This document shows positions 1 through 64,000 of a stretch of 64,000 bases of DNA, piece after piece. How positions within the stretch are numbered: position 1 is the first letter of the stretch; every line of letters starts with the position of its first letter. Where the stretch lies: contig JACRAK010000007.1 of NCBI GenBank assembly GCA_016234725.1, forward strand, positions 2,121-66,120, read 5' to 3'. The stretch comes from Candidatus Azambacteria bacterium. Its GTDB lineage: Bacteria > Patescibacteriota > Minisyncoccia > GWC2-36-17 > WO2-46-25. The notes under the pieces are model-generated. The model saw only the letters and a list, made by a program, of their open reading frames with translations. It had not been told where the DNA came from and made no database searches. The position numbers and the translations under genes are program-made.

Positions 1-197
1 TCCAACGTGCAATCAGCAAGGAGCTCTGTTCCAAGAAGGATGATGTCTTTTTTACTCCTTCTGTTTTTTTCGTCTTCCCTCCTTTCAGCATTAGTTCTCC
101 TTGCGATATATGCAGTGACCACGCGATCTTTTCCAAACCATTTAATGGTTGCATACGCGTAATCAGCCCGTCTTTTTGTGCCATCTGCATACGTCAT
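1..197 (-). CDS. hypothetical protein, 3' partial (runs off the window start); N-terminus MTYADGTKRRADYAYATIKWFGKD...
   Basis: ATG (minus) at 195-197 with a GGAGAGGGAGAAGAG SD-like stretch just upstream; open to the window edge; not in the ORF track because it is truncated. Confidence 0.3.
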   Translation of the reverse strand, partial: MTYADGTKRRADYAYATIKWFGKDRVVTAYIARRTNAERREDEKNRRSKKDIILLGTELLADCTL

Positions 198-385
198 CTC
201 TTCTCCCTCTCCATTCACATAATCGCCCTCCCACCGTAAACCAGCTGTAAGGACATACTCCCGTGACTCGGGGATAAGCAACTCCTTATTAAAGCCCGTG
301 TCAATGTGTACCTCTAACAGATCTGGACACCCGACAAACTGCAAACGCACACAGGGGAAAAGAAACTTATCTAAAAACCCCTCCA

Positions 386-685
386 TTATTTCCATGTTTC
401 TCCCTCCTCAAAAAGGATTTCATCGTCTGCCCCGATCTTATAACAAAAAATGGGGCGCTGATGAAAATGCAAAAATGCCTTTTGCCGCCCTTCGCGAGAA
501 TCTTCAGTGATCAGATATTCTCTCGTCTTAGTATCGATTGCTATAAGCTTGCCGTCATTTCCCGGACGAAGCGCGCGCCGAAGATATTTGTACACCGCTA
601 ATCCTTGCGTAACGATCCTGTCATATTTTTTCTTCTGAATATCCTTATTATCAATCACTCCATAACTCCATATGATGGTGATCAT
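386..685 (-). CDS. hypothetical small protein (99 aa)
   Basis: ORF-track entry; AGGAGGAGC SD about 6 nt upstream of the ATG; AT-rich codon usage unlike its neighbours. Confidence 0.45.
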   Translation of the reverse strand: MITIIWSYGVIDNKDIQKKKYDRIVTQGLAVYKYLRRALRPGNDGKLIAIDTKTREYLITEDSREGRQKAFLHFHQRPIFCYKIGADDEILFEEGETWK

Positions 686-898
686 ATTCGCTCCTCCTGT
701 TTATGTGTAATTGTTAAGTTACAACTCCTTTCTTGCTTATAAATTATGCTTCTCTTAGCGGCATGTCAACCACACACATCCTCTCCTTTTTCATAAGTAA
801 AAAGAAGAGGTGGCAATTGTGCGCCCCGTTCCAACACGGATCATTTCACTGGCAGGATATCACCGGAAATTATCAGTATGCTTTAAGAGAAATATATA

Positions 899-2479
899 CT
901 ATTCTGCTTTTATTGCCTCCGATACTCCGCCAAGGTGTTCCAGAAAATCAACAAGCAAGCGGACGCCGAAACCGGAGCCGCCTTTCGGCCGGTAATGATT
1001 TTTCTCTGAAAGGATCGCCGTGCCCGCGATATCAATATGCGCGTATCCTTTATGTTCTCCGACAAATTCTTTCAAGAATAATGAGGAAGTGATAACACCC
1101 GCCGTCTTTCCTCCTATGTTTTTCACATCAGCAACATCACTTTCGATCTGCTTTTTATAGCAATCATCGAACGGGAAAAGCCATACCTTTTCTCCGGTGC
1201 GCTCCGATGCCTCCGTGATCAGCCCCAATAATTCATCGTTATTCCCTAAAAGTCCCGCGTAATGATTCCCAAGCGCGAGTTCACATGCATAGGTAAGCGT
1301 CGCAAGATCGATTACATACGTCGGCTTAAGCTCCGCTGCCGCATAATGCAGCGCATCAGCAAGAATAATGCGTCCTTCCGCATCGGTATTAAGCACTTCG
1401 ATCGTTTTGCCTGAAGCGGACGTGATGATATCACCCGGCTTATATGCCGTAGGACTCGGCACATTCTCAACCGCCGGAATTACTGCGCTCACTTTCACCG
1501 GCAATTGAAGCCGTGCCGCCGTAACGATCGCGCCCATGACCGCTGCCGCTCCCGCCATATCCATTTTCATTTCCATCATGTTTTCAGCAGATTTCAACGA
1601 CAAACCACCGGAATCAAAGCACACCCCTTTCCCGACAAGCGCGACGGTCTTTTCCGATGCGGAAGCAGGAGAATACTCAAGTGTAATTAAAACAGGCTCT
1701 TTGTCCGATCCTCCTCCCACGGTAAGAATGCCGTTCATTCCGCGATCCTTCAGTTCGGTCTTTCTCATCACGCGCACTGAAATACCCGGGTATTGTTTTG
1801 CGAGCGCCTCCGCTGTTTCTGCTAGGAATTGCGGGGTCACCACGCTCGACGGTTGATTCACGATATTACGCGCAAAATACACCGCTTCCGCGATCGTCAC
1901 ATTCCGCTCGAGTTGCTTTTGCCATGCGCTCACCTCGTCTGCCTCGATGATCTCAGGAAGCAGAAATTCCACCTCGGTTATTTTTGCTCCGCTTTCTTTT
2001 TCCGCTCCTTTGCTTTTATACGCGTTGAATTTATACAGCGTAAGCACAGCACCCTCAAAAATATACCGCAACCGATCTTCTGCTCTCTGAAGCGGCGAGC
2101 CAAACAGCGTGAATGAAATTTTTGCCGCGTCTGTCGCTTCAGCCGCCGCGATCGCCTGCGAGGCGACCTGCCGGAGCTTTTCCGCATCGAGTTCTTCTTT
2201 CTTCCCGAGGCCGCACAGAATAACGCGTTTATACAGCACATTTTCCGGATATATCACCGCCACCTTCCCGAGCTTGCCCGAAAAATCCTTATGCGCGAAA
2301 TATCGTTTTATCTTTGAGAAAATAGGGAATAACAGCTCCGCTTCTTTCTCTGCGGTTTCTTTCTTAAACCCGAGCCCGCATGGTATCTCTTCGCCCTCAA
2401 ATACGCCAAATACCACCGCGTCTTTTTCGGTGAGCCAGCCCTGATTCAATGAGAATTTTGTCGTCAGCGTATTATCCAT
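899..2479 (-). CDS. pepA: leucyl aminopeptidase, M17 family
   Basis: 526 aa; M17 signature VLNTDAEGRIILADAL (NTDAEGRL motif); typical length. Confidence 0.9.
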   Translation of the reverse strand: MDNTLTTKFSLNQGWLTEKDAVVFGVFEGEEIPCGLGFKKETAEKEAELLFPIFSKIKRYFAHKDFSGKLGKVAVIYPENVLYKRVILCGLGKKEELDAEKLRQVASQAIAAAEATDAAKISFTLFGSPLQRAEDRLRYIFEGAVLTLYKFNAYKSKGAEKESGAKITEVEFLLPEIIEADEVSAWQKQLERNVTIAEAVYFARNIVNQPSSVVTPQFLAETAEALAKQYPGISVRVMRKTELKDRGMNGILTVGGGSDKEPVLITLEYSPASASEKTVALVGKGVCFDSGGLSLKSAENMMEMKMDMAGAAAVMGAIVTAARLQLPVKVSAVIPAVENVPSPTAYKPGDIITSASGKTIEVLNTDAEGRIILADALHYAAAELKPTYVIDLATLTYACELALGNHYAGLLGNNDELLGLITEASERTGEKVWLFPFDDCYKKQIESDVADVKNIGGKTAGVITSSLFLKEFVGEHKGYAHIDIAGTAILSEKNHYRPKGGSGFGVRLLVDFLEHLGGVSEAIKAE

Positions 2480-2511
2480 AATACAAGCGTTCTACCAGAT
2501 TCTCACCCTGT

Positions 2512-3261
2512 TTGTCAATCAACTTTACGAGGTCGCACCTCGTAAGATATAATGAAATAGTGAAACGCCCTACTTTTGCCAACGAACACATTTACCATGC
2601 ATACAACAGAGGCGTGGAAAAACGAAATGTCTTTCTCGACGAGGAGGATTATTTTCGCTTCATACACGACCTTTTTGAATTTAATGATGTAAACCCTGCC
2701 CTGCCAAGTTCTTACCAATCTTACGAGGTCGCACCTCGTAAGATTGGGGTTGGGAAAAACAAGCGAAAACCGAGGGAATTTCTCGTTCATATACTTGCTT
2801 TTACTCTTATGCCAAATCATTTTCATCTTCTTCTTATGCAAAAACGGGAGAATGGAATTTCGGAATTTCTCAGAAAATTAAGTGGTGGGTACACAATGTA
2901 TTTTAATCAGAAATATGAAAGATCGGGCGTTCTTTTTCAGGGAAGATTCAAGGCGGCACTCGTTGAGCGAGACGCCCACTTTATCCATCTCCCGTATTAT
3001 ATTCATGCGAACCCCCTCGATCTTGTCATGCCGGAATGGCGCGAGGGGAACTTGAAAAATCCGGAAGCCGCATTCACCTTTCTTACGTCCTATAAGTGGA
3101 GCAGTTTTTCTGATTATATTGGCAAGAGAAATTTTCCATCCGTCACACAAAGGGAGTTTCTACTCAATGGTGCGGGTAACGAAGAAAGATATAAATCCGA
3201 TTTTATTTCATGGTTGAAAAGCATACAACTCGACACCATCTCGGATATAATCATTGAATAA
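2512..3261 (+). CDS. REP-associated tyrosine transposase (RAYT, IS200/IS605-like Y1 HuH transposase); TTG start in the track, true start uncertain
   Basis: HuH motif LMPNHFHLLL; YHAYNRG(V)EKRNVF N-terminal motif; flanked by and containing its cognate REP palindromes. Confidence 0.75.
   Translation: MSINFTRSHLVRYNEIVKRPTFANEHIYHAYNRGVEKRNVFLDEEDYFRFIHDLFEFNDVNPALPSSYQSYEVAPRKIGVGKNKRKPREFLVHILAFTLMPNHFHLLLMQKRENGISEFLRKLSGGYTMYFNQKYERSGVLFQGRFKAALVERDAHFIHLPYYIHANPLDLVMPEWREGNLKNPEAAFTFLTSYKWSSFSDYIGKRNFPSVTQREFLLNGAGNEERYKSDFISWLKSIQLDTISDIIIE
2525..2545. repeat. REP palindrome copy 1 (ttacgaggt-cgc-acctcgtaa) at the 5' end of the RAYT gene
   Basis: perfect 9-bp-arm palindrome, identical core to copies 2 and 3. 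Confidence 0.85.
2715..2747. repeat. REP palindrome copy 2 (15-bp arms) inside the RAYT ORF, in-frame (encodes YQSYEVAPRKIGVG)
   Basis: ccaatcttacgaggt cgc acctcgtaagattgg. Confidence 0.85.
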
Positions 3262-3300
3262 ACCAATTCTTACGAGGTCGCACCTCGTAAGAATTGGTTT
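3260..3300. repeat. REP palindrome copy 3 (19-bp arms) overlapping the RAYT stop codon
   Basis: aaaccaattcttacgaggt cgc acctcgtaagaattggttt. Confidence 0.85.
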
Positions 3301-3313
3301 ATTGTAAATAAAA

Positions 3314-3339
3314 GGCCCCACGGCTTTCGCCGTGGGGCC
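3314..3339. terminator. bidirectional rho-independent terminator between RAYT (+) and the giant gene (-)
   Basis: ggccccacgg-ctttcg-ccgtggggcc with A/T runs on both sides. Confidence 0.7.
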
Positions 3340-3420
3340 CTCTCGTTGTGTGGAATATCTGTTCGCAAGCCCTGCTCCCTCCGTTCTCTTCGCTACTCCC
3401 TACTGGCTATCTTCTTGCCC

Positions 3421-6400
3421 TTAGAGCTGCTTCAAGAACCCGAAGATGTCCTGGAAGTTGGTGATGATAAGGTCGATCACGGTTTCGCCTTTCTTGGGCG
3501 TCAGGATGGTAAAGTCGGTCGAGCGTCCTTTGTTGTTGGACGGATCTGCCGACTCGACCTGGAAGCGGTACACCGCGCCCGGCTTGAAGCTCGTGATCAC
3601 CATCACATGGCTTGTCGTATACTCCTGGTCGAGCTTCGAGAATTCGACAAGGTCGCCTTTGCCCACGCCCTCTTTCCAGAATATCTGTGAAGTGGACGGC
3701 TCGTCCGTTTCCCAATAGATGAGCGTCTGCGTCCGTTCCGTTTTGCCCGGGAATATCGTGGACTCGGAGCGTACCTTGCTGATCACCGGCGCTTTCTCGT
3801 CCACCGTCGTGCGGATCGTGCCGATCACTTTGGAGGCGCGCGCATCGGTCACGTCCGCGCTCGATATCTCGATAAGGAAGTTGGTATTCGACGTAAGGTT
3901 CGCCACCGTCACTTCGTGGTCTTTCACGAATTCCGGCTTGCCCTGCGTCCTTGCTTCTTTGCTCAACAGCTCTCCGTCATCAAACGGCGTGTAGCGCACC
4001 TGCGAATTGGAAAGCGTGTTCGTCTTCCACACGACCGTGATGGAGTTTTCCGTGATGCGTTTGAATGAGTAATCAAGGATCTGCGGCAATTCCGGCTTGG
4101 TCTCAAACACAAAGTCGCGCGATTTGCCTTCCGGCCCCACTTTCGCCTGCGAACGGATCTGGAAATGATACGCCGTTGCGGGCTCAAGGTTCGGCACCGT
4201 CACGACGTGCGTCGTCACCTCTTCCCGCGGCTGGCCGACCTGCACGGTGTAGGGGTCCTTCGCATTCGGATCGTATTCGTCCTGCGGCACCAGCGCGATC
4301 AGCGAACCGGCCGGCTTGTTCGTGCGCCACGTCACCGTCGCTTTGTTCGAGTCGATATCCACCTGCGGCACGCCGCCGATGATCGCAGGCGGCACGACTT
4401 CCTGCGTGATCTCTGAAATGGTGTCGGTGATCTCGGTCGTCAACTCTTCAAGATCCGAAAGCGACACATCGGTGGACACGCTCTTGAGGATCGATTTGAA
4501 CCGCTGCACCGCGTCTCTGAGTGAATCCTGCGTCTTTGCCTTGCCGCGCAATTCTTCGAGTTCTTTTTTAAGCGATTCCAGATCTTCTTTCGCAAGCAAC
4601 GCTTCTTCTTCGACGGTAAGCGTCGTGAATGTCTGGTCGCCCGAGTACGCGCGATTCCCGCGCTGATCGGCGGACATCACTTTGAAATTGTATGCGGTCT
4701 TCGGATTAAGCCCCGACACCGTCACGGTATGATCGGTCGCCATTTCTTCCGAACCGGCGAGGCCCCCATAGTTCATCGTTACGCCGTATTTCACCAGCGA
4801 ATCGGCCGATTCGTCGGTCGTCCACGCGATCGTCGCCGCTGTCGCCTTGATGTCTTTGATCACGAGCGACGCGATGAGCGGCGGCGTCACATCGCCCACC
4901 TCTACGATGGTCCTGCCCACCGTTACCACGTCTTTTGCGATGGTGGCGCATGAAAGCGTCGCTGATACTTCGCCGCCGGAAGCGTTGAGTGACCGCACTT
5001 TCGCATAATAGGTCGTACTTTCGGTGAGGCCGGTGAACGTATTGGAGTGCGCGGTCACATAACCCGCCGCAGCGCGCGATGCGTTATCGATCGTCCCTGT
5101 CGGATACTGCGCAACCTGCGCGCCAGCTACGGTCGAGAAATAATTTGCACCGACATCAGCAGAAAGCAAGGAAAGTTCTGTCGTGGAGAACTGGTCGGTC
5201 GTCCACGTCACCGTTGCGGTGGAAGAGGTCGTGGAACATGCCGCCATCGTCGTTATTGCCGGCGGCGTTTGGGTGGTTGTTGTCAGAGAGCGGATCGTTG
5301 ATTCATCGTACTGCGTGTACGAATCGCTTGATGAGTTTTGGTCCGTAGAGCGCACTTTATAATAGTAGGTTGCCGAGTATGTCAGGTTCGGAATAACGAC
5401 CGTATGCACATACTGCCCGTTGCCGTCCGCCGAGGTTACCTGCGCGCTTGAACCGACTGATATCGGATTGACGAGCGCCGATGCGCTTGTCGTCGCGTAA
5501 AACACGATGGAGTCGGATGCCTTATCCGTTTTCCATGTAATAGAGGCAGAGTCAAACGCCGGCGTCGCCACGATGCTTCCGGAGACAATCGCGGGGCCAT
5601 TTTGCGTGGTGAATGTGTAGCCCGCATCCGACGCGCCTTCAAATGCGCAATTGCCCGTCGCATCGCACGACTCCGCGGCATACCGGTACTGCATGTTCTT
5701 GGTCAGATTTGAAAGCGCGATCGTATGCGTTGCGGGCGTGCTTGTCGCGACCGTGAGATAGCCGGGATTTCCCAACTTCGAGGTATATCGCTCGCGGCCA
5801 ACTTTTCCGCTATTCACGTTATTCGTGAAATCCTGCTGTGTCGCAAAATATACCGCGGCATTCGTCGCGCCCGACGCGCCATCCGTCGCGTTAAACGAGA
5901 CCGTCGCCGATGTCGCCTTCACCAGCGAACTCGCCACGTTCGTGACCACCGGCGCCGTAGCGTCATTGCCGCCGCCTCCTTCGCCGAGATTTACCGCCCC
6001 GTCCGGTTTCGCCGTCGTCGAGGCATTCGAACGAATGGACGTATTGCCGTTTGCCGCGGTCACGCCCAAGCGATACCGATAATACAGGTTCGTATTAAGA
6101 TTCTGATGCACATAGTAGTTGGTGGAAATGCTCGTGATCGGCGTCGTAGCGTTTATATAAGAAGAAAATGTCGTGTTGTTGGTCGATGTCGCGTATTCGA
6201 TCTTATATGAAGCGAAATCAGACGATGTCGCCGTTTCCCACCCGATGAATAAGCGCCAGTCGCTCGTGCCAACCTTGGAAACATCCTGCACCAAAAATGA
6301 GCTTGATGCCGCCGGCATGATCGTCGATGCGGTGGATGTTGCCGCGGTGTTCGCGTACGGGTCGCGTACCTGCACCTTCAATGTCTTTACTTCAAAATCG

Positions 6401-9400
6401 CTGTCAAATGTCCATGCTCTCGTGCCGGGTGTCGTAAATGTGGTCCACGGGGTCGAGCTTGCGGTCGAATGTGTTGCCGCATCATCAGCGATCATATACT
6501 GCGCCGTGCTTGTCGCATCGCCCGATGTCGACATGCTTACCGTTGCGCTTCCGGTCTCGCCCGCCACACCCGCATCGAATGTAAACCCGAATGTCGGCGC
6601 GACATTGTCAATAATGACGTTCGCGGATGAGTCGGTCGAGGAAACGCTCTGCGACGAAAGCTGATTTGCGAGATTATTATCATGCACAAGCACGCGCACC
6701 TTCGCGGTGTAATTTGAATAATTTGCAAGTTGCGATTCCGCCCGTTGATTCCATACAATTGATTTACCGGTTCCTTTCGTCACCGAACCGACATCGCCTG
6801 TTGTTCCGCTCGCCTTTATCCATACCGTGGTGCCGGAAGAATACGCTTTCGTGTGCCGCGTAGAAGCGCCCGGCCACGAAAGGTCGCTTGAACCGCGCGT
6901 CAATGTGCCAAGCGTCGTGCCGTTCACGATCGCGGCATATTTCACCACTTCAGTACCTATCTGCACATACCCTGACGACGGCATTTTTGATGTATCCGAT
7001 ACGGTCAGCGTCGTCGTGTTGTCACTGGTTAAAGTTACGCCCGCATCATAAAAAAGATATGCTTCGTAGGCATCGCTTGTTTCCGATGGATCATCGGCAA
7101 GATCATACGTCACCGTAACTTTCCCGGCATCAGCTACCGTGGCGCCATTGGTCGTCGCCGCCGTGGTCGCAACAACATTCGTCACGGTCGGTGCGGTATT
7201 CACCACATACGTCACGCTCGCGCTCGCAACATACGGCGCATTCAAATAATTAGAAGAAGGAATAAGCGTGATGCGATACTGATACCACTGGTCATTCGAG
7301 CCGTCGGCAAGCGCCGCGGGGATAGTTGAGAAAGTGTTCAGCCCCGTTCCTGTCGCGACCCAATATGTGTCAACGCCCGAAGGGCCGTACCATGATGCCG
7401 CAGAAAGTCCGCCCGATGCCGATGCGGTGCGCACCTGTATCTTTGCCGCGGTACCTGTTGGCAGTGTACTGACACTCATACGCACATCACCGATCACATT
7501 TGCAGCAGAACCGGAATCATACGGGGAAGAAATAAGCGTATAGCCGTTCGTGCTATCGAGCGGCTTTAGATAATTTACGGTTATGTCGTTTAATTGTGGC
7601 GTTGACCCACCATCGGTGGTCTGGAGTATGGCATCATATTGAAACCATCGGTCACCAGATCCGTCGGTCAACGCAGTGTTTGCAATAGCCCCCCTATTAT
7701 TCGCATCGACAAAATAATCGGTGCCGGAACAATTTGTCGGACCGCACCATGATGCCGTCGCAAGTCCCGAAAGCGAACTTGCGGTACGGATACGGAATTT
7801 CAAAACTGCACTACTTGACGTTACCCCACTCCAGCTGATCGAAGATATGCCGTTGCCGTCATTTTCGGTATCAAATGGCGAAGAAACAAGTGAATAATTA
7901 GTACCGGGAGCAGCAATAGGATATTGCTGATATGAAACGGTAATATCGCTCAATGATGGCGTTGTGTTGGCATATACAACGGTGCCTGTCGTAGATACGA
8001 ACGCCTTATATCGGAAATATCTGTTGCCGTTGATGATACTTGCAAGCGCGGATTGTATAATACATGTCACCGCATACGGATTCGAACCGGTCACTGTACA
8101 ATTTGTATTGTCTTTACTGAATTTTGAAGTACCAGACAGCGAACCGACCGCAGTTGTTGATCCATCGTAATTATAGTATGTCCACGGTCCGCTTGCGCTA
8201 TTTGAAGATGCAACCTGTATGTCTAGATCGGTGTTTGCCGGCTGGTTCAAATTAAACGCAAGTGAAGAAATGGTTGCTGCACCCCCAAGATCAATGACTC
8301 CTGATTCAAAATTTCCCGAAGTGGCGTAATTGTCCTTGGTGTTGAATCGTCCAGAATTAGTACCAAGCTCCGCTGCGACAAAAATATTGCCGTTGTCTAT
8401 AGAAACTATTGATGATTCACCGAATACTGAAACACCCCATGGATTCGGATACGTGGTCGACAAATTAGTCCATGCACCGCTTGCAATAGTATATTTCGCG
8501 AAATAGGGAGCAGAGTTATAGAAGGAATAAAGGGTGCCGACTCCATCAAAGACAATGTATCCGTAATTTAACATTGCGTTAGACGATGTCAGATCGGTCC
8601 ACGTATTTGAAACGATATTAAACTTGGCAAAATCTGTAGGAGCGCCTCCTACAAGCTGATGGGCAGAAATATAAATATCTCCATTCACGCTATCATGCGT
8701 CATGCTCGCGGCACCAACCGTCCACGGCAATGGTTTGGTAGCTGTTAGATTTGTCCACACGCCGGTCGCGGTATCATACTTCGCAAATTGTGCAGTTGGA
8801 GTGCTTCCTCCTGCACCAGCAAGATAAAGAGTACCGCTGCCATCGGAAACTAGAGCGCCATTGGATACAGAAAATGGTGGGGGATTCGTGCTGGTGAGAT
8901 TTGTCCAGGTGTTTGTTCCCGGATTATATTTGGCAAAATTAGTAGTCCCCAATCCCCCTATAACAAAAATATTTCCCGTGACGCTATCATACACAACTCC
9001 TCCTCCGCCCACGTTAAATGGTACCGGTTTCGTGCTTGTAAGATCCGTCCATGCATTTGACATTACGCTATATCGTGCAAACCCGTTAGTAGAATACCCT
9101 TTCACGCTATAAATTGTCGCATTGCCGTCATACGCTAATCCGCCAATGTAACTGTTATAAGGAACTGGAGCAACTTCAGTGAGATTAACCCACGCATTAG
9201 CTGATATCTCTTTATATAAATTAACGCTGCCCGCACCCGCTGATCCATTTACCTCGGTGCTTGAGTTGGTGCCATTATAAAAACCAAGTCCATTTACCGA
9301 TACGCCTGCCGCTCCGCTATTTGCGCCACTTCCGCCGGTCACTGTGGGAGCTGAACCCGATACACTCCCTCTCAAAATAACTCTTCCTCCACCTCCTCCG

Positions 9401-10695
9401 CCGCCGCTAGCCGAAGAACCGCTGCCGCCTGCGCCGCCGCTTGCGGAAATAACGCCGCTGTTTGAGATGCTTGCACTTGTTAATTCTATTCTTCCTCCTG
9501 CGCCGCCGCCGCCGCCAAATGTACATCCGGTACCGCCTGCGCCGCCGTTTTCGGTTACCGCACCAGTCACTGTAATGTTGCCGCTACTTATTATTTTAAG
9601 ATATCCGCCACCTGCGCCGCCGCCGCCACCTGGATTATATGTGCTATTTCCACTACCGCCGCCGCCACCTGCGCCGCCGAGTTCAAGATTATACGCGGAG
9701 CTACCCCTCCCGTAACTTGTACCGCCGCCATTGCCGCCTGCGCCCCCATATCCGCCGCCGCCGCCGCTACCATAAGTACTGTAACCTCCCATACCGCCAA
9801 CAGTACCAGCGCCACCGCCACGCCCTGAATTCCCATTTGTATAACTTCCGGATGTCCCAGATCCGCCACTACCGCCATTATACCCGCCCGCAACACCCGT
9901 TGCACCAGCACCCGTTGTTCTTCCCGATACTCCACAATTTGTCGCACTACCACCGTTCGCACCATTGAGATTAATGGTACCGCTGACAGTGACATTTCCT
10001 GTGGCATTGATAGTAATGGCCGTAGAACCGGTCGCGGTTAAGGTAACTCCAGAATCAATATTAAAAGAAGTATAATTATAAGTTCCCGCGGCAATTACAC
10101 AATTCGGCGCAGTGCCGCTGATACCGGTGCCACTGCATGAACTAGTGGTCAGATTGACCGCTCCATCAGTGCCCGTGCCTCCACTAAAAGTAATCGCCGC
10201 CGATCCAGTAGTGGTTAACGTGCCGTCATCCGTAACAGTACCGTTTACAACAGCAAGCCGTAAACCCCCTGGCGTAGTTGTATAATCAATATGTGCATCG
10301 GTGGTGCTTGCGCTTGTCCACCCGGTTTGGTTGCTGGTGTGATTTGCAGAAGTCGTTTGATTCACCGACGACCAAGTGGTCTGTGCGAAACTGCCCGTCG
10401 AGGTGGCGACGGTCAGATCGGTTCCCGTAGTAAGATACGACGAGCTGGTGGAATAAAAGCTCGTCACACCAGTTTGTGCCGCACCACCCGTGTGGCCTGC
10501 AGTCGCATTGGTATCGGCAGAGGCCGCCCAATCATTTTGCGTGAACGTGAAGCTCGCCGCGAGCGCGGGAGCAGAAGGTGTAAGCGTGACGCTCACCACG
10601 TTCACCGCGACAAACGCAGTGACAAATATTTTCCTCACAAGACCTTTAAACTTTGAAGCTTTTAAACTTCTGCTCCCCTTTCCACCTCGACTCAT
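3421..10695 (-). CDS. giant surface protein (2424 aa): N-terminal signal/TM anchor, long Gly-rich low-complexity tract, Kelch-like beta-propeller repeats (FAKY..W.NLT), multiple Fn3/Ig-like domains, C-terminal coiled coil
   Basis: single uninterrupted ORF; N-terminal hydrophobic segment VTAFVAVNVVSVTL...ALAASFTF; recurring ~50-aa FAKYN.GTNTWT.LTS repeats; Fn3-like blocks (ITWKTD...YYYKV). Confidence 0.8.
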   Translation of the reverse strand: MSRGGKGSRSLKASKFKGLVRKIFVTAFVAVNVVSVTLTPSAPALAASFTFTQNDWAASADTNATAGHTGGAAQTGVTSFYSTSSSYLTTGTDLTVATSTGSFAQTTWSSVNQTTSANHTSNQTGWTSASTTDAHIDYTTTPGGLRLAVVNGTVTDDGTLTTTGSAAITFSGGTGTDGAVNLTTSSCSGTGISGTAPNCVIAAGTYNYTSFNIDSGVTLTATGSTAITINATGNVTVSGTINLNGANGGSATNCGVSGRTTGAGATGVAGGYNGGSGGSGTSGSYTNGNSGRGGGAGTVGGMGGYSTYGSGGGGGYGGAGGNGGGTSYGRGSSAYNLELGGAGGGGGSGNSTYNPGGGGGAGGGYLKIISSGNITVTGAVTENGGAGGTGCTFGGGGGAGGRIELTSASISNSGVISASGGAGGSGSSASGGGGGGGRVILRGSVSGSAPTVTGGSGANSGAAGVSVNGLGFYNGTNSSTEVNGSAGAGSVNLYKEISANAWVNLTEVAPVPYNSYIGGLAYDGNATIYSVKGYSTNGFARYSVMSNAWTDLTSTKPVPFNVGGGGVVYDSVTGNIFVIGGLGTTNFAKYNPGTNTWTNLTSTNPPPFSVSNGALVSDGSGTLYLAGAGGSTPTAQFAKYDTATGVWTNLTATKPLPWTVGAASMTHDSVNGDIYISAHQLVGGAPTDFAKFNIVSNTWTDLTSSNAMLNYGYIVFDGVGTLYSFYNSAPYFAKYTIASGAWTNLSTTYPNPWGVSVFGESSIVSIDNGNIFVAAELGTNSGRFNTKDNYATSGNFESGVIDLGGAATISSLAFNLNQPANTDLDIQVASSNSASGPWTYYNYDGSTTAVGSLSGTSKFSKDNTNCTVTGSNPYAVTCIIQSALASIINGNRYFRYKAFVSTTGTVVYANTTPSLSDITVSYQQYPIAAPGTNYSLVSSPFDTENDGNGISSISWSGVTSSSAVLKFRIRTASSLSGLATASWCGPTNCSGTDYFVDANNRGAIANTALTDGSGDRWFQYDAILQTTDGGSTPQLNDITVNYLKPLDSTNGYTLISSPYDSGSAANVIGDVRMSVSTLPTGTAAKIQVRTASASGGLSAASWYGPSGVDTYWVATGTGLNTFSTIPAALADGSNDQWYQYRITLIPSSNYLNAPYVASASVTYVVNTAPTVTNVVATTAATTNGATVADAGKVTVTYDLADDPSETSDAYEAYLFYDAGVTLTSDNTTTLTVSDTSKMPSSGYVQIGTEVVKYAAIVNGTTLGTLTRGSSDLSWPGASTRHTKAYSSGTTVWIKASGTTGDVGSVTKGTGKSIVWNQRAESQLANYSNYTAKVRVLVHDNNLANQLSSQSVSSTDSSANVIIDNVAPTFGFTFDAGVAGETGSATVSMSTSGDATSTAQYMIADDAATHSTASSTPWTTFTTPGTRAWTFDSDFEVKTLKVQVRDPYANTAATSTASTIMPAASSSFLVQDVSKVGTSDWRLFIGWETATSSDFASYKIEYATSTNNTTFSSYINATTPITSISTNYYVHQNLNTNLYYRYRLGVTAANGNTSIRSNASTTAKPDGAVNLGEGGGGNDATAPVVTNVASSLVKATSATVSFNATDGASGATNAAVYFATQQDFTNNVNSGKVGRERYTSKLGNPGYLTVATSTPATHTIALSNLTKNMQYRYAAESCDATGNCAFEGASDAGYTFTTQNGPAIVSGSIVATPAFDSASITWKTDKASDSIVFYATTSASALVNPISVGSSAQVTSADGNGQYVHTVVIPNLTYSATYYYKVRSTDQNSSSDSYTQYDESTIRSLTTTTQTPPAITTMAACSTTSSTATVTWTTDQFSTTELSLLSADVGANYFSTVAGAQVAQYPTGTIDNASRAAAGYVTAHSNTFTGLTESTTYYAKVRSLNASGGEVSATLSCATIAKDVVTVGRTIVEVGDVTPPLIASLVIKDIKATAATIAWTTDESADSLVKYGVTMNYGGLAGSEEMATDHTVTVSGLNPKTAYNFKVMSADQRGNRAYSGDQTFTTLTVEEEALLAKEDLESLKKELEELRGKAKTQDSLRDAVQRFKSILKSVSTDVSLSDLEELTTEITDTISEITQEVVPPAIIGGVPQVDIDSNKATVTWRTNKPAGSLIALVPQDEYDPNAKDPYTVQVGQPREEVTTHVVTVPNLEPATAYHFQIRSQAKVGPEGKSRDFVFETKPELPQILDYSFKRITENSITVVWKTNTLSNSQVRYTPFDDGELLSKEARTQGKPEFVKDHEVTVANLTSNTNFLIEISSADVTDARASKVIGTIRTTVDEKAPVISKVRSESTIFPGKTERTQTLIYWETDEPSTSQIFWKEGVGKGDLVEFSKLDQEYTTSHVMVITSFKPGAVYRFQVESADPSNNKGRSTDFTILTPKKGETVIDLIITNFQDIFGFLKQL

Positions 10696-10726
10696 ATAAT
10701 GGTATTAATGATAACGACTACTCCAC

Positions 10727-10757
10727 AATTCCTACGAGGTGCGACCTCGTAGGAATT
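10727..10757. repeat. REP-like palindrome, variant copy 4 (aattcctacgaggt-gcg-acctcgtaggaatt)
   Basis: same acgaggt/acctcgt core as the RAYT REPs with a different loop; sits between the giant-gene start and the HEPN gene stop. Confidence 0.75.
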
Positions 10758-11184
10758 ATTTTATTTTTCCCAATACAAACTCCTTAATTTTCTTTGCCGC
10801 TTCATATGCCTTTCTTGCTTCTTGAAATGTAAACTCGGGGTAATCTCCTGTATATCGGGTCTCTACATAATATCTATTAAGGAGAACAAGATCGTCTTCA
10901 TAATTCTTGATCTCTTTTTCATAGTGCAATAATAGGTCTTCTAATTTTAACAAGTCATGTATTTTGGGAAATCTTTTATCATAAAACACAAGCATTCCTT
11001 TTAGGTATTTTTCCGCCATTTGTTGTGAAAGAAAGCATGCGGTGCTTGGCGCGCCGCGCTCATCTCTTAAAATTGCGCCGATAGAGAGCTCATCCTCTTG
11101 CGCTTTCTTAAACAATTCGTGATGTTTTGTTTCATTATTCATTGCCATATAAAACCTTCCCTTTTTCAAAAATATCTTCCACAA
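10756..11184 (-). CDS. HEPN domain protein (toxin-like partner of the upstream nucleotidyltransferase); true start probably an internal Met near 11148
   Basis: HEPN (PF05168-like) motifs QQMAEKYLKGML and LLNRYYVETRY; overlaps the MNT gene. Confidence 0.7.
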   Translation of the reverse strand: MWKIFLKKGRFYMAMNNETKHHELFKKAQEDELSIGAILRDERGAPSTACFLSQQMAEKYLKGMLVFYDKRFPKIHDLLKLEDLLLHYEKEIKNYEDDLVLLNRYYVETRYTGDYPEFTFQEARKAYEAAKKIKEFVLGKIK

Positions 11185-11452
11185 AAAAATCCTTCAATTC
11201 CATTCTTTTTTGCACTTGTGCCGGAGTATATACAATTAAATCCATTGCGAACTGCCTTGGAAAAACAAAGCGATCTATTTTTCGCGCCATATCCCTCGTG
11301 TTTTCAGTTTCCTTCACAATAAACAAATCTACATCGCTGTCTTCGGTAGGGTTTCCCCACGCGTAAGAGCCGAAAAGAATAATTTTTTCCGGATTATATT
11401 CCTTGCCAATCCTATCCGCTGTTTCCTGAATTTTTTCAAAAGCTATTTTCAT
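11135..11452 (-). CDS. minimal nucleotidyltransferase (MNT, Pol-beta superfamily) paired with HEPN
   Basis: GSYAWGNPTEDSDVDLFIV = GS..G..x(n)..D.D nucleotidyltransferase motif; 105 aa. Confidence 0.8.
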   Translation of the reverse strand: MKIAFEKIQETADRIGKEYNPEKIILFGSYAWGNPTEDSDVDLFIVKETENTRDMARKIDRFVFPRQFAMDLIVYTPAQVQKRMELKDFFVEDIFEKGKVLYGNE

Positions 11453-11457
11453 TTTTA

Positions 11458-11604
11458 TTATTTTCTCCTGGCATCCATGTACAAGCGCAACGCCTGGCGG
11501 ATGAATTCGCTCTTTGTCTTCTCCTCTTTTTTCACCAGCTGCGCCGCCTCTTTCTCAAGCTTAGGGGGCAACGATATCACCCACACTTTTCTCTGGATCG
11601 CCAT
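11458..11604 (-). CDS. ribbon-helix-helix (CopG/MetJ-like) small DNA-binding protein, 48 aa; not in the ORF track (<60 aa)
   Basis: manual translation MAIQRKVWVISLPPKLEKEAAQLVKKEEKTKSEFIRQALRLYMDARRK; stop 6 nt upstream of the MNT start. Confidence 0.55.
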   Translation of the reverse strand: MAIQRKVWVISLPPKLEKEAAQLVKKEEKTKSEFIRQALRLYMDARRK

Positions 11605-11739
11605 ACTGTATTACTTTGTATTACATACCCCTTCTCCCCCTTCTTTCTTTTTCTAGATTCTAAATCCTAGATTCTAACTTCTATGTGCTGTATTACTTTC
11701 ATTATACATACAACGAAAATAATAGGGAAATCCGCATAG

Positions 11740-11750
11740 TGTGGATAACT
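11740..11750 (-). promoter_or_regulatory. DnaA-box-like 11-mer AGTTATCCACA (reverse orientation)
   Basis: tgtggataact; one of four identical 11-mers in the window. Confidence 0.5.
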
Positions 11751-11865
11751 TCCTTATTCACATTTCTGACTTCCCTATCATTTCCTTATTCCTCATGAGG
11801 GAAGTCGGATTTCACTCACCAATAAAAAAGCTCCTCGTACATGAGGTGCTTATGCTCTGTCTATT

Positions 11866-11886
11866 CTCTACTCCCTACTCGCTAAT
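11866..11886. repeat. GTAG-repeat family copy (tctactccctactcgctaa) at the yraN 3' end
   Basis: nearly identical to cctactccctactcgctaat at 56786-56806. Confidence 0.6.
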
Positions 11887-12256
11887 GTATGTTGATATTC
11901 TCTATATGCCGTATCTCGGCTTCCCCGCTTACATCGTCAAACACTGCAGAAATGCTGTCCATCTGCCACTTTTGCTCAGGGGAGATCTTGCGCACGAACA
12001 AAAACATCTCGACTGTCCTGGCGAACTTTCTCAGTTTATGAAAGGTGATGTTTTCCTCCGGCGCGATGTAACTCCCCTTCTTTACGCTCTTTACCTCCAC
12101 AAAAACAATATCGCCGCCAGGACTTCTGGCGACGACATCTATCTCTCCGAACTTCGTATTAAAATTGCGCTCAATTATCGAATACCCTTCAGAAATAAGA
12201 TATTCTGCCGCTTTTTCTTCCCCCGTATTTCCCGTTGCGCGCCTTTGAGTGATCAT
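11882..12256 (-). CDS. yraN: YraN family (UPF0102) endonuclease; start moved to the Met at 12256 because the track's N-terminal extension is encoded by tRNA-derived repeats
   Basis: EKAAEYLISEGYSIIERNFNTKFGEIDVVA...VFVEVK matches UPF0102; upstream 144 nt of the track ORF are tRNA fragments. Confidence 0.75.
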   Translation of the reverse strand: MITQRRATGNTGEEKAAEYLISEGYSIIERNFNTKFGEIDVVARSPGGDIVFVEVKSVKKGSYIAPEENITFHKLRKFARTVEMFLFVRKISPEQKWQMDSISAVFDDVSGEAEIRHIENINIH

Positions 12257-12262
12257 CTTTTG

Positions 12263-12297
12263 TGGACTCACCGGGAATCGAACCCGGAACTCAGCAA
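12263..12297 (-). other. orphan 3' half of tRNA-Ala (anticodon-stem 3' strand to discriminator), preceded by GC-rich leader TTTAGGCGGGCAGG
   Basis: 35 nt identical to positions 38-73 of the adjacent complete tRNA-Ala. Confidence 0.8.
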
Positions 12298-12316
12298 CCT
12301 GCCCGCCTAAATTTTG

Positions 12317-12387
12317 TGGACTCACCGGGAATCGAACCCGGAACTCAGCAATGCGAATGCTGCGTAATACCATTTTACTACGAGCCC
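12317..12387 (-). tRNA. tRNA-Ala (anticodon CGC)
   Basis: hand-folded cloverleaf: acceptor GGGCTCG/TGAGTCC with G3:U70 Ala identity pair, D-stem GTAA/TTAC, anticodon stem CAGCA/TGCTG, loop TTCGCAT, T-arm CCGGG-TTCGATT-CCCGG. Confidence 0.8.
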
Positions 12388-12418
12388 TTTTAAAGTCCAC
12401 AAAACTTGGGCGGGTGAA

Positions 12419-12452
12419 CGAATGCTGCGTAATACCATTTTACTACGAGCCC
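12419..12452 (-). other. orphan 5' half of tRNA-Ala (positions 1-35, ends ...CAGCATTCG), followed by 31-nt element TTCACCCGCCCAAGTTTTGTGGACTTTAAAA (12388-12418)
   Basis: 34 nt identical to the 5' half of the complete tRNA-Ala. Confidence 0.8.
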
Positions 12453-12483
12453 TTTTAAAGTCCACAAAACTTGGGCGGGTGAA

Positions 12484-12519
12484 CGAATGCCGCGTACTAC
12501 GACTATACTATGAGCCCCC
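12484..12519 (-). other. orphan 5' half of a different tRNA (GGGGGCTCATAGTATAGTCGTAGTACGCGGCATTCG), followed by the same 31-nt element (12453-12483)
   Basis: tRNA-like acceptor, D-arm and anticodon-stem 5' strand ending at TTCG, then an identical junction sequence. Confidence 0.65.
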
Positions 12520-12613
12520 TCTTTTCTTTTAAAACGAAATCATTATAATGCATGCATTGCAATTTGACAACTTCATACTACCAAAATCGTTTTAACGAAA
12601 AAGGAGGTGTCTT

Positions 12614-12982
12614 ATGATGGACAAAAATGAAAGAGAGATACTTGTCAATGCTCTAAAGGTTATAAAGGGAACTCGTTTCATTCCTCACGTATATTCAAAC
12701 ATGGCCTACAATAGCCGAGAATATACTGATGCCGTCGACGCATTGGTGAAGCTTTCCGGGGACAATGAAATCAGGGAAAAAGCGCAGCACTACGCCTTAA
12801 AATGGGAAGAGCGATTGAAGGAAAGAGGGGAGAAGGATCTCAAAGAATCAACAAAAAACGGCACTGGAAAGACGTTAAAGATACTAGGGGGATGTCTTTT
12901 TGCGCTTGCCGCGATTGGCACAACCGCGGGGATTGTGCATCATAGGAGAAAAAAAAATGAACAAAAGAAAACAGGGGAATAA
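12614..12982 (+). CDS. hypothetical protein with C-terminal transmembrane segment
   Basis: strong SD AAGGAGGTG 7 nt upstream; 122 aa; C-terminal hydrophobic stretch ILGGCLFALAAIGTTAGIV. Confidence 0.55.
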   Translation: MMDKNEREILVNALKVIKGTRFIPHVYSNMAYNSREYTDAVDALVKLSGDNEIREKAQHYALKWEERLKERGEKDLKESTKNGTGKTLKILGGCLFALAAIGTTAGIVHHRRKKNEQKKTGE

Positions 12983-13055
12983 TCCCCTGTTTTCCATTTT
13001 TTGCGTTTCTTTAAACTTCCAGATTCTATTTTCTAGTTTCTAGATTCTGCCTTAA

Positions 13056-13095
13056 TGGTCGGAATGCCGGGAATCGAACCCGGATTACACGCACC
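13056..13095 (-). other. orphan tRNA 3' half with encoded CCA (GTGCGTG-TAAT-CCGGGTTCGATTCCCGG-CATTCCG-A-CCA), preceded by leader TTTAGGCGGGTGAGAGG
   Basis: T-arm identical to the tRNA-Ala T-arm; its acceptor strand has no partner in the adjacent complete tRNA. Confidence 0.65.
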
Positions 13096-13123
13096 TCTCA
13101 CCCGCCTAAATTTCGTCTTGTTG

Positions 13124-13194
13124 TCGGGGTACTCGGAATCGAACCGAGACCACACGCACCCGAAGCGTGCGTACTGCCACTATACTATACCCCG
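13124..13194 (-). tRNA. tRNA-Pro (anticodon CGG)
   Basis: hand-folded: acceptor CGGGGTA/TACCCCG, anticodon stem CACGC/GCGTG, loop TTCGGGT, T-arm CTCGG-TTCGATT-CCGAG. Confidence 0.75.
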
Positions 13195-13450
13195 AAACTT
13201 TGGCGGGCGGGGCGTGCGTAATGCTTCACCCTCCCACCTTTTACACATATTAACTCCTCTAGAAACCAATCACCAATTCTGCTGGACGCTATGCAACTGC
13301 GTGCAGATGTAAAAAGGCGGGAGGGCAAGCTATACCACATTCCGAAATCCCCTATTTTCACACACCCGAAACGTCTTATGCGGGCTTCTCCGATAATGCG
13401 CCTTTTCGGGATATGTTACCATTTCCCGAAAACCCGCGCTATACCTGCTG

Positions 13451-14989
13451 TTACACGCGAAACTTCCTCTGTTCTTCCTCCTCAAGCAACTTAACCTTCT
13501 CCTCGCCTTTCTTTATCATCTCCGAAAGCTCGCTGATAGAAAACTTATCCAACACAACCGCCCGCGCTTCCAGATAATCTTTATCGTTTTTTTGCGGGTC
13601 GTCAAGAACCTCTGAAAACAAGGCATTGAGAATGACCCCCACTTTCGGCCCCGGCGCAATGCCCAATATCCGCATCACCTCGTTTCCGTCAATTTTGAGC
13701 ATTTTAACGGAGATCGGGTCTTTTGACACCTTCTCGACCATATACCTGAAATGGCGCAATTTATAGGGCTCCGCCTTTGGCACGCCCGACCCTATCCTAT
13801 CGGCAAACCGAACATTGACGAGATCGTCCATATTTTCAAGCCCGACATTCCGTACCAGCCGCCGCACGGAAGACGCCGTCACCTCGTCTACATTATAGTA
13901 AAAGAGGTGATAGCGGATGAGTCGCGCGACATCCTCGATTTCCTTATTCGAGAACTTCAATCGGCTCATCGCCTGTGCGGCGATGCGCGCGCCGATCATG
14001 TCGTGGTTGTAAAACGTGGCATTCGGTCCCTCGCCCTGTTTTGCCTTCGGCTTCCCAACGTCATGGAGCAACGCCGCAAATCGCACCGTAAAACTAAACC
14101 CTTGCTCTGCGGCATAGCGGAGCGATTTTAAATTATGCTCATACACATCGAATATATGGTGTTTGTTTTGTGAAACGTGATACCCGTCAAGCAATTCCGG
14201 CAAAACGAAATGCAAGAGCCCGACCTGGCGCAATAGATCGATGCCGTCTGCCGCGTTTTTGCACATGACTATTTTTATGAGTTCGTCGCGGATGCGCTCG
14301 TGTGAAACAACGCGAATGAGAGCGGCGTGTTCCTTAACCGCGACGAGCGTTTGTTCTTCTATGGTAAACTCAAGCTGTGTCGCAAATCGCACCGCGCGCA
14401 CCAAGCGCAACGCGTCTTCATTGAACCGCTCACTTGCGTTTCCAACCGCACGCACTATTTTTTCTTTCAGGTCTTTTTGTCCACCGAATGGATCGATGAT
14501 CGTGAAACGTAAATCCTGAATCTTGGAGCTTGCATCTTGAATCATGGATCTTGAATCCTGGGTTTCGGGTTTCAAGTTTTGAGTTTCAAGATCGAGCGCC
14601 ATCGCGTTGATCGTAAAATCTCTCCGCGCAAGATCTTCTTGTAAATGCGTCGTATATTGCACGCTGTCCGGATGGCGTTTGTCGGAATATGCATTATCGA
14701 CGCGATATGTCGTGATCTGAATTTCCATGCCGTCAATGAACGCGGTCACTGTGCCGAATTTGTTTTCGTAAAAACTTTTGGGGAACACTGCCTGTACTTC
14801 CTCCGGCTTCGCGTTGGTCGCCACGTCCCAATCATTCGGTTCGCGCCCGAGCAACACGTCGCGCACGCAACCGCCGACGGCATACGCCGCAAATCCCGCG
14901 CGCGCCAGCTCGCTCCCGACGTACATCACTTCTTTCGGAATTACCTCATGCATGCGCATACTATAATACGCTAACGCGCTCCGGCGCAA
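13451..14989 (-). CDS. cca: CCA-adding tRNA nucleotidyltransferase (head domain + HD domain), carrying an in-frame ~25-aa repeat-derived insertion
   Basis: GGCVRD...DWD, RDFTINAMA...IIDPFGG and HD-domain HDVGK motifs; insertion LETQNLKPETQDSRSMIQDASSKIQDL between them. Confidence 0.85.
   Translation of the reverse strand: MRRSALAYYSMRMHEVIPKEVMYVGSELARAGFAAYAVGGCVRDVLLGREPNDWDVATNAKPEEVQAVFPKSFYENKFGTVTAFIDGMEIQITTYRVDNAYSDKRHPDSVQYTTHLQEDLARRDFTINAMALDLETQNLKPETQDSRSMIQDASSKIQDLRFTIIDPFGGQKDLKEKIVRAVGNASERFNEDALRLVRAVRFATQLEFTIEEQTLVAVKEHAALIRVVSHERIRDELIKIVMCKNAADGIDLLRQVGLLHFVLPELLDGYHVSQNKHHIFDVYEHNLKSLRYAAEQGFSFTVRFAALLHDVGKPKAKQGEGPNATFYNHDMIGARIAAQAMSRLKFSNKEIEDVARLIRYHLFYYNVDEVTASSVRRLVRNVGLENMDDLVNVRFADRIGSGVPKAEPYKLRHFRYMVEKVSKDPISVKMLKIDGNEVMRILGIAPGPKVGVILNALFSEVLDDPQKNDKDYLEARAVVLDKFSISELSEMIKKGEEKVKLLEEEEQRKFRV
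14511..14590. repeat. tandem ATCTTGAAT-type repeat block lying in-frame inside cca
   Basis: gaatcttggagcttgcatcttgaatcatggatcttgaatcctgggtttcgggtttcaagttttgagtttcaagatcg; related to blocks at 45784-45905 and 46341-46450. Confidence 0.7.
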
Positions 14990-15124
14990 TAATAATGACC
15001 GCGGTGATATGTATTACAGTGTATTACTCTATCTCGGTTCTTACTATGCCTGTTATTACTACGGGACGAAAGAGAGGAGAGGGGAGGGGAGAGAAAAAGA
15101 AGAAAGGAATTTGTAATACACTCG

Positions 15125-15156
15125 TCACAAACTCACGCGTATGCGTGAGTTTGTGA
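15125..15156. repeat. dispersed palindromic element copy 1 (tcacaaactcacgc-gtat-gcgtgagtttgtga), preceded by tgtaataca
   Basis: perfect 14-bp arms; near-identical copies at 15756-15789 and 24111-24142. Confidence 0.8.
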
Positions 15157-15169
15157 TTTTCCTGTTCTC

Positions 15170-15718
15170 TTATTCAATTCCGAATACGCGCTTTAATTTT
15201 TCTTCCCCTTCAAAGCGGGACACATACATGAGTATGATGTGATCCCGAACACCCCAAAATACGCCAAGCGCATCTATTTCCTTCTCGCATGGAAACGGAG
15301 ATAAAAACACGCTCTTTTGCAGCTGATAAAAATCGAGTTCTTTTAATTTCCGTCGCAGCGCATCGCGCGCCGTATTCTTATGGCTCGGGATATCAAACAT
15401 CACCAACCGCCATGTACCATCCCAGCGCTTCGGCCGTGCAAGCGTCATGGTTTCAAGATTATATTTCAACACCGCTTCTTTTCCGCCCGCCTTTAATCGC
15501 AAACGGATCGTCCCATCTGCGGCCTCATGTATATCGATCAATTCTCGTTTCTGCAGGCGCTTCAGATCCTGCATAAATTTGTTTTTTTCAAATTTTTTCG
15601 CGCGCATATACTCCCGTAGCAATTGGCGGGGGAGAAGAGGATTTGCGACGGAAAGCGCCGCAACACCGCCGGCAAGCGCCACGAAATGCAAAATCTTTTT
15701 TGTATGCGAATCTTTCAT
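15170..15718 (-). CDS. hypothetical protein: N-terminal hydrophobic segment, wHTH-like region, C-terminal Cas2/VapD-like (PaaX-C-like) fold suggested by WRLVMFDIPSHKNTARDALRRKLKELDFYQLQKSVF
   Basis: 182 aa ORF; the motif resembles the Cas2/VapD beta-alpha-beta core; weak, family not certain. Confidence 0.4.
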   Translation of the reverse strand: MKDSHTKKILHFVALAGGVAALSVANPLLPRQLLREYMRAKKFEKNKFMQDLKRLQKRELIDIHEAADGTIRLRLKAGGKEAVLKYNLETMTLARPKRWDGTWRLVMFDIPSHKNTARDALRRKLKELDFYQLQKSVFLSPFPCEKEIDALGVFWGVRDHIILMYVSRFEGEEKLKRVFGIE

Positions 15719-15755
15719 ATATATCTATATCCTATCTCCAGTATATCAGATATTT

Positions 15756-15789
15756 GTCACAAAATCACGCATACGCGTGATTTTGTGAC
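15756..15789. repeat. dispersed palindromic element copy 2 (gtcacaaaatcacgc-atac-gcgtgattttgtgac)
   Basis: variant of the 15125 and 24111 copies. Confidence 0.75.
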
Positions 15790-15904
15790 AAGCTTATGAA
15801 AAGATGTAGCGCACGGTGGGCGCGTACTATGCATTGTGCAACCATAAAAAAGGTGGTATAAAAGCCTGGTATCGTTATCGTATTTACTGCGCGCGCGCCT
15901 GTAG

Positions 15905-15979
15905 CTCAACGGATAGAGCGCATCCCTGCGAAGGATGAGACCGAGGTTCAATTCCCCGCAGGCGCACCAATAGCATTTC
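15905..15979 (+). tRNA. tRNA-Arg (anticodon GCG) with encoded CCA
   Basis: acceptor GCGCCTG/CAGGCGC, D-arm GCTC-AACGGATA-GAGC, anticodon stem CATCC/GGATG, loop CTGCGAA, T-loop TTCAATT, one A-C mismatch in the T-stem. Confidence 0.7.
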
Positions 15980-16121
15980 ATACATTGTTGGCTCTCAAAG
16001 AAACACTGTATGACACGCCCATAATTGAACCAGGGAAGGGGTCGGGAAACCTATGGGTTTCCCGTTGCGGAAATATTAAAACCGAAGGGTTTTAAAAAGT
16101 GAGCGAGGTGACGAGCGAGCG

Positions 16122-16144
16122 CGTTCAATTCCCCGCAGGCGCAC
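16122..16144 (+). repeat. 23-nt direct repeat of the tRNA-Arg 3' end (gttcaattccccgcaggcgcacc), att-like scar
   Basis: exact copy of 15956-15978, about 165 bp downstream. Confidence 0.75.
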
Positions 16145-16190
16145 CGAAGCAAAACCCTCTCGCACATACGCGCGAAGGGGTTTTGCACAT

Positions 16191-16610
16191 ATGCACATAG
16201 CGGGGAAGCGAGCTTCCGTATATAATGGAGGCATGGCGAAAAAGAGAAAGAGTATCCTTATCATAGAAGACGAGGCGGCGCAGATCCACGCGCTCGAAAA
16301 AACATTTCTCAAAGAGGGGTATGCCGTGCATGCCGCGGAAAACGGACAGGAAGGATTCGAGAAAGCAAAAGTGGAAACGCCCGATGTCATTCTGCTTGAT
16401 ATCATCATGCCGGTCATGGACGGCATCACCGCGCTTGAAAAAATAAACGGCGACGATGACACAAAACACATTCCCGTGATCGTGCTCACCAATTTCGCGC
16501 TGTATGAACAAGTGCGCCCGTTCATGGACCAGGGCAAAGACCATTTCCTTACCAAGATCAACACGTCGCTTAAAGACGTCGTTACAAAAGCAAACACCAT
16601 TCTCTCGTGA
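16191..16610 (+). CDS. standalone response-regulator receiver (CheY-like REC) protein; probable start at the Met at 16233
   Basis: ILIIEDE...DVILLDIIMPVMDG...KHIPVIVLT...K motifs; no output domain. Confidence 0.8.
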   Translation: MHIAGKRASVYNGGMAKKRKSILIIEDEAAQIHALEKTFLKEGYAVHAAENGQEGFEKAKVETPDVILLDIIMPVMDGITALEKINGDDDTKHIPVIVLTNFALYEQVRPFMDQGKDHFLTKINTSLKDVVTKANTILS

Positions 16611-18517
16611 AACTCTCCCTTACACAACAAGCATTGCTGTTGTGCGCCATCACCCTGCTTTCAAGCGGCATCGCGCTGATATGGTTTGGCACCGATGCGC
16701 GCGTTCTTGTCCTTGCGATCACCATATCCATCGCAATGGCCGCATTCGGCGTGCGCATTCTTTTTTCCACGATACGATCCCTCAGCGATCTGCGTTCCCG
16801 CGTCGACCAAGTGGCAAAAGGGAACTATGACGTCATCACGCCGGTGCGCGGCATCGGCGAGATCGAAAAACTCGTCGACGCGTTCAACGTCATGGCGTTC
16901 CGGCTGAAACATCATGAGCGGCATCTCGCGCACAAAGCATACCAAGCCGCAGTGCTCAAAGAGATCTCGGAGCGCATCACCGCGTCGCTCGACGAAAGCG
17001 AAGCGGTGGAGATCATCGCGGGATCGCTCGGCAAGGTCGTGCCCTACAGCATCGCTTCGTATCTCACGCTCAAAAACAACGGCGCCGCGCTCCTCAAGTG
17101 CCACATCGAAGAATCGGTCAACAAAGCATTCGCGGAGGAAGCAAAGCGCATCCTGTTTGGCGCGCTCGCTGCGCTTGGAAACAGCACGCTCTCAGAAGAA
17201 CAGATCGAAAAAACGATATGTTTTGGCGCATTCTTTGACGAGGAAGCAAAAGCCCCCGTGCGCTCGCACTTTACGCTTCCCATATATGTGAATAGCGCGC
17301 TCACCGGGATCATCACCGTCACCTCCGCAACGCCGAATCTGTATAAGGAAGAGGAGATAGGTATTTTATACACTGTCACGGAACAGGCGGGCGCGACGAT
17401 ATCGAAAACGAAAGCTCTCATCGCCGAGGAGTCGAACAAGACCCAGTCCATGCTTTCGTCCATCAACGAAGGACTCATTATGGTCACCACCGGACAGAAA
17501 ATATCGATCATCAATGAAAAAGCGAAAGAGATCATCGGCATCCCGCACCAGGACAACCCCACATTGCTCGATGTCATTCAGGCGCTCTACGGTACATTCG
17601 ATTTTCGCGGCGCCACCGACCGCGTGCTTGCGTCCAAACAAACGCAATCATTCCAAGAATTCACCGCGGGGGCCAGCGCATACAAGATCATCGCGAACCC
17701 CGTGAAAGAAAAAGATGGGGACATCGTCGGCGTCGTATTCATCTTTTCCGACATCACGAAAGAAAAAGAGATCGACCGGATGAAAACGGAATTCATTTCC
17801 ATCACCTCGCACCAACTGCGCACGCCGCTCTCATCCATGAAATGGTTCCTTGAAATGCTCATCAACAAAGATGCCGGCGAACTGCCGGAAAAAGCAAAAA
17901 CGATCGTTGAGGATGTATACAGATCGAACGAGCGCATCATCACGCTCGTGAACGACCTGCTTGATGTATCGCGCATCGAGGCGGGCAAGATGCAGAACGA
18001 ACCGACGCCGACCAACCTCATTGAATTCCTCAAAAGCATGCTTCCGGAAGCAGAGCAACAATTCAAGCAACGGTGTCAAACATTCGAATTCCGCCGGCCG
18101 GATACGCTTCCGCGCGCGATGGTGGACCCCAAGCTCGTATGGCAGGTGATCGGGAATCTTTTGAGCAATGCGTCCAAATACACGCCGGAAGGAGGGAAAA
18201 TATCGCTTGAGCTTTCTATTCACGATGATGCCGTTCTTTGTGCGATCACCGACAACGGCTACGGCATCCCTGAATTCCAACAGCATCGGATATTCGAGAA
18301 ATTCTTCCGCGCGGACAATACCGCGAAAATGGAAGGCACCGGGCTTGGCATGCACATCGCGCGGCAGATCACCAACGCGATGGGAGGAACACTATGGTTT
18401 GAATCCGCAGAAGGAAAAGGAACGGCGTTTTATCTTTCGCTGCCGATCACCGGCGCAAAAAAACAGGAAAAACCCGTGCGGTCACGCGCTAAAAATGATA
18501 CACTGCAACCCATATGA
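16607..18517 (+). CDS. membrane sensor histidine kinase (2 TM, HAMP, GAF/PAS-like, HisKA, HATPase_c)
   Basis: H-box EFISITSHQLRTPLSSMKWFLEML; G-boxes GTGLGMHIARQI; GTG start overlapping the REC stop. Confidence 0.85.
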   Translation: MKLSLTQQALLLCAITLLSSGIALIWFGTDARVLVLAITISIAMAAFGVRILFSTIRSLSDLRSRVDQVAKGNYDVITPVRGIGEIEKLVDAFNVMAFRLKHHERHLAHKAYQAAVLKEISERITASLDESEAVEIIAGSLGKVVPYSIASYLTLKNNGAALLKCHIEESVNKAFAEEAKRILFGALAALGNSTLSEEQIEKTICFGAFFDEEAKAPVRSHFTLPIYVNSALTGIITVTSATPNLYKEEEIGILYTVTEQAGATISKTKALIAEESNKTQSMLSSINEGLIMVTTGQKISIINEKAKEIIGIPHQDNPTLLDVIQALYGTFDFRGATDRVLASKQTQSFQEFTAGASAYKIIANPVKEKDGDIVGVVFIFSDITKEKEIDRMKTEFISITSHQLRTPLSSMKWFLEMLINKDAGELPEKAKTIVEDVYRSNERIITLVNDLLDVSRIEAGKMQNEPTPTNLIEFLKSMLPEAEQQFKQRCQTFEFRRPDTLPRAMVDPKLVWQVIGNLLSNASKYTPEGGKISLELSIHDDAVLCAITDNGYGIPEFQQHRIFEKFFRADNTAKMEGTGLGMHIARQITNAMGGTLWFESAEGKGTAFYLSLPITGAKKQEKPVRSRAKNDTLQPI

Positions 18518-19947
18518 CGTTTCAGATCAAGCTCACGCTCCTTTTCACCCTTCTCATCGCCGTTCTCATTGGCGGGCTTTTTTATGAGTTCGACACCACG
18601 GTAGAAAGCTATTTGAGAAACACGGCGATCAAAAATTTTCACGCCATCGTTGAAACAAGCGAAGGAGCGTATTTCGCGTTCGCCGATAAAATAAAAACGA
18701 GGACGCTTGACTGGAGCTCGGACGGCGCCATCCGCGCCGCGACAGGGAACATCCTCTCGCTCCCGGAAGGGGAAGAGCATGCGGCTGCCGTAAACAACCT
18801 TGCTCGCTACCTCCGCGAAGAAAAACTGAAACATGATCCCTCGATAAGCATCATCGATATTCTCGATAAAAACGGCATCGTCGTCGTTTCTTCGCGCGCC
18901 GACCGCATCGGCATCGATGAAAAAAAGGAAGAAGAAAAATTCCACGCGCACCGATTCAGCGAAGCGATCGCTTCGCCATTATTCCGCGAAGTGTTCGTCA
19001 CCAATGTCGTCTATGAGCCCGACGAAGGCATGGAGCCGATGATCCACGCCGTCACGCGCATCTTCTCTGCGGTGAAAGACGCGCAGGGCAACCTCGTGCC
19101 GATGGATGCGGTGATGCTCCTGCACTTCACCAATATCGATGAGCTCGGCAACATACTCTCGGGCCAACAGCAGATCGAGCAGGGCGCGCTCAGCGGACGC
19201 GTGCTGTTTGAATACCTCAAAACCGCCGACATCTACATGGTGAACAAAGACAATCTCATCATCACCCCTTCCCGTTTTGTCGGAGACGCGCTTCTGAAAC
19301 TCCGCGTCAACACGTATCCGGTGAAGGCGTGCCTTGAGGAAGGGCGTGAGATCGCGGGGGAATACACCAACTACCGGGGCATCAGGGTGTTTGGCGCGTC
19401 CATGTGCCTTGTGCGCGACCATACCGTGCTTATTGCGGAAGTGCAAGCAGACGAGATATTGGCGCCGATAAAAGCATTTCGCTCAAAACTCGCGCTTGCG
19501 AGCATTCTTATCGCGCTTGCGGGCGCGCTCGGTGTTTCGCTGTTAAGCCGTTTCTTTTTGAGAAATCTCAAGCCGATCGCACTCGCGGTAAACGAAGTTG
19601 CGCTTGGGAACGCTTCTGTCCGCGCGAAAATAAAAGGGCATGATGAGATCGCACAGGTGGGACTCGTGTTCAACCAGATGCTTGATGCCATTGAAAAAAC
19701 CGGCCGCGAGCTGCAAGACGCGCAAACCAAGCTCACGAGCATCAATACCGATCTTGAACAGCGCGTGAAAGAACGCACCGGGGAGTTGGAACAGCTGAAA
19801 GCGGGTCTTGAACAAACCGTCATGGAACGGACACAGGAAATGAAAGAAAAAATGGAAGAACTCGAAAAATTCAAAAAACTCACCGTCGGCAGAGAATTAA
19901 AAATGATAGAACTTAAAAAAGAGATCGAAATGTTAAAAAATAAGTAG
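18514..19947 (+). CDS. membrane sensor protein with periplasmic Cache-like region, HAMP domain and C-terminal coiled coil (no kinase or MCP signalling domain)
   Basis: N-terminal TM LTLLFTLLIAVLIGGLF; second TM then HAMP (LKPIALAVNEVALGNASVRAKIKGHDEIAQVGLVFNQMLDAI); heptad-rich C-terminus. Confidence 0.6.
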   Translation: MTFQIKLTLLFTLLIAVLIGGLFYEFDTTVESYLRNTAIKNFHAIVETSEGAYFAFADKIKTRTLDWSSDGAIRAATGNILSLPEGEEHAAAVNNLARYLREEKLKHDPSISIIDILDKNGIVVVSSRADRIGIDEKKEEEKFHAHRFSEAIASPLFREVFVTNVVYEPDEGMEPMIHAVTRIFSAVKDAQGNLVPMDAVMLLHFTNIDELGNILSGQQQIEQGALSGRVLFEYLKTADIYMVNKDNLIITPSRFVGDALLKLRVNTYPVKACLEEGREIAGEYTNYRGIRVFGASMCLVRDHTVLIAEVQADEILAPIKAFRSKLALASILIALAGALGVSLLSRFFLRNLKPIALAVNEVALGNASVRAKIKGHDEIAQVGLVFNQMLDAIEKTGRELQDAQTKLTSINTDLEQRVKERTGELEQLKAGLEQTVMERTQEMKEKMEELEKFKKLTVGRELKMIELKKEIEMLKNK

Positions 19948-19970
19948 CGATGCGAATATACGAATTATAC
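19944..19970. repeat. left inverted repeat of the GxxExxY cassette (gtagcgatgcgaatatacgaattatac)
   Basis: 25/27 nt perfect reverse complement of 20369-20404. Confidence 0.85.
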
Positions 19971-19972
19971 TA

Positions 19973-20374
19973 ATGATACAAATAGCTGAAAAGAAAAATA
20001 AAATTATATGTCCGGAGTTGTCCTATTTATTAACCGGTATTTGTTTTGATGTTCACAACACAAAAGGGAGGTTTTTAAGAGAAAAACAATATGGGGATGA
20101 AATTGAATTACGATTAAAAGAAGCGGGCTTGCCTTATATACGAGAAGCTTCAATCGAAAAAACAGGCAATATTATAGATTTTATTATTGATGAGAAAATT
20201 ATTTTAGAAATTAAAGCAAAACGGCTTTTAGAAAAAGGGGATTTTTACCAAACCCAACGCTATTTGCAAATAACAAATTTTAAACTTGGGCTTTTAGTAA
20301 ATTTTCGCAATCGTTATCTAAAACCAGTAAGGATTATTAAGATAGAAACAGACAATAGGCATAAATTTGTATAA
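19973..20374 (+). CDS. GxxExxY protein (PD-(D/E)XK nuclease superfamily; a family typically encoded in 23S rRNA intervening sequences)
   Basis: REKQYGDEIELRLKEAG...IIDFIIDEKIILEIKAKRLL...QTQRYLQITNFKLGLLVNF; AT-rich relative to neighbours. Confidence 0.75.
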   Translation: MIQIAEKKNKIICPELSYLLTGICFDVHNTKGRFLREKQYGDEIELRLKEAGLPYIREASIEKTGNIIDFIIDEKIILEIKAKRLLEKGDFYQTQRYLQITNFKLGLLVNFRNRYLKPVRIIKIETDNRHKFV

Positions 20375-20404
20375 TTCGCATAATTCGTATATTCGCATCG
20401 CTAC
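20369..20404. repeat. right inverted repeat of the GxxExxY cassette (with a 9-bp internal duplication)
   Basis: reverse complement gtagcgatgcgaatatacgaattat[gcgaattat]ac. Confidence 0.85.
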
Positions 20405-20418
20405 TCTTAATAAAATAT

Positions 20419-20919
20419 ATGGCCCAACAAAACGACGTATTGAAAAAAATAACCCCGCGAAATCCGGCCGACCTCGCGCTCGCGAACCTCATGCCGCGCC
20501 GCCCCACGATGGGCCCCGATGTACCGGTCGTATTGTGGCGGGTATTGCGCCTGGTAAGCTTGCACGACATACTCGGAGATGAAACGCCGGCCATCGCATA
20601 TCTTATGGGTAAGCGCCTCGGCGCCATGCTCGGCGCGAAAACCATCGAAGAACTGCACGAACAGCTCACCCGGATGAAGATCGGCAGGCTTGATCTTTCC
20701 GTGAACACGCCCGATGCCGTGCATCTTGCGATCGGCGAATGCCTCACGTGCGACGGCATCACGCCGCCTATCGGCAGGGCGATATGCCAGCTTGAAGCGG
20801 GCGTCATCGCGGGGGCGCTTGAGACCATCTATCCGGGGAGAAAGGCCGCGGGCGAAGAAACAAAATGCATCGGCGGGCTTGGCGATGACGTGTGTCTTAT
20901 TGAATGCCGCATTATTTAG
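20419..20919 (+). CDS. V4R (4-vinyl reductase-like) small-molecule-binding domain protein
   Basis: C-terminal IGECLTCDG...CQLEAGVIAGALE resembles the V4R ExxxCxxxG core; translationally coupled to the downstream kinase (15-nt overlap). Confidence 0.5.
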   Translation: MAQQNDVLKKITPRNPADLALANLMPRRPTMGPDVPVVLWRVLRLVSLHDILGDETPAIAYLMGKRLGAMLGAKTIEELHEQLTRMKIGRLDLSVNTPDAVHLAIGECLTCDGITPPIGRAICQLEAGVIAGALETIYPGRKAAGEETKCIGGLGDDVCLIECRII

Positions 20920-22280
20920 CCCTTATGAAAGAGCACCCTTCCGCGCCCCTCAGCGCGGCACAGCGCGAGATAGAGCGCGTCAAGATCGTCTATGAAGAAG
21001 ACGCTATGGCGCGCCGGGTACGCGCCCAAGCCGAGGAACGACTTCATGAAAAAAGGATCGAAGATCAATCGCTGCGGCTTAAAAGCAAAATGGAGGAATT
21101 GCGCGATGGCGAGATCGCCACGCTCAACATCCTCGAAGACACGCGCGAGCTGGAGCTCACGCTGGAATCAGAGCGCGACCGGCTTTCCCATATTATCGCA
21201 TCCATGAACGAAGGATTAGTGTTCATCGATAACGCATATCGCATCATTCTTGCCAACCCTGTCGCGGCTAACATGCTTGAGATCGCCGTGGAAAAAGCAC
21301 CCGGCATAAATCTGATCGACATCACCACCCTCTGGAAGGGAAACAAAAAACTTTCCACCGAAGAGCGGTTCAGCACGAAAGCACTGACGACCGGCAAGCC
21401 CGTTTTTGCCTCGCTCGCAGATGATATTTTTATAGAGACGCAGAGCGGAAGAAAATTCCCTGTCGCGTTCATGATCTCTCCGCTCACCGAGAAAAACGAC
21501 GCGACAGAAGCGGTGATAGTGTTTCGCGACATCACCGAAGAAAAAAATCTTGCTGAAGCGCAGAAGAGCTTCGCATCGGTCGCGTCGCATCAGCTCCGCA
21601 CGCCGCTCACCGCCGTCCAATGGAATCTTGAACTCCTGATGGGCAAAGAAGTGGGAACGCTCACCGACAAACAAAAACAATTCGCCCTCGATGCATATGA
21701 AGGAGCGGAAAAGCTCGTCGAAACGATCAACCTGCTTCTTTCGCTCACGCGGGTGGAAAGCGGATTTGTTCAAATAGATCCTTCGCCGATCGCGATCCCT
21801 GATTTCATGCGCGCCATTGCGGATGAGCTCGCGCCGCTTGCCGCCCAAAAAGAACTTACGCTCACCATGCGTGAGCCCCAAGATCCGATACCGCACATCA
21901 TGCTTGATGCGCCCATGCTCCGTGAAGTTGCCGTGAACATTCTTTCAAACGCGATCCGCTATTCCAACCCGGGAGGCGCGGTGGAGGTGGCATTCGAAAC
22001 AAGCGATAGCGCCGTCACGATATCGGTGAAAGACAACGGTATCGGGATCCCCGCGGCGCAGCATTCCCGCATCTTTGAAAAATTCTTCCGTGCGGACAAC
22101 GCCATCCGCAAAACCGCGGACGGCACGGGGCTCGGCCTCAACCTCGCCAAAGCGCTCGTCACGCTGTGGCACGGTACGCTATGGTTTGCATCAGAAGAAG
22201 GAAAGGGCACGACGTTCTATTTCACCATTCCCTACGAAGGCATAAAAGAAAAGCGCGAAGGAAAATCACTTGTCATGTGA
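20904..22280 (+). CDS. cytoplasmic PAS-domain sensor histidine kinase
   Basis: H-box FASVASHQLRTPLTAVQWNLELL; HATPase G-boxes DNGIGIP, GTGLGLNLAK; no TM segments. Confidence 0.85.
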   Translation: MPHYLALMKEHPSAPLSAAQREIERVKIVYEEDAMARRVRAQAEERLHEKRIEDQSLRLKSKMEELRDGEIATLNILEDTRELELTLESERDRLSHIIASMNEGLVFIDNAYRIILANPVAANMLEIAVEKAPGINLIDITTLWKGNKKLSTEERFSTKALTTGKPVFASLADDIFIETQSGRKFPVAFMISPLTEKNDATEAVIVFRDITEEKNLAEAQKSFASVASHQLRTPLTAVQWNLELLMGKEVGTLTDKQKQFALDAYEGAEKLVETINLLLSLTRVESGFVQIDPSPIAIPDFMRAIADELAPLAAQKELTLTMREPQDPIPHIMLDAPMLREVAVNILSNAIRYSNPGGAVEVAFETSDSAVTISVKDNGIGIPAAQHSRIFEKFFRADNAIRKTADGTGLGLNLAKALVTLWHGTLWFASEEGKGTTFYFTIPYEGIKEKREGKSLVM

Positions 22281-22305
22281 TCCCTATTGGAACTACTATT
22301 AATCT

Positions 22306-22557
22306 ATGACCGACACAAAAAATCTTATCGCCGCCTGCATCACCGCGCACATGCATGTGCTCGGGCCTGTCGCCGCACTCGCGCTCGCGCGAAAAATAGC
22401 ATCGCTGACCATAGCCGACAACGGCGACGTGCTTGCGATCGCTGACAACCCCGAAGCGGCGCTGGAAGAACTCAAAAACGCGTATCTCTCCTTTGCGCAA
22501 GAAGCATCACGGGCGATCCTGCGCGCCCTCGCGCAAAAACACCCGCCACTGCCTTAA
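22306..22557 (+). CDS. hypothetical small protein (83 aa)
   Basis: ORF directly after the kinase stop; Ala/Leu-rich, no recognised motif. Confidence 0.4.
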   Translation: MTDTKNLIAACITAHMHVLGPVAALALARKIASLTIADNGDVLAIADNPEAALEELKNAYLSFAQEASRAILRALAQKHPPLP

Positions 22558-22627
22558 CTGTTACCGATCTTCCGTCGTCCGACGACCGAATGCCCCGTTG
22601 TTCGAGATCGGACTCCAAATACTGAAA

Positions 22628-24085
22628 ATGACACGTCATAGAGCGCTGCAATTTCTCGCGTTTCTCGCATTGACGATACCAGCGCTCCCGCCGGCGCTTT
22701 TTCCCTTCTTTCAACCCTACACCTTCGGCAAAACAACGTTGTTTGAGATCATCGTCGAAGCGATGGCGTTGGTATGGCTTTCCACACGGCTCTTCCGCGC
22801 ATGGACGATCTTCACGAGACCGTATCTCGTGAAAATTGCCCTGCTGACTTTTGCGGTCGCCGCAACGCTTTCCACTCTTTTTGCGGATAATCCCGTGACA
22901 AGCTTCTGGGGATCAAGCGCGCGGATGGACGGCCTGTTCACGCTCTTTCATTTCGTTATATTCTTTTTCATGCTCGCCGCATCATTCGCTGAAAACGCAT
23001 GGCGCCGCCTTATGCAGGTTTCCGTAGGCGCGGGGACATTTGCGGCGCTGTATGGCATCGCGCAATGGTTTGGCGCGCCGTTTGTTGTAGCAAGCGGGGG
23101 GGAGATATTCGGGACGCTCGGCAACCCGTCATATCTCGCGCTGTATCTTTTGTTCACCGTCTTCCTTGCGCACCATCTCGCACAACAAGAAAGCAAACGA
23201 GAAACCGCTATCCTTTTGTATTGTGCGGCGGCGATACAGGTCATCGCGCTGCTGCTTACGCAGGTGCAGGCGGCAACGCTCGCGCTTGCGGCCGGCGCGC
23301 TTGTTGCGGCATATCCGCATATCCGCGCACGCATCACCCTCACGCGCAGCGCTGTCGCGCTCATAAGCATAGGCGCGCTTATCTTTTTATTTTCTTTCAG
23401 CGCGAATTTTGCGAAGCTCGCTTCGTTGTCGGAAGGAGGCGCGTCACTGTACAATAGAATTGCGGTGTGGCGCATCGCACTCTCAGGCATCGCGGAAAAA
23501 CCGCTTTTCGGCCACGGAGCAAATAATTTTGAGTCGTATTACCTTGCGCAAAAAAATATGGGGGGCGTCCCTCTTCCGGCAACAGGCGAAACATTCGACA
23601 AACCGCACAACGCATATCTTGAACTCGCGTTTTCCTACGGCATCGTCGGGCTTGCCGCATATCTTTTTTTTGTGGGGATGATCATACGCCGCGCGCGGGC
23701 GTTTCCCGCGCTTTGGGGCGCGCTTATGAGTTATCTCGCGTTTCTCTTTTTCTTTTTTGACACGTTCGCATCGCTTCTTGTGTTCTTTTTTGTCGCGGCA
23801 TTTCTGTTCTCTTCTTCTCCCGAAGAGAACAGTGATAGCGCTGTACAAAAAACCGTTTCTCCTTTTACTCTTGTCGCAGGCGGCATCGCGCTTGCGGCGA
23901 TCTTTTTCACATTTCATTTCAGGCCGCTCTATTCCGCATACTTTGCCCGTCAATTTCTCATGCAAACAGCAACAACGCAAACCTCCAATGAGACGCTCAA
24001 AGCAAAGGCACTTCGGCACCATGCCTTTAACGCTCCTTTTATCGAACGCGCCATCTTGCTTGCCGAGCGTGTGATTAAAAAATAA
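22628..24085 (+). CDS. O-antigen ligase / Wzy_C-family polytopic membrane protein (possibly a pilin O-oligosaccharyltransferase, PglL/PilO-type); start moved to the Met at 22628
   Basis: about 10 TM helices; Wzy_C core RIAVWRIALSGIAEKPLFGHGANNFESYY...HNAYLELAFSYGIVGL. Confidence 0.7.
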   Translation: MTRHRALQFLAFLALTIPALPPALFPFFQPYTFGKTTLFEIIVEAMALVWLSTRLFRAWTIFTRPYLVKIALLTFAVAATLSTLFADNPVTSFWGSSARMDGLFTLFHFVIFFFMLAASFAENAWRRLMQVSVGAGTFAALYGIAQWFGAPFVVASGGEIFGTLGNPSYLALYLLFTVFLAHHLAQQESKRETAILLYCAAAIQVIALLLTQVQAATLALAAGALVAAYPHIRARITLTRSAVALISIGALIFLFSFSANFAKLASLSEGGASLYNRIAVWRIALSGIAEKPLFGHGANNFESYYLAQKNMGGVPLPATGETFDKPHNAYLELAFSYGIVGLAAYLFFVGMIIRRARAFPALWGALMSYLAFLFFFFDTFASLLVFFFVAAFLFSSSPEENSDSAVQKTVSPFTLVAGGIALAAIFFTFHFRPLYSAYFARQFLMQTATTQTSNETLKAKALRHHAFNAPFIERAILLAERVIKK

Positions 24086-24110
24086 GCGGAAGGAATGTGT
24101 AATACAATTA

Positions 24111-24142
24111 TCACAAACTCACGCATACGCGTGAGTTTGTGA
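24111..24142. repeat. dispersed palindromic element copy 3 (tcacaaactcacgc-atac-gcgtgagtttgtga) followed by a T-run; likely also the terminator of the Wzy_C gene
   Basis: same arms as 15125-15156; followed by tttatcttgttctttt. Confidence 0.8.
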
Positions 24143-24225
24143 TTTATCTTGTTCTTTTGCAAAAATCAACGATACGCAATCCACAGAAAGAAAAAAGGTA
24201 ATGATTATGCTATACTGAAAACACC

Positions 24226-24615
24226 ATGGAGAAGAAGGACGCGAAAATACTGATCGTCGAAGATGACATCATGCTCAATAAAATATATCAAACCAAGCTT
24301 ACTCTGCTTGGGTATCAAGTGCTGGCCGCATACGACGGGGACGAAGGGCTTACGATGATGGGGGAGCACCAGCCGCATTTGGTGCTTCTTGACCTCATGC
24401 TCCCCAAAAAGAACGGGTTTGAAGTGCTTGAAGCGGCAAAGCAAGACGTGAAGATAAGCCGTATCCCCGTTATCATCCTTTCCAACCTCGGGCAGGGGGG
24501 GGACATCCAAAAAGGCATGGAGCTTGGCGCGGTCGATTTTCTCGTGAAAAGCAACGTAAAGCTGGAAGCGGTTGTGGATAAAATAGGAATTGTTTTGCAA
24601 AAGTACTATGGGTAG
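24226..24615 (+). CDS. standalone response-regulator receiver (REC) protein
   Basis: KILIVEDD...HLVLLDLMLPKKNGFEVLE...IPVIILSNLG...K. Confidence 0.8.
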   Translation: MEKKDAKILIVEDDIMLNKIYQTKLTLLGYQVLAAYDGDEGLTMMGEHQPHLVLLDLMLPKKNGFEVLEAAKQDVKISRIPVIILSNLGQGGDIQKGMELGAVDFLVKSNVKLEAVVDKIGIVLQKYYG

Positions 24616-24713
24616 GGTATACTATTAACTAACCCATTCGATAGACTCAGGGTTAGTCCTGAGTGCAGTCGAAGGACTAATAACTTTTAACTAACAATTA
24701 ATAACTCACACAC

Positions 24714-25415
24714 ATGGTCCAAACGAATAAAAAAGGATTCACGTTGCTTGAGCTTTTGATCGTCATCACCATTTTGTCGATCCTCACGCTCGTGATAGTC
24801 CTGTTCATTAACCCGGTCGAACTGCTTAAAAAATCACGCGATGTGCAAAGAATGTCCGACCTCGCTACGATGAAAACGGCGATTGCATTATATCTGCAGG
24901 ACAGGTCAACCAACAATTTGGGGGGAGCACCGTACTGCGGCACCGGAACGCTTTCTGACGCCACGCTCGCCGCGACATCTCCGCACATATCGATTGCCGA
25001 CTCCACTCCTGCAACCGGGGCAACTTTTACGACGGGAGGTGTTGCGTGCGCCACCAGCGGCGGATATAACGCAACCACCACTGCTGATCTCTACAAAAAT
25101 AACGGACAAGGATGGATCCCTTACATGGACTTCTCCACATTCACCGGCGGTGCGCCGATCGAAAAGCTTCCCGTTGACCCGACCAATACGGCTACTGCCG
25201 GCACATGTGGGGTAAACAGCTTGTACTATCGCTACGGTTGCAAGACAAACAACACATTCGAGCTTGATGCGACACTTGAAAGCGACACGTATAAATTAGG
25301 CGGAACCGATTCCAAAGTAGAAAAAGACGGTGGTAACAGCGAGATGCGCTTTGAAGTCGGTACTGACTTAAGCATTCTCCCGAGCTCTGCTCCTGTAGGA
25401 TTCTCCGCCCTCTAA
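24714..25415 (+). CDS. type IV pilin (prepilin-type N-terminal cleavage/methylation domain)
   Basis: leader MVQTNKKG then FTLLELLIVITILSIL (G/F cleavage site, E+5). Confidence 0.85.
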   Translation: MVQTNKKGFTLLELLIVITILSILTLVIVLFINPVELLKKSRDVQRMSDLATMKTAIALYLQDRSTNNLGGAPYCGTGTLSDATLAATSPHISIADSTPATGATFTTGGVACATSGGYNATTTADLYKNNGQGWIPYMDFSTFTGGAPIEKLPVDPTNTATAGTCGVNSLYYRYGCKTNNTFELDATLESDTYKLGGTDSKVEKDGGNSEMRFEVGTDLSILPSSAPVGFSAL

Positions 25416-25522
25416 CATTTCTCTGATCTCTCCAACCACCCCTCCCATGCTCGCATGCGAGGGGTTTTTGTTTTATTCATGCAAAAAATGGTATAATTGA
25501 AAACACTTAAACCTATACCATT

Positions 25523-26140
25523 ATGTTTTTTTCACTTCTTGATTCCGCGCTTAACTGGGTGCCGCTTGTTGCGGGTGTTGCGGCGATCGTATTTGTATAC
25601 ATCAGACATCGGAAAGGCACGTGCGAGATACGCATCATGAAAAAGGTGGTGCTTTCACTCGCGGGGTTCCTTGCATGCATTGTCGTTTTCAAGATCGCGG
25701 TGCATTATTTCATCCTTCGAAGCGACGCTTCGTTTGGCATTGGCCTTTTGCCGCCGCACACGCCGTTATGGGATTGGTTTGCACCCATGGCGATCGCGCG
25801 CTATGTCTTTCCTTTTGCAGTGGCACTTGCGGCCGCCGGAATTGCGTTTCTTGTCACGCCGCTCGTCAATAAACTATTCAAAGGAGAGCTTTTTGCCGAG
25901 GAAGACAAATACATCGTTGCGCTTGCCGCGCTTATCGTCGGGTGGCCGAACTTTGTGCTGTATTTGGGCGCGGCGGTCATGCTCACCGTGCTGCTTTCTA
26001 TCCGCGAAACGCTGCGGTACGGCATTGAGGCGCGCATCGTACTGACCGACGCACTTATTTTTTCCGTGCCGCTCGTGCTGTTATTCGGCGACATCGTCGC
26101 GCCGCATCTGTATCTGTACAAACTTACTATCTTCGCATAA
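25523..26140 (+). CDS. polytopic membrane protein, possible short prepilin peptidase (A24-like)
   Basis: about 6 TM helices; located between the pilin and pilB genes; GD in LLFGDIVAP resembles the second catalytic-Asp motif; weak. Confidence 0.4.
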   Translation: MFFSLLDSALNWVPLVAGVAAIVFVYIRHRKGTCEIRIMKKVVLSLAGFLACIVVFKIAVHYFILRSDASFGIGLLPPHTPLWDWFAPMAIARYVFPFAVALAAAGIAFLVTPLVNKLFKGELFAEEDKYIVALAALIVGWPNFVLYLGAAVMLTVLLSIRETLRYGIEARIVLTDALIFSVPLVLLFGDIVAPHLYLYKLTIFA

Positions 26141-26143
26141 CGC

Positions 26144-27856
26144 ATGCATATTTCTGAGGCGAACCTCAAAAAGATCGTCGTCGCATCGGGCATCATCTCT
26201 GATGCGCAATTTGAAGCGGCGCGGCAGGAAGCGCTGCGGTCAAACCGCACCATCGGCAACGTACTCATCGGCAAAGGAGATATCACGGAAAATTATTTCG
26301 CCGAGATCGTCGCGAACTATTTTGCCGTGCCCATCGTGAATTTCCAGGCCGCGCCGCCCGATGACGCCGCGCTTCACTTGCTCCCCGAACAATTCTCGAA
26401 AGCAAAACGCATCGCGCTGTTTGCCATCGATCATGAGAAAAAAACGGCAAAGCTCGCGATGGAAGACCCGGGCGACCTTAAAACCATCGACCTTGTTGCC
26501 GCAAAATTCGATATGCGCGTTGAGCCGCATCTCGCCACATCGTTATCGATGAAGGTCGCTTTTAAAGAATACAAGAAAGATATTTACAAAGAATTCAACA
26601 CGATCATCGAGGAGTCCATCAAGGAAGCGCTTGCGGCGGGCAACGTCAAAGACATCGGGAAAATGGCCGAGCATGTGCCCATCATCGCCATCACCGACGG
26701 ACTCATGGAGTACGCGGTCGCGCTCGGCGCATCCGATATTCATATCGAACGCCTGCCGGAAAAAGTGCTCGTGCGCTACCGCATCGACGGCATCCTGCGC
26801 GACATCGTGGAACTCCCCAAAGAGATCGACGACGCCATCATCGCCCGCATCAAAATACTTTCAAGCCTCCAGATCGATGTCCACTTCACGCCGCAAGACG
26901 GCCGGTTCAAGTTCAAACTTGAAGACCAATCCATCGACGTACGCGTATCCGTCATGCCCACGTTCTACGGCGAAAAAGTGGTCATGCGCCTCCTCCGCGG
27001 CTCGATCCGTCCTTTGAACCTTGCCGAACTCGGCATATCCGAACGGGACATCGCCACTATCAATGAAGCCATCAAACGGACGTTCGGCATGATCCTCATC
27101 ACCGGCCCGACCGGCTCAGGTAAGACCACCACGCTGTATGCGATACTCCACAAGCTCAATACGCCGACGGTCAACATCGCCACGATCGAAGACCCTATCG
27201 AGTACGACGTCGAGCGCATCAACCAAACACAGGTGAACCCCAAAGCCGGCATCACCTTCGCCAACGGCCTGCGCAGCTTGATGCGCCAGAACCCCGACAT
27301 CATCATGGTGGGGGAGATCCGCGACGAAGAAACCGTTTCTATTTCACTCAACGCCGCGATGACCGGCCACCTTGTGCTTTCCACACTCCACACCAACGAC
27401 GCGCCCACCGCGATCCCGCGGTTCATCGATATGGGCGGCGAGCCGTTCCTTGTGGCAAACACGCTCAATGTCATCATCGCCCAGCGGCTCGTACGCCGCA
27501 TCTGCACCGTCTGCGTTTCAAGCTATACGCCGACACCAGAAGCGAAAGAATCCATGAAAAAACAGCTTGCGCTCTACCATGCCGACCCCGCCCGCATCAA
27601 GATCCCTTCCCAGCTATACAAAGGAAAAGGGTGTCAGGCATGTTCAGGCACCGGCTATTCGGGACAGATCGGGATCTTTGAGGTGCTCAATGTAAGTCCG
27701 CGCATCAGAGAACTTATCAAACCGGGCGTTGCCATCGACCAATTGCGCGCGGTCGCCGAGGAAGAAGGGATGCGCCGCATGTTCGAGGACGGCCTCGCAA
27801 AAGCGGAGGCCGGCGCCACCACCATCGAAGAAGTGTTCAGGGTCATTATGGAGTAA
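26144..27856 (+). CDS. pilB: type IV pilus assembly ATPase PilB (GspE family)
   Basis: GSPII_E N-terminal domain; Walker A GPTGSGKTT; Asp-box MVGEIRD; CxxC...CxxC tetracysteine. Confidence 0.9.
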   Translation: MHISEANLKKIVVASGIISDAQFEAARQEALRSNRTIGNVLIGKGDITENYFAEIVANYFAVPIVNFQAAPPDDAALHLLPEQFSKAKRIALFAIDHEKKTAKLAMEDPGDLKTIDLVAAKFDMRVEPHLATSLSMKVAFKEYKKDIYKEFNTIIEESIKEALAAGNVKDIGKMAEHVPIIAITDGLMEYAVALGASDIHIERLPEKVLVRYRIDGILRDIVELPKEIDDAIIARIKILSSLQIDVHFTPQDGRFKFKLEDQSIDVRVSVMPTFYGEKVVMRLLRGSIRPLNLAELGISERDIATINEAIKRTFGMILITGPTGSGKTTTLYAILHKLNTPTVNIATIEDPIEYDVERINQTQVNPKAGITFANGLRSLMRQNPDIIMVGEIRDEETVSISLNAAMTGHLVLSTLHTNDAPTAIPRFIDMGGEPFLVANTLNVIIAQRLVRRICTVCVSSYTPTPEAKESMKKQLALYHADPARIKIPSQLYKGKGCQACSGTGYSGQIGIFEVLNVSPRIRELIKPGVAIDQLRAVAEEEGMRRMFEDGLAKAEAGATTIEEVFRVIME

Positions 27857-27867
27857 CTCCCAACTAA

Positions 27868-27885
27868 TAACTAACAACTTATAAC
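27868..27885. repeat. left inverted repeat of 4HB cassette 1 (taactaacaacttataac)
   Basis: 17/18 match to the reverse complement of 28292-28310. Confidence 0.7.
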
Positions 27886-27897
27886 AAATAACACACT

Positions 27898-28257
27898 GTG
27901 GAGGCTTTCCGATTCAAAAACTGGAGCGTTTATAAAGAAGCAAAGGCCTTATTCATGTCTGTCGTAAAAATAACACACGAGCTACCCAGTGAATACAGAT
28001 ACACAATAGGCGACCAAATGATCCGCTCGGGGCTATCAATCGTTTTAAACATTGCGGAAGGAAGCGGTAAAGAATCGGACAAGGAATTGAACAGATATTT
28101 CAACATCGCCATGGGTTCGACCAATGAAACGCTTGCGGTTATTGATGTCCTTAGCGATCTTCGTATAGCGGATGAAAAGAAAATGGAAGAAGCAGAAAAG
28201 TTATGCGTAAGCATTTCGAAACAGCTTGGCGGATTTAAAAAGAAGTTAAAAAAATAA
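27898..28257 (+). CDS. four-helix-bundle protein (23S rRNA intervening-sequence protein family, Avd-like)
   Basis: FKNWSVYKEAKAL...SGLSIVLNIAEGSGKESDKELNRYFNIAMGSTNET. Confidence 0.8.
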   Translation: MEAFRFKNWSVYKEAKALFMSVVKITHELPSEYRYTIGDQMIRSGLSIVLNIAEGSGKESDKELNRYFNIAMGSTNETLAVIDVLSDLRIADEKKMEEAEKLCVSISKQLGGFKKKLKK

Positions 28258-28291
28258 GTCCACGTAAGTTATCAGTTAATGGTTATAAGTT

Positions 28292-28310
28292 TTTAGTTAA
28301 CGGCCATGCC
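28292..28310. repeat. right inverted repeat of 4HB cassette 1 (gttataagtttttagttaa)
   Basis: reverse complement ttaactaaaaacttataac. Confidence 0.7.
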
Positions 28311-29517
28311 CTTATTCACATACGTCGCATCGAAAAAAGACGGCACGATTGTAGAAGAAGAGATCGAAACAAAAGACCAGGCGTCCGTCGTCGCCTATCT
28401 GGAAAAACACGACTACTTTCCGGTTTCTGTTAAGGAAAAAAAGGTGTATCGCTCTCTTTCTATCTCATTTTCAAGCAAAATAACCCTGCTTGAAAAAGTG
28501 ACATTCGCCCGCAATCTCGCGCTCATGATAAAGTCGGGCATCGGCATGTCGGAGGCGGTCGCCATTCTCCTTGAAGACGCCGAGCGGGCGCCTCTCCGAA
28601 AAGTTCTTTCAAAAATAAAAGCGGACCTCGAAAAAGGGCTTCAGCTTTCCGCTGCGCTTGAAACATTCCCTTCGCAATTTTCTACCGTGTTCATCAGCCT
28701 CCTGCGAGCGGGAGAGACATCGGGAAATCTTGAAATGTCACTGCTTCAAATAGCCACCCAGCTTAAAAAAGAGAACGATCTCAAAAAGAAAGTGCTGTCT
28801 GCCATGGCGTATCCCGCGATCCTTCTTTCACTTGCGTTCGGCGTCGTGGCACTGCTAGTCACCGTGGTGCTTCCGCGCGTCAGCAAAATATTCACGCAGG
28901 CGCATGTACAACTGCCGCTCCTCACCCGCATCTTGCTTGGCATTTCCGATTTTGTCGCGAGCCAATTTTTCGCAACGCTCGCGATCATTGCGGGCATCGT
29001 CGCGATCATCGCGCTTGCCCGCAGGTCATCTGCCGGCAAGCGCGCCTTGCAGGTCCTTTTCATCAAAACACCGCTTATCGCGCCGCTCATGAAAAAGATC
29101 GCGCTGGTCCGTTTCACCGGCACCCTCCATTCGCTTATGAAAGCAGGCGTGCCGCTCACCAAAGCGCTTGAAATCACCGCGCAGGCGATCGGCAACGCAT
29201 CATACCGGCAGGTACTTTTAGATATCGCAAAAAACGAGATATCTAAAGGCATTTCATTCGGCATGGCGCTCAAACAGCGACCGGAATATTTCCCGCGGCT
29301 CACGTCAAGCATGATCGTCATAGGGGAAAAATCGGGAAACCTTGAAAACGTACTTGAAAACTTGAGCTCCTTTTACGAGGAAGAGGTGGACGGCACGATC
29401 AAGTCGCTTATCACTATTTTAGAGCCGGCATTGTTGCTCTGCATCGGCCTCATCATCGGCGCGATCGCGCTCTCTATCGTCATGCCGATCTATCAGATGA
29501 TCAATGTGGTGCGGTAG
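28306..29517 (+). CDS. pilC: type IV pilus inner-membrane platform protein PilC (GspF family)
   Basis: two T2SS-F repeats and 3 TM segments; 403 aa. Confidence 0.85.
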   Translation: MPLFTYVASKKDGTIVEEEIETKDQASVVAYLEKHDYFPVSVKEKKVYRSLSISFSSKITLLEKVTFARNLALMIKSGIGMSEAVAILLEDAERAPLRKVLSKIKADLEKGLQLSAALETFPSQFSTVFISLLRAGETSGNLEMSLLQIATQLKKENDLKKKVLSAMAYPAILLSLAFGVVALLVTVVLPRVSKIFTQAHVQLPLLTRILLGISDFVASQFFATLAIIAGIVAIIALARRSSAGKRALQVLFIKTPLIAPLMKKIALVRFTGTLHSLMKAGVPLTKALEITAQAIGNASYRQVLLDIAKNEISKGISFGMALKQRPEYFPRLTSSMIVIGEKSGNLENVLENLSSFYEEEVDGTIKSLITILEPALLLCIGLIIGAIALSIVMPIYQMINVVR

Positions 29518-29527
29518 GGTTATAACA

Positions 29528-29556
29528 GCGAGTAGAATGTAGCGAGTAGGGAGTAG
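29528..29556. repeat. left inverted repeat of 4HB cassette 2, GTAG-repeat family (gcgagtagaatgtagcgagtagggagtag)
   Basis: 15-mer gcgagtagaatgtag is the exact reverse complement of part of 29971-29992. Confidence 0.8.
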
Positions 29557-29616
29557 AAGAAATGCAAAAGAGAAGCAAAAATCAGAACTTAGGGAGTAGG
29601 GAAAAGAGCGTGAGAA

Positions 29617-30465
29617 ATGAAAACGCAAACATATAAAGATCTGATAGTGTGGCAGAAATCCAAAAAACTTGTTTTGGAGATCTATGCTCTTGCCGAGCAA
29701 TTTCCTCCCAGCGAAAAATTCGGGATCACCTCCCAGCTTACGCGCGCGGCGATCTCCATCCCGTTAAACATCGCTGAAGGGTATAGACGAAGGGGGGATA
29801 AGGAAAGAGCGCAGTTTTTTTCTATTGCTTTTGGTTCGGCCGCAGAAGTCGAAGCATTGATCGATATCTGTAAAGATTTGCACCTTTTCAAAAATTGTAA
29901 TTTCACCGCCAGCGAGAATCTTTTAGACGAAGTATTGCGCATGCTAAATGTTTTCATAAAAAATTCTTCCCTACATTCTACTCGCTACTCGCCGCCTTCT
30001 CCACAAAAGGGTTTCACTATTCTCGAACTTATCGTTGTACTCGGTATTTTCGCCGTCATTGCCGGCGTTGCGGCGGTACAACTTGCCAACTTCCAGCGCG
30101 GCACCGTGCTTGAAAGCACATCAAAAGACGTCGTGAGCGCGTTGCGCTTGGCGCACGACAAAGCAATGCTCGGAGAGGACGGTGACAGCAACGGACAAGG
30201 TGATGCGTGGGGCATCCGTTTTGCCAACAGCACAACAGATACGTATGCTTCTTTTTATGGTGCAGCGTACAATGTAAACAATGTGAAAGAAACGGTTTAT
30301 CTTTCTCCGCCGCTCGCATTCAGCGCGCCCACTGAAGGAAACAATACCGATGTGATATTCACCAAGCTTTCAGGGACAACGACTTCGGCGAACATCACCA
30401 TCGGTGACAACGGCCAGATAAAGACGGTCACCGTGGACGCGTCGGGAAGGATCAGCTCAAATTAA
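29617..30465 (+). CDS. composite ORF: four-helix-bundle (IVS-family) protein (residues 1-~118) reading through, with no stop, into a pseudopilin (from ~PQKGFTILELIVVLGIF). The pilin part may start at the internal Met at 29941 (24-aa leader)
   Basis: N-terminal part DLIVWQKSKKLVLEIY...TSQLTRAAISIPLNIAEGYRRR...AFGSAAEVEAL = 4HB family; C-terminal part has a class III signal (G/FTILELIVV); the junction coincides with the right IR of the cassette. Confidence 0.65.
   Translation: MKTQTYKDLIVWQKSKKLVLEIYALAEQFPPSEKFGITSQLTRAAISIPLNIAEGYRRRGDKERAQFFSIAFGSAAEVEALIDICKDLHLFKNCNFTASENLLDEVLRMLNVFIKNSSLHSTRYSPPSPQKGFTILELIVVLGIFAVIAGVAAVQLANFQRGTVLESTSKDVVSALRLAHDKAMLGEDGDSNGQGDAWGIRFANSTTDTYASFYGAAYNVNNVKETVYLSPPLAFSAPTEGNNTDVIFTKLSGTTTSANITIGDNGQIKTVTVDASGRISSN
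29971..29992. repeat. right inverted repeat of 4HB cassette 2 (ctacattctactcgctactcgc), in-frame inside the composite ORF (encodes LHSTRYS)
   Basis: reverse complement gcgagtagcgagtagaatgtag. Confidence 0.8.
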
Positions 30466-30483
30466 ACATTTGACATTTAACAT

Positions 30484-31197
30484 ATGACATTTGACGATAA
30501 AAATTCAAATGTCAGATACCGGATGTTACATATGAAAAGTCAAAAGTCAAAAGTCAAACGTTGGGAGAAAGGTTTCTCCCTTTTTGAAGTCCTCATCGCC
30601 ATTTCCGTTTTTGCCGTTATCGGCGTCGTCGCGGCACAGTTGATCGGCATTTCTCTGCAATCCGACAAAACAAGCGGGCAAAAGACCGTCGCGCTCCAGC
30701 TTACGCAAGAAACCGCTGAAGCGCTCGATTCGCTTGCTGGAGAGTCGTGGCAGAACATCTACGGCCTTTCCAAGGGATCCGCGAACCATTATTACACCGT
30801 AGTCAGCGGCAGTAAGTGGGCGACTTCCACCGGCGACGAACTGCTCACGATAAACGCCGGTTCATACAAGCGGTATTTCTATATAGAAAATGTGTCCCGT
30901 AGCAGCGGAGGCGCCATCGTCGTTTCCGGAGGCAACAACGACCCCTCTACCCAAAAAGCTACGGTGGTCGCCTCATGGCAAAACGACGGGGGCGTGGATA
31001 TCGGCTTCGCCACAACGACAAAATATCTCATGCGCGCGCGCAACACCGCCGCCACGCAAACTTCATGGGCATATTCCGGACAAGGATCGAATCCTTCTTC
31101 CGGCGAAACAGCGGACTTCAACAGCGACTACGCATCGGATGCCGGCAACATCAGCACCTCCACCCCCTCGGGAAGCTTGACCCTTACACAACAATAA
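30484..31197 (+). CDS. pseudopilin / minor pilin (prepilin-type N-terminal domain); true start probably an internal Met (MLHMKSQ... or MKSQ...)
   Basis: KG/FSLFEVLIAISVFAVIGVV. Confidence 0.75.
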   Translation: MTFDDKNSNVRYRMLHMKSQKSKVKRWEKGFSLFEVLIAISVFAVIGVVAAQLIGISLQSDKTSGQKTVALQLTQETAEALDSLAGESWQNIYGLSKGSANHYYTVVSGSKWATSTGDELLTINAGSYKRYFYIENVSRSSGGAIVVSGGNNDPSTQKATVVASWQNDGGVDIGFATTTKYLMRARNTAATQTSWAYSGQGSNPSSGETADFNSDYASDAGNISTSTPSGSLTLTQQ

Positions 31198-31279
31198 CTT
31201 TATTCACAGCCCTCTTTTGGGTGTTTTGAGGAACTCTGTTATATAATCAAAAGCACCGTTATCAGTAATATAAAAAATT

Positions 31280-31570
31280 ATGGGGGAGATAGTTATCATG
31301 ATCGTTGATATTGCCTTGGTCGCGTGCGGAATCTTAGCCGCATATTACGCAAAACAGGTCGGCGGCAGTATAGGACACAAAAGCATCCAGCTTATGGCTT
31401 CCGGTTTTTTGCTTCTGGGGGTCGCTCATATTCTTGAAACCGCGCTCCTTACTTCCTTCCCTCAGCTCGATCTGGAAACAGTGGAAATAAGCCATCGCGT
31501 TTTGGTGCTTGTTGCGACGCTATTGATCTTGATCGGCTATGCGCGCTTGGCGCGGTTTGTCAGATCGTGA
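31280..31570 (+). CDS. small membrane protein (3 predicted TM helices)
   Basis: 96 aa ORF; hydrophobic segments; no recognised family. Confidence 0.45.
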   Translation: MGEIVIMIVDIALVACGILAAYYAKQVGGSIGHKSIQLMASGFLLLGVAHILETALLTSFPQLDLETVEISHRVLVLVATLLILIGYARLARFVRS

Positions 31571-32019
31571 GCTTATTACGTGTGGGGATAAACCCCCTTT
31601 CACACTCTATGAAAAAAGTCCTCATTATAGAAGATGATGCCATCATCGGAAAGATCATTCAGCTAAAGATCGAGTATGCCGCCGCGCAAAACAGCATTGC
31701 AGTAGAGGTCTCGAGAGTGTTTGACGGAGAAGAAGGTTTGCGCGCGGTCGCGGAGAAAAACCCCGACCTCATCGTGCTTGACCTCATGATGCCGAAAAAA
31801 TCAGGGTTTGAAGTGCTTGAGAGCATGAAGAATGCGGGAACGAAAGAGGGGGGCGCTCCTCACATCATGGTTTTGACCAATCTTTCGGGAGAAGGGCATA
31901 AAGATAAAGTGACGGAACTTGGCGCTTCCGCCTATTTCATCAAATCGGGCACGACCATTCAGCAAATAGCCGATTACGTCGTCACACAACTTGGCGCGAC
32001 GCCTGCACCCATTCAGTAG
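31567..32019 (+). CDS. standalone response-regulator receiver (REC) protein (likely start at MKKVLIIEDD, about 31609)
   Basis: KVLIIEDD...DLIVLDLMMPKKSGFEVLE...HIMVLTNLS...K. Confidence 0.8.
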   Translation: MSLLRVGINPLSHSMKKVLIIEDDAIIGKIIQLKIEYAAAQNSIAVEVSRVFDGEEGLRAVAEKNPDLIVLDLMMPKKSGFEVLESMKNAGTKEGGAPHIMVLTNLSGEGHKDKVTELGASAYFIKSGTTIQQIADYVVTQLGATPAPIQ

Positions 32020-32038
32020 CTTTTATTCTGAATCAAAC

Positions 32039-32064
32039 AAAACCCCCGCATTCGCGGGGGTTTT
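32039..32064. terminator. bidirectional rho-independent terminator
   Basis: aaaacccccgc-attc-gcgggggtttt between convergent genes. Confidence 0.8.
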
Positions 32065-32100
32065 GTGTCTTACGCCAACGCGTCGAGAAAGAGATCGTTG

Positions 32101-32775
32101 TTATAAGAGCGCCGCGGTTGGCGACAATACTTTTAAATTGTTCCCCACTTCATATCGGTCGTTTGCCATCGTGCCGCTCGGGCTTGTATTGCTGTTACCG
32201 CCATCAAGCGCGCCTTTATCCTCACACCCGGACACCGTACACCCCGGTTTATACTTCGCGCTTTCGAGTGCGGCATCGATCTCATACTGATATTTTGAGC
32301 CATTATAGTTGCACCCCCAGCGGTAATACAGGCCTGACGTGAGCGTATTGGTCGGGTCCATCGGCAAACTGGCAAGCGCGCTCCCCGAGGAAAGGCCGGT
32401 AAAGTTTGCCCGCACCCATCCGGTGCCATCAGCAAGCTGGCGAGTAGAGGTCGCAGTAACCACATAGGCGGTAGTCCGCGCCACATCCGGAAATGACACA
32501 TAGGTGTTTGCGTCCGGGTTAGTCGTCGTCTCCGGCGGGTTCGTTGAATAACATATGCCTGTTGCAGGAAGTGCGTTGCTCAACACCAGCTGTGTGGCGC
32601 CTTTGAGCGCGGCGAGGTCGGAAATACGCTGGGAATCCCGAGACTGCGCGAGAATTTCGGCCGGGTCGATAAGCACGACGACCACGACACCGAGAATGAC
32701 AAGGATCGTGATCACGATGAGAAGTTCAACCAATGTGAACCCTTTTTGCATTTTGCGTTTGGTATGATGCATCAC
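32101..32775 (-). CDS. type IV pilin (second major-pilin-like gene, convergent)
   Basis: leader ...MQKG then FTLVELLIVITILVILGVVVVV. Confidence 0.85.
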   Translation of the reverse strand: MMHHTKRKMQKGFTLVELLIVITILVILGVVVVVLIDPAEILAQSRDSQRISDLAALKGATQLVLSNALPATGICYSTNPPETTTNPDANTYVSFPDVARTTAYVVTATSTRQLADGTGWVRANFTGLSSGSALASLPMDPTNTLTSGLYYRWGCNYNGSKYQYEIDAALESAKYKPGCTVSGCEDKGALDGGNSNTSPSGTMANDRYEVGNNLKVLSPTAALL

Positions 32776-32866
32776 AAAAATTATAATTAATGATTATGTA
32801 AATAACAGCATTAGTATACCAGATACACCCATACAAGCAACTATAATTGTCCACCAAGGCAGGAGC

Positions 32867-33508
32867 ATGTATAATGAAGAACATATGCTGACCTCAAAGT
32901 CGCTTTTTCATTCTAATCTCGCGATCCTTTTCCCCGAGCAAGGGTTTGCGGCGCCCGACAACGGCGCATTCGCGGCGCTGTGCGGCGGCAAAGGCGCGGA
33001 AGGCGCCCGGTTTTTCGACGATCCGTTCGCGCGTACCAAAATGCTCACGCTTCCAGCGCTCGGACTAAAAGCGGTGCTGGAAGGAAGACGGCTCCGCGTA
33101 GAAGACGAATCGGCAAGCGAGCCGGATAAGAGCCGACTTACCGTGGAAGCGTCGCGCATCGCGCACGCGCTTTTCCCAAATACCGCACTCGAAGGGTTCG
33201 GGCTTAATATCGATGCGACCTGCCGCTTCAACAATGTCATCCGCATCCAGAATATGTTCGAGCATTTTTTTGGCGCAGAACCGCTTGGGCGAGCCGACCT
33301 GCGCGACTTCGGCTTTCAATTCACCATCGACCGCGGCGCAGGCAACACCGATATTTACTTCATCAAGATCACCGCGCCGCTTGAGATAGCGCTGCATGTA
33401 AACCGCCATTTCGCGGAGCGCACACTACCCGCGCCAGACCGTTTGCAACAGCTTTTTGAGGACTGTTATAATGAAATAGATACCATCATCGCTCATTTGA
33501 AAGCGTAA
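32867..33508 (+). CDS. hypothetical protein (213 aa)
   Basis: ORF-track entry; no recognised motif. Confidence 0.45.
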   Translation: MYNEEHMLTSKSLFHSNLAILFPEQGFAAPDNGAFAALCGGKGAEGARFFDDPFARTKMLTLPALGLKAVLEGRRLRVEDESASEPDKSRLTVEASRIAHALFPNTALEGFGLNIDATCRFNNVIRIQNMFEHFFGAEPLGRADLRDFGFQFTIDRGAGNTDIYFIKITAPLEIALHVNRHFAERTLPAPDRLQQLFEDCYNEIDTIIAHLKA

Positions 33509-36058
33509 TTGCGTATGTCATTTTCTTCCAACGGCGTACAACTGAATGTGTGGAAAAAAAAGAGCTGGCTCTTTTCGTTCGCGGTGCGCGCGGCGGAGCT
33601 CGTGCTTTCCGTCATGTTCATCATCGCGCTCGGAGGCGTTGCGCTTATGCCTCACGACAGCAAGGCGGCGCTCGGTGTTTCCAATATTCTTTCGTATCAG
33701 GGGCGACTCACCGACGCAAGCGGCAATCCGCTCGGCGGCTCGGGCACAAATTACTGCGCCGCCTTTTCCATCTGGGACGCTTCAAGCGGTGGCACAAAAT
33801 TATGGCCGACCGCAACGTCAAGCACCACTATTTTGGTAACAAATGGCGTCTTTAACACGGGCATCGGTTTAGCGGACGATTTGAGCACATACAATTTTTA
33901 TGACAACAACACTACCTATCTGGAGGTTGATGTTGCCTCACAAGTTGGTGGAACGTGCACGGGGGTCAGCTGGGAAGCTCTCGCCCCGCGCCCCCGCATG
34001 GATGCCGCGGCGTATGCGCGTGTCGCGCGCGATGTCTACGGCGACCTTTTGCGCACCGACAATGCGAACGGCAGAGTGCAGGTCGGCACGGCGGGAACAA
34101 ATCCAACCCTACTTCTTCTTGGCACAAAAAATCTTGCCGACAGCACGCTTTCCTATGTCGGTCAGACCTGCACAACGAACGGTACGATGTGGTATAACTC
34201 CGCGACCACTCACTCGCTCCTGTGCGAGAATGGCTTCGTAAAAGCGCTCGCAAACGCCACCACCACTATTGACGCGCTCTTGCCCGCGGGAAACCTTGAT
34301 GTGGCGGCAACGGCGATAACAAACGGCACCATTACGCTTGCAGGGGGCAACAATATCACCTTAAGCCAGAACGGAAACGCGCTAACGATCCGCGCGGGAG
34401 CGGGTATTCCCGGCATTGCGGGTTCCGGCGCATCCACTGTTACCAACGGCACCCTGCAATTTGCCAATGCCAACAACATCAGCTTCGGCTTGAACGGTTC
34501 AACGATGACGGCTTCCTTCAGCCAATCGGCACAAACGCAAAACCTCCACAACATGACGCTTTCGGGGAACACCGCCGGCGTGATGGCGCAGGTATCAAGC
34601 GGCACCATGACGCTCGCGGGTGGGAATAATATCACTTTAAGCCAAAACGGGAATGCAATCACGATATCAGGTGGCGCAGGCGGGGGAGGAGCGGGAATAT
34701 CCGCGGGAACGCAGAGCGTCGCTACAGGCACCGTTATCTTTTCAAATGCCAATAATGTGAGCTTCGGCATGGCGGGAAGCCAGACCATTACAGCAAGCAT
34801 CCCGAGCATTCACAATGTCACTATGGGCGGAAACTCCACCAGCGCGGGCGCGGGATACATTCAGATTTCCTCCGGAACGATGTTGCTCGCGGGGGGTAAT
34901 AACATCACGCTGTCGCAAAATGGGGCATCAATAACGATCTCGGCATTTAATCAGACGGTGCAAACACAAAACCTCCACAACATGACGCTCGCAGGCAACA
35001 CCGCCGGCGTAATGGCGCAGATTTCTTCAGGCACGCTCACGCTCGCAGGAGGCAACAATATCACCTTAAGCCAGAACGGGAATGCAATCACGATATCAGG
35101 CGGCGCAGGCGGGGGAGGAGCGGCAATTTCTGCGGCAGGCAATTCAGTAAGTAACGGCACGGTAATATTTTCCAATGCAAACGGCGTGTCGTTCGGCATG
35201 GCCGGCTCCACGATCACCGCGACCGTCACTCCGGGAGCCGCCGCGGGCATCGCTGCTCTTGGCGCAAATACGCAAACAGCGACCAGCGGCACGATACTAT
35301 TTTCAAACGCAAATGGCGTGAGCTTCGGACTCAACAATCAAACGATCACGGCAAGCGTTGGCGGCGGCGCGGCACCCGTGCTCAACTATTATGACAACAT
35401 GCCATCGGGCGCCACCAACTCCGGCGGTGCGGGCTCTCTTGCTTTCACCGGCTCGCACCGCTCGCTCTTCGTTATGCCGTTTAACGGCTTTTATCATCCG
35501 TTCCCGGGCGACATCACCGCAAACACGGCGCATCTTAACCTCTCCATATCCGGCTCAACCGCCACAATGAGCGCCGTGTTTACCAGCAATTTTTATCTCG
35601 GTATTTATACCCTCAACACAGCTCAAAGTTCGTTAAGCTTGCTCAACTCCGCAAATATTTCTTTCGCGCAAAACCCCGCCGCCACCAACAACTCCACTGC
35701 GTTCGTCGGCCAGCGCTTTCTTTCTATCCACTCCTCGGTATGGTCCTCCCAGCCGGTATTTAAATACGGCAGTCAGTATTGGCTCGGGTATTTCTGGTCA
35801 TCCGCGGGGGCGTTAAACCAAACCGGCGGCCTCCTCGGCTTCTATCGTTATTCCACGGCACAACGATGGGGAACGATCACGCCGGCGGCAAGCAACACCG
35901 CGACCTCCATGGGCTGGGCGCCGTTTTACGGCATTTATACTGCGACAACCGCCGCACTTCCTACTGCTATAAACCGCACAGAACTAAACAAAGTAAACGC
36001 AAATGCCGGCTTTACCCCGCATGTCATTTTCAACGCCTCCGCGCAATCGGCGTTCTAA
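33509..36058 (+). CDS. large secreted/anchored repeat protein (849 aa) with ~4 tandem ~145-aa repeats (GTMTLAGGNNITLSQNGNAITISGGAGGGGAGIS...VIFSNANNVSFGMAGS), adhesin-like, probably parallel beta-helix
   Basis: N-terminal TM VLSVMFIIALGGVALMP; near-identical internal repeats visible in the translation. Confidence 0.7.
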   Translation: MRMSFSSNGVQLNVWKKKSWLFSFAVRAAELVLSVMFIIALGGVALMPHDSKAALGVSNILSYQGRLTDASGNPLGGSGTNYCAAFSIWDASSGGTKLWPTATSSTTILVTNGVFNTGIGLADDLSTYNFYDNNTTYLEVDVASQVGGTCTGVSWEALAPRPRMDAAAYARVARDVYGDLLRTDNANGRVQVGTAGTNPTLLLLGTKNLADSTLSYVGQTCTTNGTMWYNSATTHSLLCENGFVKALANATTTIDALLPAGNLDVAATAITNGTITLAGGNNITLSQNGNALTIRAGAGIPGIAGSGASTVTNGTLQFANANNISFGLNGSTMTASFSQSAQTQNLHNMTLSGNTAGVMAQVSSGTMTLAGGNNITLSQNGNAITISGGAGGGGAGISAGTQSVATGTVIFSNANNVSFGMAGSQTITASIPSIHNVTMGGNSTSAGAGYIQISSGTMLLAGGNNITLSQNGASITISAFNQTVQTQNLHNMTLAGNTAGVMAQISSGTLTLAGGNNITLSQNGNAITISGGAGGGGAAISAAGNSVSNGTVIFSNANGVSFGMAGSTITATVTPGAAAGIAALGANTQTATSGTILFSNANGVSFGLNNQTITASVGGGAAPVLNYYDNMPSGATNSGGAGSLAFTGSHRSLFVMPFNGFYHPFPGDITANTAHLNLSISGSTATMSAVFTSNFYLGIYTLNTAQSSLSLLNSANISFAQNPAATNNSTAFVGQRFLSIHSSVWSSQPVFKYGSQYWLGYFWSSAGALNQTGGLLGFYRYSTAQRWGTITPAASNTATSMGWAPFYGIYTATTAALPTAINRTELNKVNANAGFTPHVIFNASAQSAF

Positions 36059-36070
36059 ACACTCCCGCAT

Positions 36071-36577
36071 ATGTCAAAAAAAACAATACTGATCATCGCT
36101 TCTTTATGCCTCCTTGCCGTTGCGGCAGGTTCGCTATATTATTTTTTCTTGTATCGCCCGAACTGGGAGGTGCAAAAGATCGTGCGGGAAGGAGAATTAG
36201 CGGGGCAAACGGTACAGACCGTCACCGCCGAGCGCAGTTACCGCGACTTCACCTTTTCACCGACAATGAACGGGCTCACCGCGCACATTGCCGACCTGCC
36301 GGCAAACGCCAACATCCTGTCGCTCCATATTCAGATGGAGGATGTTTTTTTCGGTGAGCATGACGCCGTTCCTAATATGCAGATACTGATCCAAAACGAC
36401 GACGGCACAGCATGCACCATAGACATCAACACATTTACGGATGAAATACAGCAACTTACATCAGGAAAAATTTGCGCCATGGACATGCAAAGCACGGTGT
36501 TTCTACGGGACGCTTCCGCTATGCCGGCACTCATTTCCGGATCAATGAAAGTGCTTTTGTCGTATATAGTTTTTTAG
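36071..36577 (+). CDS. hypothetical membrane-anchored protein
   Basis: N-terminal signal anchor KTILIIASLCLLAVAAGSLYYFFL. Confidence 0.5.
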   Translation: MSKKTILIIASLCLLAVAAGSLYYFFLYRPNWEVQKIVREGELAGQTVQTVTAERSYRDFTFSPTMNGLTAHIADLPANANILSLHIQMEDVFFGEHDAVPNMQILIQNDDGTACTIDINTFTDEIQQLTSGKICAMDMQSTVFLRDASAMPALISGSMKVLLSYIVF

Positions 36578-36582
36578 ATCTC

Positions 36583-37299
36583 ATGCAACCACAAATTGTC
36601 ATAGAAAATCTTGCAGGGATACACAATACGCACCCCCAAACGGCGGAGCGCCTTGCGCTCGGCAAAGCATACAAAGACCTTTCTACCATCTGCATCGTGC
36701 CGACGCGCGGGGTCGTCCCCGCGAAAGTAGTGCAATCATGGATGGGAATGATCTCGCCGATGAACCAAAAGTTCACGCGCATTTTCGCCATCGGCATGGA
36801 GGTTGGGGAAGCGTACAGTTCCACCATCGCACAAATTTTAAGCCACCCGGAGCTTTCCCAATGGAAATATATCTTGACGCTTGAAGAAGATAATATGCCG
36901 CCTCAGGACGGTCTTTTAAAGCTCTATGAGAACATCGACAAATACGCCGCGGTCGGCGCGCTATACTGGACCAAAGGCGAAGGTGGCCAGCCGATGATCT
37001 ACGGCGAAGGAAAAGACAACGATATCCATTTCCGCCCCCAGCAGCCGACGCAAGATATCCAGGAATGCGACGGGCTCGGCATGGGGTTAACGCTATTTCA
37101 ACTGGATGTATTCAAGGACCCCCGGCTCTCGTACCCGTGGTTCAAAACACTCAACGACCTCGTACCGGGGCAAGGCGTGCAGATGATGACGCAAGACCTC
37201 TATTTCTTCAAAAACATCCGAGAACTCGGCTACAAGATCGCCTGCGACACACGCGTGAAAGTCGGCCATTATGATGTAAACGCGGACATCGTGTGGTAA
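36583..37299 (+). CDS. hypothetical protein, possibly a GT-A-fold glycosyltransferase; start moved to the Met at 36583
   Basis: TICIVPTRG (resembles the GT2 N-terminal beta-strand) and an acidic LEEDNMPPQDG patch; weak. Confidence 0.35.
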   Translation: MQPQIVIENLAGIHNTHPQTAERLALGKAYKDLSTICIVPTRGVVPAKVVQSWMGMISPMNQKFTRIFAIGMEVGEAYSSTIAQILSHPELSQWKYILTLEEDNMPPQDGLLKLYENIDKYAAVGALYWTKGEGGQPMIYGEGKDNDIHFRPQQPTQDIQECDGLGMGLTLFQLDVFKDPRLSYPWFKTLNDLVPGQGVQMMTQDLYFFKNIRELGYKIACDTRVKVGHYDVNADIVW

Positions 37300-37311
37300 A
37301 ATAGCGCTCGT

Positions 37312-38277
37312 ATGACGATTCATGTGAATATCAAAAAATTGGTCGTGATGGCGTCCGTGCTCGCGCTGGGCGCTTTATTGGGCGTTGGCGCATCGCGCTT
37401 TTTCCTCGCGCCTCCTTCTTCTCCATCCGCCATTACCGCTCCTTCCCCGTATGATCTCATCAATCCGGCGGCAACGGCGGATATCGGCAAGCACTTCATC
37501 ATCAATTTCAGCCCGCTTAAAAAAGAATTCGTCGCTATTCAAAACAAATATACGCAAAAAACCTATGTGTATTTCGTGTATCTCAATAACGCCTCATGGA
37601 TAGGGCTTGGGGAAAAAGATGTTTTTTACGCCGCGAGCACGGTCAAAGTGCCGCTTGCAATGGCCATTTTAAAAGCGGTTGAGGACGGCAAACTACGGCT
37701 CACCGACCGATACACACTTGAAGAGCTTGACCTGAATAAGGACTTCGGCGACCTCTATAAAGCAGGCGCAAACAAAGAGTTTACTGTCGAAGAATTGCTT
37801 GCGATCATGCTCAAGGAATCCGACAATACTGCGGCGGTCGCGCTGACGAGCATCTTTGCGAAAATCGGCGTTGCCGACCCGTTTCGCGCCGTATATGGCG
37901 CCATGGGTTGGGAATTCGACAACATGGAAGGCGTAGCGGATTACCGCGATATTAATTTGAAAACGCTCGCCAACGTGTTCATCGTTTTGTACAACGCCCG
38001 CTATCTGACAGCCGAACATTCGCAATTGATCCTCAAACACCTGTCCGTCACTCCGTTTGATAATAAAATCGCTGCAAGCGCTCCTTCTGACATCACCGTT
38101 GCCCATAAAGTGGGGATAGCTGCCGGCGTAAACACATTCTCCGACTGCGGAATCATTTATGCGCCAAACCGACACTACCTGCTGTGTGCCGGCTCTCAGA
38201 ACGCGGACGAAGCGACCGCCAACACATTTATGTCCGAGATCTCCAAAGCGGCATACAGTTATGTGATCGAACACTAA
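37312..38277 (+). CDS. class A beta-lactamase-like serine hydrolase
   Basis: S-x-x-K (ASTVK), SDN (KESDNTAA), K[TS]G-like HKVGIAAG; N-terminal signal anchor. Confidence 0.7.
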   Translation: MTIHVNIKKLVVMASVLALGALLGVGASRFFLAPPSSPSAITAPSPYDLINPAATADIGKHFIINFSPLKKEFVAIQNKYTQKTYVYFVYLNNASWIGLGEKDVFYAASTVKVPLAMAILKAVEDGKLRLTDRYTLEELDLNKDFGDLYKAGANKEFTVEELLAIMLKESDNTAAVALTSIFAKIGVADPFRAVYGAMGWEFDNMEGVADYRDINLKTLANVFIVLYNARYLTAEHSQLILKHLSVTPFDNKIAASAPSDITVAHKVGIAAGVNTFSDCGIIYAPNRHYLLCAGSQNADEATANTFMSEISKAAYSYVIEH

Positions 38278-38296
38278 CTATCGAAGTCCGACTTCA

Positions 38297-38345
38297 ATAA
38301 TATTTTATGAAACTTGATCTAGGGTGCGGGCAGAATAAACAGCAG
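38297..38345 (+). pseudogene. duplicated, truncated 5' fragment of the downstream SAM methyltransferase gene (MKLDLGCGQNKQQNV*)
   Basis: about 30 nt near-identical to 38899-38930; ends in a stop after 15 codons. Confidence 0.6.
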
Positions 38346-38406
38346 AATGTTTGACAGCCGAACGGTGTTTGCTATAATACAGTCTGTAACATAAAATATT
38401 ACACTT

Positions 38407-38622
38407 ATGCGAACCGTCATCAATATCTCTTTGCCGAAAAAAATGACCGAAGAAGTAGAAAAGGCGGTAAAAAGCGGCGGGTATGCCTCCAAAAGCGAGT
38501 TTTTTCGGGATATGATCCGCAGGTGGAGAGAAGAGCAGCTCTTGGAGGAAATAATGGAAAGCGAAAAAGAATTCGCGGCAGGAAAAGGGAAGGTTCTTCA
38601 TTCCTTGAAAGATCTTCGTTAA
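38407..38622 (+). CDS. type II antitoxin, ParD/RelB-like (RHH)
   Basis: 71 aa; ...SKSEFFRDMIRRW...; immediately upstream of the RelE/ParE toxin. Confidence 0.7.
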   Translation: MRTVINISLPKKMTEEVEKAVKSGGYASKSEFFRDMIRRWREEQLLEEIMESEKEFAAGKGKVLHSLKDLR

Positions 38623-38625
38623 GAC

Positions 38626-38883
38626 ATGAGGATCGAATACTCGCCAAAATTTAGGCGTTGTTTTAAAAAATTTCCACCGAAAATAAAAACGAGGACGGAA
38701 GAAATGATAGCCGTGTTTCTAGACAATCCTTTCGACTCAAAACTGAAAACTCATAAATTATCGGGTCCCCTGCGGAATTATTGGGCGTTTTGGATCGACC
38801 ATCGGCATCGAATTGTTTTTTCGTTTATGGGCGCCGCCACAGTTCGCTTTCATATTGTCGGCGATCATTCCATTTATCAGTAA
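38626..38883 (+). CDS. type II toxin, RelE/ParE/YafQ family
   Basis: 85 aa; KTHKLSGPLRNYWAFWIDHRHRIVFSF...FHIVGDHSIY. Confidence 0.75.
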   Translation: MRIEYSPKFRRCFKKFPPKIKTRTEEMIAVFLDNPFDSKLKTHKLSGPLRNYWAFWIDHRHRIVFSFMGAATVRFHIVGDHSIYQ

Positions 38884-38898
38884 CTTGGCACCGCTTAT

Positions 38899-39408
38899 AT
38901 GAAACTTGATCTTGCATGCGGACAAAATAAACGGGAAGGATTTAAAGGCGTGGACATCGCTTCGGGACCGGGCGTTGATTTTGTGGTGGATCTGGAAAAA
39001 TTCCCGTGGAAAGAATTCGAGGACGGTTCTATCGAAGAAATACACATAAGCCATTACGCGGAACACACGCCGGACCTGATGCAATTCATGAATGAAGTGT
39101 GGCGCATCTGCGAAGACAACGCGAAGATCACGATCATTTCTCCCTACTACACGTCCATCCGCGCATGGCAGGACCCGACGCATAAACGCACCATCTCGGA
39201 AGCGACATGGCTGTATTTCAACAAAGCGTGGCGCGAGGCGAACAAGCTCGCGCACTATCCCATCACCTGTAATTTTGATATCATACAGATGGTGGCGTTC
39301 TTCAATCCGCCATGGGATAAGAAATCGGAAGAAGCGCGCCAATTCGCGCAACAGCATTACTGGAATGCCGTGAGCGATATTCTCATAGAGCTCAAAGCGG
39401 TAAAATAA
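38899..39408 (+). CDS. class I SAM-dependent methyltransferase
   Basis: motif I LDLACGQN; 169 aa. Confidence 0.6.
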   Translation: MKLDLACGQNKREGFKGVDIASGPGVDFVVDLEKFPWKEFEDGSIEEIHISHYAEHTPDLMQFMNEVWRICEDNAKITIISPYYTSIRAWQDPTHKRTISEATWLYFNKAWREANKLAHYPITCNFDIIQMVAFFNPPWDKKSEEARQFAQQHYWNAVSDILIELKAVK

Positions 39409-39418
39409 TTATCCTCAC

Positions 39419-39961
39419 ATGAGGAAAAAACTAACACTTGTCATTGACGCCGTAGTCGTGCTTGCACTCATCGGCGCAGGCATATGGTGGTACGGCACAT
39501 CGCAAAAAACAGGGGGGAGGACGGTAAACATCGTTAAAACACCTACGACGCAGGAAACCGTGTCCGCAGAAAAAACGCCTGAACCGCTCAAAGAAGAATT
39601 CGTCGTGCCGGCAACTATCGCCGCCGCAACCTATGGCGATGAAAAAGTAACGACGGACGAACCGGCAAAGCTTCCCGAAGCAGTAAAATTCCAATCATTC
39701 TCCTATGACCCCGCGCAAGGCAAGGTCATCGCCATCTCGGGCGGGTGCACCGATGCCTATTACGCCGTACTCGTGTTTGACGCAAAGACCGACTATCGCA
39801 AAGACCCCGCCGCGGCGCGCGTAAATCGCGCATCCGAGTGCCCGGCAGACAAACTGTTCCGTACGCAGTTCGACTTTCGTGATTTTAACCTTCCTGCCGG
39901 CTCATACTATTTCTTTGTCGCCGATCAAGGCAACAAAGGAAGCTGGTATAATCCACGGTAA
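39419..39961 (+). CDS. hypothetical secreted/membrane-anchored protein
   Basis: N-terminal TM LTLVIDAVVVLALIGAGIWWY. Confidence 0.5.
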   Translation: MRKKLTLVIDAVVVLALIGAGIWWYGTSQKTGGRTVNIVKTPTTQETVSAEKTPEPLKEEFVVPATIAAATYGDEKVTTDEPAKLPEAVKFQSFSYDPAQGKVIAISGGCTDAYYAVLVFDAKTDYRKDPAAARVNRASECPADKLFRTQFDFRDFNLPAGSYYFFVADQGNKGSWYNPR

Positions 39962-39972
39962 CAACAAACAAC

Positions 39973-39998
39973 GTTTGACTTTTGACATTTAACTTTTC
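39973..39998 (+). promoter_or_regulatory. TTGACA-rich motif (gtttgacttttgacatttaacttttcc), recurs at 30467-30499
   Basis: shared 13-mer tttgacatttaac upstream of two genes. Confidence 0.35.
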
Positions 39999-40004
39999 CA
40001 CCCT

Positions 40005-40439
40005 ATGAACATACCGAAAAAAGCTCTCCTTATCACTTTTGTGATCGTCGCGGCGATCGTCGCTGTTGCGGCGGCGGCACCCAATACGAAACAGCGCGCA
40101 TGGCGCGACGCATTGCCCGCATGGTATGCGGTGCATCTCGCCAGCGGACAGACATATTACGGCCGCCTGCAGGCGATCACCGACACCACGCTCGCACTAA
40201 GCGACGCGCACTATTTTGAAGTATATGAAACAAAAACGGAGAATAAGACCGCAACAAGCACCAATTTTACGGTGACACAGGCACCGCAAACGATATATAA
40301 TCTCGTGCGCCAGGGGAGCGATCAAAACACGGCGACCGATCACACGATCTTTTTTAACCGCGCGGCGGTGCTTTTCTGGGAACGACTTGACCCCGCCGCG
40401 GGCGTGGTAAAAAACATCGTCGAAGCAGCAAAAAAATAA
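40005..40439 (+). CDS. membrane-anchored hypothetical protein; paralog of 61824-62294
   Basis: shared blocks LASGQTYYGRL / LSNGQVYFGAL, AHYFEV / AHYLQV, AVLFWERL / QILFWQNL. Confidence 0.55.
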   Translation: MNIPKKALLITFVIVAAIVAVAAAAPNTKQRAWRDALPAWYAVHLASGQTYYGRLQAITDTTLALSDAHYFEVYETKTENKTATSTNFTVTQAPQTIYNLVRQGSDQNTATDHTIFFNRAAVLFWERLDPAAGVVKNIVEAAKK

Positions 40440-40452
40440 CACGCATTTTTTC

Positions 40453-41679
40453 ATGCGATACACACGGGCGCTATCGCTCTCCATCATTTTTTTTATGCTG
40501 GTCGCCTCGTTTCTTGAAGCGGAGCTTTTTGTTCGTCCCGCGCGCGCGTTCGAATCGTCTTCGGCAGGTTTTGAAATGCACGCTGCCGATATCGGAACCA
40601 TCACCGGCTCGTCCAGCTCCGCGACCTTCGGCGTCCAGCATGCCGGGGGAAACACCGGCAGCGGCATCATCGCAAACGTAAAAAAGGTCTTTTCAAGCAT
40701 CATGCATTGGCTGTTTGATTGGTACGTGCCGCGCTACGACGAAATACACTATCGCTGGCGCAACGATGACGGCTCGGAAGTCGCGGCGACATTCTCCCCT
40801 TATGTGGAAGACGGCATTCTCACCGGACTCGCCAAAACCACCATCAAGCGCCTGCGATTTGAAATTTCAAACGAGGGATGGACACGCGGAAGCGGACCAA
40901 CATTCCAGCTTGAGGTCGCCCAAACCGCCACATGTTCTTCGGGGACCTACGCCGCAGTGCCTGCAACCGCCACCACCGAACATTGGGAAATGGCGGAGAC
41001 GGCCAATCTCACCGATGGCGCGGCGACCACCAATGTGGCGAGCGGACTCACCGATGCGAATGCGTCGTTTACCGCAGGAGAAACAAAGGACACCGGCAAT
41101 CAAACGACCGCGCTCACCGTCACTTCCGAACAATTTACCGAAATAGAATACAGTATCCGCGCTACCACCAATGCGGTTTCGGGCGCAACCTACTGCTTTC
41201 GCCTCACCAACGCCGGATCCACGACGAACTTCGTATACACGCGCTATGCGCGCGCCACCATCGCCGGCTATCCCGCCAATGGCACGCTCGAGTCATCTAC
41301 TTTTGACACCGGTATCACCGACGGCGCGGCATACAATTCGATCCTCTGGACCGGCTTCCTTAACGGAGGGAAAGTTGGATTACAGCTTGCAACCTCAAAT
41401 TGTTCCAACGGCGCAACAAACTATCCCACCTGCTCCACTGGCGTATGGGGAGCAACCGGAAGCGACTATCTGGGACCCGACTGTACCTCGGGAACATACT
41501 ATGAACAATCGCCTGGAGTTCCTGCTGAAATCAGTCTCGCATGTGCCACGCTTCAAAATAAACGATATTTCAGATACAAAGTACGGCTTTGCTCGACAAG
41601 CGACTGCTCGTCATCGGGAACCAACACACCAGAAATCAATGGCACTCAAGGCGGTATTATAATTAATTGGAGTCCATAA
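40453..41679 (+). CDS. secreted hypothetical protein (408 aa), Thr/Ser/Gly-rich
   Basis: signal peptide ALSLSIIFFMLVASFLEA. Confidence 0.55.
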   Translation: MRYTRALSLSIIFFMLVASFLEAELFVRPARAFESSSAGFEMHAADIGTITGSSSSATFGVQHAGGNTGSGIIANVKKVFSSIMHWLFDWYVPRYDEIHYRWRNDDGSEVAATFSPYVEDGILTGLAKTTIKRLRFEISNEGWTRGSGPTFQLEVAQTATCSSGTYAAVPATATTEHWEMAETANLTDGAATTNVASGLTDANASFTAGETKDTGNQTTALTVTSEQFTEIEYSIRATTNAVSGATYCFRLTNAGSTTNFVYTRYARATIAGYPANGTLESSTFDTGITDGAAYNSILWTGFLNGGKVGLQLATSNCSNGATNYPTCSTGVWGATGSDYLGPDCTSGTYYEQSPGVPAEISLACATLQNKRYFRYKVRLCSTSDCSSSGTNTPEINGTQGGIIINWSP

Positions 41680-41682
41680 AAC

Positions 41683-44600
41683 ATGTGTCCGACCCACAGC
41701 AATAAGATGTCAGTTGTAGCTTGGAGAATAATTTGCGTAGCGCTAATCGCGATAATTGTCTTTAATGGACAAAAAGCCAGCGCTGCTTTAATTCCTTTTA
41801 CTGCGGATACCAATATTGCGCAACATAAAATTATCTCTGCGGGAGGATCTCATTCCCTTGCCTTAAAATCAGATGGGACTGTGTGGGGGTGGGGATGGAA
41901 TGGGTTCGGGCAATTGGGAAACGGAACAACAATCAGCCAATCAATCCCTGTGCAGAGTAAGAAATATGACGGAACACATATAAATAACATTGTGGCAATT
42001 TCTGCTGGTTTAGCCCATTCTCTCGCCCTAAAATCAGACGGCACAGTGTGGGCGTGGGGACGCGGTAATTCCGGGCAACTAGGGAATGGAACCCTTATCT
42101 TTTACGATGGGCTAGCAAAACAAGTGCCTGGACTAAACAATATCGCGGCTATTGCCGCGGGTGGCAATTATTCTCTGGCCCTCAAATCAGATGGGACTGT
42201 GTGGGGGTGGGGAGCTAATTACTATGGACAACTAGGGGATGGAACCACTACTCAACAATTAACGCCAATTCAAGTTTATGGACTAACGGGAATCGTTGCC
42301 CTCGCCGCTGGAGACTACCATTCTCTGGCCCTCAAATCAGATGGGACTGTGTGGGGGTGGGGATATAATTTTGTTGGCCAACTTGGCGACGGAACAGCAG
42401 CTACCAGACTTATTCCTGTTCAAGTTAAAGGGCTTGGTGGCACAGGATTCCTGACTGACGTCATCGCTATTACAACTGGTCAAAATCATTCCCTTGCTCT
42501 TAAATCCGACAGAACATTGTGGGGGTGGGGGCGCAACGATTTTGGTCAATTAGGAGATGGGACAACAAATCACAGATACACGCCCATCCAGTCAACATTG
42601 ATAGGCATAACAGTTATATCAGCTAAAACCGACTACTCTTTTGCCCTCAAATCAGATGGGACTGTGTGGGGGTGGGGGCTTAACTTTGGATATTTAGGAA
42701 TTGGAACTAATTCTTATAGAGAAACCCTCCCTGTCCAGGTTATTGGTTTAACCGAAATCACAGCGCTAGCTACCGGATCAGGACATTCTCTGGCCCTCAA
42801 ATCAGATGGGACTGTGTGGGGGTGGGGAGAAAATTCATGGGGACAAATAGGTGACGGAACAGCGGCTACCAGACTTATTCCTGTTCAAGTTTTAATGGAA
42901 GCACCCTTAGATATTATTCCTCCTGATACGGTCATTATCTCAACCATTGATGGGGAAAATAATTCTATAGTAAACAATGGAACGACGACATCAGATTCCA
43001 TCACCCTCACATTCGGTGGTAGTGATAATGTTGGGATAGCTGGCTTTGAGTGCGGCTTTGATAATGGAACTTTTATTTCCTGTGTAAACCCCATTACGCT
43101 TACCAACCTTTCGCGTGACTTTCATATTTTTCAAGTACGCGCAAAAGATACAACTGGCAATATTGACCCGACGCCCCCAACATTTTTATGGAGAATTATG
43201 CTGCCCCAACAATTCTGGTCAGAAATCCAAAATGCCAATAAAGGATTGGGTTTGCGAACGACTCCGGGAACAATAAATAAACCGGCAAATGATATATTAA
43301 AAGTTGTTCCTAATAATTGGGCAATAAAAGTTATTGGCGCAGTTGATGCAAACGGCAATAATGTGGATGTTGACAATTACCGCTGGTATAAAGTTGAAGA
43401 TATGACCGATGGTACAATCGGTTGGATGGAGGTAAAAAATCTTTCGAGTGGAGCCGTGTATCTTGCGTATGATCCAAATTCGCAAGCCGATTTACAAAAT
43501 AAGGCGGCAGTTCAATTATCTACCGCGGAACAAAGAAAGTCGATTGTTCTGGATGCGGTTGATGTTTATTATACGAATCCCAATACAGTAGATTCACTCT
43601 ATGGCGGAGGCGGCGGCAAAGATGGATTAAATAATTTTCAAGGATTTATTAATGGTGCCGCCTTTCCTAAAGAGCTTATTTTATCCATCGCTGCACAGGA
43701 ATCCGGATTAAGCTCCAACAATGAAATATGCTCGGGTGCGAAGGACGGCGGAATAGGAATCATGCAAATCACCTCTCCTGATCTTAAAGGACTGGGAAGC
43801 GGATTAGATAACATTCAGAAAAAATACGATTGCGACGCAAAAACTGGCTGGATCGGTAATTTCAGCAAATATTATTCGAACGCCTTGCAGGGAATATACG
43901 CAAATATCAAAGATGGTTTCCGCGCTCTTCAGGGAAAGTATCGTCAAAAATGTCCGGGGGAAAACGCGATAATCAGCGGCTATACGTTTACCTGCCAGGA
44001 CATTGAGAAAATCCTCACCACGTGGGGATACAATGGATTTGCTAAAGATAAAGCTACGGGGCTTTATACGGGAAATTATCTTAAGTACATCGCCGATAAA
44101 TTGAGGAACCTAAACACATATTTTGCCGGAATTATTTATCCAAATACCGACAACCTCGTTGAAAAATTGGAAGTGGCAAATAACAATAAGCAAGTCATTC
44201 GGCTCTACAGCCCCGCGGTCTTACAGATTGTTGATACTGTGGGAAATATAACCGGGGTAACGGGCGATATCGTGCATGAGGATATTACCAACTCTTTATA
44301 TGAAAAAGATGCCGAGGGAGCAGTGATTTTTTTCCCACATAACAGGTATCGCTACCGCGTCATCGGCACCGCAACCGGAACATATGGTTTTACTGTAGAT
44401 TTTACAAAAAACGGAATACTTAAAACATTCAGAGCAACAGGCATCCCCATCACGACCGGTGAGATTCACGAATACTTAATCGACTGGGACGCGCTTGATC
44501 GCGGGGAACGGGGAGTAACAGTGAGCATAGATTATAACGGAGACGGGATTACTGATCAAATAATCATTTCTGATAGCGTGCTTACTGATATAGAACCTCC

Positions 44601-45264
44601 TTTCATATCCGCAATTCAATTAGATCAGGAGTATCTGTACGGCTCACCACTACAAATCTGGTTTAGCGCCACTGACAGCGTGTCAGGCATAGTAAGCGTT
44701 ACCGCAACCATAAACGGCATTGAAATAACTAACGATCAAATTCTGGTTTTTGATAAGCCGGGTACCAATGTTTTTCAAGTGATAGCCGTGGATAATGATG
44801 GAAATCAAACTACTCTTACACAAACATTTGAAGTAATTCTTGGCGCAACCCTACGCATTGAACCAAAAACGTTGAATCTCTCAAGTAAAGGAAAATATAT
44901 TGAAGTTGGGATTCGACTCCCTGAACCGTACGATATAGCGGATATCACTGTCGCAACAATACGATTGAATGGAGCGGTTCCCGCCATTAAATCAGAAATA
45001 GAGGTTGAAAATGAGCAGGGAGTCCTTACCAAGACCCTCAAGGTAAAGTTTGTGCGTACCGAGGCGCAAAAAACGGTCATTGTTGGCAAAAACATAGTGC
45101 TTGTTTCCGGAAACTTAAACGACGGCACCAGATTCAAAGGAACAGATATTCTTACTGTTATCAACCAACCCCATAAAAAGCTTTCTTCCTTCTTTGATTT
45201 TTTTCTAACACTGTTTAACAAATTTAGTCTAGCTAATATCCTGTCGTCTTTCAAAATAAAATGA
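41683..45264 (+). CDS. large exported protein: 7 RCC1-type beta-propeller repeats, central Ig/beta-sandwich-like region, lytic transglycosylase (SLT) catalytic domain, C-terminal domains
   Basis: 7x HSLALKSDGTVWGWG.N..GQLG.GT; SLT motifs LILSIAAQESGL and GGIGIMQITS; N-terminal TM. Confidence 0.75.
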   Translation: MCPTHSNKMSVVAWRIICVALIAIIVFNGQKASAALIPFTADTNIAQHKIISAGGSHSLALKSDGTVWGWGWNGFGQLGNGTTISQSIPVQSKKYDGTHINNIVAISAGLAHSLALKSDGTVWAWGRGNSGQLGNGTLIFYDGLAKQVPGLNNIAAIAAGGNYSLALKSDGTVWGWGANYYGQLGDGTTTQQLTPIQVYGLTGIVALAAGDYHSLALKSDGTVWGWGYNFVGQLGDGTAATRLIPVQVKGLGGTGFLTDVIAITTGQNHSLALKSDRTLWGWGRNDFGQLGDGTTNHRYTPIQSTLIGITVISAKTDYSFALKSDGTVWGWGLNFGYLGIGTNSYRETLPVQVIGLTEITALATGSGHSLALKSDGTVWGWGENSWGQIGDGTAATRLIPVQVLMEAPLDIIPPDTVIISTIDGENNSIVNNGTTTSDSITLTFGGSDNVGIAGFECGFDNGTFISCVNPITLTNLSRDFHIFQVRAKDTTGNIDPTPPTFLWRIMLPQQFWSEIQNANKGLGLRTTPGTINKPANDILKVVPNNWAIKVIGAVDANGNNVDVDNYRWYKVEDMTDGTIGWMEVKNLSSGAVYLAYDPNSQADLQNKAAVQLSTAEQRKSIVLDAVDVYYTNPNTVDSLYGGGGGKDGLNNFQGFINGAAFPKELILSIAAQESGLSSNNEICSGAKDGGIGIMQITSPDLKGLGSGLDNIQKKYDCDAKTGWIGNFSKYYSNALQGIYANIKDGFRALQGKYRQKCPGENAIISGYTFTCQDIEKILTTWGYNGFAKDKATGLYTGNYLKYIADKLRNLNTYFAGIIYPNTDNLVEKLEVANNNKQVIRLYSPAVLQIVDTVGNITGVTGDIVHEDITNSLYEKDAEGAVIFFPHNRYRYRVIGTATGTYGFTVDFTKNGILKTFRATGIPITTGEIHEYLIDWDALDRGERGVTVSIDYNGDGITDQIIISDSVLTDIEPPFISAIQLDQEYLYGSPLQIWFSATDSVSGIVSVTATINGIEITNDQILVFDKPGTNVFQVIAVDNDGNQTTLTQTFEVILGATLRIEPKTLNLSSKGKYIEVGIRLPEPYDIADITVATIRLNGAVPAIKSEIEVENEQGVLTKTLKVKFVRTEAQKTVIVGKNIVLVSGNLNDGTRFKGTDILTVINQPHKKLSSFFDFFLTLFNKFSLANILSSFKIK

Positions 45265-45782
45265 GCTTGTTTTCTTCTTCCCAAAAGGGTTTTTCCCTCG
45301 TTGAACTGCTGATCTACATCAGCATCTTTTCGGTCATTTCCGCTATTTTTATCGGCGTGCTGTCGCACGCGACGCTCGGGTGGACACGCTCGAAAGTAGA
45401 GTCGGAAGTACAGCAGAATCTGCGTTTTGCGATGGAAGATATCGCCCGCACCGCACAGAAAGCGACATCCATTTCTTCGCCGTCCGTCGGAAGCTCGGCA
45501 AGCGCGCTCACCGCGGTCGTCGGCGGACAAACCATACAATACTCGCTTTCGGGCACCGTACTGCAAAAACAAACTGGCGCAAACCCCGTAGAAAATATCA
45601 CTACCGATAAAGTAAAGGTGACCTATCTTTATTTCAAAACGCTCCAAAACACCGCACTATCAAACACCGGCGTACAGGCGACCTCGACCCGATTTGCCAT
45701 GACCGTGGAGTATAATTCCGACAACAATCAATTTTTCTACACCGAGCATGCCACATCGACCGCAACGCTTAAAAACAGGTGA
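45261..45782 (+). CDS. pseudopilin / minor pilin
   Basis: KG/FSLVELLIYISIFSVISAIFIGVL. Confidence 0.8.
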   Translation: MSLFSSSQKGFSLVELLIYISIFSVISAIFIGVLSHATLGWTRSKVESEVQQNLRFAMEDIARTAQKATSISSPSVGSSASALTAVVGGQTIQYSLSGTVLQKQTGANPVENITTDKVKVTYLYFKTLQNTALSNTGVQATSTRFAMTVEYNSDNNQFFYTEHATSTATLKNR

Positions 45783-45783
45783 T

Positions 45784-45905
45784 CATGAAACATAGATCGT
45801 GAAACTTGAAACATGAAACATCAGGGCTTGAAACATATAACATATAACTTGAAACTGAGCGATTCAGGATTCACGTTTCAGGATTCACGTTTCAGGATTC
45901 ATGAA
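45784..45905. repeat. intergenic repeat block (cttgaaacatgaaac ... 3x caggattcacgttt ... aggattcatga) upstream of and overlapping the PilX-like gene start
   Basis: shares start and end motifs with 46341-46450 and the in-frame block in cca. Confidence 0.7.
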
Positions 45906-46340
45906 CGGGGCGCCGCTCTGCTTGCAACCACGCTTGCCGTTATCATCATCCTGCTTGCGATGGGTCTTTCCATGACATCATCGGGCCTGTTTGAAGGGCT
46001 TATGTCGCAGGCGCAAAGCGACTCGCGCGAGGCGTTCGCGGCCGCGCAATCGGGCGTCAAAGACGCTTATTTGCGCATCGCGCGCAATAAGGGCTTTTCT
46101 TCCGCGGGATATTATATCCCGTCCGATCCCTCCAATTGCACGCTCAACAGCTCTTCTTTGTGCACAAAAGTGATCGTGGAAAAAGACACCGCCGCATCAT
46201 GTTCCCAGTCGATCAGCGCCGGACAGGACTGCCTTATCGTTGCCGGAACGCTCAAAAATACGACGCGAACGATAGAGGTCATTTTGAATGTCAATACAAC
46301 TAATGGTAAAATAAGCGAAGTGTTGTGGAAGGAAATATAG
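45813..46340 (+). CDS. PilX-like minor pilin (non-canonical prepilin N-terminus ERGAALLATTLAVIIILLAMGL); start codon uncertain
   Basis: hydrophobic N-terminal helix after an ERG motif; pilus-cluster context. Confidence 0.55.
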   Translation: MKHQGLKHITYNLKLSDSGFTFQDSRFRIHERGAALLATTLAVIIILLAMGLSMTSSGLFEGLMSQAQSDSREAFAAAQSGVKDAYLRIARNKGFSSAGYYIPSDPSNCTLNSSSLCTKVIVEKDTAASCSQSISAGQDCLIVAGTLKNTTRTIEVILNVNTTNGKISEVLWKEI

Positions 46341-46450
46341 GTCTTGAAACATGAAACGTAAAACTTATAACTCAAAACTTAAAGCTTCAAGACTCGAGTT
46401 CAAGGTTTATGACACATGTTTCAAGTTTCACGATTTAAGATTCAAGATTC
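46341..46450. repeat. intergenic repeat block (cttgaaacatgaaac ... ttcaagattcaagattcatgga) upstream of pilM
   Basis: related to 45784-45905. Confidence 0.7.
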
Positions 46451-47932
46451 ATGGATTTAGCACAACTTTTTAAGCCGGTTGAAAAGATCGTCGGCATGGA
46501 GATCGCGCACGGGCGCGTGTGCGCGGTGTTGCTTGAAAAAGACAAAAAGGGCGTTGTTACCGGCACGAAAAAGGAAGCGGTGATCCCCCATGATATCGTC
46601 GCGGAGGACGGCACGGTACTCGACAAGCAAAAGCTCGCCCTAGCGCTCAAAACGATCTGGCACGCGGGAAAGGATGTTCTCAGATCAAAATATGTCATCG
46701 TCGCGCTCCCTTCGGCGCCGGTGTTCACCGATATCGTCAGATTCCCCAAGGTCACCCAAGAACAACTGAAAGAGGCGATGGAGCTGCATATGGCGACGAA
46801 AACATCGTTTCCCATCGACACGAATGATATTTATTACGACTGGCAGCCGCTCACCGCGCATAATGTGTATCATGAGGATGTTCTTTTGAGCTTCGCAAAA
46901 CAGCCGTATATCCGCGACTTCGCGGAAGCGTGCGAAGCGGCGGGGCTTGAGCCGCTCGCGTTCGAAACGCCGCAACCCGCGACCCTGCGCGCGATCACCA
47001 ACTTTGAGAAAAAAACCGGTTTGCTTATCCGCGTCTCGCAGGAATGCGCGGAATTTTCCATTGCTGCCGGCGCCGACCTATTCTTCACTCGCACCATACC
47101 GCTTCCTCCTTCGTACGATCTTGAAACGCTCAAAAACGCTCTTGCGACCGAAGCGACGCATGCGCTCAACTATTACGCGACGGAAAACCCCGAAGAAGCG
47201 CCCGTGACGACCGCTGTTCTTCTTACGCATGTGCCGCAAAAACAAGAGCTTGCCGCCCATCTTCGCACAGCGCTCGGCATCGAAATTGCAGATGCGCGGT
47301 TCGCTCATGATACCGCCATAGGGGACTCGTGCGCGGCGGCGTTCGGCGCTGCGTTGCGCGGGCTTGTCCGCAGAGAGGAGGACACGCTCATCAGCCTTTT
47401 GCCGATCGGCACCGAAGAAGCATATCGCAAACGGCGCTTTCTCGCTTATGTATCGCTCTGGTCTGATATCATCAATGCAACCGCGCTCCTCCTTGTCGTT
47501 CTGTTTGGCGCGACATGGTTTTTCGTCAATATTGCCTACACGAATGCGGTCCGCCAGACGACCCAGCTGAAAGCGGCATCGGGCGCAAGCACAAAGAGCG
47601 ACGAACTGGAACAAAACGCGCAGCGCTTCAATGCGGCGGTCGGGCGCATCACAGCGGCAAATGATACCATCATGCCATGGTCTCTTTTCATAGAAAAAAC
47701 ACTTCCCTCATTCACCAAAAACGACATCACCATGGAAAGCGTTTCATTTCCCTCATTCCGTTCCGACGGATCGCTTCAGATCACGGCGAAAACGCGCGCC
47801 AGCGCGATCGCATTCCGTAAAGCGCTGGAAGAAGATCCTCTGTTTTCCGAAGTGCACATGCCCTTCCTCAGCGTGACGCAAAAAGAGAACATCCTCCTTA
47901 CCATTACTTTCCGCTTCGCACCACAACCATGA
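46451..47932 (+). CDS. pilM: type IV pilus assembly protein PilM (actin-like ATPase fold) fused to a PilN-like TM/periplasmic segment
   Basis: N-terminal 350 aa PilM-like; TM at LLLVVLFGATWFFVNIAY then a periplasmic tail. Confidence 0.7.
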   Translation: MDLAQLFKPVEKIVGMEIAHGRVCAVLLEKDKKGVVTGTKKEAVIPHDIVAEDGTVLDKQKLALALKTIWHAGKDVLRSKYVIVALPSAPVFTDIVRFPKVTQEQLKEAMELHMATKTSFPIDTNDIYYDWQPLTAHNVYHEDVLLSFAKQPYIRDFAEACEAAGLEPLAFETPQPATLRAITNFEKKTGLLIRVSQECAEFSIAAGADLFFTRTIPLPPSYDLETLKNALATEATHALNYYATENPEEAPVTTAVLLTHVPQKQELAAHLRTALGIEIADARFAHDTAIGDSCAAAFGAALRGLVRREEDTLISLLPIGTEEAYRKRRFLAYVSLWSDIINATALLLVVLFGATWFFVNIAYTNAVRQTTQLKAASGASTKSDELEQNAQRFNAAVGRITAANDTIMPWSLFIEKTLPSFTKNDITMESVSFPSFRSDGSLQITAKTRASAIAFRKALEEDPLFSEVHMPFLSVTQKENILLTITFRFAPQP

Positions 47933-48483
47933 TCGAATACAAACTTCATGTCGCCCGGCAAGCGCTCCGGCTTACCCTCAAATCATTCGCGATCGCCATC
48001 GTAAGCGTGACGGCGCTCATATTTCTCGCCGGGGCCATCGCCCGCACCACCGACAGCGCCGTGCGCGCGCGGAACGACTTCACGATGCTTACGAAGAAAT
48101 TCGGCGCCATTGACCAGCTTACCCGCGACAACGATTCGCTCGCGGGCGTAACAGAAAAGCTCGAGAGCGCCATTCCCACGATGGACGACCTCACCCGCGT
48201 CGAAGAGTATCTTACGGTGACCGCCGTACAAACGACAAATGATATTACGATGCAATTTTCAGGAGGCGTAGGGCCGAGCGTCGGCAATGCGCTTGCCGAA
48301 CTTCCGCTTACCATTCAGCTTTCCGGGACACAAAAAACGCTTTCGGATTTCCTGCGCACGCTTGAAAGCGCACCCTATCTTATTTCCGTAAAAAGTGTCT
48401 CGCTTTCTTTTTCTGACAGCGCGCCGGATGCGGTCACCGCACAGATCGCCGCAACATTATTCCTTGAAACAAATTCCCGATGA
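47929..48483 (+). CDS. PilO-like inner-membrane pilus assembly protein
   Basis: single TM (FAIAIVSVTALIFLAGAIA), periplasmic domain; overlaps the pilM stop. Confidence 0.5.
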   Translation: MIEYKLHVARQALRLTLKSFAIAIVSVTALIFLAGAIARTTDSAVRARNDFTMLTKKFGAIDQLTRDNDSLAGVTEKLESAIPTMDDLTRVEEYLTVTAVQTTNDITMQFSGGVGPSVGNALAELPLTIQLSGTQKTLSDFLRTLESAPYLISVKSVSLSFSDSAPDAVTAQIAATLFLETNSR

Positions 48484-48743
48484 TAAAGATCGACCTCAAA
48501 AAAATAAAAGAGCTCAATTGGATCCTTTTTTTTAAACAGAATAAGTACTCTTTTATTTCCTTGTTCATGCTCGCGCTTTATTTCTATGCCACATTTTTTG
48601 CGGTCGTATTTATCGTAAAAAATGCCCGCCACGCTTTCGACATCGACGAGCAAGCGGCGGAGCGCACCGTCGTCACTTTCGACACCGAAGGATACGCTTC
48701 CATCGCGCGGCGCTTCGGGCACAGTACGGAGCCGAAAAATTAA
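48480..48743 (+). CDS. small membrane protein (87 aa), hypothetical
   Basis: overlaps the upstream stop; one TM segment. Confidence 0.35.
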   Translation: MIKIDLKKIKELNWILFFKQNKYSFISLFMLALYFYATFFAVVFIVKNARHAFDIDEQAAERTVVTFDTEGYASIARRFGHSTEPKN

Positions 48744-49708
48744 TTCTTGTCTTTTTCGTCCCGCTTGGTGTCGTGAAATTTTTTGTGGATCTCCTTGAGC
48801 TTGCTGTCGGTGTAATGCGTGTAGATCTGCGTCGTCGTGATGCTTGCGTGGCCGAGCATCGCCTGCACCGAGCGGATGTCCGCCCCGCCTTGCAAGAGGT
48901 CGGTCGCGAAAAAATGCCGCAGCTGATGCGGCGTCACTTTTTTTACCACGCCCGCTTTCGCGGCGTATTTTTTTATCATCCGCTGGACGGAGCGGGGAGT
49001 GAGGCGCAGATCGGCCTTCGTGTTTTGCTTGATATCGTGGCGCACAAACAGCGCGTCATCGATATCTTCGCGCGCATCGTCATACGCTTTGAGCGCTTCT
49101 TTCGCGCGGTCAGACAAAAACACGACGCGCAGTTTTCCTCCTTTGCCGAGCACCGCGAACTCTCCGGTAGCGAGATTGATGTTTTTGCGGGAGAGCGAAC
49201 ACAGCTCGGACACGCGCAATCCGGTTGAAAATAACGTCTCGAGCATCGCGCGGTCGCGCAGCGCGGTGATGTCATTTCCTTCGGGCGCGCTCAACAGGCG
49301 CTCCATTTCGGCTTGCTCGAGAAAATCGAGCTCGCGTTCGCGCACTTTCCCAAGTTCTATTTTTTCGGGGGCCAATGTTTTTACGTCGCGCTTTTGCAAA
49401 AACTTCAAGAACGAGCGCAGGGCTATCATATAATACGCCTGCGTATTCGCTTTCAGCCGCGCACCGCTATGGTCTTCTTTGCGATGCAAATGAAGCCGAT
49501 AGTTTCGCACGAGTTCGGACGTAATTCCTGCCGGGTTGTTTATTTTTGCGAATGTAATGAAGTGCACAAGATACCGCCGATAATTTTCAAGCGTTTTCGG
49601 CGAGCGGTTTTTTTCTATTTCAAGATATTCAAGAAAATCGTCGATGTATTTTTGCATGCTTCTATTATACCCCTCTCCTCTGTTTATAAAAAACAATAAT
49701 GACTTCAT
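48740..49708 (-). CDS. xerD: tyrosine site-specific recombinase, XerC/XerD family
   Basis: catalytic region HQLRHFFATDLL...GGADIRSVQAMLGHASITTTQIYTHY; N-terminal SAM-like core-binding domain. Confidence 0.85.
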   Translation of the reverse strand: MKSLLFFINRGEGYNRSMQKYIDDFLEYLEIEKNRSPKTLENYRRYLVHFITFAKINNPAGITSELVRNYRLHLHRKEDHSGARLKANTQAYYMIALRSFLKFLQKRDVKTLAPEKIELGKVRERELDFLEQAEMERLLSAPEGNDITALRDRAMLETLFSTGLRVSELCSLSRKNINLATGEFAVLGKGGKLRVVFLSDRAKEALKAYDDAREDIDDALFVRHDIKQNTKADLRLTPRSVQRMIKKYAAKAGVVKKVTPHQLRHFFATDLLQGGADIRSVQAMLGHASITTTQIYTHYTDSKLKEIHKKFHDTKRDEKDKN

Positions 49709-49762
49709 TCGCTTATATCCCCCGCGATCACCTTAGTAAGGGCACGATCCACAAACCGTTGA

Positions 49763-49804
49763 TAAAAGCCCGTATATGCGTTTTTCAAGCTATCGCTTGA
49801 AAAA
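49763..49804. promoter_or_regulatory. perfect 19-bp-arm palindrome (gtatatgcgtttttcaagc-tatc-gcttgaaaaacgcatatac) between divergent xerD and rpsO
   Basis: read directly from sequence. Confidence 0.6.
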
Positions 49805-49894
49805 CGCATATACTCATAAAAACACCTCTGCCATACCACCTACCGCCCCGCCTTGCATTATTAAACGATGTGTGATATAGTGCATTTCATTGCT

Positions 49895-50161
49895 ATGATC
49901 CCTACAAAAGAAAAGCAAAAACTCATTAAAGACGTGCAGGTGCACGAAACCGATACTGGATCTCCCGAGGTCCAGATTTCATTGCTTTCCGAGGAGATCG
50001 GTCGGCTGACCGACCATCTCAAAACGCATCAAAAAGACAACCATTCACGGCGCGGGCTGTTGAAAATGGTGTCAAAACGGAAATCGCTCCTCGATTATCT
50101 GAACCATACCGACAAAAAGCGGTACAACGGGATCGTGAAAAAACTCGGATTGCGCAAATAA
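49895..50161 (+). CDS. rpsO: 30S ribosomal protein S15; start moved to MIPTKEK
   Basis: [25 protein letters not shown]. Confidence 0.9.
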
Positions 50162-50667
50162 TGCCGGTCATCAAACAAAAAAACCAGCGGGTGGGCATTT
50201 TTATCGATGTCCAGAACCTCTATCATTCGGCAAAGAACCTCTATCACGCGCGGGTGAATTTCCGTGAAGTGATCAAAAGCGCGCTCGCACAGCGCCAGCT
50301 CGTGCGGGCGATCGCCTATGTCATCAGCACCGAGTCGGGCGAAGAAAAAGGATTTTTTGAAGCGCTCGCGAAGCTCGGCATCGAAACGAGGGAAAAAGAA
50401 CTGCAGACATTCTACGGCGGCGCCAAAAAAGGCGACTGGGATGTCGGCATTACCGTCGATGCGCTGCGCATCGCACCGGCGGTGGACGCGGTCGTCATAT
50501 GTTCGGGGGACGGTGATTTTCTGCCGCTCATCGAACAGCTCAAAAGCATGGGCAAGCAGGCGGAAGTGGTGGCGTTCTCAAAGAGCGCGTCGTCGAAACT
50601 GCGAGAGGAAGCCGATGATTTCGTAGACCTGTGCGCCGATCAGCAAAAATATCTTTTCCGGAAATAA
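50161..50667 (+). CDS. NYN-domain (LabA-like, PIN-fold) protein
   Basis: VGIFIDVQNLYHSAKNL...DVGITVDAL...DAVVICSGDGDFLPLI. Confidence 0.8.
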   Translation: MPVIKQKNQRVGIFIDVQNLYHSAKNLYHARVNFREVIKSALAQRQLVRAIAYVISTESGEEKGFFEALAKLGIETREKELQTFYGGAKKGDWDVGITVDALRIAPAVDAVVICSGDGDFLPLIEQLKSMGKQAEVVAFSKSASSKLREEADDFVDLCADQQKYLFRK

Positions 50668-50948
50668 AGGCCGGCGTTTTGTGCGCTATCGGCTCATTCT
50701 CGCGCTTTTCTTTTATTTTTATCTTAACGGAAGTGCAGCCCTTCATTATTTTTTATATACAAGGGCGTGAATGGATTAAAATAAAAGAAAATCGCGAGGA
50801 TGAGCAGAAGAGTCTGTTTAAAAAAATAATTAAAAATAAGTAACGTCGCGGCGGGAGCAGAAGCCCAAATACAAAACCACAGCGTGAAGAGCGTTTTACC
50901 TTGTGGCTTTGGATTTCGGGATTCGATCTCTCTGCGAACACAAAATAC

Positions 50949-53066
50949 ATGGAAACGAAAGAATTTTCGCTCGCCCTTGGCAATAAGGCCATCGTCGTGC
51001 GCAAAAACTCGCTTGCGGGGCAGGCGAACGGGTCGGTGCTCGTCTCGTGCGGCGACACGGTGGTGCTCGCGACCGCGGTCATCAGCAAGAACGCAAAAGA
51101 AGGCATTGATTATTTTCCGCTCTCGGTTGAATACGAGGAGCGGTTTTACGCTGCGGGAAGGATCCCCGGCTCCCGGTTCATCAAACGGGAAACGCGGGCA
51201 TCACAGGAAGCAATCCTTACCGGCCGGCTTATCGACCGCACGCTTCGCCCGTTGTTTGATTCGGCGGTCCGCAATGAAGTACAGGTCATCGTGACCGTGC
51301 TTTCGATCGACCATGAAAACGACCCTGACGTGATCTCTATGGTCGCGGCATCTGCCGCGCTTGCCACCTCGAACATCCCATGGGCAGGCCCTATCGGCGC
51401 CGTGCGCATCGGGCGCGTGGACGGAACGCTTATTCTCAATCCGACATACGCGGAGCGGGAAAAGTCAGATATGGACATCGTGGTCGCGGGCATTCACGGC
51501 AGAGTAAATATGCTCGAGGGAGATGCCGCCCAGGTCGCGGAAGCAACGATCGTTGAGGCGATCACGCTTGCGCAAACGCATGTTGAAAAACTCATCGCGT
51601 TCCAAAACGATATCGTGAAAGCGATCGGCTCACAAAAGATCGCCGTTCCTGCAAAAGAAATCGATAAAGCATTCGTCGCATTCGTTGAATCGATCGTCCG
51701 CGCGGAGCTTGAAGAGATATTGTATCAACCGCACAAGCAAAAAAGATTGGACGCGCTCAATACGCTCAAAGATGCGCTCGCAGAAAAAGTCGCGCTCCAC
51801 TATCCTGATGACGCAAAGAAAGGAAAAGAAGCGATGAATTTGTTTGAAGAACTCATCAATGCGATCGTCCACGAAAACATTATTCATAAAGAGAAAAGGC
51901 CCGACGGAAGAAAGACCGACGAATTGCGGCATCTTTCAAGCTATGTTTCTTTTTTACCTCGTACGCACGGTTCCGGTATTTTCGTCCGGGGAGAAACACA
52001 GGTGCTTTCAGTGCTCACGCTTGGCGCTCCCGGCGACCAGCAGGTCATCGACACGATGGAAACAAAAGACGGCATGAAGCGCTTTATGCATCACTACAAT
52101 TTCCCGCCGTATTCGGTAGGAGAAGTAAAACCGTTACGAGGCCCGTCGCGGCGCGACGTTGGACACGGCGCACTTGCGGAACGCGCGCTTGCTCGTCTTA
52201 TCCCTCCGCAAATTGAATTTCCCTACACCATCCGCCTGGTCTCTGAAACACTGTCGTCCAACGGCTCATCGTCTATGGCATCGGTGTGCGCTTCGACGCT
52301 TGCACTTATGGACGGCGGGGTGCCGATCAAAGCGCTCGCGGCAGGCATCGCCATGGGCTTGATGTCCGATGACAAGGGAAACTATAAAGTGCTCACCGAT
52401 ATCCAGGGACCCGAAGATCATCATGGCGATATGGACCTGAAGGTCGCGGGGACAGAAAACGGCATCACCGCCTTACAGATGGATGTAAAAGTAGATGGGG
52501 TTACTATTGCGATCCTGGGCGAAACCTTCGCGCAAGCCAAAAAAGCCCGGCTTGAGATATTGTCGGTAATGAAAACCGCGCTTCCCGCGCCGCGCTCCGA
52601 GCTTTCCCAGCACGCGCCGCGCATTATTACGCTTCAGATCAACCCTGATAAGATCAGAGATGTTATCGGCCCCGGCGGCAAAGTGATCAACGAGATCATC
52701 AACTCGACCGGCGTATCCATCGACATTGAAGACGACGGTTCGGTATTCATCACCTCGGTCAACCAGGACTCGGCTCAAAAAGCGGTCGAATGGGTGAAAA
52801 ACCTCACCAGAGAGGCGAAAGTCGGCGAAGTATTCCAGGGCAAGGTGACGCGCATCATGGCGTTCGGTGCTTTTGTGGAGATCTTCCCAGGCACCGAAGG
52901 GCTCGTGCACGTATCGCAGCTCTCCGACAAATACGTAGGACATCCGGACGAAGTGGTGAAGATCGGCGACATCATCCCCGTCAAGCTCGTCGAGATCGAC
53001 TCGCAGGGGAGAATGAACCTCTCGCACAAAGTGCTGATACAAGCGGAGCAACGAAAGGAACAATAG
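50949..53066 (+). CDS. pnp: polynucleotide phosphorylase; start moved to METKEF
   Basis: two RNase PH domains, KH and S1; MDLKVAGTENGITALQMDVK. Confidence 0.9.
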   Translation: METKEFSLALGNKAIVVRKNSLAGQANGSVLVSCGDTVVLATAVISKNAKEGIDYFPLSVEYEERFYAAGRIPGSRFIKRETRASQEAILTGRLIDRTLRPLFDSAVRNEVQVIVTVLSIDHENDPDVISMVAASAALATSNIPWAGPIGAVRIGRVDGTLILNPTYAEREKSDMDIVVAGIHGRVNMLEGDAAQVAEATIVEAITLAQTHVEKLIAFQNDIVKAIGSQKIAVPAKEIDKAFVAFVESIVRAELEEILYQPHKQKRLDALNTLKDALAEKVALHYPDDAKKGKEAMNLFEELINAIVHENIIHKEKRPDGRKTDELRHLSSYVSFLPRTHGSGIFVRGETQVLSVLTLGAPGDQQVIDTMETKDGMKRFMHHYNFPPYSVGEVKPLRGPSRRDVGHGALAERALARLIPPQIEFPYTIRLVSETLSSNGSSSMASVCASTLALMDGGVPIKALAAGIAMGLMSDDKGNYKVLTDIQGPEDHHGDMDLKVAGTENGITALQMDVKVDGVTIAILGETFAQAKKARLEILSVMKTALPAPRSELSQHAPRIITLQINPDKIRDVIGPGGKVINEIINSTGVSIDIEDDGSVFITSVNQDSAQKAVEWVKNLTREAKVGEVFQGKVTRIMAFGAFVEIFPGTEGLVHVSQLSDKYVGHPDEVVKIGDIIPVKLVEIDSQGRMNLSHKVLIQAEQRKEQ

Positions 53067-53088
53067 GCATTGGCTTTGATGAGTGTGG

Positions 53089-53122
53089 AAAAGGCCGCGG
53101 GATGTTATCCGAGGCCTTTTTC
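53089..53122. terminator. rho-independent terminator after pnp (bidirectional)
   Basis: aaaaggcc-gcgggatgttatccga-ggccttttt. Confidence 0.7.
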
Positions 53123-53133
53123 TTTTTCCCTGC

Positions 53134-53211
53134 TTATTTTACGCAGAGAGGGCATGTGCCTGCGCCGGCGCAGGCAGTGCAACTGATACCACAACCATTC
53201 CCTTTCTTCAT
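53134..53211 (-). CDS. 25-aa Cys-rich mini-ORF MKKGNGCGISCTACAGAGTCPLCVK with a near-ideal SD; candidate small protein / RiPP-like precursor, or a chance ORF over a GC palindrome
   Basis: GGAGGTG 5 nt upstream of the ATG; Cys pattern C-x3-C-x2-C-x5-C-x2-C; the ORF spans the 18-bp palindrome gcctgcgccggcgcaggc; terminator just downstream. Confidence 0.35.
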   Translation of the reverse strand: MKKGNGCGISCTACAGAGTCPLCVK

Positions 53212-53343
53212 GCTCACCTCCGTTGGTGACAAATAAGCCTGTTGCCTCCATGACAACAAGCATTCGCCGTCAGAAAAGAGAACATAAATACATATATGTA
53301 TTATACGCGCTTTTTCCTGCAAAAGTATCTATATCCGCATAAA

Positions 53344-53354
53344 AGTTATCCACA
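53344..53354 (+). promoter_or_regulatory. DnaA-box 11-mer AGTTATCCACA about 12 bp upstream of a sigma70-like promoter (-35 TTGACG 53366-53371, -10 TATACT)
   Basis: exact TTATCCACA; promoter hexamers with 16-nt spacing. Confidence 0.5.
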
Positions 53355-53394
53355 ATTTACCTATTGACGCGCTTCATGGTTTTGCTATACTAAC

Positions 53395-53518
53395 AATATT
53401 GAAACATTAAGTTTCGATAAAAAAGCTTTGTAGCGGCTTAAAGCTACTAGAAATTCTTGGAGATCATAAGATCTCCATTCCAAATAAAAGTCCAAAGCTT
53501 CGGCTGAGGACTTTTTCA
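53395..53518 (+). ncRNA. candidate small RNA 1 (~120 nt): promoter, three hairpins, intrinsic terminator; no start codon
   Basis: hairpins gtagc-ggcttaaa-gctac, ggagatc-ataa-gatctcc; terminator aaagtcc-aaagcttcggctg-aggacttttt. Confidence 0.4.
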
Positions 53519-53540
53519 TTTATGCCGCCGCAGTAGTTAT

Positions 53541-53655
53541 TGACCCCGTTACAAGCTCGTCGATGGCTTTTTTCAGAAAGCGCTAAGGCGAAGCCGCCTT
53601 ACGGCTTATGCTCGTTGAGAGAAAATGCCTGATATAAGCTTGTAACGGGGTTGAC
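53541..53655 (+). repeat. structured repeated intergenic element copy 1 (tgaccccgttacaagctcgtcgat ... gctaaggcgaagccgccttacggct ... agcttgtaacggggttgac)
   Basis: 14-bp long-range inverted repeat plus an internal 7-bp-stem hairpin; partial copy at 63497-63564. Confidence 0.6.
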
Positions 53656-53686
53656 TTATTGCGTAAATAACCTTTATTATGCATGT

Positions 53687-53776
53687 ACCGTGGTGGCCAA
53701 AAGCCACCACCCAACTGAGGAGGGGACATAATCCCTTCACCTCAAAAGCTCCCTACCACAAGTCGGGAGCTTTTTA
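53687..53776 (+). ncRNA. candidate small RNA 2 (~90 nt): promoter (-35 TTGACT 53651, -10 TATTAT 53675), hairpin gtggtggc-caaaa-gccaccac, intrinsic terminator aaagctccc-taccacaagtc-gggagcttttt
   Basis: no ATG; read from sequence. Confidence 0.4.
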
Positions 53777-53794
53777 TTATCCCCCTGTCGGGAA

Positions 53795-53805
53795 AGTTAT
53801 CCACA
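53795..53805 (+). promoter_or_regulatory. DnaA-box 11-mer AGTTATCCACA about 10 bp upstream of the promoter -35 TTGACC (53816) / -10 TATAAT (53838)
   Basis: exact 11-mer; strong -10. Confidence 0.5.
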
Positions 53806-54072
53806 GGATATGCCTTTGACCGCCCTTCGCACGGTGGTATAATAAGTTCAACGAGAGATTGAGATCACTGTTATCAATATCGATCAAAAGTTTCTCGTAG
53901 TACCTTAAAAACAAGAACTGGCTCCTTTCTGAGCTAGAAAAAATAAATAGACCCTGAATTCTCTAAATTTTCAACGCATTATACACAGAGATCTCGGGGT
54001 CTTTTTTTATTATGTGAAAAACGGTATTATGAAGACAGGCCTACTGCCTGATAATTGCAGTAGATCCAACAT

Positions 54073-55308
54073 ATGAACCAAGACAACAAAATAGGACAGG
54101 GAGCTCCATCGACAAGCGGCGCGCCGGGCGAACTGCCGGTCGTCGGTGAAAAGAAATTTTTTACGCATACGATGCAAGAGGACGTTATGAGGGCAAAAAT
54201 GGACCCCGCGTCATTTGCAAAAGAAATAGCGGCAAAAAAGCCGTTTTCAGAATACATTCCTCCCGTGTCCGCTCCCAAAGAGCCGGAGATCGCCGATAGG
54301 TTCAGGGAACCGATCGAAGGCCTCCCTGACCGTGACCAGCCGTTCCCGCTTCCGGATACAAAAACTGAAAGGGAAGGCGACCAGCCGTTCCAAATACGCA
54401 TTCCTCAAAAACGCGGCGCGACCAGCGCGACCACGATCATGTTAGCGGTTGTGCTTTTGGTGCTTGTTGCGGGCGGCGGCGCGGCATATTGGTGGTTCTT
54501 CATGCGAACCCCCGCAGCGGAGGTTATCGTGCAAATACCTGAACAAAAAGCCGCTCCGCAGCCACAACCCGCACCGGTTATTCCCGTTCAGCCGGAACCC
54601 GAGCCTGAGCCGGAACCGCAACCAGAGCCCATCGCCACCACTACCGAGCCCATCGTGATGCCGGAGCCCGTTGCGACCACAACCCCGCCCGTGGTAACTC
54701 CGCCGCCCGCGCCGATACAAACCCCTGAACCGGCGCTTCCGGAGGCGGTCATTACGCTTGACCGCACTGCGATCATAGAGGTCGCAAAACTCGATAAGGC
54801 GCTTTTACTTGAAGCAATGGCCGCAGAGAATATAAAAATAACGGAAGGAAAAGCAACGATCCGTTACGCGGTAAAGCTTGTTACGGGATCGGAAAAAAGA
54901 TTTTTGACCGGCAATGAAACAGCACAGCTCCTGGAGCTTTCGGTGCCCGCCGATCTTTCGAAGCTCATGAACGCATCGGAGCTTATCGGGTATAAAAGCG
55001 GCGCGTCGTTCCGCTACGGCTTCGCGAGCGCGATCCAGGACAAAACAAACGTAAAAAATGCGGCGATTGCATGGGAACGCGCCATGCTTGATGATCTTGC
55101 CGCGTTGTACATCGAAAAAGCGTATCAAAAACCAGCAACCATCGCGTTCTCCACCAACACATACTTCGATTTCTACAAGCGCTTCATCAATATGCCGCAG
55201 CCGGACGTTTCATTTGACTGGGCGGTGTCTCCCCGCTATTTTGTCATCGCAACGTCAAAAGAAATGATCTACGCGGTACTCGACAAAGCGCGCCAGCCCG
55301 GCAAATAA
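54073..55308 (+). CDS. Pro-rich membrane-anchored hypothetical protein (central TM, P/E/Q-rich linker, C-terminal globular domain)
   Basis: TM IMLAVVLLVLVAGGGAAYWWFF; PEPEPEPEPQPEP tract. Confidence 0.6.
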   Translation: MNQDNKIGQGAPSTSGAPGELPVVGEKKFFTHTMQEDVMRAKMDPASFAKEIAAKKPFSEYIPPVSAPKEPEIADRFREPIEGLPDRDQPFPLPDTKTEREGDQPFQIRIPQKRGATSATTIMLAVVLLVLVAGGGAAYWWFFMRTPAAEVIVQIPEQKAAPQPQPAPVIPVQPEPEPEPEPQPEPIATTTEPIVMPEPVATTTPPVVTPPPAPIQTPEPALPEAVITLDRTAIIEVAKLDKALLLEAMAAENIKITEGKATIRYAVKLVTGSEKRFLTGNETAQLLELSVPADLSKLMNASELIGYKSGASFRYGFASAIQDKTNVKNAAIAWERAMLDDLAALYIEKAYQKPATIAFSTNTYFDFYKRFINMPQPDVSFDWAVSPRYFVIATSKEMIYAVLDKARQPGK

Positions 55309-55319
55309 CGCACCGCGGC

Positions 55320-56252
55320 ATGGGCGACACCCGTCATTCCATACTCTCACTCCTCGCGCTGGCACATGCGGAATCGCTGCCGGCGCTTTCGTTTACCGAC
55401 ATCTGCGCGCTTCTGCCCGTATCGAGCGCAAAGACCGCCGCACCCGAAGAAATAACATCTGTTCTTGCTCGCCTCGAAAAAGAGTGGGTTGTTGCCGCGC
55501 GCGACGGCTGGTATGCGCTCATGAAGCCGCCCGATACGGATGAAATACGGCGGCGTGCCGATATATCGCGCCAAAAGATCGCGCGCAACCGCTTTTTCTT
55601 TTTGCTTATGCAGGCGGTCCCGTTTGTGGAAGCTGCGGCGATCACCGGCTCGGTGTCGATGGAAAATGCGAATGAAAAAAGCGATATTGATATTCTCTGC
55701 ATCGTCAAAAAAGGGAGAATGTGGACCGCGCGGATACTGCTGCTATTTCTTGCGGAGCTGTTCGGCAAACGGCGCGACCACAAACGCTATTCAGACAAAG
55801 CATGCTTTAATTGTTTTGCCTCAAAAGACGCCTCGTTCCCTTTCCACAACATCGCCGCCGCGCACATGCTTGCGCGCGCGCTCCCTCTTTTTGGAAGCAA
55901 ACCGCTTGAAACATTTTTTACCACGAACGCATGGACACAAGAATACGTATCGCGCCCTACACGCACGCCGCTCATCCCCGCATCCCGCGCATTGCGCGCC
56001 GTTTCTGCGTCAACCGTATGGCTCCTTTCGGGAAGCGTTGGCAATGCGCTTGAGCGCGCGCTTGCGCGATGGCAAATAGATCGCCTGCGCCGCAAGGTGA
56101 AACAGGGAAGCGACGCTTCGGGCCTCGTGCTTCGCGATGATATCGTGACGCTCTATTACCCTGACATCAAAAACAAAGCGGTCATGGCGCTCTATACCGA
56201 TACAATAAATACTTTGGATTACGAAATGTCAGATTCGAGGCGCGCCGAGTAG
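55320..56252 (+). CDS. nucleotidyltransferase-domain protein (Pol-beta superfamily NTase with N-terminal wHTH-like region)
   Basis: GSVSMENANEKSDIDILCIV nucleotidyltransferase motif. Confidence 0.55.
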   Translation: MGDTRHSILSLLALAHAESLPALSFTDICALLPVSSAKTAAPEEITSVLARLEKEWVVAARDGWYALMKPPDTDEIRRRADISRQKIARNRFFFLLMQAVPFVEAAAITGSVSMENANEKSDIDILCIVKKGRMWTARILLLFLAELFGKRRDHKRYSDKACFNCFASKDASFPFHNIAAAHMLARALPLFGSKPLETFFTTNAWTQEYVSRPTRTPLIPASRALRAVSASTVWLLSGSVGNALERALARWQIDRLRRKVKQGSDASGLVLRDDIVTLYYPDIKNKAVMALYTDTINTLDYEMSDSRRAE

Positions 56253-56376
56253 AGAAGCCAAAGCTGTACTTATGTAGTACTGCGAGGCGAGACACGGAGG
56301 CGGAACGAAGAAAATGGCGTTTCGCAATGCAAAGTAAAAATTGATTTTTGAATAAAGCGGCAGTATACTATTTTAT

Positions 56377-56745
56377 ATGGAACGATCACGCATCACGCAC
56401 TTCAAAGAGCAATTGTTGAAAGAAAAAGAACAGCTTGAGGGCGACTTGAACGAATCCGCGACAAAAGACGACGGCCACTGGGAAACAAAGCGCCAGCCCT
56501 TCGACGAAGCGGGGCGATTTGATGAAGAAGAGCGCGCCGATGAAGTGGAGGAATACGAAAATGAAACTTCCATCGACCGCCAGCTTGAAACGCGCCTCGA
56601 GGACATCACTGGTGCGCTTCATAAAATAGACGCCGACACGTACGGCATCTGCGAACGATGCGGGAAGGCGATCGATGAAACGCGCCTTACCGCAAACCCC
56701 GCGGCGCACACGCATGTTCACTGCAACACAGCGAGTAGAACGTAG
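56377..56745 (+). CDS. DksA/TraR-family C4 zinc-finger protein
   Basis: C-terminal YGICERCGKAIDETRLTANPAAHTHVHC; acidic coiled-coil N-terminus. Confidence 0.7.
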   Translation: MERSRITHFKEQLLKEKEQLEGDLNESATKDDGHWETKRQPFDEAGRFDEEERADEVEEYENETSIDRQLETRLEDITGALHKIDADTYGICERCGKAIDETRLTANPAAHTHVHCNTASRT

Positions 56746-56800
56746 CGAGTGGCGAGTAAAAAACATCATGCGCGCCTACTTCCTACTCCCTACTCGCTAA
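56730..56800. repeat. GTAG-repeat palindromic element (gcgagtagaacgtagcgagtggcgagta ... cctacttcctactccctactcgct)
   Basis: left arm overlaps the last codons of the DksA-like ORF; right arm lies in the comM leader. Confidence 0.7.
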
Positions 56801-56820
56801 TTTCTAGCCTCTATCCTCCT

Positions 56821-58350
56821 ATGCCTGCAAAAGTTTTCTCTGCGACGCTCTGTGGGATCGACGCGAACATTATCACGGTGGAGACCGACATTTCGCACGG
56901 TCTCCATTGTTTTACCATTGTCGGCCTGCCGGACCAATCCGTCGGGGAGTCAAAGGACCGCGTCAACGCCGCGCTGAAGAATTCGGGATTTCAATACCCT
57001 AAAAAGACCAATCAAAAGATCGTCGTCAATCTCGCGCCTGCCGACGTTAAAAAAGAAGGATCGTCATACGACCTCCCTATTGCGCTCTCCTATCTTGCCG
57101 CATCCGACCAGCTTCGCTTTGACCCGAAAAAGAAACTTTTTGTAGGGGAGCTCGCGCTTGATGGAGGCGTGCGCCCCGTCCACGGCGCTCTTGCGATCGT
57201 CGCGCAGGCAAAGCGCGACGGATTTTCAGCTGTCGTTCTGCCGGCACAAAACGCAGAGGAAGCGCGCCTGATCTCGGGCATCACCATTATACCGGTCGCC
57301 ACTATTGCGGAGTGCGCCGACTATCTTTTGCACGGCACCGTCCCGGAACACGAAAGCACGCGTGAAGCCGACACGCTGCCCGCAAACGAAGCGCGCGATG
57401 CCGATGCGCTTGATTTCGCGCATATCAAAGGACAAAACCAAGCCAAGCGCGCCCTTGAGATCGCGGCGGCGGGCGGCCACAATGTGCTTTTATCCGGCCC
57501 GCCGGGAACGGGAAAAACAATGCTCGCAAAAGCGACCGTTTCCATCCTTCCTGAAATGGGAGAGGAAGAGATCATTGAAACAACAAAGATATACAGCATC
57601 GTCGGCCTGCTTGGCGCGCGCCATGCGATGACCGAACGCCCGTTCCGCTCGCCGCATCATTCCGCGTCCGACATCGCGCTCATCGGAGGAGGAAAGACCG
57701 CAAAGCTCGGCGAGATAACGCTTGCACACAACGGCGTGCTGTTTCTGGACGAATTCCCGGAGTTCCCGCGCGATGTCATTGAGGCATTGCGCCAACCGCT
57801 TGAAGATAAAACGATCACGGTGTCGCGCGCGCACGGCTCTTTTTCCTACCCCGCCAATTTCATTCTCATCGCCACCAAAAACCCGTGCCCCTGCGGGTAT
57901 TACCGTTCTGCCCAGCGCGAATGTTCCTGTTCGATGGCAACCATCATCAGATATCAGAAAAAGATCTCCGGCCCGATCGCCGACCGCATCGACATCCATG
58001 TTGAAGTGCCCTCAGTCACCTATGAAAAGCTCACCGAGGAATCCTCTGACCGCGAGAGCGCGCGCATACAAGCGCGCGTGTCGCGCGCGCGAGAGCTCCA
58101 GCGCGAACGGTTTGCAAAAACAGCGATCGCGCGCAACGCCGACATGTCCGCCGCGCACATAAAAAAGCACTGTTCGCTGGACAGCGCTTCGCTTGCGGTC
58201 CTTAAAAACGCGATGGAAAAATTAAATCTTTCTGCGCGCGCGTTCCACAAGATCATCAAACTTGCGCGCACGATCGCAGACCTTGAAGAAGCGCCGCACA
58301 TCCTCCCCACGCACATCGCGGAAGCCCTGCAATACCAACAAAGAACGTAG
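56821..58350 (+). CDS. comM: YifB/ComM-family Mg-chelatase-like AAA+ ATPase; start moved to MPAKVF
   Basis: ChlI-like N-terminal domain, Walker A GPPGTGKTM, C-terminal ComM domain. Confidence 0.85.
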   Translation: MPAKVFSATLCGIDANIITVETDISHGLHCFTIVGLPDQSVGESKDRVNAALKNSGFQYPKKTNQKIVVNLAPADVKKEGSSYDLPIALSYLAASDQLRFDPKKKLFVGELALDGGVRPVHGALAIVAQAKRDGFSAVVLPAQNAEEARLISGITIIPVATIAECADYLLHGTVPEHESTREADTLPANEARDADALDFAHIKGQNQAKRALEIAAAGGHNVLLSGPPGTGKTMLAKATVSILPEMGEEEIIETTKIYSIVGLLGARHAMTERPFRSPHHSASDIALIGGGKTAKLGEITLAHNGVLFLDEFPEFPRDVIEALRQPLEDKTITVSRAHGSFSYPANFILIATKNPCPCGYYRSAQRECSCSMATIIRYQKKISGPIADRIDIHVEVPSVTYEKLTEESSDRESARIQARVSRARELQRERFAKTAIARNADMSAAHIKKHCSLDSASLAVLKNAMEKLNLSARAFHKIIKLARTIADLEEAPHILPTHIAEALQYQQRT

Positions 58351-58452
58351 AACATAGCGAGTAGAACGTAGGACAAACACCAAAAAACAAAAACGGGGCT
58401 TCCACCCGTTTTTTTCTACTCGCTACCCCCTACTCCCTACGTTCTACATTCT
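58346..58452. repeat. GTAG-repeat palindromic element enclosing a bidirectional terminator (hairpin aaacggg-gcttcca-cccgttt at 58390-58417)
   Basis: arms gtagaacatagcgagtagaacgtagg / cctacgttctac...ctactcgctac. Confidence 0.75.
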
Positions 58453-58460
58453 GTGCGCCC

Positions 58461-59783
58461 CTAGCGCACCAAGTACGGATTCTTCGCGCCGCGCACCTCA
58501 AAGTGCAAGTGGCACCCCGTTGATCTGCCCGCGCCTTCCATGCGCACGCGCCTGCCGTCGATAACCTCGAAGCCGCCGCCCATCGTCGCGATCATGCTTC
58601 CTTGTTTCACTTCCTGCCCGTTGAACGCGAAGACATCTTTCAAATGCGCATAGAGCGTCACCACGCCGTTGGGGTGTTTGATTATGATATTATTGCCGTA
58701 ACCGGAATACACCGCCGCGCCGGTGCGCGCGCGGGATTCCGTGGTTCGTACCGCCGTCACCACGCCGTCTGCGGCCGCATAGATCGCCGTGCCGCACTGG
58801 TTACCGATGTCGGCGCCGTTATTCCCGTGGAGACCCTGCGTCTTCCTGCCGCTGGTCGGGAATATGAAATATTTATTGGAAACCGGCGATTGTTTTGCCG
58901 ACGCGACCGCGGTTGCCGGCTTCGGCGTGCGGATCGGCTGGGGCATTCTGCCGTCAGGAAGGATCACAACGTCGTCCACGCGGAGCGCACCGTCTGCGGG
59001 GAGATGATTATACGCAATGATGTCTTCTTCGTTCGCGCGGAACTGCTGCGCCAGTGACGCCACCGTATCGCCCTTCTTTACCGTATGCCTCACGCCATCC
59101 ACCGGCAAGATCTCGAGCCGCTGCCCTTCTTTTATGTAATCAGCGGACGACAGGTTATTCGCCCACAACAGGGTCGTGGGGGCAACGCCAAACATAGTGG
59201 CGATCTCTGAGATCGTGTCGCCCTCCTCTACCATATAATAGACGATCTGGTCGCGGGAGGTCTGGTTTTGGTCTATCGTCAGCGGCGCAAGGTCGGCGAC
59301 AAGTGCGTCATCGGCGGTCGTCGGATAGGCATATTCGTCTATTTGTTCTTCGTCGATACCTCCTCTCCCCTCGCCCATGCTATCATACACTGCCTCTTGA
59401 GAAATATGTCCCTGAGACGCCCTCACGGACACTTCGGTATAGCTATTCCCCGCGTTTTGCTGTATCGCCGCGAGCGTTATCGCCGAAAGCTTGCCGTTTG
59501 CGTCCGCAATATTGAAGAAAGACGCAAAAAACAGCATAATAACAAAAAACGCCGAGAAAACGTTGCTTTTTGCGAGGTCGAGTATATAAAAAAATCTATT
59601 CCCGGTAGGGAGTACAGGGAATTTCGTAGTAAGCGCATGGATCCCTCTCCGCAACGCAGAGAGGAAATTGGAGATCATGGTATGAATCGGTGTAAGATGA
59701 CTGTTCGTTCGCCCTTCTCGCCTCTTTTCTATGACCGCATACATAATACCACCGCGAGGGCCAAAGGTCAATCGTTCCAACAA
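58461..59783 (-). CDS. LysM + M23 (lysostaphin-like) peptidoglycan endopeptidase with N-terminal TM
   Basis: two LysM blocks (YYMVEEGDTISEIA, HTVKKGDTVASLA); M23 H.H motif HLHFEVR. Confidence 0.8.
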   Translation of the reverse strand: MLERLTFGPRGGIMYAVIEKRREGRTNSHLTPIHTMISNFLSALRRGIHALTTKFPVLPTGNRFFYILDLAKSNVFSAFFVIMLFFASFFNIADANGKLSAITLAAIQQNAGNSYTEVSVRASQGHISQEAVYDSMGEGRGGIDEEQIDEYAYPTTADDALVADLAPLTIDQNQTSRDQIVYYMVEEGDTISEIATMFGVAPTTLLWANNLSSADYIKEGQRLEILPVDGVRHTVKKGDTVASLAQQFRANEEDIIAYNHLPADGALRVDDVVILPDGRMPQPIRTPKPATAVASAKQSPVSNKYFIFPTSGRKTQGLHGNNGADIGNQCGTAIYAAADGVVTAVRTTESRARTGAAVYSGYGNNIIIKHPNGVVTLYAHLKDVFAFNGQEVKQGSMIATMGGGFEVIDGRRVRMEGAGRSTGCHLHFEVRGAKNPYLVR

Positions 59784-59794
59784 AGTTATCCACA
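59784..59794 (+). promoter_or_regulatory. DnaA-box 11-mer AGTTATCCACA in the divergent M23-peptidase / uvrD intergenic region
   Basis: exact 11-mer. Confidence 0.5.
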
Positions 59795-59817
59795 GTTAAA
59801 AAAGATACGGTAGCGCC

Positions 59818-61770
59818 TTGGTATTACTTAAAAACCCGCATACAATGGGAGATCTTTACGCCAATTTGAATGAGCGGCAGCGCGAGGCGGTCGCGACGGA
59901 AAACGGCCCGCTCTTGGTCATTGCGGGCGCAGGCTCGGGCAAAACAACGGTGCTGACCCGCCGCATCGCCTCTCTTATCGCCAAGGGGGTCGCCCGGCCC
60001 GATCAGGTGCTTGCCGTCACCTTCACCAATAAGGCGGCGGGGGAGATGAAAGAGCGGGTGCGCGCTCTCCTTGCGGGGGCTTCTGTCCACGCCGCACCCC
60101 TCATCGGCACGTTCCACTCCGTGTGCCTTACCATCCTCCGCGCCCACGCGGAGCTCCTCGGCTATGGCCGCGACTTCCTCATATTCGACAGCAAAGACCA
60201 GCAGGCGCTTCTGAAGTCCATATGCGAAGAATTGCGCATCGACACCGAGCGCTTCACGCCCGACTCGTTCGGGAACGCCATTTCCAAGCTCAAAAGCAGG
60301 CTCATCACCCCCGACGCGTTCACCGAAGACGCGCACGACCCATACCCGAAAATGGCGGCAACGGTATATGCGAAATATCAAGACGCGCTCAAGGAACATA
60401 ACGCCGTTGATTTTGACGACATGATCATGCTGTGCGTGCAGCTTTTTGAAGCGCGCAAAGATATTTTGGAGCGCTATCAGGAACAATTCCGGTATATCCT
60501 CATCGACGAATACCAAGACACCAACTTCGCCCAGCACCGTTTCGTGAACCTGCTTGCCGCTCGCTACCGGAACATCTGCGCGGTGGGCGACCTCGACCAG
60601 GCGATCTACGGGTGGCGGCAAGCGGATGTGGCGAACATCCTTAATTTTGAAACGCAGTATCCCGATGCGAAGGTCGTCGTGCTCGAAGAGAACTACCGCT
60701 CCACGCAAAACATCCTGTCGGCCGCAAACATGATCATCAGCAAGAACAAAATGCGGAAAGAAAAGAATCTCTTCACCAAAAACAAGGCGGGGGAGAAGAT
60801 CAGCGTGGTGGTCGCCGCGACCGAAACGGAAGAAGCGGAGTTCGTCGCGCGCACGGTCCGCGCGCTGGTGCGCGACAAGCGCTTTTCTTTGTCTGACATC
60901 GCGGTGCTGTACCGCACGAACGCGCAGTCCCGCGCGATCGAAGAAACGTTCGCACGGCGAAGCATCGCCTACAAGGTCATCGGGGGCTTGAAATTCTACG
61001 AACGCAAAGAGATCAAGGACGTCCTCGCGTATCTTCGCTGCATCGCAAACCCCCGCGACACCGTGAGTTTGAAGCGCGTCATCAATTTCCCGCCCCGCGG
61101 TATCGGCAAAGTGTCGCTGACGAATTTTTTCCAAAAAAAGGAGACCACGAAATCGATCGACGGATTTTTTGCGCTCATCGATGCGCTCAAAGAAGCGCGC
61201 GGCACACTTTCGCTTTCCGCATTCATGAAGCTCGTCATACACCGGTCGGGCATTGAAGCGCACCTCAAAGAACTCGGTGAAAAAGAAGAGACACGCTGGG
61301 AAAATGTGCGCGAACTGATATCGGCGGCGGCCGCCTATGATGCCGAAGCTCCGGAGCAGGCGCTCACATCATTTTTGGACAACGCCGCGCTTGCCTCGCA
61401 GGAAAGCAAAGAAGAGAACAAAGGCGCGGTGCACGTCATGACGATGCATTCGGCAAAAGGGCTTGAGTTCCGCGCAGTGTTTTGCATCGGCATGGAAGAT
61501 AACATCTTTCCCCATTCGCGGAGCAAGCAATCGCCCGCGGAAATGGAAGAGGAGCGGCGGCTCTGCTACGTTGCCGTCACGCGGGCGAAAGAACACGTCT
61601 GGCTCTTGTACGCCAGAGCACGGCGCACCTATGGCCAAACGCAAATGAACCCTCCCTCCCGTTTTCTGTTCGATATTCCCGAGCACCTTGTGTCATTTTC
61701 CGTATGCGGAGAAGAAGCGAGCATCAGCTATGATGACCTTGAGAGCGGCATCATCGGGTTTGAGACGTAG
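59818..61770 (+). CDS. uvrD: UvrD/PcrA/Rep-family ATP-dependent DNA helicase (TTG start in the track; likely start at the Met at 59845)
   Basis: Walker A AGAGSGKTTVL; helicase motifs through VTRAKE. Confidence 0.85.
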   Translation: MVLLKNPHTMGDLYANLNERQREAVATENGPLLVIAGAGSGKTTVLTRRIASLIAKGVARPDQVLAVTFTNKAAGEMKERVRALLAGASVHAAPLIGTFHSVCLTILRAHAELLGYGRDFLIFDSKDQQALLKSICEELRIDTERFTPDSFGNAISKLKSRLITPDAFTEDAHDPYPKMAATVYAKYQDALKEHNAVDFDDMIMLCVQLFEARKDILERYQEQFRYILIDEYQDTNFAQHRFVNLLAARYRNICAVGDLDQAIYGWRQADVANILNFETQYPDAKVVVLEENYRSTQNILSAANMIISKNKMRKEKNLFTKNKAGEKISVVVAATETEEAEFVARTVRALVRDKRFSLSDIAVLYRTNAQSRAIEETFARRSIAYKVIGGLKFYERKEIKDVLAYLRCIANPRDTVSLKRVINFPPRGIGKVSLTNFFQKKETTKSIDGFFALIDALKEARGTLSLSAFMKLVIHRSGIEAHLKELGEKEETRWENVRELISAAAAYDAEAPEQALTSFLDNAALASQESKEENKGAVHVMTMHSAKGLEFRAVFCIGMEDNIFPHSRSKQSPAEMEEERRLCYVAVTRAKEHVWLLYARARRTYGQTQMNPPSRFLFDIPEHLVSFSVCGEEASISYDDLESGIIGFET

Positions 61771-61823
61771 CATAAAAAGAAGAGCGCTGGTATAATTAAT
61801 TTTATTATCATTACTGTATATTC

Positions 61824-62294
61824 ATGGAAACTTCAGAAACTATGACGTGTCAAAAAAGGTGTTGCGTGAATGCCGCAAATCGCACCGTAAAAAAAGTGCT
61901 CTGCATCATCGTGGTCATCGCGGCGCTCGTGTGGGTCGATACGAATTTCAACATCATTGCGTCGTCACAAGCCAACAAACAAGCGCGCGCACACTTGCAA
62001 GCGGTGTTTTTATCCAACGGCCAGGTATATTTCGGCGCGCTGTCGCGCCACGGCATCGGCTTCTGGCGCCTCGACCGCGCGCACTATCTGCAAGTATCAA
62101 AAACTCCTTCGGCGCTTTCCCCCGAAACACCAGACGGCACCGCGCCCCAAGAAACGCGCACCACGCTCATGAAATTGAGCGACGACATGCACCGCCCGCA
62201 AAACACCTTATTCATTCCCGCATCGCAGATCCTTTTTTGGCAAAATCTGCAAAACGACTCTCCGGTCGCACAGGCGATCATATCAGGCCAATGA
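61824..62294 (+). CDS. membrane-anchored hypothetical protein, paralog of 40005-40439
   Basis: shared sequence blocks (see 40005). Confidence 0.5.
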   Translation: METSETMTCQKRCCVNAANRTVKKVLCIIVVIAALVWVDTNFNIIASSQANKQARAHLQAVFLSNGQVYFGALSRHGIGFWRLDRAHYLQVSKTPSALSPETPDGTAPQETRTTLMKLSDDMHRPQNTLFIPASQILFWQNLQNDSPVAQAIISGQ

Positions 62295-63208
62295 CCCCGC
62301 GGCCGAACAAGCGGCTCGGCCAAAATTTCCTCGTCAACCGCGGGATCATCGAGAAGATCATCGCCGCGGCCGCGCTTGAAAAAACAGATACCGTACTCGA
62401 GGTCGGCCCCGGGCACGGCGCGCTCACGCTTGAACTCGCTCAAAAAGCGGAGAGGGTCATCGCAATAGAAAAAGACAGGGGACTCGCAGAAATCCTGCGC
62501 GCAAAATTGGCTGAAAAAAAGATTGCGAACGTCGAAATTATCGAAGGCGACATCCTCGTGTTTCTTTCTACTCGCTACTCGCTACTGCCTACTCGCTACT
62601 GCGTCGTCGCCAATATCCCGTACTATCTCACCTCCGCGCTCATCCGCCAATTGCTTGAACTCGCGCATCCGCCGGAGCGCATCATTCTCACCATTCAAAA
62701 AGAAGTCGCCCAGCGCATCGCGGCGCACGGCGGTAAAGAAAGCATTCTTTCGCTCGCGGTGAAATTTTACGCGGACGCACAGATCCTTTTTTACGTTTCG
62801 CGCGGCTCGTTCTCGCCATCACCCAACGTGGACTCCGCGGTGATAGAAATAATCCCGCGAAAAGAAAAGCAGGCCGTCGCGCCCGAAGTGTTTTTTACCG
62901 TCGTAAAAGCGGGGTTCTCGGCGCCGCGCAAAAAACTACTCGGCAATCTTGCAAAAGGATTATCCATAGAAAAAGAGAAAATTGCGGCGATGTTCGCACG
63001 GCTCGGCGTGGATGCGGATGTCCGCTCCGAGCAGCTTTCGCTCGCCCAATGGCTCGCCCTTGCCCCCGCACTTATGTATGGGCGTGAGGGCTTGCCCCGT
63101 AGAAGCACTTCGGCTGCCGCAAAGCGGCAAAAAGACGTAGTCAGCCGAAGTCCTCTATCGGGGCTTGCGCGATCAAGTAAAAAAGATATACTGAAAGCAA
63201 ATAATTAA
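62291..63208 (+). CDS. rsmA: 16S rRNA (adenine1518/1519-N6)-dimethyltransferase RsmA/KsgA, with GTAG-repeat-derived codons in-frame and a ~25-aa C-terminal extension over a hairpin element
   Basis: RLGQNFLVN...VLEVGPGHGALT...VVANIPYY. Confidence 0.8.
   Translation: MTPRPNKRLGQNFLVNRGIIEKIIAAAALEKTDTVLEVGPGHGALTLELAQKAERVIAIEKDRGLAEILRAKLAEKKIANVEIIEGDILVFLSTRYSLLPTRYCVVANIPYYLTSALIRQLLELAHPPERIILTIQKEVAQRIAAHGGKESILSLAVKFYADAQILFYVSRGSFSPSPNVDSAVIEIIPRKEKQAVAPEVFFTVVKAGFSAPRKKLLGNLAKGLSIEKEKIAAMFARLGVDADVRSEQLSLAQWLALAPALMYGREGLPRRSTSAAAKRQKDVVSRSPLSGLARSSKKDILKANN
62563..62610. repeat. GTAG-repeat copy lying in-frame in rsmA (tctactcgctactcgctactgcctactcgctactgc, encoding STRYSLLPTRYC)
   Basis: same ctactcgctactcg motif as the intergenic copies. 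Confidence 0.7.
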
Positions 63209-63220
63209 TACGACACCATT

Positions 63221-63433
63221 ATGGGTAACAAAAATTTTGAATCATTTCCTGAAGCACCGGCGGAGGACGGAGAAAACAACAAGGAAGAAGCTGAAGCCGT
63301 CAGGGAGGGGGAAATAGGAACGGAAGAAAAGGTACTCCCGGAAACGCCGGATGAGCTACAAGAAATGGACCCGGAAGCATTAGAGTCATTCAAAGGAGTC
63401 CCGGAAGCTCCGCTGGAAGAGGACGAGGCGTAA
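63221..63433 (+). CDS. small acidic protein (70 aa; E/P-rich)
   Basis: ORF-track entry; low complexity. Confidence 0.35.
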   Translation: MGNKNFESFPEAPAEDGENNKEEAEAVREGEIGTEEKVLPETPDELQEMDPEALESFKGVPEAPLEEDEA

Positions 63434-63496
63434 CCGCTTTATTTATTCGCATAATTACCCAGAAAACACGCCTTCCTGGCGTGTTTTTGTTTGTTT

Positions 63497-63564
63497 TGAC
63501 CCCGCTACAACCTCATCGATACCCTCATTTCTGTTGGGAGCTAAGGCGAAGCCGCCTTACGGCT
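63497..63564 (+). repeat. structured repeated intergenic element copy 2 (tgaccccgctacaacctcatcgat ... gctaaggcgaagccgccttacggct)
   Basis: shares the 5' block and the exact 25-mer hairpin with 53541-53655; followed by a strong promoter (TTGACT-17-TATAAT). Confidence 0.6.
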
Positions 63565-63702
63565 CTTCCTGTTGCGTTAGTTTCTTGAAACCGCTAGGCC
63601 TCACATTGACTTTTTAGCTGTTTTTTTGTATAATAGCAATGCAAAAAATAAGGCTTCGATAAGCATTTCACCTTAAAAATTCAATAATAAAAGGGGGACG
63701 AA

Positions 63703-64000
63703 ATGAAAAAGGTAGTGATTTTCCTTGTTTTTCTTGTTTTAAGTGTCGTGGGGTGCGGCGCAATGGAACAAATCATCATAACAGACCCCTCTCATCTCCT
63801 CGTTCTTTTCGAGGCCTCGCCAAAAACATCATACGACCCGGGGGAATACGAATATGAGATTGAAGGAGCAATAAATGTTGAAATGAAGCCCGGGCAGAGC
63901 ATTGAAAGAAATATGGCGTGCGTGGGGGATTTCGAGATCAGGGTCCACGCCTACAAGGTCGTCGGAAGAACCGCTTCCGGAAAAGCCGCGAGGGAATACA
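63703..64000 (+). CDS. probable lipoprotein, 3' partial at the window edge
   Basis: MKKVVIFLVFLVLSVVGC lipobox-like signal; AGGGGGA SD. Confidence 0.5.
   Translation, partial: MKKVVIFLVFLVLSVVGCGAMEQIIITDPSHLLVLFEASPKTSYDPGEYEYEIEGAINVEMKPGQSIERNMACVGDFEIRVHAYKVVGRTASGKAAREY

Follow-up and report, generated by a model that had tools for sequence, protein, structure and literature searches.

A GxxExxY nuclease gene in a hairpin loop between host genes of a Candidatus Azambacteria bacterium, one copy of an apparently mobile cassette family in CPR bacteria

The stretch of DNA analysed here (64,000 nucleotides of a Candidatus Azambacteria contig, hereafter the window) carries a short AT-rich cassette between two genes for signalling proteins. 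Upstream lies a host gene for a 477-aa Cache/HAMP sensor (18514..19947, forward strand), and downstream a host gene for a 166-aa V4R/DUF2507 protein (20419..20919, forward strand), both recognized from the list of open reading frames (ORFs) and from profile matches; a PAS histidine kinase gene (20904-22280) is next after the V4R gene. Between them, an inverted-repeat search found a left hairpin arm (19943..19983) and a right hairpin arm (20365..20405), each of 41 nt, and the ORF list and profile matches identified an ORF for a 133-aa GxxExxY / PD-(D/E)XK nuclease on the forward strand (19973..20374). An AT-rich linker of 13 nt (20406..20418) leads from the right arm to the ATG of the V4R gene, and an alignment of the window with its relatives revealed an AT-rich substitute for the last host codons ahead of the left arm (19929..19942). 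Judged from empty-site relatives and from composition, the entire inserted segment spans about 490 bp on the forward strand (19929..20418). Its GC content is 0.288, against 0.524 in the HAMP gene and 0.589 in the V4R gene (window mean 0.508), which places the cassette 22-30 points under its host and bears out the difference in base composition claimed by the original prediction. The same prediction placed the cassette outside rRNA, between the HAMP and V4R genes, and this also holds: there is no rRNA in the window, where Rfam at the gathering threshold gave three tRNAs only.

The two arms are 93% complementary and 381 nt apart. Their outer 25 nt (19944-19968 and 20380-20404) pair perfectly, and hence the 25-bp inverted repeats first proposed are genuine, being contained in the 41-bp arms. 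This outer sequence had no match in 100 dinucleotide shuffles of the window, and in the window itself the two cassette arms are its sole matches at up to 3 mismatches. The left arm is made of subrepeats of ~8-9 nt (NAATATAC/NAATTATAC/...). Translation signals are embedded in both arms: the stop codon of the HAMP gene (TAG, 19945-19947) falls inside the left arm, an overlap that had been noted beforehand, the cassette's own ATG (19973) lies in the same arm, and the cassette's TAA stop (20372-20374) lies within the right arm. When the segment 19930-20420 is folded computationally as RNA, a long terminal stem closes it (MFE -103.5 kcal/mol, z = -4.2), a predicted stability matched by 0 of 100 shuffles and in agreement with the long stem that had been expected on transcription. 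A search of the window to 3 mismatches found neither further copies of the arms nor ORF-less hairpins of the family, and thus there is no sign of activity in this genome.

The assignment of the 133-aa protein, which is the product of the cassette's sole ORF, to the GxxExxY/PD-(D/E)XK nucleases is confirmed by scores above cut-off for PF13366 (PDDEXK_3; E 1.8e-18, 67.5 bits, cut-off 22) and TIGR04256 (GxxExxY; E 9.6e-18, 64.6 bits, cut-off 35), and an identical protein at NCBI carries the name 'GxxExxY protein'. Looking up the exact sequences of this protein and of P0001 yielded no recorded contig that encodes them. Residues of catalytic type (E37, D69, E79 and K81) are invariant across 33 homologues, and both the fold and the core pattern of PD-(D/E)XK enzymes, an E in helix 1 followed by D ... 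E-x-K, are present. An AlphaFold2 model (pLDDT 82) has alpha-alpha-beta-beta-beta-alpha-beta topology, and its best PDB fold matches are all PD-(D/E)XK nucleases, but they are weak (E at least 1.7e-3, TM ~0.45). The nearest folds are those of lambda exonuclease and Cas4, and the weak matches include the homing endonucleases I-Ssp6803I and I-Bth0305I and the junction resolvase Hjc. A PDB sequence search with the protein returned no significant relative (best E 0.63), and it matched no transposase family. The ORF is under purifying selection (dN/dS 0.09-0.17) and its catalytic core is intact. The GxxExxY/PF13366 family is scarcely mentioned in the literature searched and is described as being without assigned function (PMC3424549).

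Alleles in which the HAMP gene is followed directly by the V4R gene had been proposed, and they exist. In relatives L013-L020, of which L013-L019 come from Hainich groundwater sets, only 22-37 nt separate the HAMP stop from the V4R start, and the HAMP orthologue has 475 aa and is 74-81% identical to that of the window. Three groups of relatives carry this arrangement (HAMP ending in ...RLKA* with TAA, 22-37 nt, V4R ATG). The C-terminus of the HAMP protein reads ...EIE-MLKNK* in the window and ...EIE-RLKA* in all relatives, with the end codons ATG TTA AAA AAT AAG TAG in the former and CGR CTC AAR GCR TAA in the latter; by this comparison, the inserted DNA probably begins on its left side with 19929..19942. 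At the other end, the linker (20406..20418) is unlike the GC-rich spacers of the relatives. The V4R protein of the window is closer to P0124/P0126 (83-84% identity) than to the P0132 group (79-82%), and in neither group is the site occupied. Because the site is empty in close relatives, the presence/absence polymorphism at the HAMP-V4R junction points to a gain in the window's lineage, and on the evidence of these alignments the cassette is an acquisition made after that lineage split from the sampled relatives. The insertion took the place of the 22-37-nt spacer and of a few terminal HAMP codons, ~40-50 nt of host sequence being lost or replaced at the filled site; the element supplies the stop codon of the upstream gene, and the downstream ATG lies 13 nt past the right arm. 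No target-site duplication flanks the window copy or the L001 and L003 copies described below, and loss of host sequence in this manner fits better with break repair or recombination than with classical transposition.

Copies of this element with almost the same arms were recovered from at least 60 further gene contexts in CPR metagenomes. One copy lies between split transketolase genes (L001) and others between TraC-like and VirB4-like genes (L003-L012), and the homology of these copies starts and stops exactly at the arms. The left arms of the window and L003 copies are identical at 40 of 41 nt in spite of their different genomic sites. Among the matches listed, inverted repeats that score above all 20 shuffles flank the gene at 73 of 75 metagenomic GxxExxY loci. 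In the 69 distinct contexts that the listed matches represent, the gene upstream runs in the same direction as the ORF in 52 and against it in 4; for the gene downstream the figures are 64 and 2. ORF-bearing copies are almost always sense-oriented between co-directional genes, and the ORF always occupies the loop and overlaps the inner arms at both ends. Host stop and start codons are located at the stem base: for 50 of 59 copies, 0-5 nt separate the end of the upstream stop from the CGAT core, and the downstream start is 0-10 nt past ATCG in most (modes 4-7 nt). These contexts, dozens in number, are unrelated and share no conserved neighbours, and homologues of HAMP or V4R, which would have indicated a donor of like synteny, adjoin none of the other GxxExxY loci. 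A tblastn search of PLSDB plasmids gave no match and a protein-based scan of IMG/VR gave no relative; the arm pattern matched IMG/VR at five places, none extending into the rest of the arm and all probably due to chance, and no phage vector was therefore found. The literature searched contains no description of this hairpin-bounded architecture. Apparently, the cassettes form a large, undescribed and mobile family in CPR bacteria.

Many CPR genomes also hold multicopy, ORF-less hairpins of 76-117 bp with the same arms. Among at least 74 elements recovered from genome contigs, 59 measure 67-117 bp and 11 measure 456-551 bp; one element of 281 bp (L134) keeps a 39-aa ORF remnant and represents an intermediate deletion form, and hairpin and ORF-bearing copies occur together on one contig (L003). 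Thus, as in MITEs and the elements whose terminal inverted repeats they share, the arms are common to ORF-bearing and ORF-less copies at many sites. The arm core has a mean pairwise identity of 0.855 (0.92 excluding four variable positions), and identity within the ORF is below this level (0.46 at third codon positions and 0.76 at the first and second combined). Between CPR lineages in which synonymous sites have reached saturation, the arms still differ very little. Over 73 family members the stem covaries, with 148 cells altered on both sides compared with 89 in shuffles (0 of 500 as high). An explanation of the stem at the RNA level alone was tested by strand bias of wobble pairs and is not supported. 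G.U and A.C intermediates are both frequent, which makes an RNA-level role of the stem no more than a possibility, and the ORF-less hairpins show no single orientation with respect to transcription (32 against 26).

Several known types of element can be set aside. The cassette is no classical transposon, as it has neither a target duplication nor a recognized transposase (DDE, HUH, serine or tyrosine). Nor is it an integron cassette: attC and integrase are absent, the repeats on both sides of the ORF pair together, and its neighbours within ~3 kb on either side are signalling genes with no integrase among them. An assembly artefact was rejected on account of the synteny kept on both sides and of the same architecture in hundreds of independent assemblies.

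More instructive are systems that resemble the cassette in part. REP/REPIN sequences and their RAYT genes comprise a gene flanked by inverted palindromic repeats and ORF-less copies dispersed intergenically (Nunvar 2010; Bertels and Rainey 2011). The cassette gene likewise lies between inverted repeats that recur in many ORF-less copies, but its enzyme is a PD-(D/E)XK nuclease whereas RAYT is an HUH/Y1 transposase, its arms pair across the gene whereas REP repeats each form a hairpin of their own, and its copies are inside operons at stop/start junctions. Membership in the REP/RAYT group was rejected, as the cassette ORF matches PF13366 and not PF01797 (IS200-like Y1). The window also contains a RAYT-like Y1_Tnp gene (2512-3261), accompanied by 21-nt hairpins of identical sequence that are located at 2525, 2721 and 3270. 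The ORF-less copies resemble Correia/NEMIS elements of Neisseria and enterobacterial ERIC/IRU elements in being multicopy, imperfect, co-transcribed palindromes of ~100 bp. De Gregorio et al. are said to have found that NEMIS RNA hairpins are RNase III substrates and that ERIC hairpins modulate mRNA stability. Correia and ERIC elements are not known to have a protein-coding partner, whereas the arms of the CPR hairpins are common to a nuclease-bearing version; moreover, Correia elements duplicate a TA target and no target duplication is seen for the CPR cassette. Free-standing homing genes, such as seg/mob of phage T4, are also small nuclease genes between host genes that are present or absent among relatives, the altered host flanks at the filled cassette site resemble co-conversion, and the modelled fold of the cassette protein is of the PD-(D/E)XK type, to which the homing endonuclease I-Ssp6803I also belongs. 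However, a homing gene occupies one homologous site and the cassette family occupies dozens of unrelated ones, and free-standing homing genes are not known to feature long, conserved, paired terminal repeats.

The intervening sequences (IVSs) of rRNA genes provide another comparison, since the original prediction regarded the cassette as an IVS-type mobile element escaped from rRNA, and such an escape out of 23S rRNA into an operon of protein-coding genes would be one account of the locus. The likeness in architecture that it noted is real: Coxiella IVSs are ~430-460 nt long, with terminal complementary arms and a small ORF (PMC4990558), and the cassette mirrors this plan. Like the IVSs of Leptospira and Coxiella burnetii it is AT-richer than its host, and the ~28-40 bp stem that surrounds their ~120-130 aa ORF is comparable to that of the cassette (41 bp, 93% complementary). 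RNase III cleavage of the cassette stem is plausible; the 64-kb window showed no signature of RNase III, a negative result that carries no information on this point. Window DNA at 29.5 kb holds a cassette for the four-helix-bundle "23S rRNA IVS protein" (23S_rRNA_IVP) with the same architecture, and cassettes of this kind occupy different junctions in close relatives. The IVS-associated protein is thus found both in a cassette similar to that of the nuclease and in insertions of CPR rRNA genes, where an ORF census names 23S_rRNA_IVP, GIY-YIG and LAGLIDADG in its Table S4 (PMC11270868). These resemblances aside, the claim that the GxxExxY family normally resides in 23S rRNA IVSs is not supported. 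None of the ~150 element-family loci examined is in rRNA (one lies between tRNA genes and the others adjoin protein-coding genes), Rfam detected no rRNA at 17 related hairpin loci, and a text search of the census supplement gave neither PDDEXK nor PF13366 (PMC11270868). The cassette itself lies between protein-coding genes rather than inside an rRNA gene, be it helix 25 or 45 of 23S rRNA or 16S rRNA; its ORF encodes a PD-(D/E)XK protein (PF13366) and not the S23p four-helix bundle of IVSs (PF05635); and its two ends match the positions of a host stop and a host start codon, a junction to which the family as a whole is precisely adapted. Hence a discrete, foreign, hairpin-bounded cassette remains of the original proposal, while its derivation from rRNA is unsupported and we regard it as very improbable. 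If there was a direction, movement from intergenic sites to rRNA is more likely.

The origin of the arms can be viewed in other ways. The hairpins may have come first, as an independent repeat family spread by another enzyme or maintained as host signals for RNA processing or stability, with a homing-type GxxExxY gene invading their loops by using the arms as repair homology; the window copy would then reflect horizontal transfer of a hairpin already occupied. This would account for the far greater number of ORF-less hairpins, for the invariable location of the ORF in the loop and for the weak fold matches to I-Ssp6803I, I-Bth0305I and Hjc, and the unrelated 23S_rRNA_IVP is also found in hairpin loops. 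However, the arms of the latter differ, and separate arm sequences for each protein family suggest that arms and protein co-evolve rather than that a common landing pad exists. Moreover, arms and ORF arrived together in the window at a site that is hairpin-free in relatives, and L134 looks like an ORF-bearing element decaying to a bare hairpin, and we therefore consider this order of events unlikely. Strong purifying selection on the ORF, the precise position of the hairpin against host stop and start codons and the single copy found in the window would suit a resident function, in which the hairpin acts between operon genes as a signal for the processing or stability of mRNA or for coupling, the stem controls the amount of GxxExxY, a host nuclease active for example in repair or RNA processing, and patchiness reflects ordinary gene gain and loss. 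This appears improbable for an element with a GC content so far below that of its host, which is present or absent among close relatives, recurs in dozens of unrelated contexts with no conserved neighbours, and has near-identical arms in lineages with saturated synonymous sites. The protein might instead be a defence or addiction nuclease, restriction- or Cas4-like, on a mobile islet, with the repeats as scars that recombination left by chance. A weak PADLOC hit on Cas4 (E 2e-4), a match to a PHROG that has no known function and the proximity of the lambda exonuclease and Cas4 folds could be read in this way, but the matches to defence models are far under family level, no context includes a partner methylase, antitoxin or cas gene, and arms more constrained than the protein are not scars; we find this reading hardly credible.

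We favor, with modest confidence, the interpretation that the window holds one copy of a small, promoterless, selfish cassette family of CPR/Patescibacteria that carries a nuclease gene in a hairpin loop. Its members consist of a gene for a 130-135-aa PD-(D/E)XK (GxxExxY) protein in the loop of an imperfect hairpin of ~40 bp. Such a cassette would be transcribed solely through read-through from the host operon. With the ATG in the left arm, translation would be confined to the time that precedes synthesis of the right arm or to moments at which the stem opens, and this placement would hold nuclease levels low. The host operon might continue to work because the stem juxtaposes the host stop and start codons or, alternatively, because the stem is cut by a double-strand-specific RNA nuclease, as occurs with rRNA IVSs. 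It could also be that the fit to stop and start codons merely reflects the short spacers of CPR genomes and selection against disruptive insertions. The nuclease would recognize the conserved arm sequence (core CGAT[G/A]C.AATATAC) and would propagate both complete elements and, acting in trans, hairpins that lack the ORF, a relationship that would approximate that of an autonomous element to its MITEs or of RAYT to REPINs.

A broader proposal, which we offer tentatively as possible rather than probable, is that GxxExxY cassettes are the autonomous members of a new class of tiny mobile elements and that the classical ORF-bearing rRNA IVSs, alongside the parallel 23S_rRNA_IVP cassettes, share the same life-style and represent those of its followers that reside in rRNA. 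An element of this class would comprise a nuclease gene of ~400 nt in the loop of its own recognition hairpin, would insert at operon stop/start junctions and would leave MITE-like hairpin progeny, being tolerated because the stem rejoins host translation signals or because the element is excised at the RNA level. The sporadic distribution of IVSs has suggested horizontal transfer, and they have long been suspected of mobility, yet the origin and mobility of rRNA IVSs and their ORFs are still unexplained (PMC4990558). If the proposal is true, it would explain the origin of IVSs, a question ~30 years old. For the GxxExxY family, the present analysis replaces a vague annotation by a concrete, testable model of a very small mobile element and names a possible enzyme for a family of MITE-like repeats. 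In CPR bacteria the GxxExxY gene is essentially always packaged in a hairpin whose arm sequences are constrained, located at operon junctions and variable between close relatives, and this suggests that compact genomes may tolerate insertions within operons by means of a stem that unites the host stop and start codons.

The insert between the HAMP and V4R genes is a horizontally acquired cassette that lies in sense orientation inside an operon; host stop and start codons stand at the base of its stem, its arms are constrained in sequence, and derivatives without the ORF exist. The inverted repeat arms (19943-19983 and 20365-20405) are 41 nt long and 93% complementary, and the repeats that the original prediction had placed around the gene are real, with the outer 25 nt a perfect complement. 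Between them lies a nuclease ORF of 133 aa (19973-20374), whose profile scores far exceed the curated thresholds for PF13366 (PDDEXK_3) and TIGR04256 (GxxExxY) and which has both its ATG and its TAA within the inner arm segments. The upstream Cache/HAMP sensor gene (18514-19947) ends with a TAG at 19945-19947, inside the left arm as predicted, and the downstream V4R/DUF2507 gene, itself followed by a PAS histidine kinase gene, starts at 20419. The predicted contrast in composition and the long stem expected upon transcription are also borne out, with a GC content of 0.29 in the insert versus 0.52 and 0.59 in the two neighbor genes, and with an RNA fold that closes the terminal stem (z = -4.2). 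No further match to the outer 25-nt arm sequence is found in the 64-kb window with up to three mismatches (chance expectation 0.00), and there is no rRNA in the window.

A protein identical to the nuclease is on record from Candidatus Azambacteria, which belongs to the CPR/Patescibacteria. In relatives whose V4R proteins are 79-85% identical, synteny is retained, with a response regulator gene followed by histidine kinase, HAMP, V4R, and PAS kinase genes. The empty-site alleles proposed as a check do exist: the distance from HAMP stop to V4R start is 22-37 nt in the relatives L013-L020, compared with 471 nt in the window. In all relatives the HAMP gene ends in ...EIERLKA-TAA followed by a GC-rich spacer; the window instead reads ...EIEMLKNK-TAG, and the element that follows is separated from the V4R start by an AT-rich linker of 13 nt. 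Because the window differs from all relatives at both the HAMP end and the linker, the foreign DNA is taken to span ~19929-20418, where it took the place of some 40-50 host nucleotides. A target duplication is not seen. By V4R identity, the window groups with P0124/P0126 and not with the P0132 group of relatives, and empty sites occur in both groups. A single gain is therefore a simpler account than multiple losses (at least two), and the 22-30-point GC deficit of the insert likewise points to gain.

The same element is found at other sites. At L001, a 78%-identical homologue is located between the halves of a split transketolase, and a 77%-identical one between TraC-like and VirB4-like genes (L003-L012). 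When the window locus, L001, and L003 are aligned, similarity begins and ends at the arms, and the left arms of L003 and the window differ at 1 of 41 positions. A profile scan detected at least 522 GxxExxY relatives in JGI metagenomes. Among the matches listed, flanking inverted repeats beat all 20 shuffled controls in 73 of the 75 loci with enough flank, and all arms have in common the consensus ...CGAT[G/A]C.AATATAC.AAT..ATAC.AAT... In 69 distinct contexts among these matches, co-directional neighbors outnumber opposite ones 52 to 4 upstream and 64 to 2 downstream; sense orientation also holds for 10/10 ORF-bearing genome-assembly copies examined, the window copy included. In 50 of 59 cases among the matches listed, 0-5 nt lie between the end of the upstream stop and the conserved CGAT. 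The downstream ATG mostly lies 4-7 nt 3′ of the conserved ATCG, and the host stop and start codons are therefore found at the stem base. Stop codons at filled sites are TAA (34), TAG (21), and TGA (4), and in many copies, including that of the window, the TAG consists partly or wholly of element nucleotides. HAMP or V4R neighbors are absent from every other sampled copy of the cassette.

A search with the 18-nt arm end against one genome per species (596 Gb) returned more than 119 matching stretches among the matches listed, with ~70 chance matches expected by our own calculation; matches in non-CPR taxa do not extend into the remaining arm. Most elements are bare hairpins of 67-117 bp (59/74 among the matches listed), the others measuring 456-551 bp (11/74) or 172-281 bp (4/74), and one of 281 bp (L134) retains a 39-aa ORF remnant. 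About 60 ORF-less, multicopy loci with arms as in the window cassette occur among loci L030-L142. Their hosts are Saccharibacteria, Wolfe-, Lipton-, Taylor-, and Jorgensenbacteria, and other Parcubacteria, and a genome often carries several bare hairpins on separate contigs. At L003, one ORF-bearing copy and two ORF-less hairpins sharing the window cassette's arms (2676-2792 and 6181-6268) lie within 4 kb. Genes on both sides are co-directional in 43 of 46 elements with both neighbors no more than 40 nt away, and the bare hairpins face either way relative to transcription (32 versus 26). One family hairpin (L123:5219-5308) has a co-directional tRNA gene on either side (4955-5025 and 5368-5438); tRNA clusters are therefore also among the sites that these elements occupy. 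The nucleotides between hairpin and next ATG fall into recurrent types, namely TCATTT-ATG, GCGAAGC(R)-ATG, and GCTTTAGC-ATG, the second of which is a known, very stable mini-hairpin. This recurrence suggests that the element may, in addition, supply the next gene with a short linker.

Both protein and arms are under constraint. E37, D69, E79, and K81 are invariant in 33/33 homologues, and dN/dS of the nuclease ORF is 0.09-0.17 with saturated synonymous sites. An AlphaFold2 model (pLDDT 82) matches only PD-(D/E)XK nucleases in the PDB, all weakly, including lambda exonuclease/Cas4, tRNA-splicing endonuclease, Hjc, I-Bth0305I, and I-Ssp6803I. The 36-nt arm core has a mean identity of 85.5% across 64 elements, or 92% without four variable positions, compared with 76% at codon positions 1 and 2 and 46% at position 3. 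The arms are thus constrained in sequence and not only in pairing, which points to a protein that recognizes them. Compensatory changes preserve the pairing as well, as at column 13-44 (G-C 26, A-U 22, G-U 7). Cells changed on both sides of the stem number 148 versus 89 in shuffles, a number reached by 0/500 shuffles, and the slid controls all score far below the true pairing. Columns 15/42 and 23/34 of the family stem alignment (A4) are mostly unpaired (45/73 and 56/73 members); they lie exactly 8 nt apart and correspond to the variable base of each NAATATAC subrepeat. Their equivalents in the window copy (19954/20394 and 19962/20386) are both paired.

Strictly sense orientation and the lack of promoter room outside the arms suggest that the cassette would be transcribed from the host operon. 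Translation of the nuclease would be restricted, since transcription of the right arm would sequester its ATG. The operon might tolerate the insert if the stem joins stop and start codons for termination-reinitiation; alternatively, the stem may be cut by a dsRNA nuclease in the manner of rRNA IVSs. The nuclease could act on the conserved arms and so mobilize both the full element and the bare hairpins. That host nucleotides were lost at the junction in the window is more readily explained by break repair than by cut-and-paste transposition.

Further hairpins and palindromes occur in the window. A Y1_Tnp (IS200/RAYT-like) gene of 249 aa (within 2512-3290; PF01797, E 1.4e-8) is accompanied by three identical 21-nt hairpins (TTACGAGGTCGCACCTCGTAA) at its 5′ end (2525), internally (2721), and directly past its stop (3270), so that this genome seems also to have a REP/RAYT-type arrangement. 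A minus-strand PaaX_M/Cas2-like gene of 182 aa (15170-15718, within 15111-15802) is flanked by two 32-33-nt copies of the palindrome TCACAAA.TCACGC.TA.GCGTGA.TTTGTGA (~15124-15156 and 15757-15789), which may be operators or terminators; the gene is probably resident, since it occupies the same place in L013 and L016. Another hairpin-bounded gene may be a PilX_N-like one of 175 aa (45813-46340, within 45782-46448) among pilin-system genes, whose 34-nt inverted repeats of GAAAC-type subrepeats are 88% complementary. Long local hairpins in AT-rich intergenic DNA at 50689-50808, 53543-53651, and 49772-49813 have arms of 35, 30, and 19 nt and loops of 50, 49, and 4 nt, respectively, and show no sequence relationship to the arms of the cassette.

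The element resembles ORF-bearing rRNA IVSs in size, stem, small ORF, and low GC (PMC4990558), but it is not located in rRNA, which is what defines an IVS. The original prediction of a mobile IVS-type cassette thus holds for architecture and mobility, and its proposed rRNA origin is unsupported. In a text search of the supplement to a census of CPR rRNA insertions, 23S_rRNA_IVP is present and PF13366/PDDEXK was not found (PMC11270868). Like RAYT/REPIN systems, the element is a gene flanked by a repeat dispersed elsewhere, although the enzyme class differs; its bare hairpins recall Correia and ERIC elements. Polymorphism and altered flanks are shared with free-standing homing endonuclease genes, yet the GxxExxY element is not bound to one locus. 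Literature searches found no published description of this hairpin-bounded architecture, and the window element typifies a family that is large and apparently undescribed.

A second cassette in the window (29527-30000, ORF from 29617) encodes a 23S_rRNA_IVP four-helix bundle (PF05635, E 2e-36). It has arms of repeated GAGTAG-type subrepeats, a GC content of 0.42 versus 0.51 in its flanks, and a position directly 3′ of a T2SS-F gene; its ORF lacks a stop of its own and runs in frame into a downstream pilin with the KGFTILE prepilin motif. One relative (L225) carries a cassette of this family at another junction, T2SS-E/T2SS-F, where a second (L228) has none and the two genes adjoin (TAA-T-ATG). 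In both, a Fic gene ~80 nt 3′ of T2SS-F takes the position of the window's cassette, and L003 holds another copy bounded by inverted repeats. Both IVS-associated protein families, GxxExxY and 23S_rRNA_IVP, therefore occur in these genomes in hairpin-bounded, position-variable cassettes outside rRNA. If a historical link to rRNA IVSs exists, movement from intergenic sites into rRNA is more likely than the reverse.

Follow-up and report, generated by a model that had tools for sequence, protein, structure and literature searches.

The window, by which we mean the whole 64,000-nt stretch of DNA from Candidatus Azambacteria, a member of the Candidate Phyla Radiation (CPR), that was analysed, carries a short gene, IVP1, between the genes for a type IV pilus ATPase and platform protein. 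The gene is enclosed by two arrays of tandem 7-nt repeats (heptad arms), and together these parts form a 449-nt unit, cassette 1, which occupies the entire pilB-pilC spacer:

26144..27856, + strand: pilB, type IV pilus ATPase (PF00437 T2SSE, E 1e-123)
27857..28305, + strand: cassette 1 as a whole, left arm, IVP ORF and right arm (comparison with loci L003, L001 and L005)
27854..27892, + strand: left heptad arm of cassette 1 (lag-7 scan, direct and inverted repeats, motif search)
27898..28257, + strand: IVP1 ORF, 119 aa, GTG start (PF05635/TIGR02436)
28264..28303, + strand: right heptad arm of cassette 1 (sequence, repeats, lag-7 scan)
28306..29517, + strand: pilC, platform protein (PF00482 T2SSF, E 3.3e-55)

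The ORF takes up 360 of the 449 nt; the pilB stop codon TAA (27854-27856) lies within the first unit of the left arm, and 2 nt separate the end of the right arm from the pilC ATG. A 205-aa membrane protein encoded at 25523-26140 had no match in Pfam or NCBIfam.

IVP1 is a member of PF05635, a very large orphan family annotated as "four helix bundle protein" or "S23 ribosomal protein", of which more than 4,000 relatives were found in one search. It scored 97.3 bits against PF05635 (23S_rRNA_IVP; E 7.6e-28, cut-off 33.8) and 96.2 bits against TIGR02436 (cut-off 24), and its N-terminus is kept in homologues. The AlphaFold model (pLDDT 92.6) has four long helices, and Foldseek aligned it with Xcc0516 (2GSC, TM 0.88) and BT_0352 (2RLD, TM 0.81), crystal structures that are both homopentamers of 5 chains; phmmer also matched IVP1 to 2GSC (E 2e-7). 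The Pfam, NCBIfam and PDB matches and the predicted fold agree with the first-pass annotation, which had placed a four-helix-bundle gene between the pilus ATPase and platform genes. Comparison with orthologues gave dN/dS values of 0.045-0.06, and IVP1 is under strong purifying selection. To our knowledge, the rRNA intervening sequence (IVS) is the sole genomic setting that has been described for PF05635. The PADLOC anti-phage defence models matched neither IVP1 nor IVP2, a second family member described below, and a role as a defence-system component was rejected on that basis.

Another candidate identity for IVP1 was Avd, the accessory protein of DGRs, which the first-pass annotation had counted in the same family. 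IVP1 matched the PHROG "Avd protein of DGR" (E 1e-7) and shares the four-helix-bundle fold (TM 0.72-0.74 to Avd in 4DWL and 8UB7), the homopentameric state of its closest crystal relatives is a further likeness, and the title of PDB entry 8UB7 describes Avd as a nucleic-acid-binding RNP partner. The scores against the dedicated models were nonetheless far below their cut-offs, at 19.7 bits for bAvd (PF22296, cut-off 40) and 22.2 bits for DivGenRetAVD of NCBIfam (NF033474, cut-off 80), and the gene has pilus genes as neighbours and occupies an operon spacer with heptad arms. As the annotation had stated, no reverse transcriptase was found nearby: no RT domain was present in the 36 window ORFs scanned with Pfam, including all crudely called ORFs of at least 250 aa. 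With sub-cut-off scores and no RT in the scanned ORFs, we rejected the Avd identity, which we hold to be extremely improbable. The same annotation was right about the absence of rRNA, since Rfam identified only three tRNAs and zero rRNA in the 64-kb window, and nothing in cassette 1.

The arms of cassette 1 are arrays of five to six tandem 7-nt units rather than a simple 18-bp repeat. The units read TAACTCC CAACTAA TAACTAA CAACTTA TAACAAA TAAC on the left and GTAAGTT ATCAGTT AATGGTT ATAAGTT TTTAGTT AACGG on the right. The 18-bp inverted repeat that had been proposed to bound the gene was reproduced within these arrays, with TAACTAACAACTTATAAC (27868-27885) identical to the reverse complement of 28282-28299 at 17/18 positions. 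With up to three mismatches allowed, this motif had 4 matches in the window against 0.03 expected, a number reached in 0/100 shuffles. Complementarity extends beyond the motif, to 88% over 25 nt (27868-27892 with 28275-28299) and 74% over 31 nt. Both the MFE and the centroid folds of the cassette 1 RNA were closed by the arms; full-length folds of cassettes 1 and 2 showed no extra stability relative to shuffles (z -0.03 and -1.4). Promoter-like (sigma-70-like) and terminator-like (intrinsic) sites were sought on the + strand within cassette 1 and none were found, and this, together with the co-orientation and tight packing with its neighbours, indicates that the cassette is almost certainly transcribed within the pilB-pilC message. 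The tandem-heptad arms, a second cassette 1.3 kb downstream that is fused to a pilin, and the status of heptad arms as a hallmark of the whole family, shared with a true 23S rRNA IVS, are features that the first-pass annotation missed.

Comparison of the pilB-pilC junction among relatives showed that cassette 1 is a discrete unit, present or absent as a whole among close relatives. In L003, where PilC is 88% identical, there are neither arms nor an IVP ORF, and the junction reads ATGGAATAG C ATGCCG, that is, pilB TAG-C-ATG pilC with one base between the genes, whereas L001 and L005 carry a cassette with arms at the same junction. From the empty junction we conclude that the 449 nt were gained or lost as one unit; the PilC scan of the genome collection yielded 3 loci only, so the polarity is unresolved. 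Sporadic presence among close relatives, a property of IVSs, is seen in this comparison, with L003 empty and the window, L001 and L005 filled, and the spacers of a tRNA array described below are polymorphic as well. No target-site duplication was found when the filled junctions (TAA/CTCCC...ACGGCC/ATG) were compared with the empty site (TAG-C-ATG). In two more distant loci the same junction holds an ORF-less heptad hairpin, with a folding energy of -16.6 kcal/mol in L002 (no shuffle test) and a z of -5.3 in L086. These comparisons bear out the original proposal of an inverted-repeat-flanked cassette, which was to be abandoned if the repeats did not recur and relatives had the same gene without them: in the relatives, too, repeats accompany the gene, and the window contains further motifs related to them.

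The heptad arms of a second IVP cassette (29527-29993) differ from those of cassette 1, and this cassette reads in frame into a pilin:

29527..29558, + strand: left heptad arm of cassette 2, GTAG type (inverted repeat; closes the RNA fold)
29617..29967, + strand: IVP2 domain, PF05635 (E 1.7e-35), without a stop codon of its own
29968..29993, + strand: right heptad arm of cassette 2, within the reading frame (sequence, inverted repeat)
29617..30465, + strand: IVP2-pilin fusion ORF, 282 aa (N_methyl motif at aa 129-152; TIGR02532)

IVP2 is 31% identical to IVP1 and scored 121.9 bits against PF05635 and 115.4 bits against TIGR02436. Its left arm is composed of AGCGAGTA GAATGTA GCGAGTA GGGAGTA GAA and its right arm of TCCCTAC ATTCTAC TCGCTAC TCGCC; a 19-nt stretch is 95% complementary to 29968-29986 and closes the RNA fold, and GTAG/CTAC arms are common to the relatives of this cassette. 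The right arm codes for the pilin leader (..SLHSTRYSP..), and in L086 and L090-L093 the right arm likewise lies in the region coding for a pilin leader. The fusion (NCBI record MBI5912982.1) has a prepilin cleavage motif, QKG/FTILE, with Gly at 30010-30012 and Phe at 30013-30015, and an internal in-frame ATG at 29941; none of the window's genes was identified as a prepilin peptidase. One other IVP-pilin fusion, P0121, was found. The relatives P0122-P0135 have a stop codon where the IVP2 domain ends, and in L003/L004 the leader of the orthologous pilin is short and of the ordinary kind. Coding sequence can absorb cassettes, both as leader peptides of pilins and by fusion of IVP to a pilin.

The association between IVP genes and heptads was surveyed in 69 unique metagenome loci with IVP genes, in 56 of which the gene has at least two AYRAC units upstream and at least two GTYRT units downstream. 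Autocorrelation of the IVP flanks gave a single peak, at lag 7. In 42/61 loci the dominant unit types of the two arms are complementary, and the observed arm-type overlap score was reached in 0/5000 permutations. The number of units per arm ranges from 2 to 10 and is most often 4-5, which is no more than suggestive with regard to the five units per arm that a pentamer would predict. Ungapped stems have a median of 27 bp and reach at least 22 bp in 63/78 cases. About 90% of neighbouring genes point the same way as the IVP gene, and the median gaps between them are 52 and 38 nt. In a tRNA array of the order Ser-Ser-Arg-Ser-Ser, the cassette is found in spacer 1 or in spacer 4, depending on the organism. 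Stops in all three frames are enriched in the arms (45% versus 12% in shuffled sequence upstream, 39% versus 18% downstream), but they are far from universal, and we discarded them as the cause of the 7-nt period.

The design is not confined to the metagenome loci. Nostoc, Anabaena and Calothrix dominate the plasmid hits for IVP. Among plasmid-borne IVP genes from other phyla (Cyanobacteriota, Bacteroidota, Gemmatimonadota and Alphaproteobacteria), heptad flanks were present in 12/13. Two loci (L102 and L106) have direct rather than inverted arrays. L108, one of the plasmid-borne IVP genes, is embedded in the 23S rRNA gene of an Azospirillum (Rfam LSU, 910 bits), and its two heptad arms are complementary. 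The arrangement of heptad arms around IVP genes is therefore cross-phylum, with 7-nt-repeat arms in every phylum sampled and in a genuine 23S IVS, and the cassettes occur in settings beyond rRNA that include pilus genes, tRNA arrays and cyanobacterial cas operons. This range of settings accounts for the recurrence of IVP as a spurious "CRISPR-associated" or "DGR-like" gene.

Heptad tracts are common in general: the window alone has about 20, and 32 loci together have 119 that do not flank an IVP gene. Those in the window that lack an IVP gene include:

24681..24711, + strand: heptad tract on one side only, in the major pilin gene's leader (ATG at 24714; motif search, lag-7 scan)
30466..30562, + strand: pair of heptad tracts without an ORF (TTGACAT... 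/ GTCAAAA x3), 5' end of the following pilin gene
45783..45903, + strand: ORF-less heptad hairpin, GAAAC / GTTTC type, between two pilin-like genes (z -3.56)
46341..46455, + strand: ORF-less heptad hairpin upstream of a pilM-like gene (z -2.96)
58335..58460, + strand: ORF-less heptad hairpin between convergent genes (z -5.9)

The first of these (TAACTTT TAACTAA CAATTAA TAACTCA) had been taken for a solo copy of the cassette repeat with a hairpin. The motif match (24688-24705, two mismatches) and a hairpin at about 24634-24675 (z -2.1) are there, and the one-sided tract is conserved, being kept in L003 and L005, but that it is the relic of a cassette could not be demonstrated. The hairpin at 30466-30562 falls short of significance (z -1.47) and leaves out the GTCAAAA units, which code for the leader KSQKSKVK; this tract is missing from L003. 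The hairpin at 58335-58460 is of the CTACTCG type, as in the arms of cassette 2, and its loop contains a terminator-like inner hairpin. An ORF-less hairpin in L005 (3719-3831) stands where the window has a 3-nt spacer, and an arm motif, CTACTCGCTAC, is dispersed, with 15 occurrences against 0.47 expected. Derivation of the ORF-less hairpins from IVP cassettes by deletion remains unproven, as alignments of their loops to IVP ends were not better than shuffles (for L002 6166-6210 and L005 3755-3800, 20 to 264 of 500 shuffles were as good). The heptad cores of IVP arms are weakly more alike to tracts of the same locus than to those of other loci, with 34% and 19%, respectively, alike within one mismatch.

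The abundance of such tracts raises the question of whether IVP1 is simply an ordinary resident gene that happens to stand between general intercistronic heptad hairpins acting as processing or stability signals, with no cassette and no mobility. Many of the ORF-less hairpins do lie between co-directional genes, a TadA-like non-IVP gene in L032 is flanked by arms of the same kind, and the purifying selection on IVP is what a resident gene would be expected to show. We find this explanation quite improbable, however, considering that L003 lacks both arms and ORF, that an inverted-repeat score of at least 14 was obtained for 62% of IVP genes but only 3% of the 265 genes neighbouring them, that the association of IVP with heptads holds in five phyla and within rRNA, and that one and the same tRNA array holds the cassette at different positions in different organisms.

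ORF-bearing IVSs are known from the 23S rRNA genes of Coxiella burnetii, Leptospira and Brucella, where the ORF encodes S23p. Such IVSs replace the loops of rRNA helices (23S helices 9, 25 and 45) and are excised post-transcriptionally by RNase III, after which the rRNA ends are not rejoined. In Coxiella the IVS measures 428 nt, has a terminal stem of 28 bp and carries an S23p ORF, and RNase III cleaves it (PMC4990558). Cassette 1, at 449 nt, is of similar size and falls in the range of about 400-750 nt; it too has terminal inverted repeats closing a stem of about 25-30 bp with a PF05635 gene in the loop, it has no promoter of its own and would be transcribed within its host unit, its occurrence among relatives is sporadic, and short ORF-less versions exist. 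The likeness extends to the heptad arms themselves, which are shared with Azospirillum L108, the only bona fide rRNA IVS examined. The site is what differs: cassettes lie between pilB and pilC, at the 5' end of a pilin gene, or between tRNA genes, and not in an rRNA hairpin loop, so that the requirement of a site in an rRNA gene is not met. A second difference lies in the state of the gene: in Coxiella, the S23p ORF is reportedly in decay and untranslated (PMC4990558), whereas IVP1 is under strong purifying selection, which is a poor fit with a purely parasitic element.

On balance, it seems probable that 27857-28305 is an IVS-type stem-loop cassette situated in an mRNA operon, and that it is cut by RNase III at the stem, although the cutting is inferred. 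The arms would pair in the polycistronic RNA to form a stem of about 25-31 bp, bringing the end of pilB beside the start of pilC. By analogy to rRNA IVSs, and in the absence of RNA data, RNase III may then cut the stem, which would release the IVP message and part the pilB message from the pilC message. The ORF-less heptad hairpins could be miniature counterparts, like the ORF-less IVSs in rRNA. Several observations are awkward for cutting. The stems are imperfect (74-88% complementary in cassette 1), often forming ladders of 4-5-bp helices with small internal loops, and may be poor RNase III substrates, and a cut in the right arm of cassette 2 would cost the pilin its start codon, which speaks against IVS-type cutting there. 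Among the non-Watson-Crick positions of the stems, G.U (92) is not in excess over A.C (110), which leaves selection for sense-RNA pairing undemonstrated; the arms could owe their complementarity to maintenance at the level of DNA, or simply to being young.

This leaves room for a mobile hairpin acting at the DNA level, similar to MITE or REP elements, in which the arms are the sites of a trans-acting enzyme, IVP is an accessory or a passenger, and pairing in RNA is incidental. Because the mode of movement of IVSs is unknown, such an explanation is compatible with an IVS-type one. It would account for whole units present or absent at identical junctions, for the lack of a G.U excess, for the dispersed copies of CTACTCGCTAC, and for ORF-less hairpins gained or lost among close relatives, as in L005 (3719-3831) or at 30466-30562 relative to L003. 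Like MITEs, the cassettes are short inverted-repeat-bounded units with ORF-less and ORF-bearing forms, and like REPtrons they combine a small gene within inverted short repeats with many ORF-less hairpin copies in intergenic spacers. The window also encodes a RAYT-like Y1 transposase (2512-3261), but the palindrome that belongs to that gene, TACGAGGTCGCACCTCGTA, is unlike the heptad arms. The cassettes themselves have no linked transposase, and no cognate one was seen; IVP has no HUH/Y1 domain (no Y1_Tnp match), and the repeats are tandem heptads, not the single palindromes of REPtrons. The pilB-pilC junction, moreover, lacks the target-site duplication of MITEs, the similarity of ORF-less loops to IVP gene ends is not significant, and the arm sequences vary widely between cassette copies, with only period and complementarity kept, which would be unusual for the recognition sites of an enzyme. 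We consider DNA-level mobility unlikely, without dismissing it.

Under the IVS-type interpretation, the heptad arrays are a candidate ligand or processing site, and thus a testable handle on IVS elements and their protein. The survey also suggests an origin for the heptanucleotide repeats of CPR and cyanobacterial genomes. A more far-reaching idea, which we put forward only as speculation and think rather doubtful, is that PF05635 and the tandem heptads are one two-part system in which a ring of IVP binds the arms and the ORF-less hairpins and similar repeats are its offspring. The TRAP ring, which reads spaced GAG repeats, offers a precedent: an IVP pentamer might read four to five single-stranded units, one per subunit, and its binding might control whether the arms pair, are cut or are copied. 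The ORF-less hairpins, the heptad-encoded pilin leaders and the short tandem repeats of cyanobacteria (STRRs) would then be non-autonomous offspring of cassettes, which may spread via an RNA intermediate with IVP as an Avd-like cofactor. If true, this would provide a function for a large orphan family and explain both rRNA IVSs and a 35-year-old class of cyanobacterial repeats.

We found no description of such cassettes or heptad arms in the literature, but the search was incomplete and an earlier report is not excluded. Mazel et al. in 1990 reportedly described the STRR heptanucleotides of cyanobacteria as tandem 7-nt repeats in intergenic regions. We know of no protein family to which STRRs have been tied, and our incomplete literature search found no paper linking them to PF05635; the connection is a lead and not a result. 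It rests on the cyanobacterial IVP genes in L096, L101 and L105, which are flanked by tandem 7-nt repeats of this kind.

The four-helix-bundle gene that the first-pass annotation had placed between pilB and pilC is a 119-aa ORF and a clear member of PF05635 / TIGR02436, a family whose proteins are called IVPs here. The window derives from a Patescibacteria (CPR) genome and has a G+C content of 50.8%; the features of the locus are as follows.

26144-27856: PilB gene, flanking IVP1 on its 5' side
27898-28257, plus strand: IVP1 ORF, GTG start, 119 aa, PF05635 / TIGR02436
28306-29517: PilC gene, flanking IVP1 on its 3' side
29617-29967: IVP2 gene, PF05635, 31% identical to IVP1, 1.3 kb downstream
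Left arm of cassette 1: TAACTCC CAACTAA TAACTAA CAACTTA TAACAAA TAAC (its first three bases, TAA, are the stop codon of pilB)
Right arm of cassette 1: GTAAGTT ATCAGTT AATGGTT ATAAGTT TTTAGTT AACGG

The GTG start is supported by homologues, which keep the N-terminal residues F4, R5, F6, W9, V11 and Y12; the closest database entry (P0002, Candidatus Azambacteria) has a later start and 100 aa, with 100% identity over the annotated part. Orthologues differ mainly at synonymous sites (dN/dS 0.045-0.06), indicating that the protein is functional. The predicted model is a four-helix bundle (pLDDT 92.6) closest to Xcc0516 (2GSC, TM 0.88) and BT_0352 (2RLD), followed by Avd, the accessory protein of diversity-generating retroelements, in their ribonucleoprotein (8UB7) and in 4DWL (TM 0.72-0.74). 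An identification of IVP1 as Avd was rejected, as curated Avd thresholds were not reached, and a PADLOC search with the IVP returned no match.

The 18-nt inverted repeat said to bound this gene is real, with 17/18 positions matching, and it lengthens to 25 nt at 88% complementarity; a motif search found 4 matches in the window at ≤3 mismatches, against 0.03 expected. The arms are composed of tandem 7-nt units (heptads), and when 27850-28310 is folded as RNA they pair as the closing stem, in the centroid structure as well as in that of minimum free energy. Total energy did not improve on shuffled sequence (z -0.03), as it is dominated by the 380-nt loop.

Comparison of the pilB-pilC junction across relatives, which the annotation had proposed, bore out its description of a cassette: the closest relatives, found via PilC, differ exactly at this point, arms and ORF being absent together or present together. 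In L003, a locus with PilC 88% identical, the junction reads ...ATGGAATAG-C-ATGCCG..., that is, the pilB stop, one base and the pilC start, with no arms and no ORF, whereas L005 (84%) and L001 (IVP 87% identical) have an IVP gene with heptad arms there. Since L003 is empty and L005 and L001 are filled, the 449 nt from pilB stop to pilC start (27857-28305) are a single gain/loss unit, of undecided polarity. Cassette 1 is a discrete, promoter-less, co-oriented stem-loop unit that is gained or lost whole. Genomes further removed have an ORF-less hairpin of the cassette-arm kind within the pilB-pilC spacer; that of L086 folds significantly (z -5.3), and that of L002 folds at -16.6 kcal/mol, without comparison to shuffles. 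L002 has a 64%-identical IVP cassette upstream of pilB instead.

Neighboring slots vary as well. Between a 205-aa membrane-protein gene and pilB, L005 has a 112-nt ORF-less heptad hairpin (3719-3831; z -3.8), while the window has a spacer of only 3 nt (within 26138-26146), a further heptad-hairpin presence/absence polymorphism among close relatives. Downstream of pilC (window 29518-29616; L003 7213-8349; L001 1866-2742), the window has the IVP2 cassette, L003 and L004 a Fic-like 350-aa gene, and L001 a nucleotidyltransferase/HepT toxin-antitoxin pair.

An alignment of 20 IVPs, used to scan metagenome contigs, yielded 80 loci, from which we drew 69 unique loci, 78 stems for stem analysis and 73 IVP genes for comparison with their neighbors. 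In nearly every locus the upstream flank is a tandem array of T-N-A-Y-R-A-C units and the downstream flank one of G-T-Y-R-T-N-A units, whose first unit often begins with the IVP stop codon, and 56/69 unique loci had ≥2 units on both sides (units per arm: mode 4-5, range 2-10). The Y-R pair covaries between arms: the dominant type was complementary in 42/61 loci, and the observed arm-type overlap score was reached in 0/5000 permutations. Lag-7 identity of the flanks was 0.52 and 0.55, versus 0.26 in random segments, and the sole autocorrelation peak was lag 7 with its multiple 14. The median ungapped stem was 27 bp, and an inverted-repeat score of ≥14 was found for 62% of the 73 IVP genes versus 3% of 265 other genes from the same loci. 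About 90% of neighbors share the strand of the IVP gene, at median gaps of 52 and 38 nt that are essentially filled by the arms.

In nine loci the cassette lies between two co-oriented tRNA genes. Within the array Ser(tga)-Ser(gct)-Arg-Ser(cga)-Ser(gga) it occupies spacer 1 in L032, L037, L041 and L053, and spacer 4 in L042 and L081, where spacer 1 is empty (~95 nt), a second presence/absence polymorphism of the cassette. Heptad arms are not exclusive to IVPs: in L032 the GTAAC/GTTAC arms of the IVP also surround the gene of a TadA-like deaminase, which follows tRNA-Arg(acg) directly. The spacers of that one tRNA array (L032 2780-5142) have four kinds of content; besides the TadA-like gene these are an IVP cassette, a heptad hairpin without an ORF and a small gene of lipoprotein-like type.

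A tblastn search of plasmids matched mostly Nostoc, Calothrix and Anabaena, and heptad arrays, most of them complementary, adjoined the IVP gene in 12/13 regions inspected.

Heptad arrays at IVP genes in other phyla
Nostoc punctiforme: GGAGTCA x4 / CTCCTGA
Picosynechococcus, between cmr2 and cmr3: AGGAGAT / ATCTCCT
Anabaena sp. 90, between cas6 and cas4: GGTGACA / CTGTCAC
Nostoc edaphicum: GTAGGGA x8 / TCCCTAC x4
Geminocystis: AAGGGAA / TTCCCTT
Riemerella (Bacteroidota): AAGGTTN / NAACCTT
Pseudanabaena, Gemmatirosa: arrays in direct orientation

Cassettes on cyanobacterial plasmids lie within CRISPR-Cas operons, at cmr2|cmr3 or cas6|cas4 (L099 1201-1557; L101 601-969; L102 604-963), which probably explains why PF05635 surfaces in surveys as an apparent cas-associated gene. 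In Azospirillum lipoferum (L108) the matching IVP interrupts a gene for 23S rRNA (Rfam LSU, 910 bits), at what we take, from the E. coli sequence, to be the helix-45 region. Its flanks there are AGAGGAC GGATGAC AGAGGAC GGAGGAC ... CCGTCCT CTGTCTT CTGTCAT CCGTCTT. The window cassette thus shares its heptad arms with a canonical ORF-bearing rRNA intervening sequence (IVS), and it belongs to the same element class. The Coxiella IVS, for example, is 428 nt long, with a 28-bp terminal stem and an S23p ORF (PMC4990558).

We infer that cassette 1 is co-transcribed with pilB-pilC and that its arms pair in the RNA, the stem then being cut by RNase III, although no RNA data are available; such a cut would set the IVP message free and separate the pilB and pilC messages from each other. 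At cassette 2 it would behead the pilin message. Stems around IVP genes are imperfect and showed no excess of G.U over A.C (92 vs 110), and arm complementarity may be kept, or merely created, at the DNA level. Period 7 is conserved across phyla while unit sequence varies freely, and the notion that a ring pentamer reads these units in tandem is appealing but untested. Already known are the IVP family and the rRNA IVSs, including how RNase III processes the latter, but a literature search of partial coverage found no description of IVS-type cassettes in mRNA and tRNA operons, of heptad-built arms as a family-wide hallmark, or of arms absorbed into pilin leaders and an IVP-pilin fusion.

In cassette 2, AGCGAGTAGAATGTAGCGA (29527-29545) pairs with TCCCTACATTCTACTCGCT (29968-29986) over 19 nt at 95% complementarity; these arms are heptad-periodic and of GTAG/CTAC type, differing from those of cassette 1. 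IVP2 has no stop codon, and its frame runs through the right arm into a pilin, giving a 282-aa ORF (29617-30465; NCBI entry MBI5912982.1) with an N_methyl motif at aa 129-152 and a standard prepilin motif, ...NSSLHSTRYSPPSPQKG|FTILELIVV, the right arm encoding part of the minor-pilin leader (..STRYSPPSPQKG|FTILE). A second fusion is P0121, and both owe their in-frame fusion to loss of the IVP stop codon together with the ATG of the pilin. In L003/L004 the orthologous pilin lacks an IVP, and its leader is short and of the ordinary type. We infer that the 131-residue IVP part is cut off by prepilin peptidase, or that translation starts from an internal ATG at 29941. IVP2 relatives (73-76% identical) share its arm type and immediately precede a pilin-like gene, with the right arm within the leader-coding region of that gene (e.g., MKFKFFTRYSLNSKCG|FTLIE). 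In L090-L092 this pilin-like gene directly follows pilC, and its N_methyl match is weak; L086 has a 143-aa gene in between, and there the downstream gene matches nothing in Pfam. L090 has three extra units, and as three units equal 7 codons, copy-number changes in pilin leaders preserve frame.

Heptad arrays also occur within leader-coding regions of several pilin/pseudopilin genes (window 30466-30562 and 45813-45900; L004 2361-2415; L090 3364-3425), such as AAGTCAA x3, encoding KSQKSKVK, and TGCTTCA x3 in L004; the leader tract is absent from the orthologous L003 pilin. A 24-codon ORF (MQKRSKNQNLGSREK...; 29562-29636) located between the left arm of cassette 2 and the start of IVP2, in a frame other than that of IVP2, resembles the K/Q-rich pilin-leader start of L004 (MKQKQQNTK); it may be left over from where the pilin originally began.

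Across the whole window, lag 7 gave 225 positions with ≥19/28 matches, versus 0-17 for each other lag from 4 to 12, resolving into about 20 heptad tracts, almost all intergenic. Three complementary pairs fold significantly.

45783-45903: hairpin, z -3.6
46341-46455: hairpin, z -3.0
58335-58460: hairpin, z -5.9

Hairpin folds were not significant for the pairs at 30466-30562 (z -1.47) and 14484-14600 (minus strand; z -1.45). The cassette 2 arm motif CTACTCGCTAC occurs 15 times in the window (0.47 expected), including in the 58335-58460 hairpin and within ksgA. In the loop of the former, a CTAC-type hairpin between two convergent genes, is a terminator-like hairpin, AAAAACGGGGCTTCCACCCGTTTTTTT (58389-58416). 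The latter, a ksgA/rsmA-like rRNA dimethylase gene, has five CTACTCG/CTACTGC heptads within its coding region (62552-62608), of the IVP2-arm unit type, encoding ..LSTRYSLLPTRYC.. in a loop just ahead of the conserved NIPYY motif.

Repeats of other kinds were also present. A RAYT-like Y1 transposase gene (2512-3293; PF01797, E 1.4e-8), whose best NCBIfam match is a REP-associated tyrosine transposase under the cut-off, is flanked and interrupted by the perfect 19-nt palindromic repeat TACGAGGTCGCACCTCGTA, with a further site at 10733-10751 (4 window sites versus 0.01 matches expected), a REPtron-like arrangement in a CPR genome. Within 12250-12510, both flanks of tRNA-Ala (12316-12387, minus strand) carry duplicated partial tRNA sequences, with two copies of TGTGGACTCACCGGGAATCGAACCCGGAACTCAGCAA, which resembles a 3' half, and a 60-nt segment resembling a 5' half that is repeated two or three times. 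A perfect palindrome with a 15-bp stem, ATCACAAACTCACGC....GCGTGAGTTTGTGAT, is found at two distant intergenic sites (24110-24143 and ~15124-15158) and scores as terminator-like on both strands.

Follow-up and report, generated by a model that had tools for sequence, protein, structure and literature searches.

A four-helix-bundle gene of the PF05635 family fused in frame to a prepilin within a type IV pilus operon

Ribosomal RNA intervening sequences (IVS) carrying a PF05635 open reading frame (ORF) occur in bacterial 23S/16S rRNA genes, with Leptospira and Coxiella as examples. The family consists of four-helix-bundle (4HB) proteins and is very abundant in CPR bacteria, Bacteroidota and cyanobacteria. 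Two repeat systems also invite comparison with the locus described here – REP/REPIN elements with their RAYT transposases, and the cyanobacterial STRR heptamer repeats – as do the type IV prepilins, the leader of which usually has ~5–30 residues. PF05635 ORFs are found in rRNA insertions of CPR bacteria as well (PMC11270868). The class III motif of prepilins reads [KRHEQSTAG]-G-[FYLMIV]-[ST]-[LT]-[LIVP]-E, and the leader preceding it is cut off by prepilin peptidase (PMC8578077, PMC4390875); such leaders are normally short (PMC8578077). The literature searched, which covered PF05635 and four helix bundle proteins as well as heptamer repeats and prepilins with long leaders, yielded no account of a 4HB–pilin fusion or of heptamer-flanked 4HB cassettes; the PF05635 family is called functionally uncharacterised there.

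The locus lies in a stretch of 64,000 nucleotides from a Candidatus Azambacteria bacterium (‘the window’), where it forms part of a type IV pilus operon; the bacterium is uncultured and comes from groundwater. Positions 29617–30465 of the forward strand read as a single uninterrupted ORF of 282 aa, comprising a 4HB domain, a linker and a pilin (Table 1). The first-pass annotation had described a stop-less 4HB ORF running in frame through its right-hand repeat into a prepilin sequence, and this description holds: nothing interrupts the ORF, and neither domain is truncated.

Table 1. Features of the fused cassette and its surroundings (positions in the window)
Feature	Positions	Strand	Details and basis
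First cassette, between pilB and pilC	27862..28299	+	Left arm 27862-27892; 4HB gene 27898-28257 (119 aa, own stop); right arm 28267-28299; repeat search, Pfam, TRF
pilC (T2SSF platform protein)	28306..29517	+	Upstream of the fused cassette; PF00482, E=3.3e-55
Left arm	29527..29558	+	~4.3 heptamer copies (AGCGAGT/GTAGNNN), purine-rich; repeat search, TRF period 7
Spacer absent from relatives	29559..29616	+	Partial second left-arm copy at 29584-29607 (direct repeat)
4HB domain	29617..29970	+	aa 1-118, ending ...FIKNSS, without stop; PF05635, TIGR02436
Internal ATG (Met109), candidate alternative start	29941..29943	+	In frame; would give a 24-aa leader
Right arm	29968..30000	+	NNNCTAC heptamers; translated as linker from S118, P-rich (LHSTRYSPPS)
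Linker between 4HB and prepilin motif		+	Right-arm-encoded, 14 aa; carries ...SLHSTRYSPPS...
Prepilin peptidase motif K131-G132↓F133-T-I-L-E137	30007..30027	+	PF07963, TIGR02532
Mature pilin-like protein and stop	30013..30465	+	150 aa, weakly GspH/FimT-like; orthologue identity, AF2
Cargo-less heptamer inverted repeat	30466..30558	+	ACATTTG x4.3 / AAAAGTC x3.4; repeat search, TRF

As judged by profile matches and the predicted structure, the 4HB half is a full-length member of PF05635/TIGR02436 with a four-helix-bundle fold. The Pfam profile PF05635 (23S_rRNA_IVP) matches residues 7–111 over profile positions 1–105/106 (E=1.7e-35; 121.9 bits, cutoff 33.8), the NCBIfam model TIGR02436 scores 115.4 bits (cutoff 24), and the AF2 model has helices at residues 6–26, 37–57, 61–87 and 97–122 with pLDDT above 90. 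Foldseek matched the model to 2GSC (E=8.6e-6, TMt 0.86), 2RLD (TMt 0.87) and also Avd (4DWL). The stop that PF05635/TIGR02436 proteins usually have at ~110–130 aa is absent, none following residue 118. In the pilin half, the N_methyl profile PF07963 covers residues 129–152 (E=3.8e-7; 29.8 bits, cutoff 21.2) and TIGR02532 scores 25.9 bits (cutoff 16.3); the motif context KG132↓F133TILE137LIVVLGIFAVIAGVAAV has the glycine at −1, the hydrophobic residue at +1, the glutamate at +5 and the hydrophobic α1. The AF2 model shows the α1 helix at residues 135–184 followed by a β domain, and the mature pilin is 80–89% identical to stand-alone orthologues (P0001–P0011). Between the halves, residues 123–134 have low AF2 confidence, and we therefore read this part of the linker as disordered. 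Since the prepilin motif begins at ORF residue 129, it occupies an extreme N-terminal position only if translation starts at Met109.

Each arm of the cassette is an array of tandem repeats with a period of 7, the two arrays being inverted relative to each other, and not a fixed-sequence, transposon-like end. The GTAG-family inverted repeats reported in the first-pass annotation are real: the longest exact inverted match between the arms is 16 nt (AGCGAGTAGAATGTAG / CTACATTCTACTCGCT), a length reached in none of 2000 dinucleotide-preserving shuffles, the maximum of which was 14. Arm sequence varies among cassettes, the first cassette being of the AACTAAT type. The same left arm is also present upstream of the 4HB start in four relatives (L001, L009, L010 and L012); in the first three it directly abuts the start, unlike in the window, where the intervening spacer also holds an out-of-frame 24-codon ORF from ATG 29562 (MQKRSKNQ...). 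The window, L001, L010 and L012 share the right-arm string TCTACTCGCTACTCGC unchanged, while the adjoining 4HB codons carry many synonymous changes. The minimum free energy (MFE) fold pairs the left arm with the right one (duplex energy −43 kcal/mol, z=−3.6), and this stem is kept in six loci. The fold of the whole region is overall not significant (z=−1.09), the long-range stem being nonetheless part of its MFE structure. Scanning 27700–30700 against Rfam recovered no rRNA or other RNA family, only one sub-threshold chance match.

How does this locus compare with the described systems? Like an rRNA IVS, it has a PF05635/TIGR02436 ORF of ~118 aa and inverted repeats able to form a long stem. 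Unlike an IVS, it sits in a protein-coding operon between pilC and a pilin rather than in an rRNA helix, its arms are heptamer arrays that differ in sequence between cassettes, and its ORF is stop-less and fused to the host gene; excision by RNase III would here destroy the pilin message. Like type IV prepilins and pseudopilins processed by PilD, the pilin half combines K-G↓F-T-I-L-E, a hydrophobic α1, a β-sheet head and a pilB-pilC-pilin operon, but the motif comes at residue 129, after a folded 118-aa domain. The four-helix-bundle fold is shared with the DGR protein Avd (bAvd; TM-score ~0.8 normalised to target). Assignment as a DGR Avd was rejected: PF22296 scores 17.5 bits (cutoff 40) and NF033474 20.3 bits (cutoff 80), the neighbours are pilB, pilC and pilins, and we noticed no reverse transcriptase or template/variable repeat beside the 4HB gene. 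As with REP/REPIN elements, the repeats of the window are short, dispersed and form intergenic hairpins, and a RAYT-like Y1 gene is present at 2512–3261, where the REP-associated tyrosine transposase model gives a sub-cutoff match (38.4 bits, cutoff 80); the arms, however, are built of heptamers in tandem, not of one imperfect palindrome, and several unrelated heptamer types coexist. The period of 7 is shared with STRR. Finally, small promoter-less genes gained and lost at intergenic operon positions recall integron cassettes and MITEs, with the difference that repeats lie on both sides of the gene here. Integron cassette, IS and MITE were all rejected as identities, as there is no attC, nearby integrase, cassette transposase, target duplication or fixed terminal sequence.

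The fused cassette has company. The first cassette has an exact inverted match of 10 nt, which is marginal (44 of 2000 shuffles reach it), and extended arms of 25 nt with 88% complementarity. The cargo-less repeat after the fused ORF precedes the next pilin gene (30484–31197) and enters its leader-coding part, with the right arm encoding KSQKSKVK of that leader; in L007 and L013 the corresponding junction of the two pilin genes holds a 4HB cassette. Neighbouring pilins and pilin orthologues likewise have leaders encoded by heptamer arrays. Empty hairpins occur elsewhere in the window (56730–56807 and 58344–58454), and GTAG-type repeats are dispersed, GCGAGTAG being found 13 times versus 1.5 expected. 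4HB cassettes also lie between unrelated genes, as between pilB and pilC in the window and at 6199–6561 of L009.

Comparison with orthologous pilin genes in relatives, which had been proposed as a check, revealed the pre-fusion state in the form of unfused orthologues and stand-alone cassettes. Among the best 120 of 4053 matches to the 4HB, 119 are 85–140 aa long without a pilin motif and one is a fusion; the other searches used a pilin-containing query and are biased by it. The closest full-length relatives among these 120 (P0067–P0080) are stand-alone proteins of 114–118 aa that end ...FIKNS followed by a stop. In stand-alone loci the pilin ATG comes 3–9 nt past the 4HB stop (TGA-tat-ATG in L013, TAA-attattaaa-ATG in L016), and the right arm lies inside the pilin gene, as leader: MFLLSTRYSLNS..., MKLKFFTRYLLLTIRYSLNSKRA↓F. 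A neighbour-joining tree, computed without bootstrap, groups the five fused 4HBs in a single clade within the stand-alone ones. We infer that the ancestor had a 4HB stop with the pilin ATG 3–9 nt further on in the same frame, its right arm encoding most of the leader; one lineage would then have lost both the 4HB stop and the pilin ATG, so that the 4HB ORF came to extend across the right arm and on into the prepilin, and the fused lineage would afterwards have diversified and reached a second pilin paralogue. The suggestion that insertion of the cassette destroyed the start of the pilin and made the fusion has to be modified: stand-alone relatives already carry the cassette at this site, and the stop and the pilin ATG were lost later. 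More distant, independent 4HB–pilin fusions exist as well (P0007, P0025, P0038, P0061, P0062, P0063 and P0065). On the sequences compared, then, the arrangement is unusual, as the first-pass annotation had it, yet recurrent and not unique, appearing in at least four other assemblies in addition to the distant fusions.

Is the junction authentic, and are both halves maintained? The reading that the 4HB is a decaying pseudogene, or that an error at the junction masks a stop or frameshift, could draw on two observations: the TTTT stretch at 29951–29954 would yield TAA if it were one T shorter, and the junction of one distant fusion (L019/P0029) shows TAAATG out of frame followed by an A7 run, maybe a homopolymer error. 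In the window the junction is free of stop or frameshift, and an independent Logan assembly of SRR12113407 (L020) is 100% identical to positions 28617–31465 (2.8 kb). The same in-frame fusion is present, with differing linker sequences, in at least four other assemblies: the fused relatives comprise L001/L003 (two NCBI MAGs, Ca. Azambacteria), L009 (Logan), L010/L011 (Hainich groundwater) and the protein P0018, and among fused members the linkers measure 14, 16, 22 or 27 aa, all in frame. In relatives the fusion is located downstream of pilC and ahead of a paralogous pilin, and the order of pilC followed by 4HB/pilin recurs in L009, L010 and L016. Compared with L001, L009 and L010, the 4HB half has dN ~0.12 with dS above 2.5 or saturated, giving dN/dS of ~0.05 or less, without an indel in its 118 codons. 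The dN/dS of the pilin half is 0.18 when two fused lineages are compared, 0.07–0.10 between the window and the unfused L005 and L004, and 0.12 between two unfused genes. Together with the full-length Pfam match and the confident four-helix model, these values rule out a decaying pseudogene, as the identical Logan assembly and the recurrence of the fusion rule out an assembly error; both suspicions, raised by the first-pass annotation, are effectively refuted, and we give them next to no credence. With both halves under purifying selection, both products appear to be still needed.

How, then, is the pilin made? Initiation at the ATG of the 4HB would give a 282-aa precursor, the hydrophobic α1 helix of which would act as signal anchor with the 4HB staying in the cytoplasm. 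Prepilin peptidase would cut at G132↓F133, within the disordered linker, yielding a 150-aa pilin of the usual kind along with a cytoplasmic 4HB that bears a 14-residue tail. The pilin would tolerate the fusion because all residues N-terminal to G↓F are discarded anyway. Starts at Met109 may add a conventional precursor with a 24-aa leader, and the two routes are not mutually exclusive. We think it probable, on balance, that the fusion is a genuine and evolutionarily stable product of stop and ATG loss, with both halves selected and the precursor as the preferred route. The more specific proposal – that the ORF is a polyprotein from which the cut at G132↓F133 releases a functional cytoplasmic 4HB and a functional pilin, and that 4HB cassettes are turnover-prone and repeatedly write, replace or leave pilin leaders – is tentative, and we stop short of favouring it. 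Were its polyprotein part true, a folded 118-aa domain would be part of a class III ‘leader’; were its turnover part true, orthologue leaders (…FRFHE.., …RFTLHE..) and KSQKSKVK would be footprints of arms. We know of no precedent among prepilin peptidase substrates for a 132-residue leader with a folded domain. Should the stem form in mRNA and be processed by RNase III, as happens in rRNA IVS, the start would be severed from the pilin message, which would speak against the precursor. As a side observation that also points against it, no prepilin peptidase (peptidase A24) was recognised among the 15 ORFs of the window scanned against Pfam. A membrane ORF of 205 aa (25523–26140) has no family match.

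A less probable alternative is that Met109 serves as essentially the only start for the pilin, with the leader MLNVFIKNSSLHSTRYSPPSPQKG, read-through from the 4HB start being minor or its pilin tail degraded. That the methionine at 29941 would give a 24-aa leader, as noted in the first-pass annotation, is read directly from the sequence, and such a length is ordinary among orthologous stand-alone pilins, the leaders of which span 5–48 aa. The best case for an internal start is L012, in which ~78 N-terminal residues of the 4HB, two thirds of it, are deleted, both arms, the 4HB C-terminus, the linker and an intact pilin are kept, and the pilin remains selected (dN/dS 0.105 vs L001): there, an internal start can suffice. 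In the window, no Shine-Dalgarno motif is seen in the 30 nt upstream of 30 gene starts; initiation may therefore occur at any accessible AUG, and comparison of ribosome-binding sites is uninformative for Met109. While ATG109 is present in the window, L001, L009, L010 and L012, its conservation does not discriminate because stand-alone 4HBs keep Met109 equally, which is explained by the 4HB fold. Furthermore, P0018 of the same fused clade (known from a protein record, with no DNA on record) has Leu at position 109, the distant fusions P0063, P0029 and P0038 lack a Met near the junction, and none of these four proteins has a Met anywhere from the end of the 4HB to G↓F. Finally, the 4HB half is strongly constrained and stop-less, so ribosomes making it must continue into the pilin. 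Far less probable is an uncleaved two-domain membrane protein in which a pilin-like anchor carries a probably oligomeric 4HB on the cytoplasmic side, where it would regulate or nucleate the assembly of pili. Such a protein would fit the joint conservation of both domains in one monophyletic clade and the five chains (A–E) with which each of the structural relatives 2GSC, 2RLD and Avd was deposited. This 4HB clade also adjoins pilin genes at every locus examined, but the adjacency is biased because the loci were found via the pilin or via this very clade. Against it, the G↓F...E5 motif is intact, orthologous pilins work without any 4HB, L012 dropped the 4HB and retained the pilin, and 4HB cassettes sit between unrelated genes too. 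The processed precursor remains the route we prefer.

Annotation alone can hide this arrangement: the P0016 fusion is named just ‘four helix bundle protein’ by NCBI, and its pilin is thus missed. At this locus a PF05635 gene behaves as a repeat-flanked cassette within a protein-coding operon, not only in rRNA, and in one clade its in-frame fusion to a prepilin has persisted across a divergence that saturates synonymous sites. Processing of the precursor, if it occurs, would mean that prepilin peptidase tolerates a folded domain upstream of its cleavage site, which would be of relevance to the biology and engineering of T4P/T2SS and would explain pilin genes as permissive landing sites. If true, this would also, together with the empty hairpins, provide a source of unusually long, repeat-like pilin leader peptides.

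The first-pass annotation had proposed that the second four-helix-bundle (4HB) gene of the pilus operon continues in frame through its right inverted repeat into a pseudopilin, and the analysis bears this out: a single ORF of 282 aa carries both Pfam domains, a complete 23S_rRNA_IVP domain (PF05635, aa 7-111, E=1.7e-35) and the N_methyl prepilin motif (aa 129-152). Against NCBIfam, TIGR02436 scores 115 bits, TIGR02532 exceeds its cutoff, and the pilin part gives a weak GspH-like signal. The linker is the translated right arm, ...S118-LHSTRYSPPSPQK-G132, followed by F133-T-I-L-E137. The AlphaFold2 model (40-sequence alignment) is confident, with a mean pLDDT of 90.8, and consists of four helices (6-122), a low-confidence linker (123-134) that contains the G132/F133 cleavage site, and a pilin part with a long alpha1 helix (135-184) and a beta domain. 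Foldseek matched the first domain to 2GSC and 2RLD ('S23 ribosomal protein family') and to DGR Avd; identity with the latter was rejected, as scores fell under the cutoffs. The fused protein is a PF05635/TIGR02436 member with a type IV pilin-like second part.

Neither an assembly error at the junction nor a decaying 4HB pseudogene, both raised in the first-pass annotation, accounts for the fusion. The exact 282-aa protein is found on an independently assembled Logan contig (run SRR12113407) that is 100% identical to 28617-31465 of the window, and the same architecture, a nearly identical 118-aa 4HB ending ...FIKNSS without a stop, a repeat-encoded linker and then KG|F, recurs in two NCBI MAGs of Ca. 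Azambacteria (L001, L003; P0016), a Logan contig (L009; P0013), Hainich groundwater contigs (L010, L011; P0012) and the protein P0018, which rules out an artefact. Linkers in this fused clade measure 14, 16, 22 and 27 residues, in frame every time. In comparisons of the window with L001, L009 or L010, dN of the 4HB half is ~0.12 at a dS that is >2.5 or saturated, and its 118 codons are free of indels. The pilin half is likewise constrained, with dN/dS values of 0.18 (fused L009 versus fused L010), 0.07-0.10 (window versus the unfused orthologues L005 and L004) and 0.12 (unfused L005 versus unfused L004), and the pseudogene reading is therefore rejected.

A search with the 4HB alone retrieved stand-alone relatives of 114-118 aa (67-76% identity) with the C-termini ...FIKNS*, ...NSH* or ...NNY*, which share the operon context: pilC-4HB-pilin in L016 and pilC-pilin-4HB-pilin2 in L013. 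As seen from the junctions of L013 (AAT TCT TGA TAT ATG TTT TTA CTA TCT ACT CGC TAC TCG CTA AAT TCT...) and L016 (TAT TAA ATT ATT AAA ATG AAG CTT AAA TTT TTT ACT CGC TAC...), the pilin ATG lies 3-9 nt past the 4HB stop in the same frame, and the pilin leader is already encoded by the right arm (MFLLSTRYSLNSNSQSG|Q..., MKLKFFTRYLLLTIRYSLNSKRA|F...). The fused form would need no more than the loss of this stop and ATG. The earlier suggestion that the insertion destroyed the pilin start holds in that the start is lost, but not in that the insertion itself removed it, since stand-alone relatives already hold the cassette there; it should be replaced by a scenario in which stop and start would have been lost after an older insertion. 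On a neighbour-joining tree (no bootstrap), all five fused 4HBs group as a single clade inside the stand-alone 4HBs, which is consistent with one origin. The fused module follows pilC in the window, L009 and L010, in front of the orthologous pilin; in L001 and L012 it stands in front of a different pilin paralogue and the upstream genes differ, so the module has moved, plausibly via recombination in the conserved pilin N-terminus. The close relatives of the window pilin in L005 and L004 (dS 0.7-0.9) are without the cassette and have a Fic gene upstream instead, so the pilC/pilin junction accepts various inserted genes.

Coordinates of the cassettes, repeats and associated genes (window positions unless a locus is named)
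Feature	Position	Strand	Remarks
4HB-pilin ORF, single, 282 aa	29617-30465	+	ORF reading
Arms of fused cassette	29527-29558 and 29968-30000		AGCGAGT x4.3 and CTACTCG; longest exact match 16 nt
First-cassette arms	27862-27892 / 28267-28299		AACTAAT-type, around 4HB gene 27898-28257
Cargo-less pair before next pilin	30466-30558		ACATTTG x4.3 and AAAAGTC x3.4
Next pilin gene	30484-31197		leader region inside the cargo-less pair; candidate ATGs 30484, 30523, 30532; right arm encodes KSQKSKVK
Empty GTAG-type heptamer inverted repeats (hairpins), intergenic	~56730-56807 and 58344-58454		the second surrounds a terminator-like hairpin (AAAAACGGGGCTTCCACCCGTTTTTTT)
One-armed GTAG-type array	62565-62600		CTACTCG CTACTCG CTACTGC CTACTCG CTACTGC; in frame inside ORF 61847-63208, KsgA/RsmA-like rRNA dimethylase gene (RrnaAD = aa 154-406)
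Y1 (HUH) transposase-like (RAYT-like) gene	2512-3261	+	best NCBIfam 'REP-associated tyrosine transposase', 38 bits, below cutoff 80
PF01797 genes of relatives' pilus loci	L004 2397-3029, L007 6942-7391, L008 3476-4090
Multi-pass membrane ORF, 205 aa	25523-26140	+	directly upstream of pilB
Fic-domain gene, closest relatives	L005 3962-5014; L004 2-241		instead of a 4HB, between pilC and orthologous pilin
Natural deletion derivative	L012 1840-2060		left GTAG arm joined straight to 4HB codon ~79; AGG to ATG at 1915 (Arg-to-Met), a new in-frame ATG upstream of last helix, linker and pilin
Distant 4HB-pilin fusion (P0029)	L019 700-790		TTAGGTG/CCTAAAA heptamer arms; out-of-frame TAAATG, then A7 run; one added A would restore separate 4HB stop and pilin start (MKKNLKPKTQNLKPNAG|Q)

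The inverted repeat reported around the fused gene is real, as none of 2000 dinucleotide shuffles reached a 16-nt match. All arms are period-7 arrays (Tandem Repeats Finder), and heptamer arms also occur in L005 (CTAATT-type), L007 (TCAAAT-type) and L019. Copies of the GTAG-type heptamer are scattered over the window, with GCGAGTAG found 13 times versus 1.5 expected; translation of the one-armed array yields ...STRYSLLPTRY..., a peptide of the type found in the 4HB-pilin linker. Among members of the fused clade, the right-arm nucleotides TCTACTCGCTACTCGC are identical across the window, L001, L010 and L012 while the adjacent 4HB codons carry many synonymous changes, which indicates constraint on the right arm at the nucleotide level. 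The fused-cassette arms are predicted to pair, forming a stem in the MFE structure (duplex energy -43 kcal/mol); the region as a whole has no unusual fold (z=-1.09). A 58-nt segment (29559-29616) separates the left arm from the beginning of the 4HB; absent from relatives, it holds a partial arm duplicate (29584-29607) and an out-of-frame 24-codon ORF (ATG 29562, MQKRSKNQNLGS...) loosely like the MKQK... starts of orthologous pilin leaders.

Occupancy differs among syntenic operons, so the cassettes turn over. The pilB/pilC junction carries cassettes of different 4HB subfamilies in the window and in L005, and none in L007; the pilC/pilin junction is likewise empty in L007 but occupied in the window, L009, L010 and L016; the pilin/pilin2 junction is filled in L007 and L013 and holds an empty hairpin in the window, L004 and L005. 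In stand-alone orthologues the leaders are built of heptamers, (TGCTTCA)x3 in L004 and, in L007, a complete small inverted repeat (ATGAAAC-GTGAAAC...GTTTCAC-GCTTCAC-GCTTCAC), and may be footprints of former cassettes.

When the 4HB alone was the query, only 1 of its 120 best relatives was fused to a pilin, yet a query limited to the junction (last 4HB helices, linker and pilin alpha1), run against 1.84 billion representative proteins, found further fusions with alignments contiguous over the junction (P0061, P0062, P0063, P0065), in addition to P0007, P0025, P0029 and P0038 from the earlier protein search; the arrangement is thus rare but recurrent. Judging by its junction, the P0029 fusion in L019 may stem from a homopolymer error or mark a slippage site. 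Read-through of the 4HB into other downstream proteins is seen in P0034, P0035, P0037 and P0044.

The papers found describe the PF05635 family as functionally uncharacterised, and neither a 4HB-prepilin fusion nor operon-borne 4HB cassettes with heptamer flanks turned up in our literature search. Intervening sequences with a PF05635 ORF between inverted repeats are reported for CPR rRNA (PMC11270868). While the 4HB ORF is flanked by inverted repeats here too, the cassette sits within an operon, fused to a host gene, and identity with an rRNA intervening sequence was therefore rejected. The arms resemble REP/REPIN or STRR-type repeats. The Y1 gene of the window, 46% identical to the PF01797 genes in relatives' pilus loci, is a possible mobiliser of the heptamer hairpins, which we regard only as a lead. 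The membrane ORF upstream of pilB is found at the corresponding place in L005 and L007; it has no match to any Pfam or NCBIfam family and is a candidate divergent prepilin peptidase or other pilus component. In other lineages, the 4HBs P0041, P0043, P0044, P0050, P0054 and P0059 have 7-residue-periodic N- or C-terminal extensions (SGEWLVES..., TLHSPLSTLHSPL..., SGQWTERCE...), the two types looking like mutual reverse complements. These sequences suggest that PF05635 genes are generally bracketed by heptamer-array arms in lineages far outside CPR as well.

Two routes to the pilin are possible, and sequence alone does not separate them. Translation from the 4HB ATG would give a 282-aa precursor, in which the alpha1 helix would serve as signal anchor with the N-terminus cytoplasmic, and prepilin peptidase would cut G|F at the cytoplasmic face (for the motif and the peptidase, see PMC8578077, PMC4390875); given where this peptidase works, the 4HB would not have to be translocated across the membrane. 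Because the 4HB lacks a stop and is selected, the precursor must arise whenever the 4HB is made. Alternatively, translation would begin at the internal Met109 (ATG 29941), which would indeed give the 24-aa leader first proposed. That an internal start can suffice is shown by L012, which has lost the first ~78 4HB codons but retains both arms, the final 4HB helix, the linker and a pilin under selection. Conservation of Met109 does not discriminate between the routes because its equivalent is also kept in stand-alone 4HBs, and neither do ribosome-binding-site motifs, as the gene starts examined in the window have no Shine-Dalgarno motifs. P0018, of the fused clade, has Leu at the Met109 position, and the distant fusions P0063, P0029 and P0038 are without a Met near the junction. 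We favour the precursor as the main route, with the Met109 start contributing. RNase III cleavage of the stem, of the kind seen in rRNA intervening sequences, would deprive the pilin message of its start; the stem would therefore either stay uncut, or its cutting would be regulatory.
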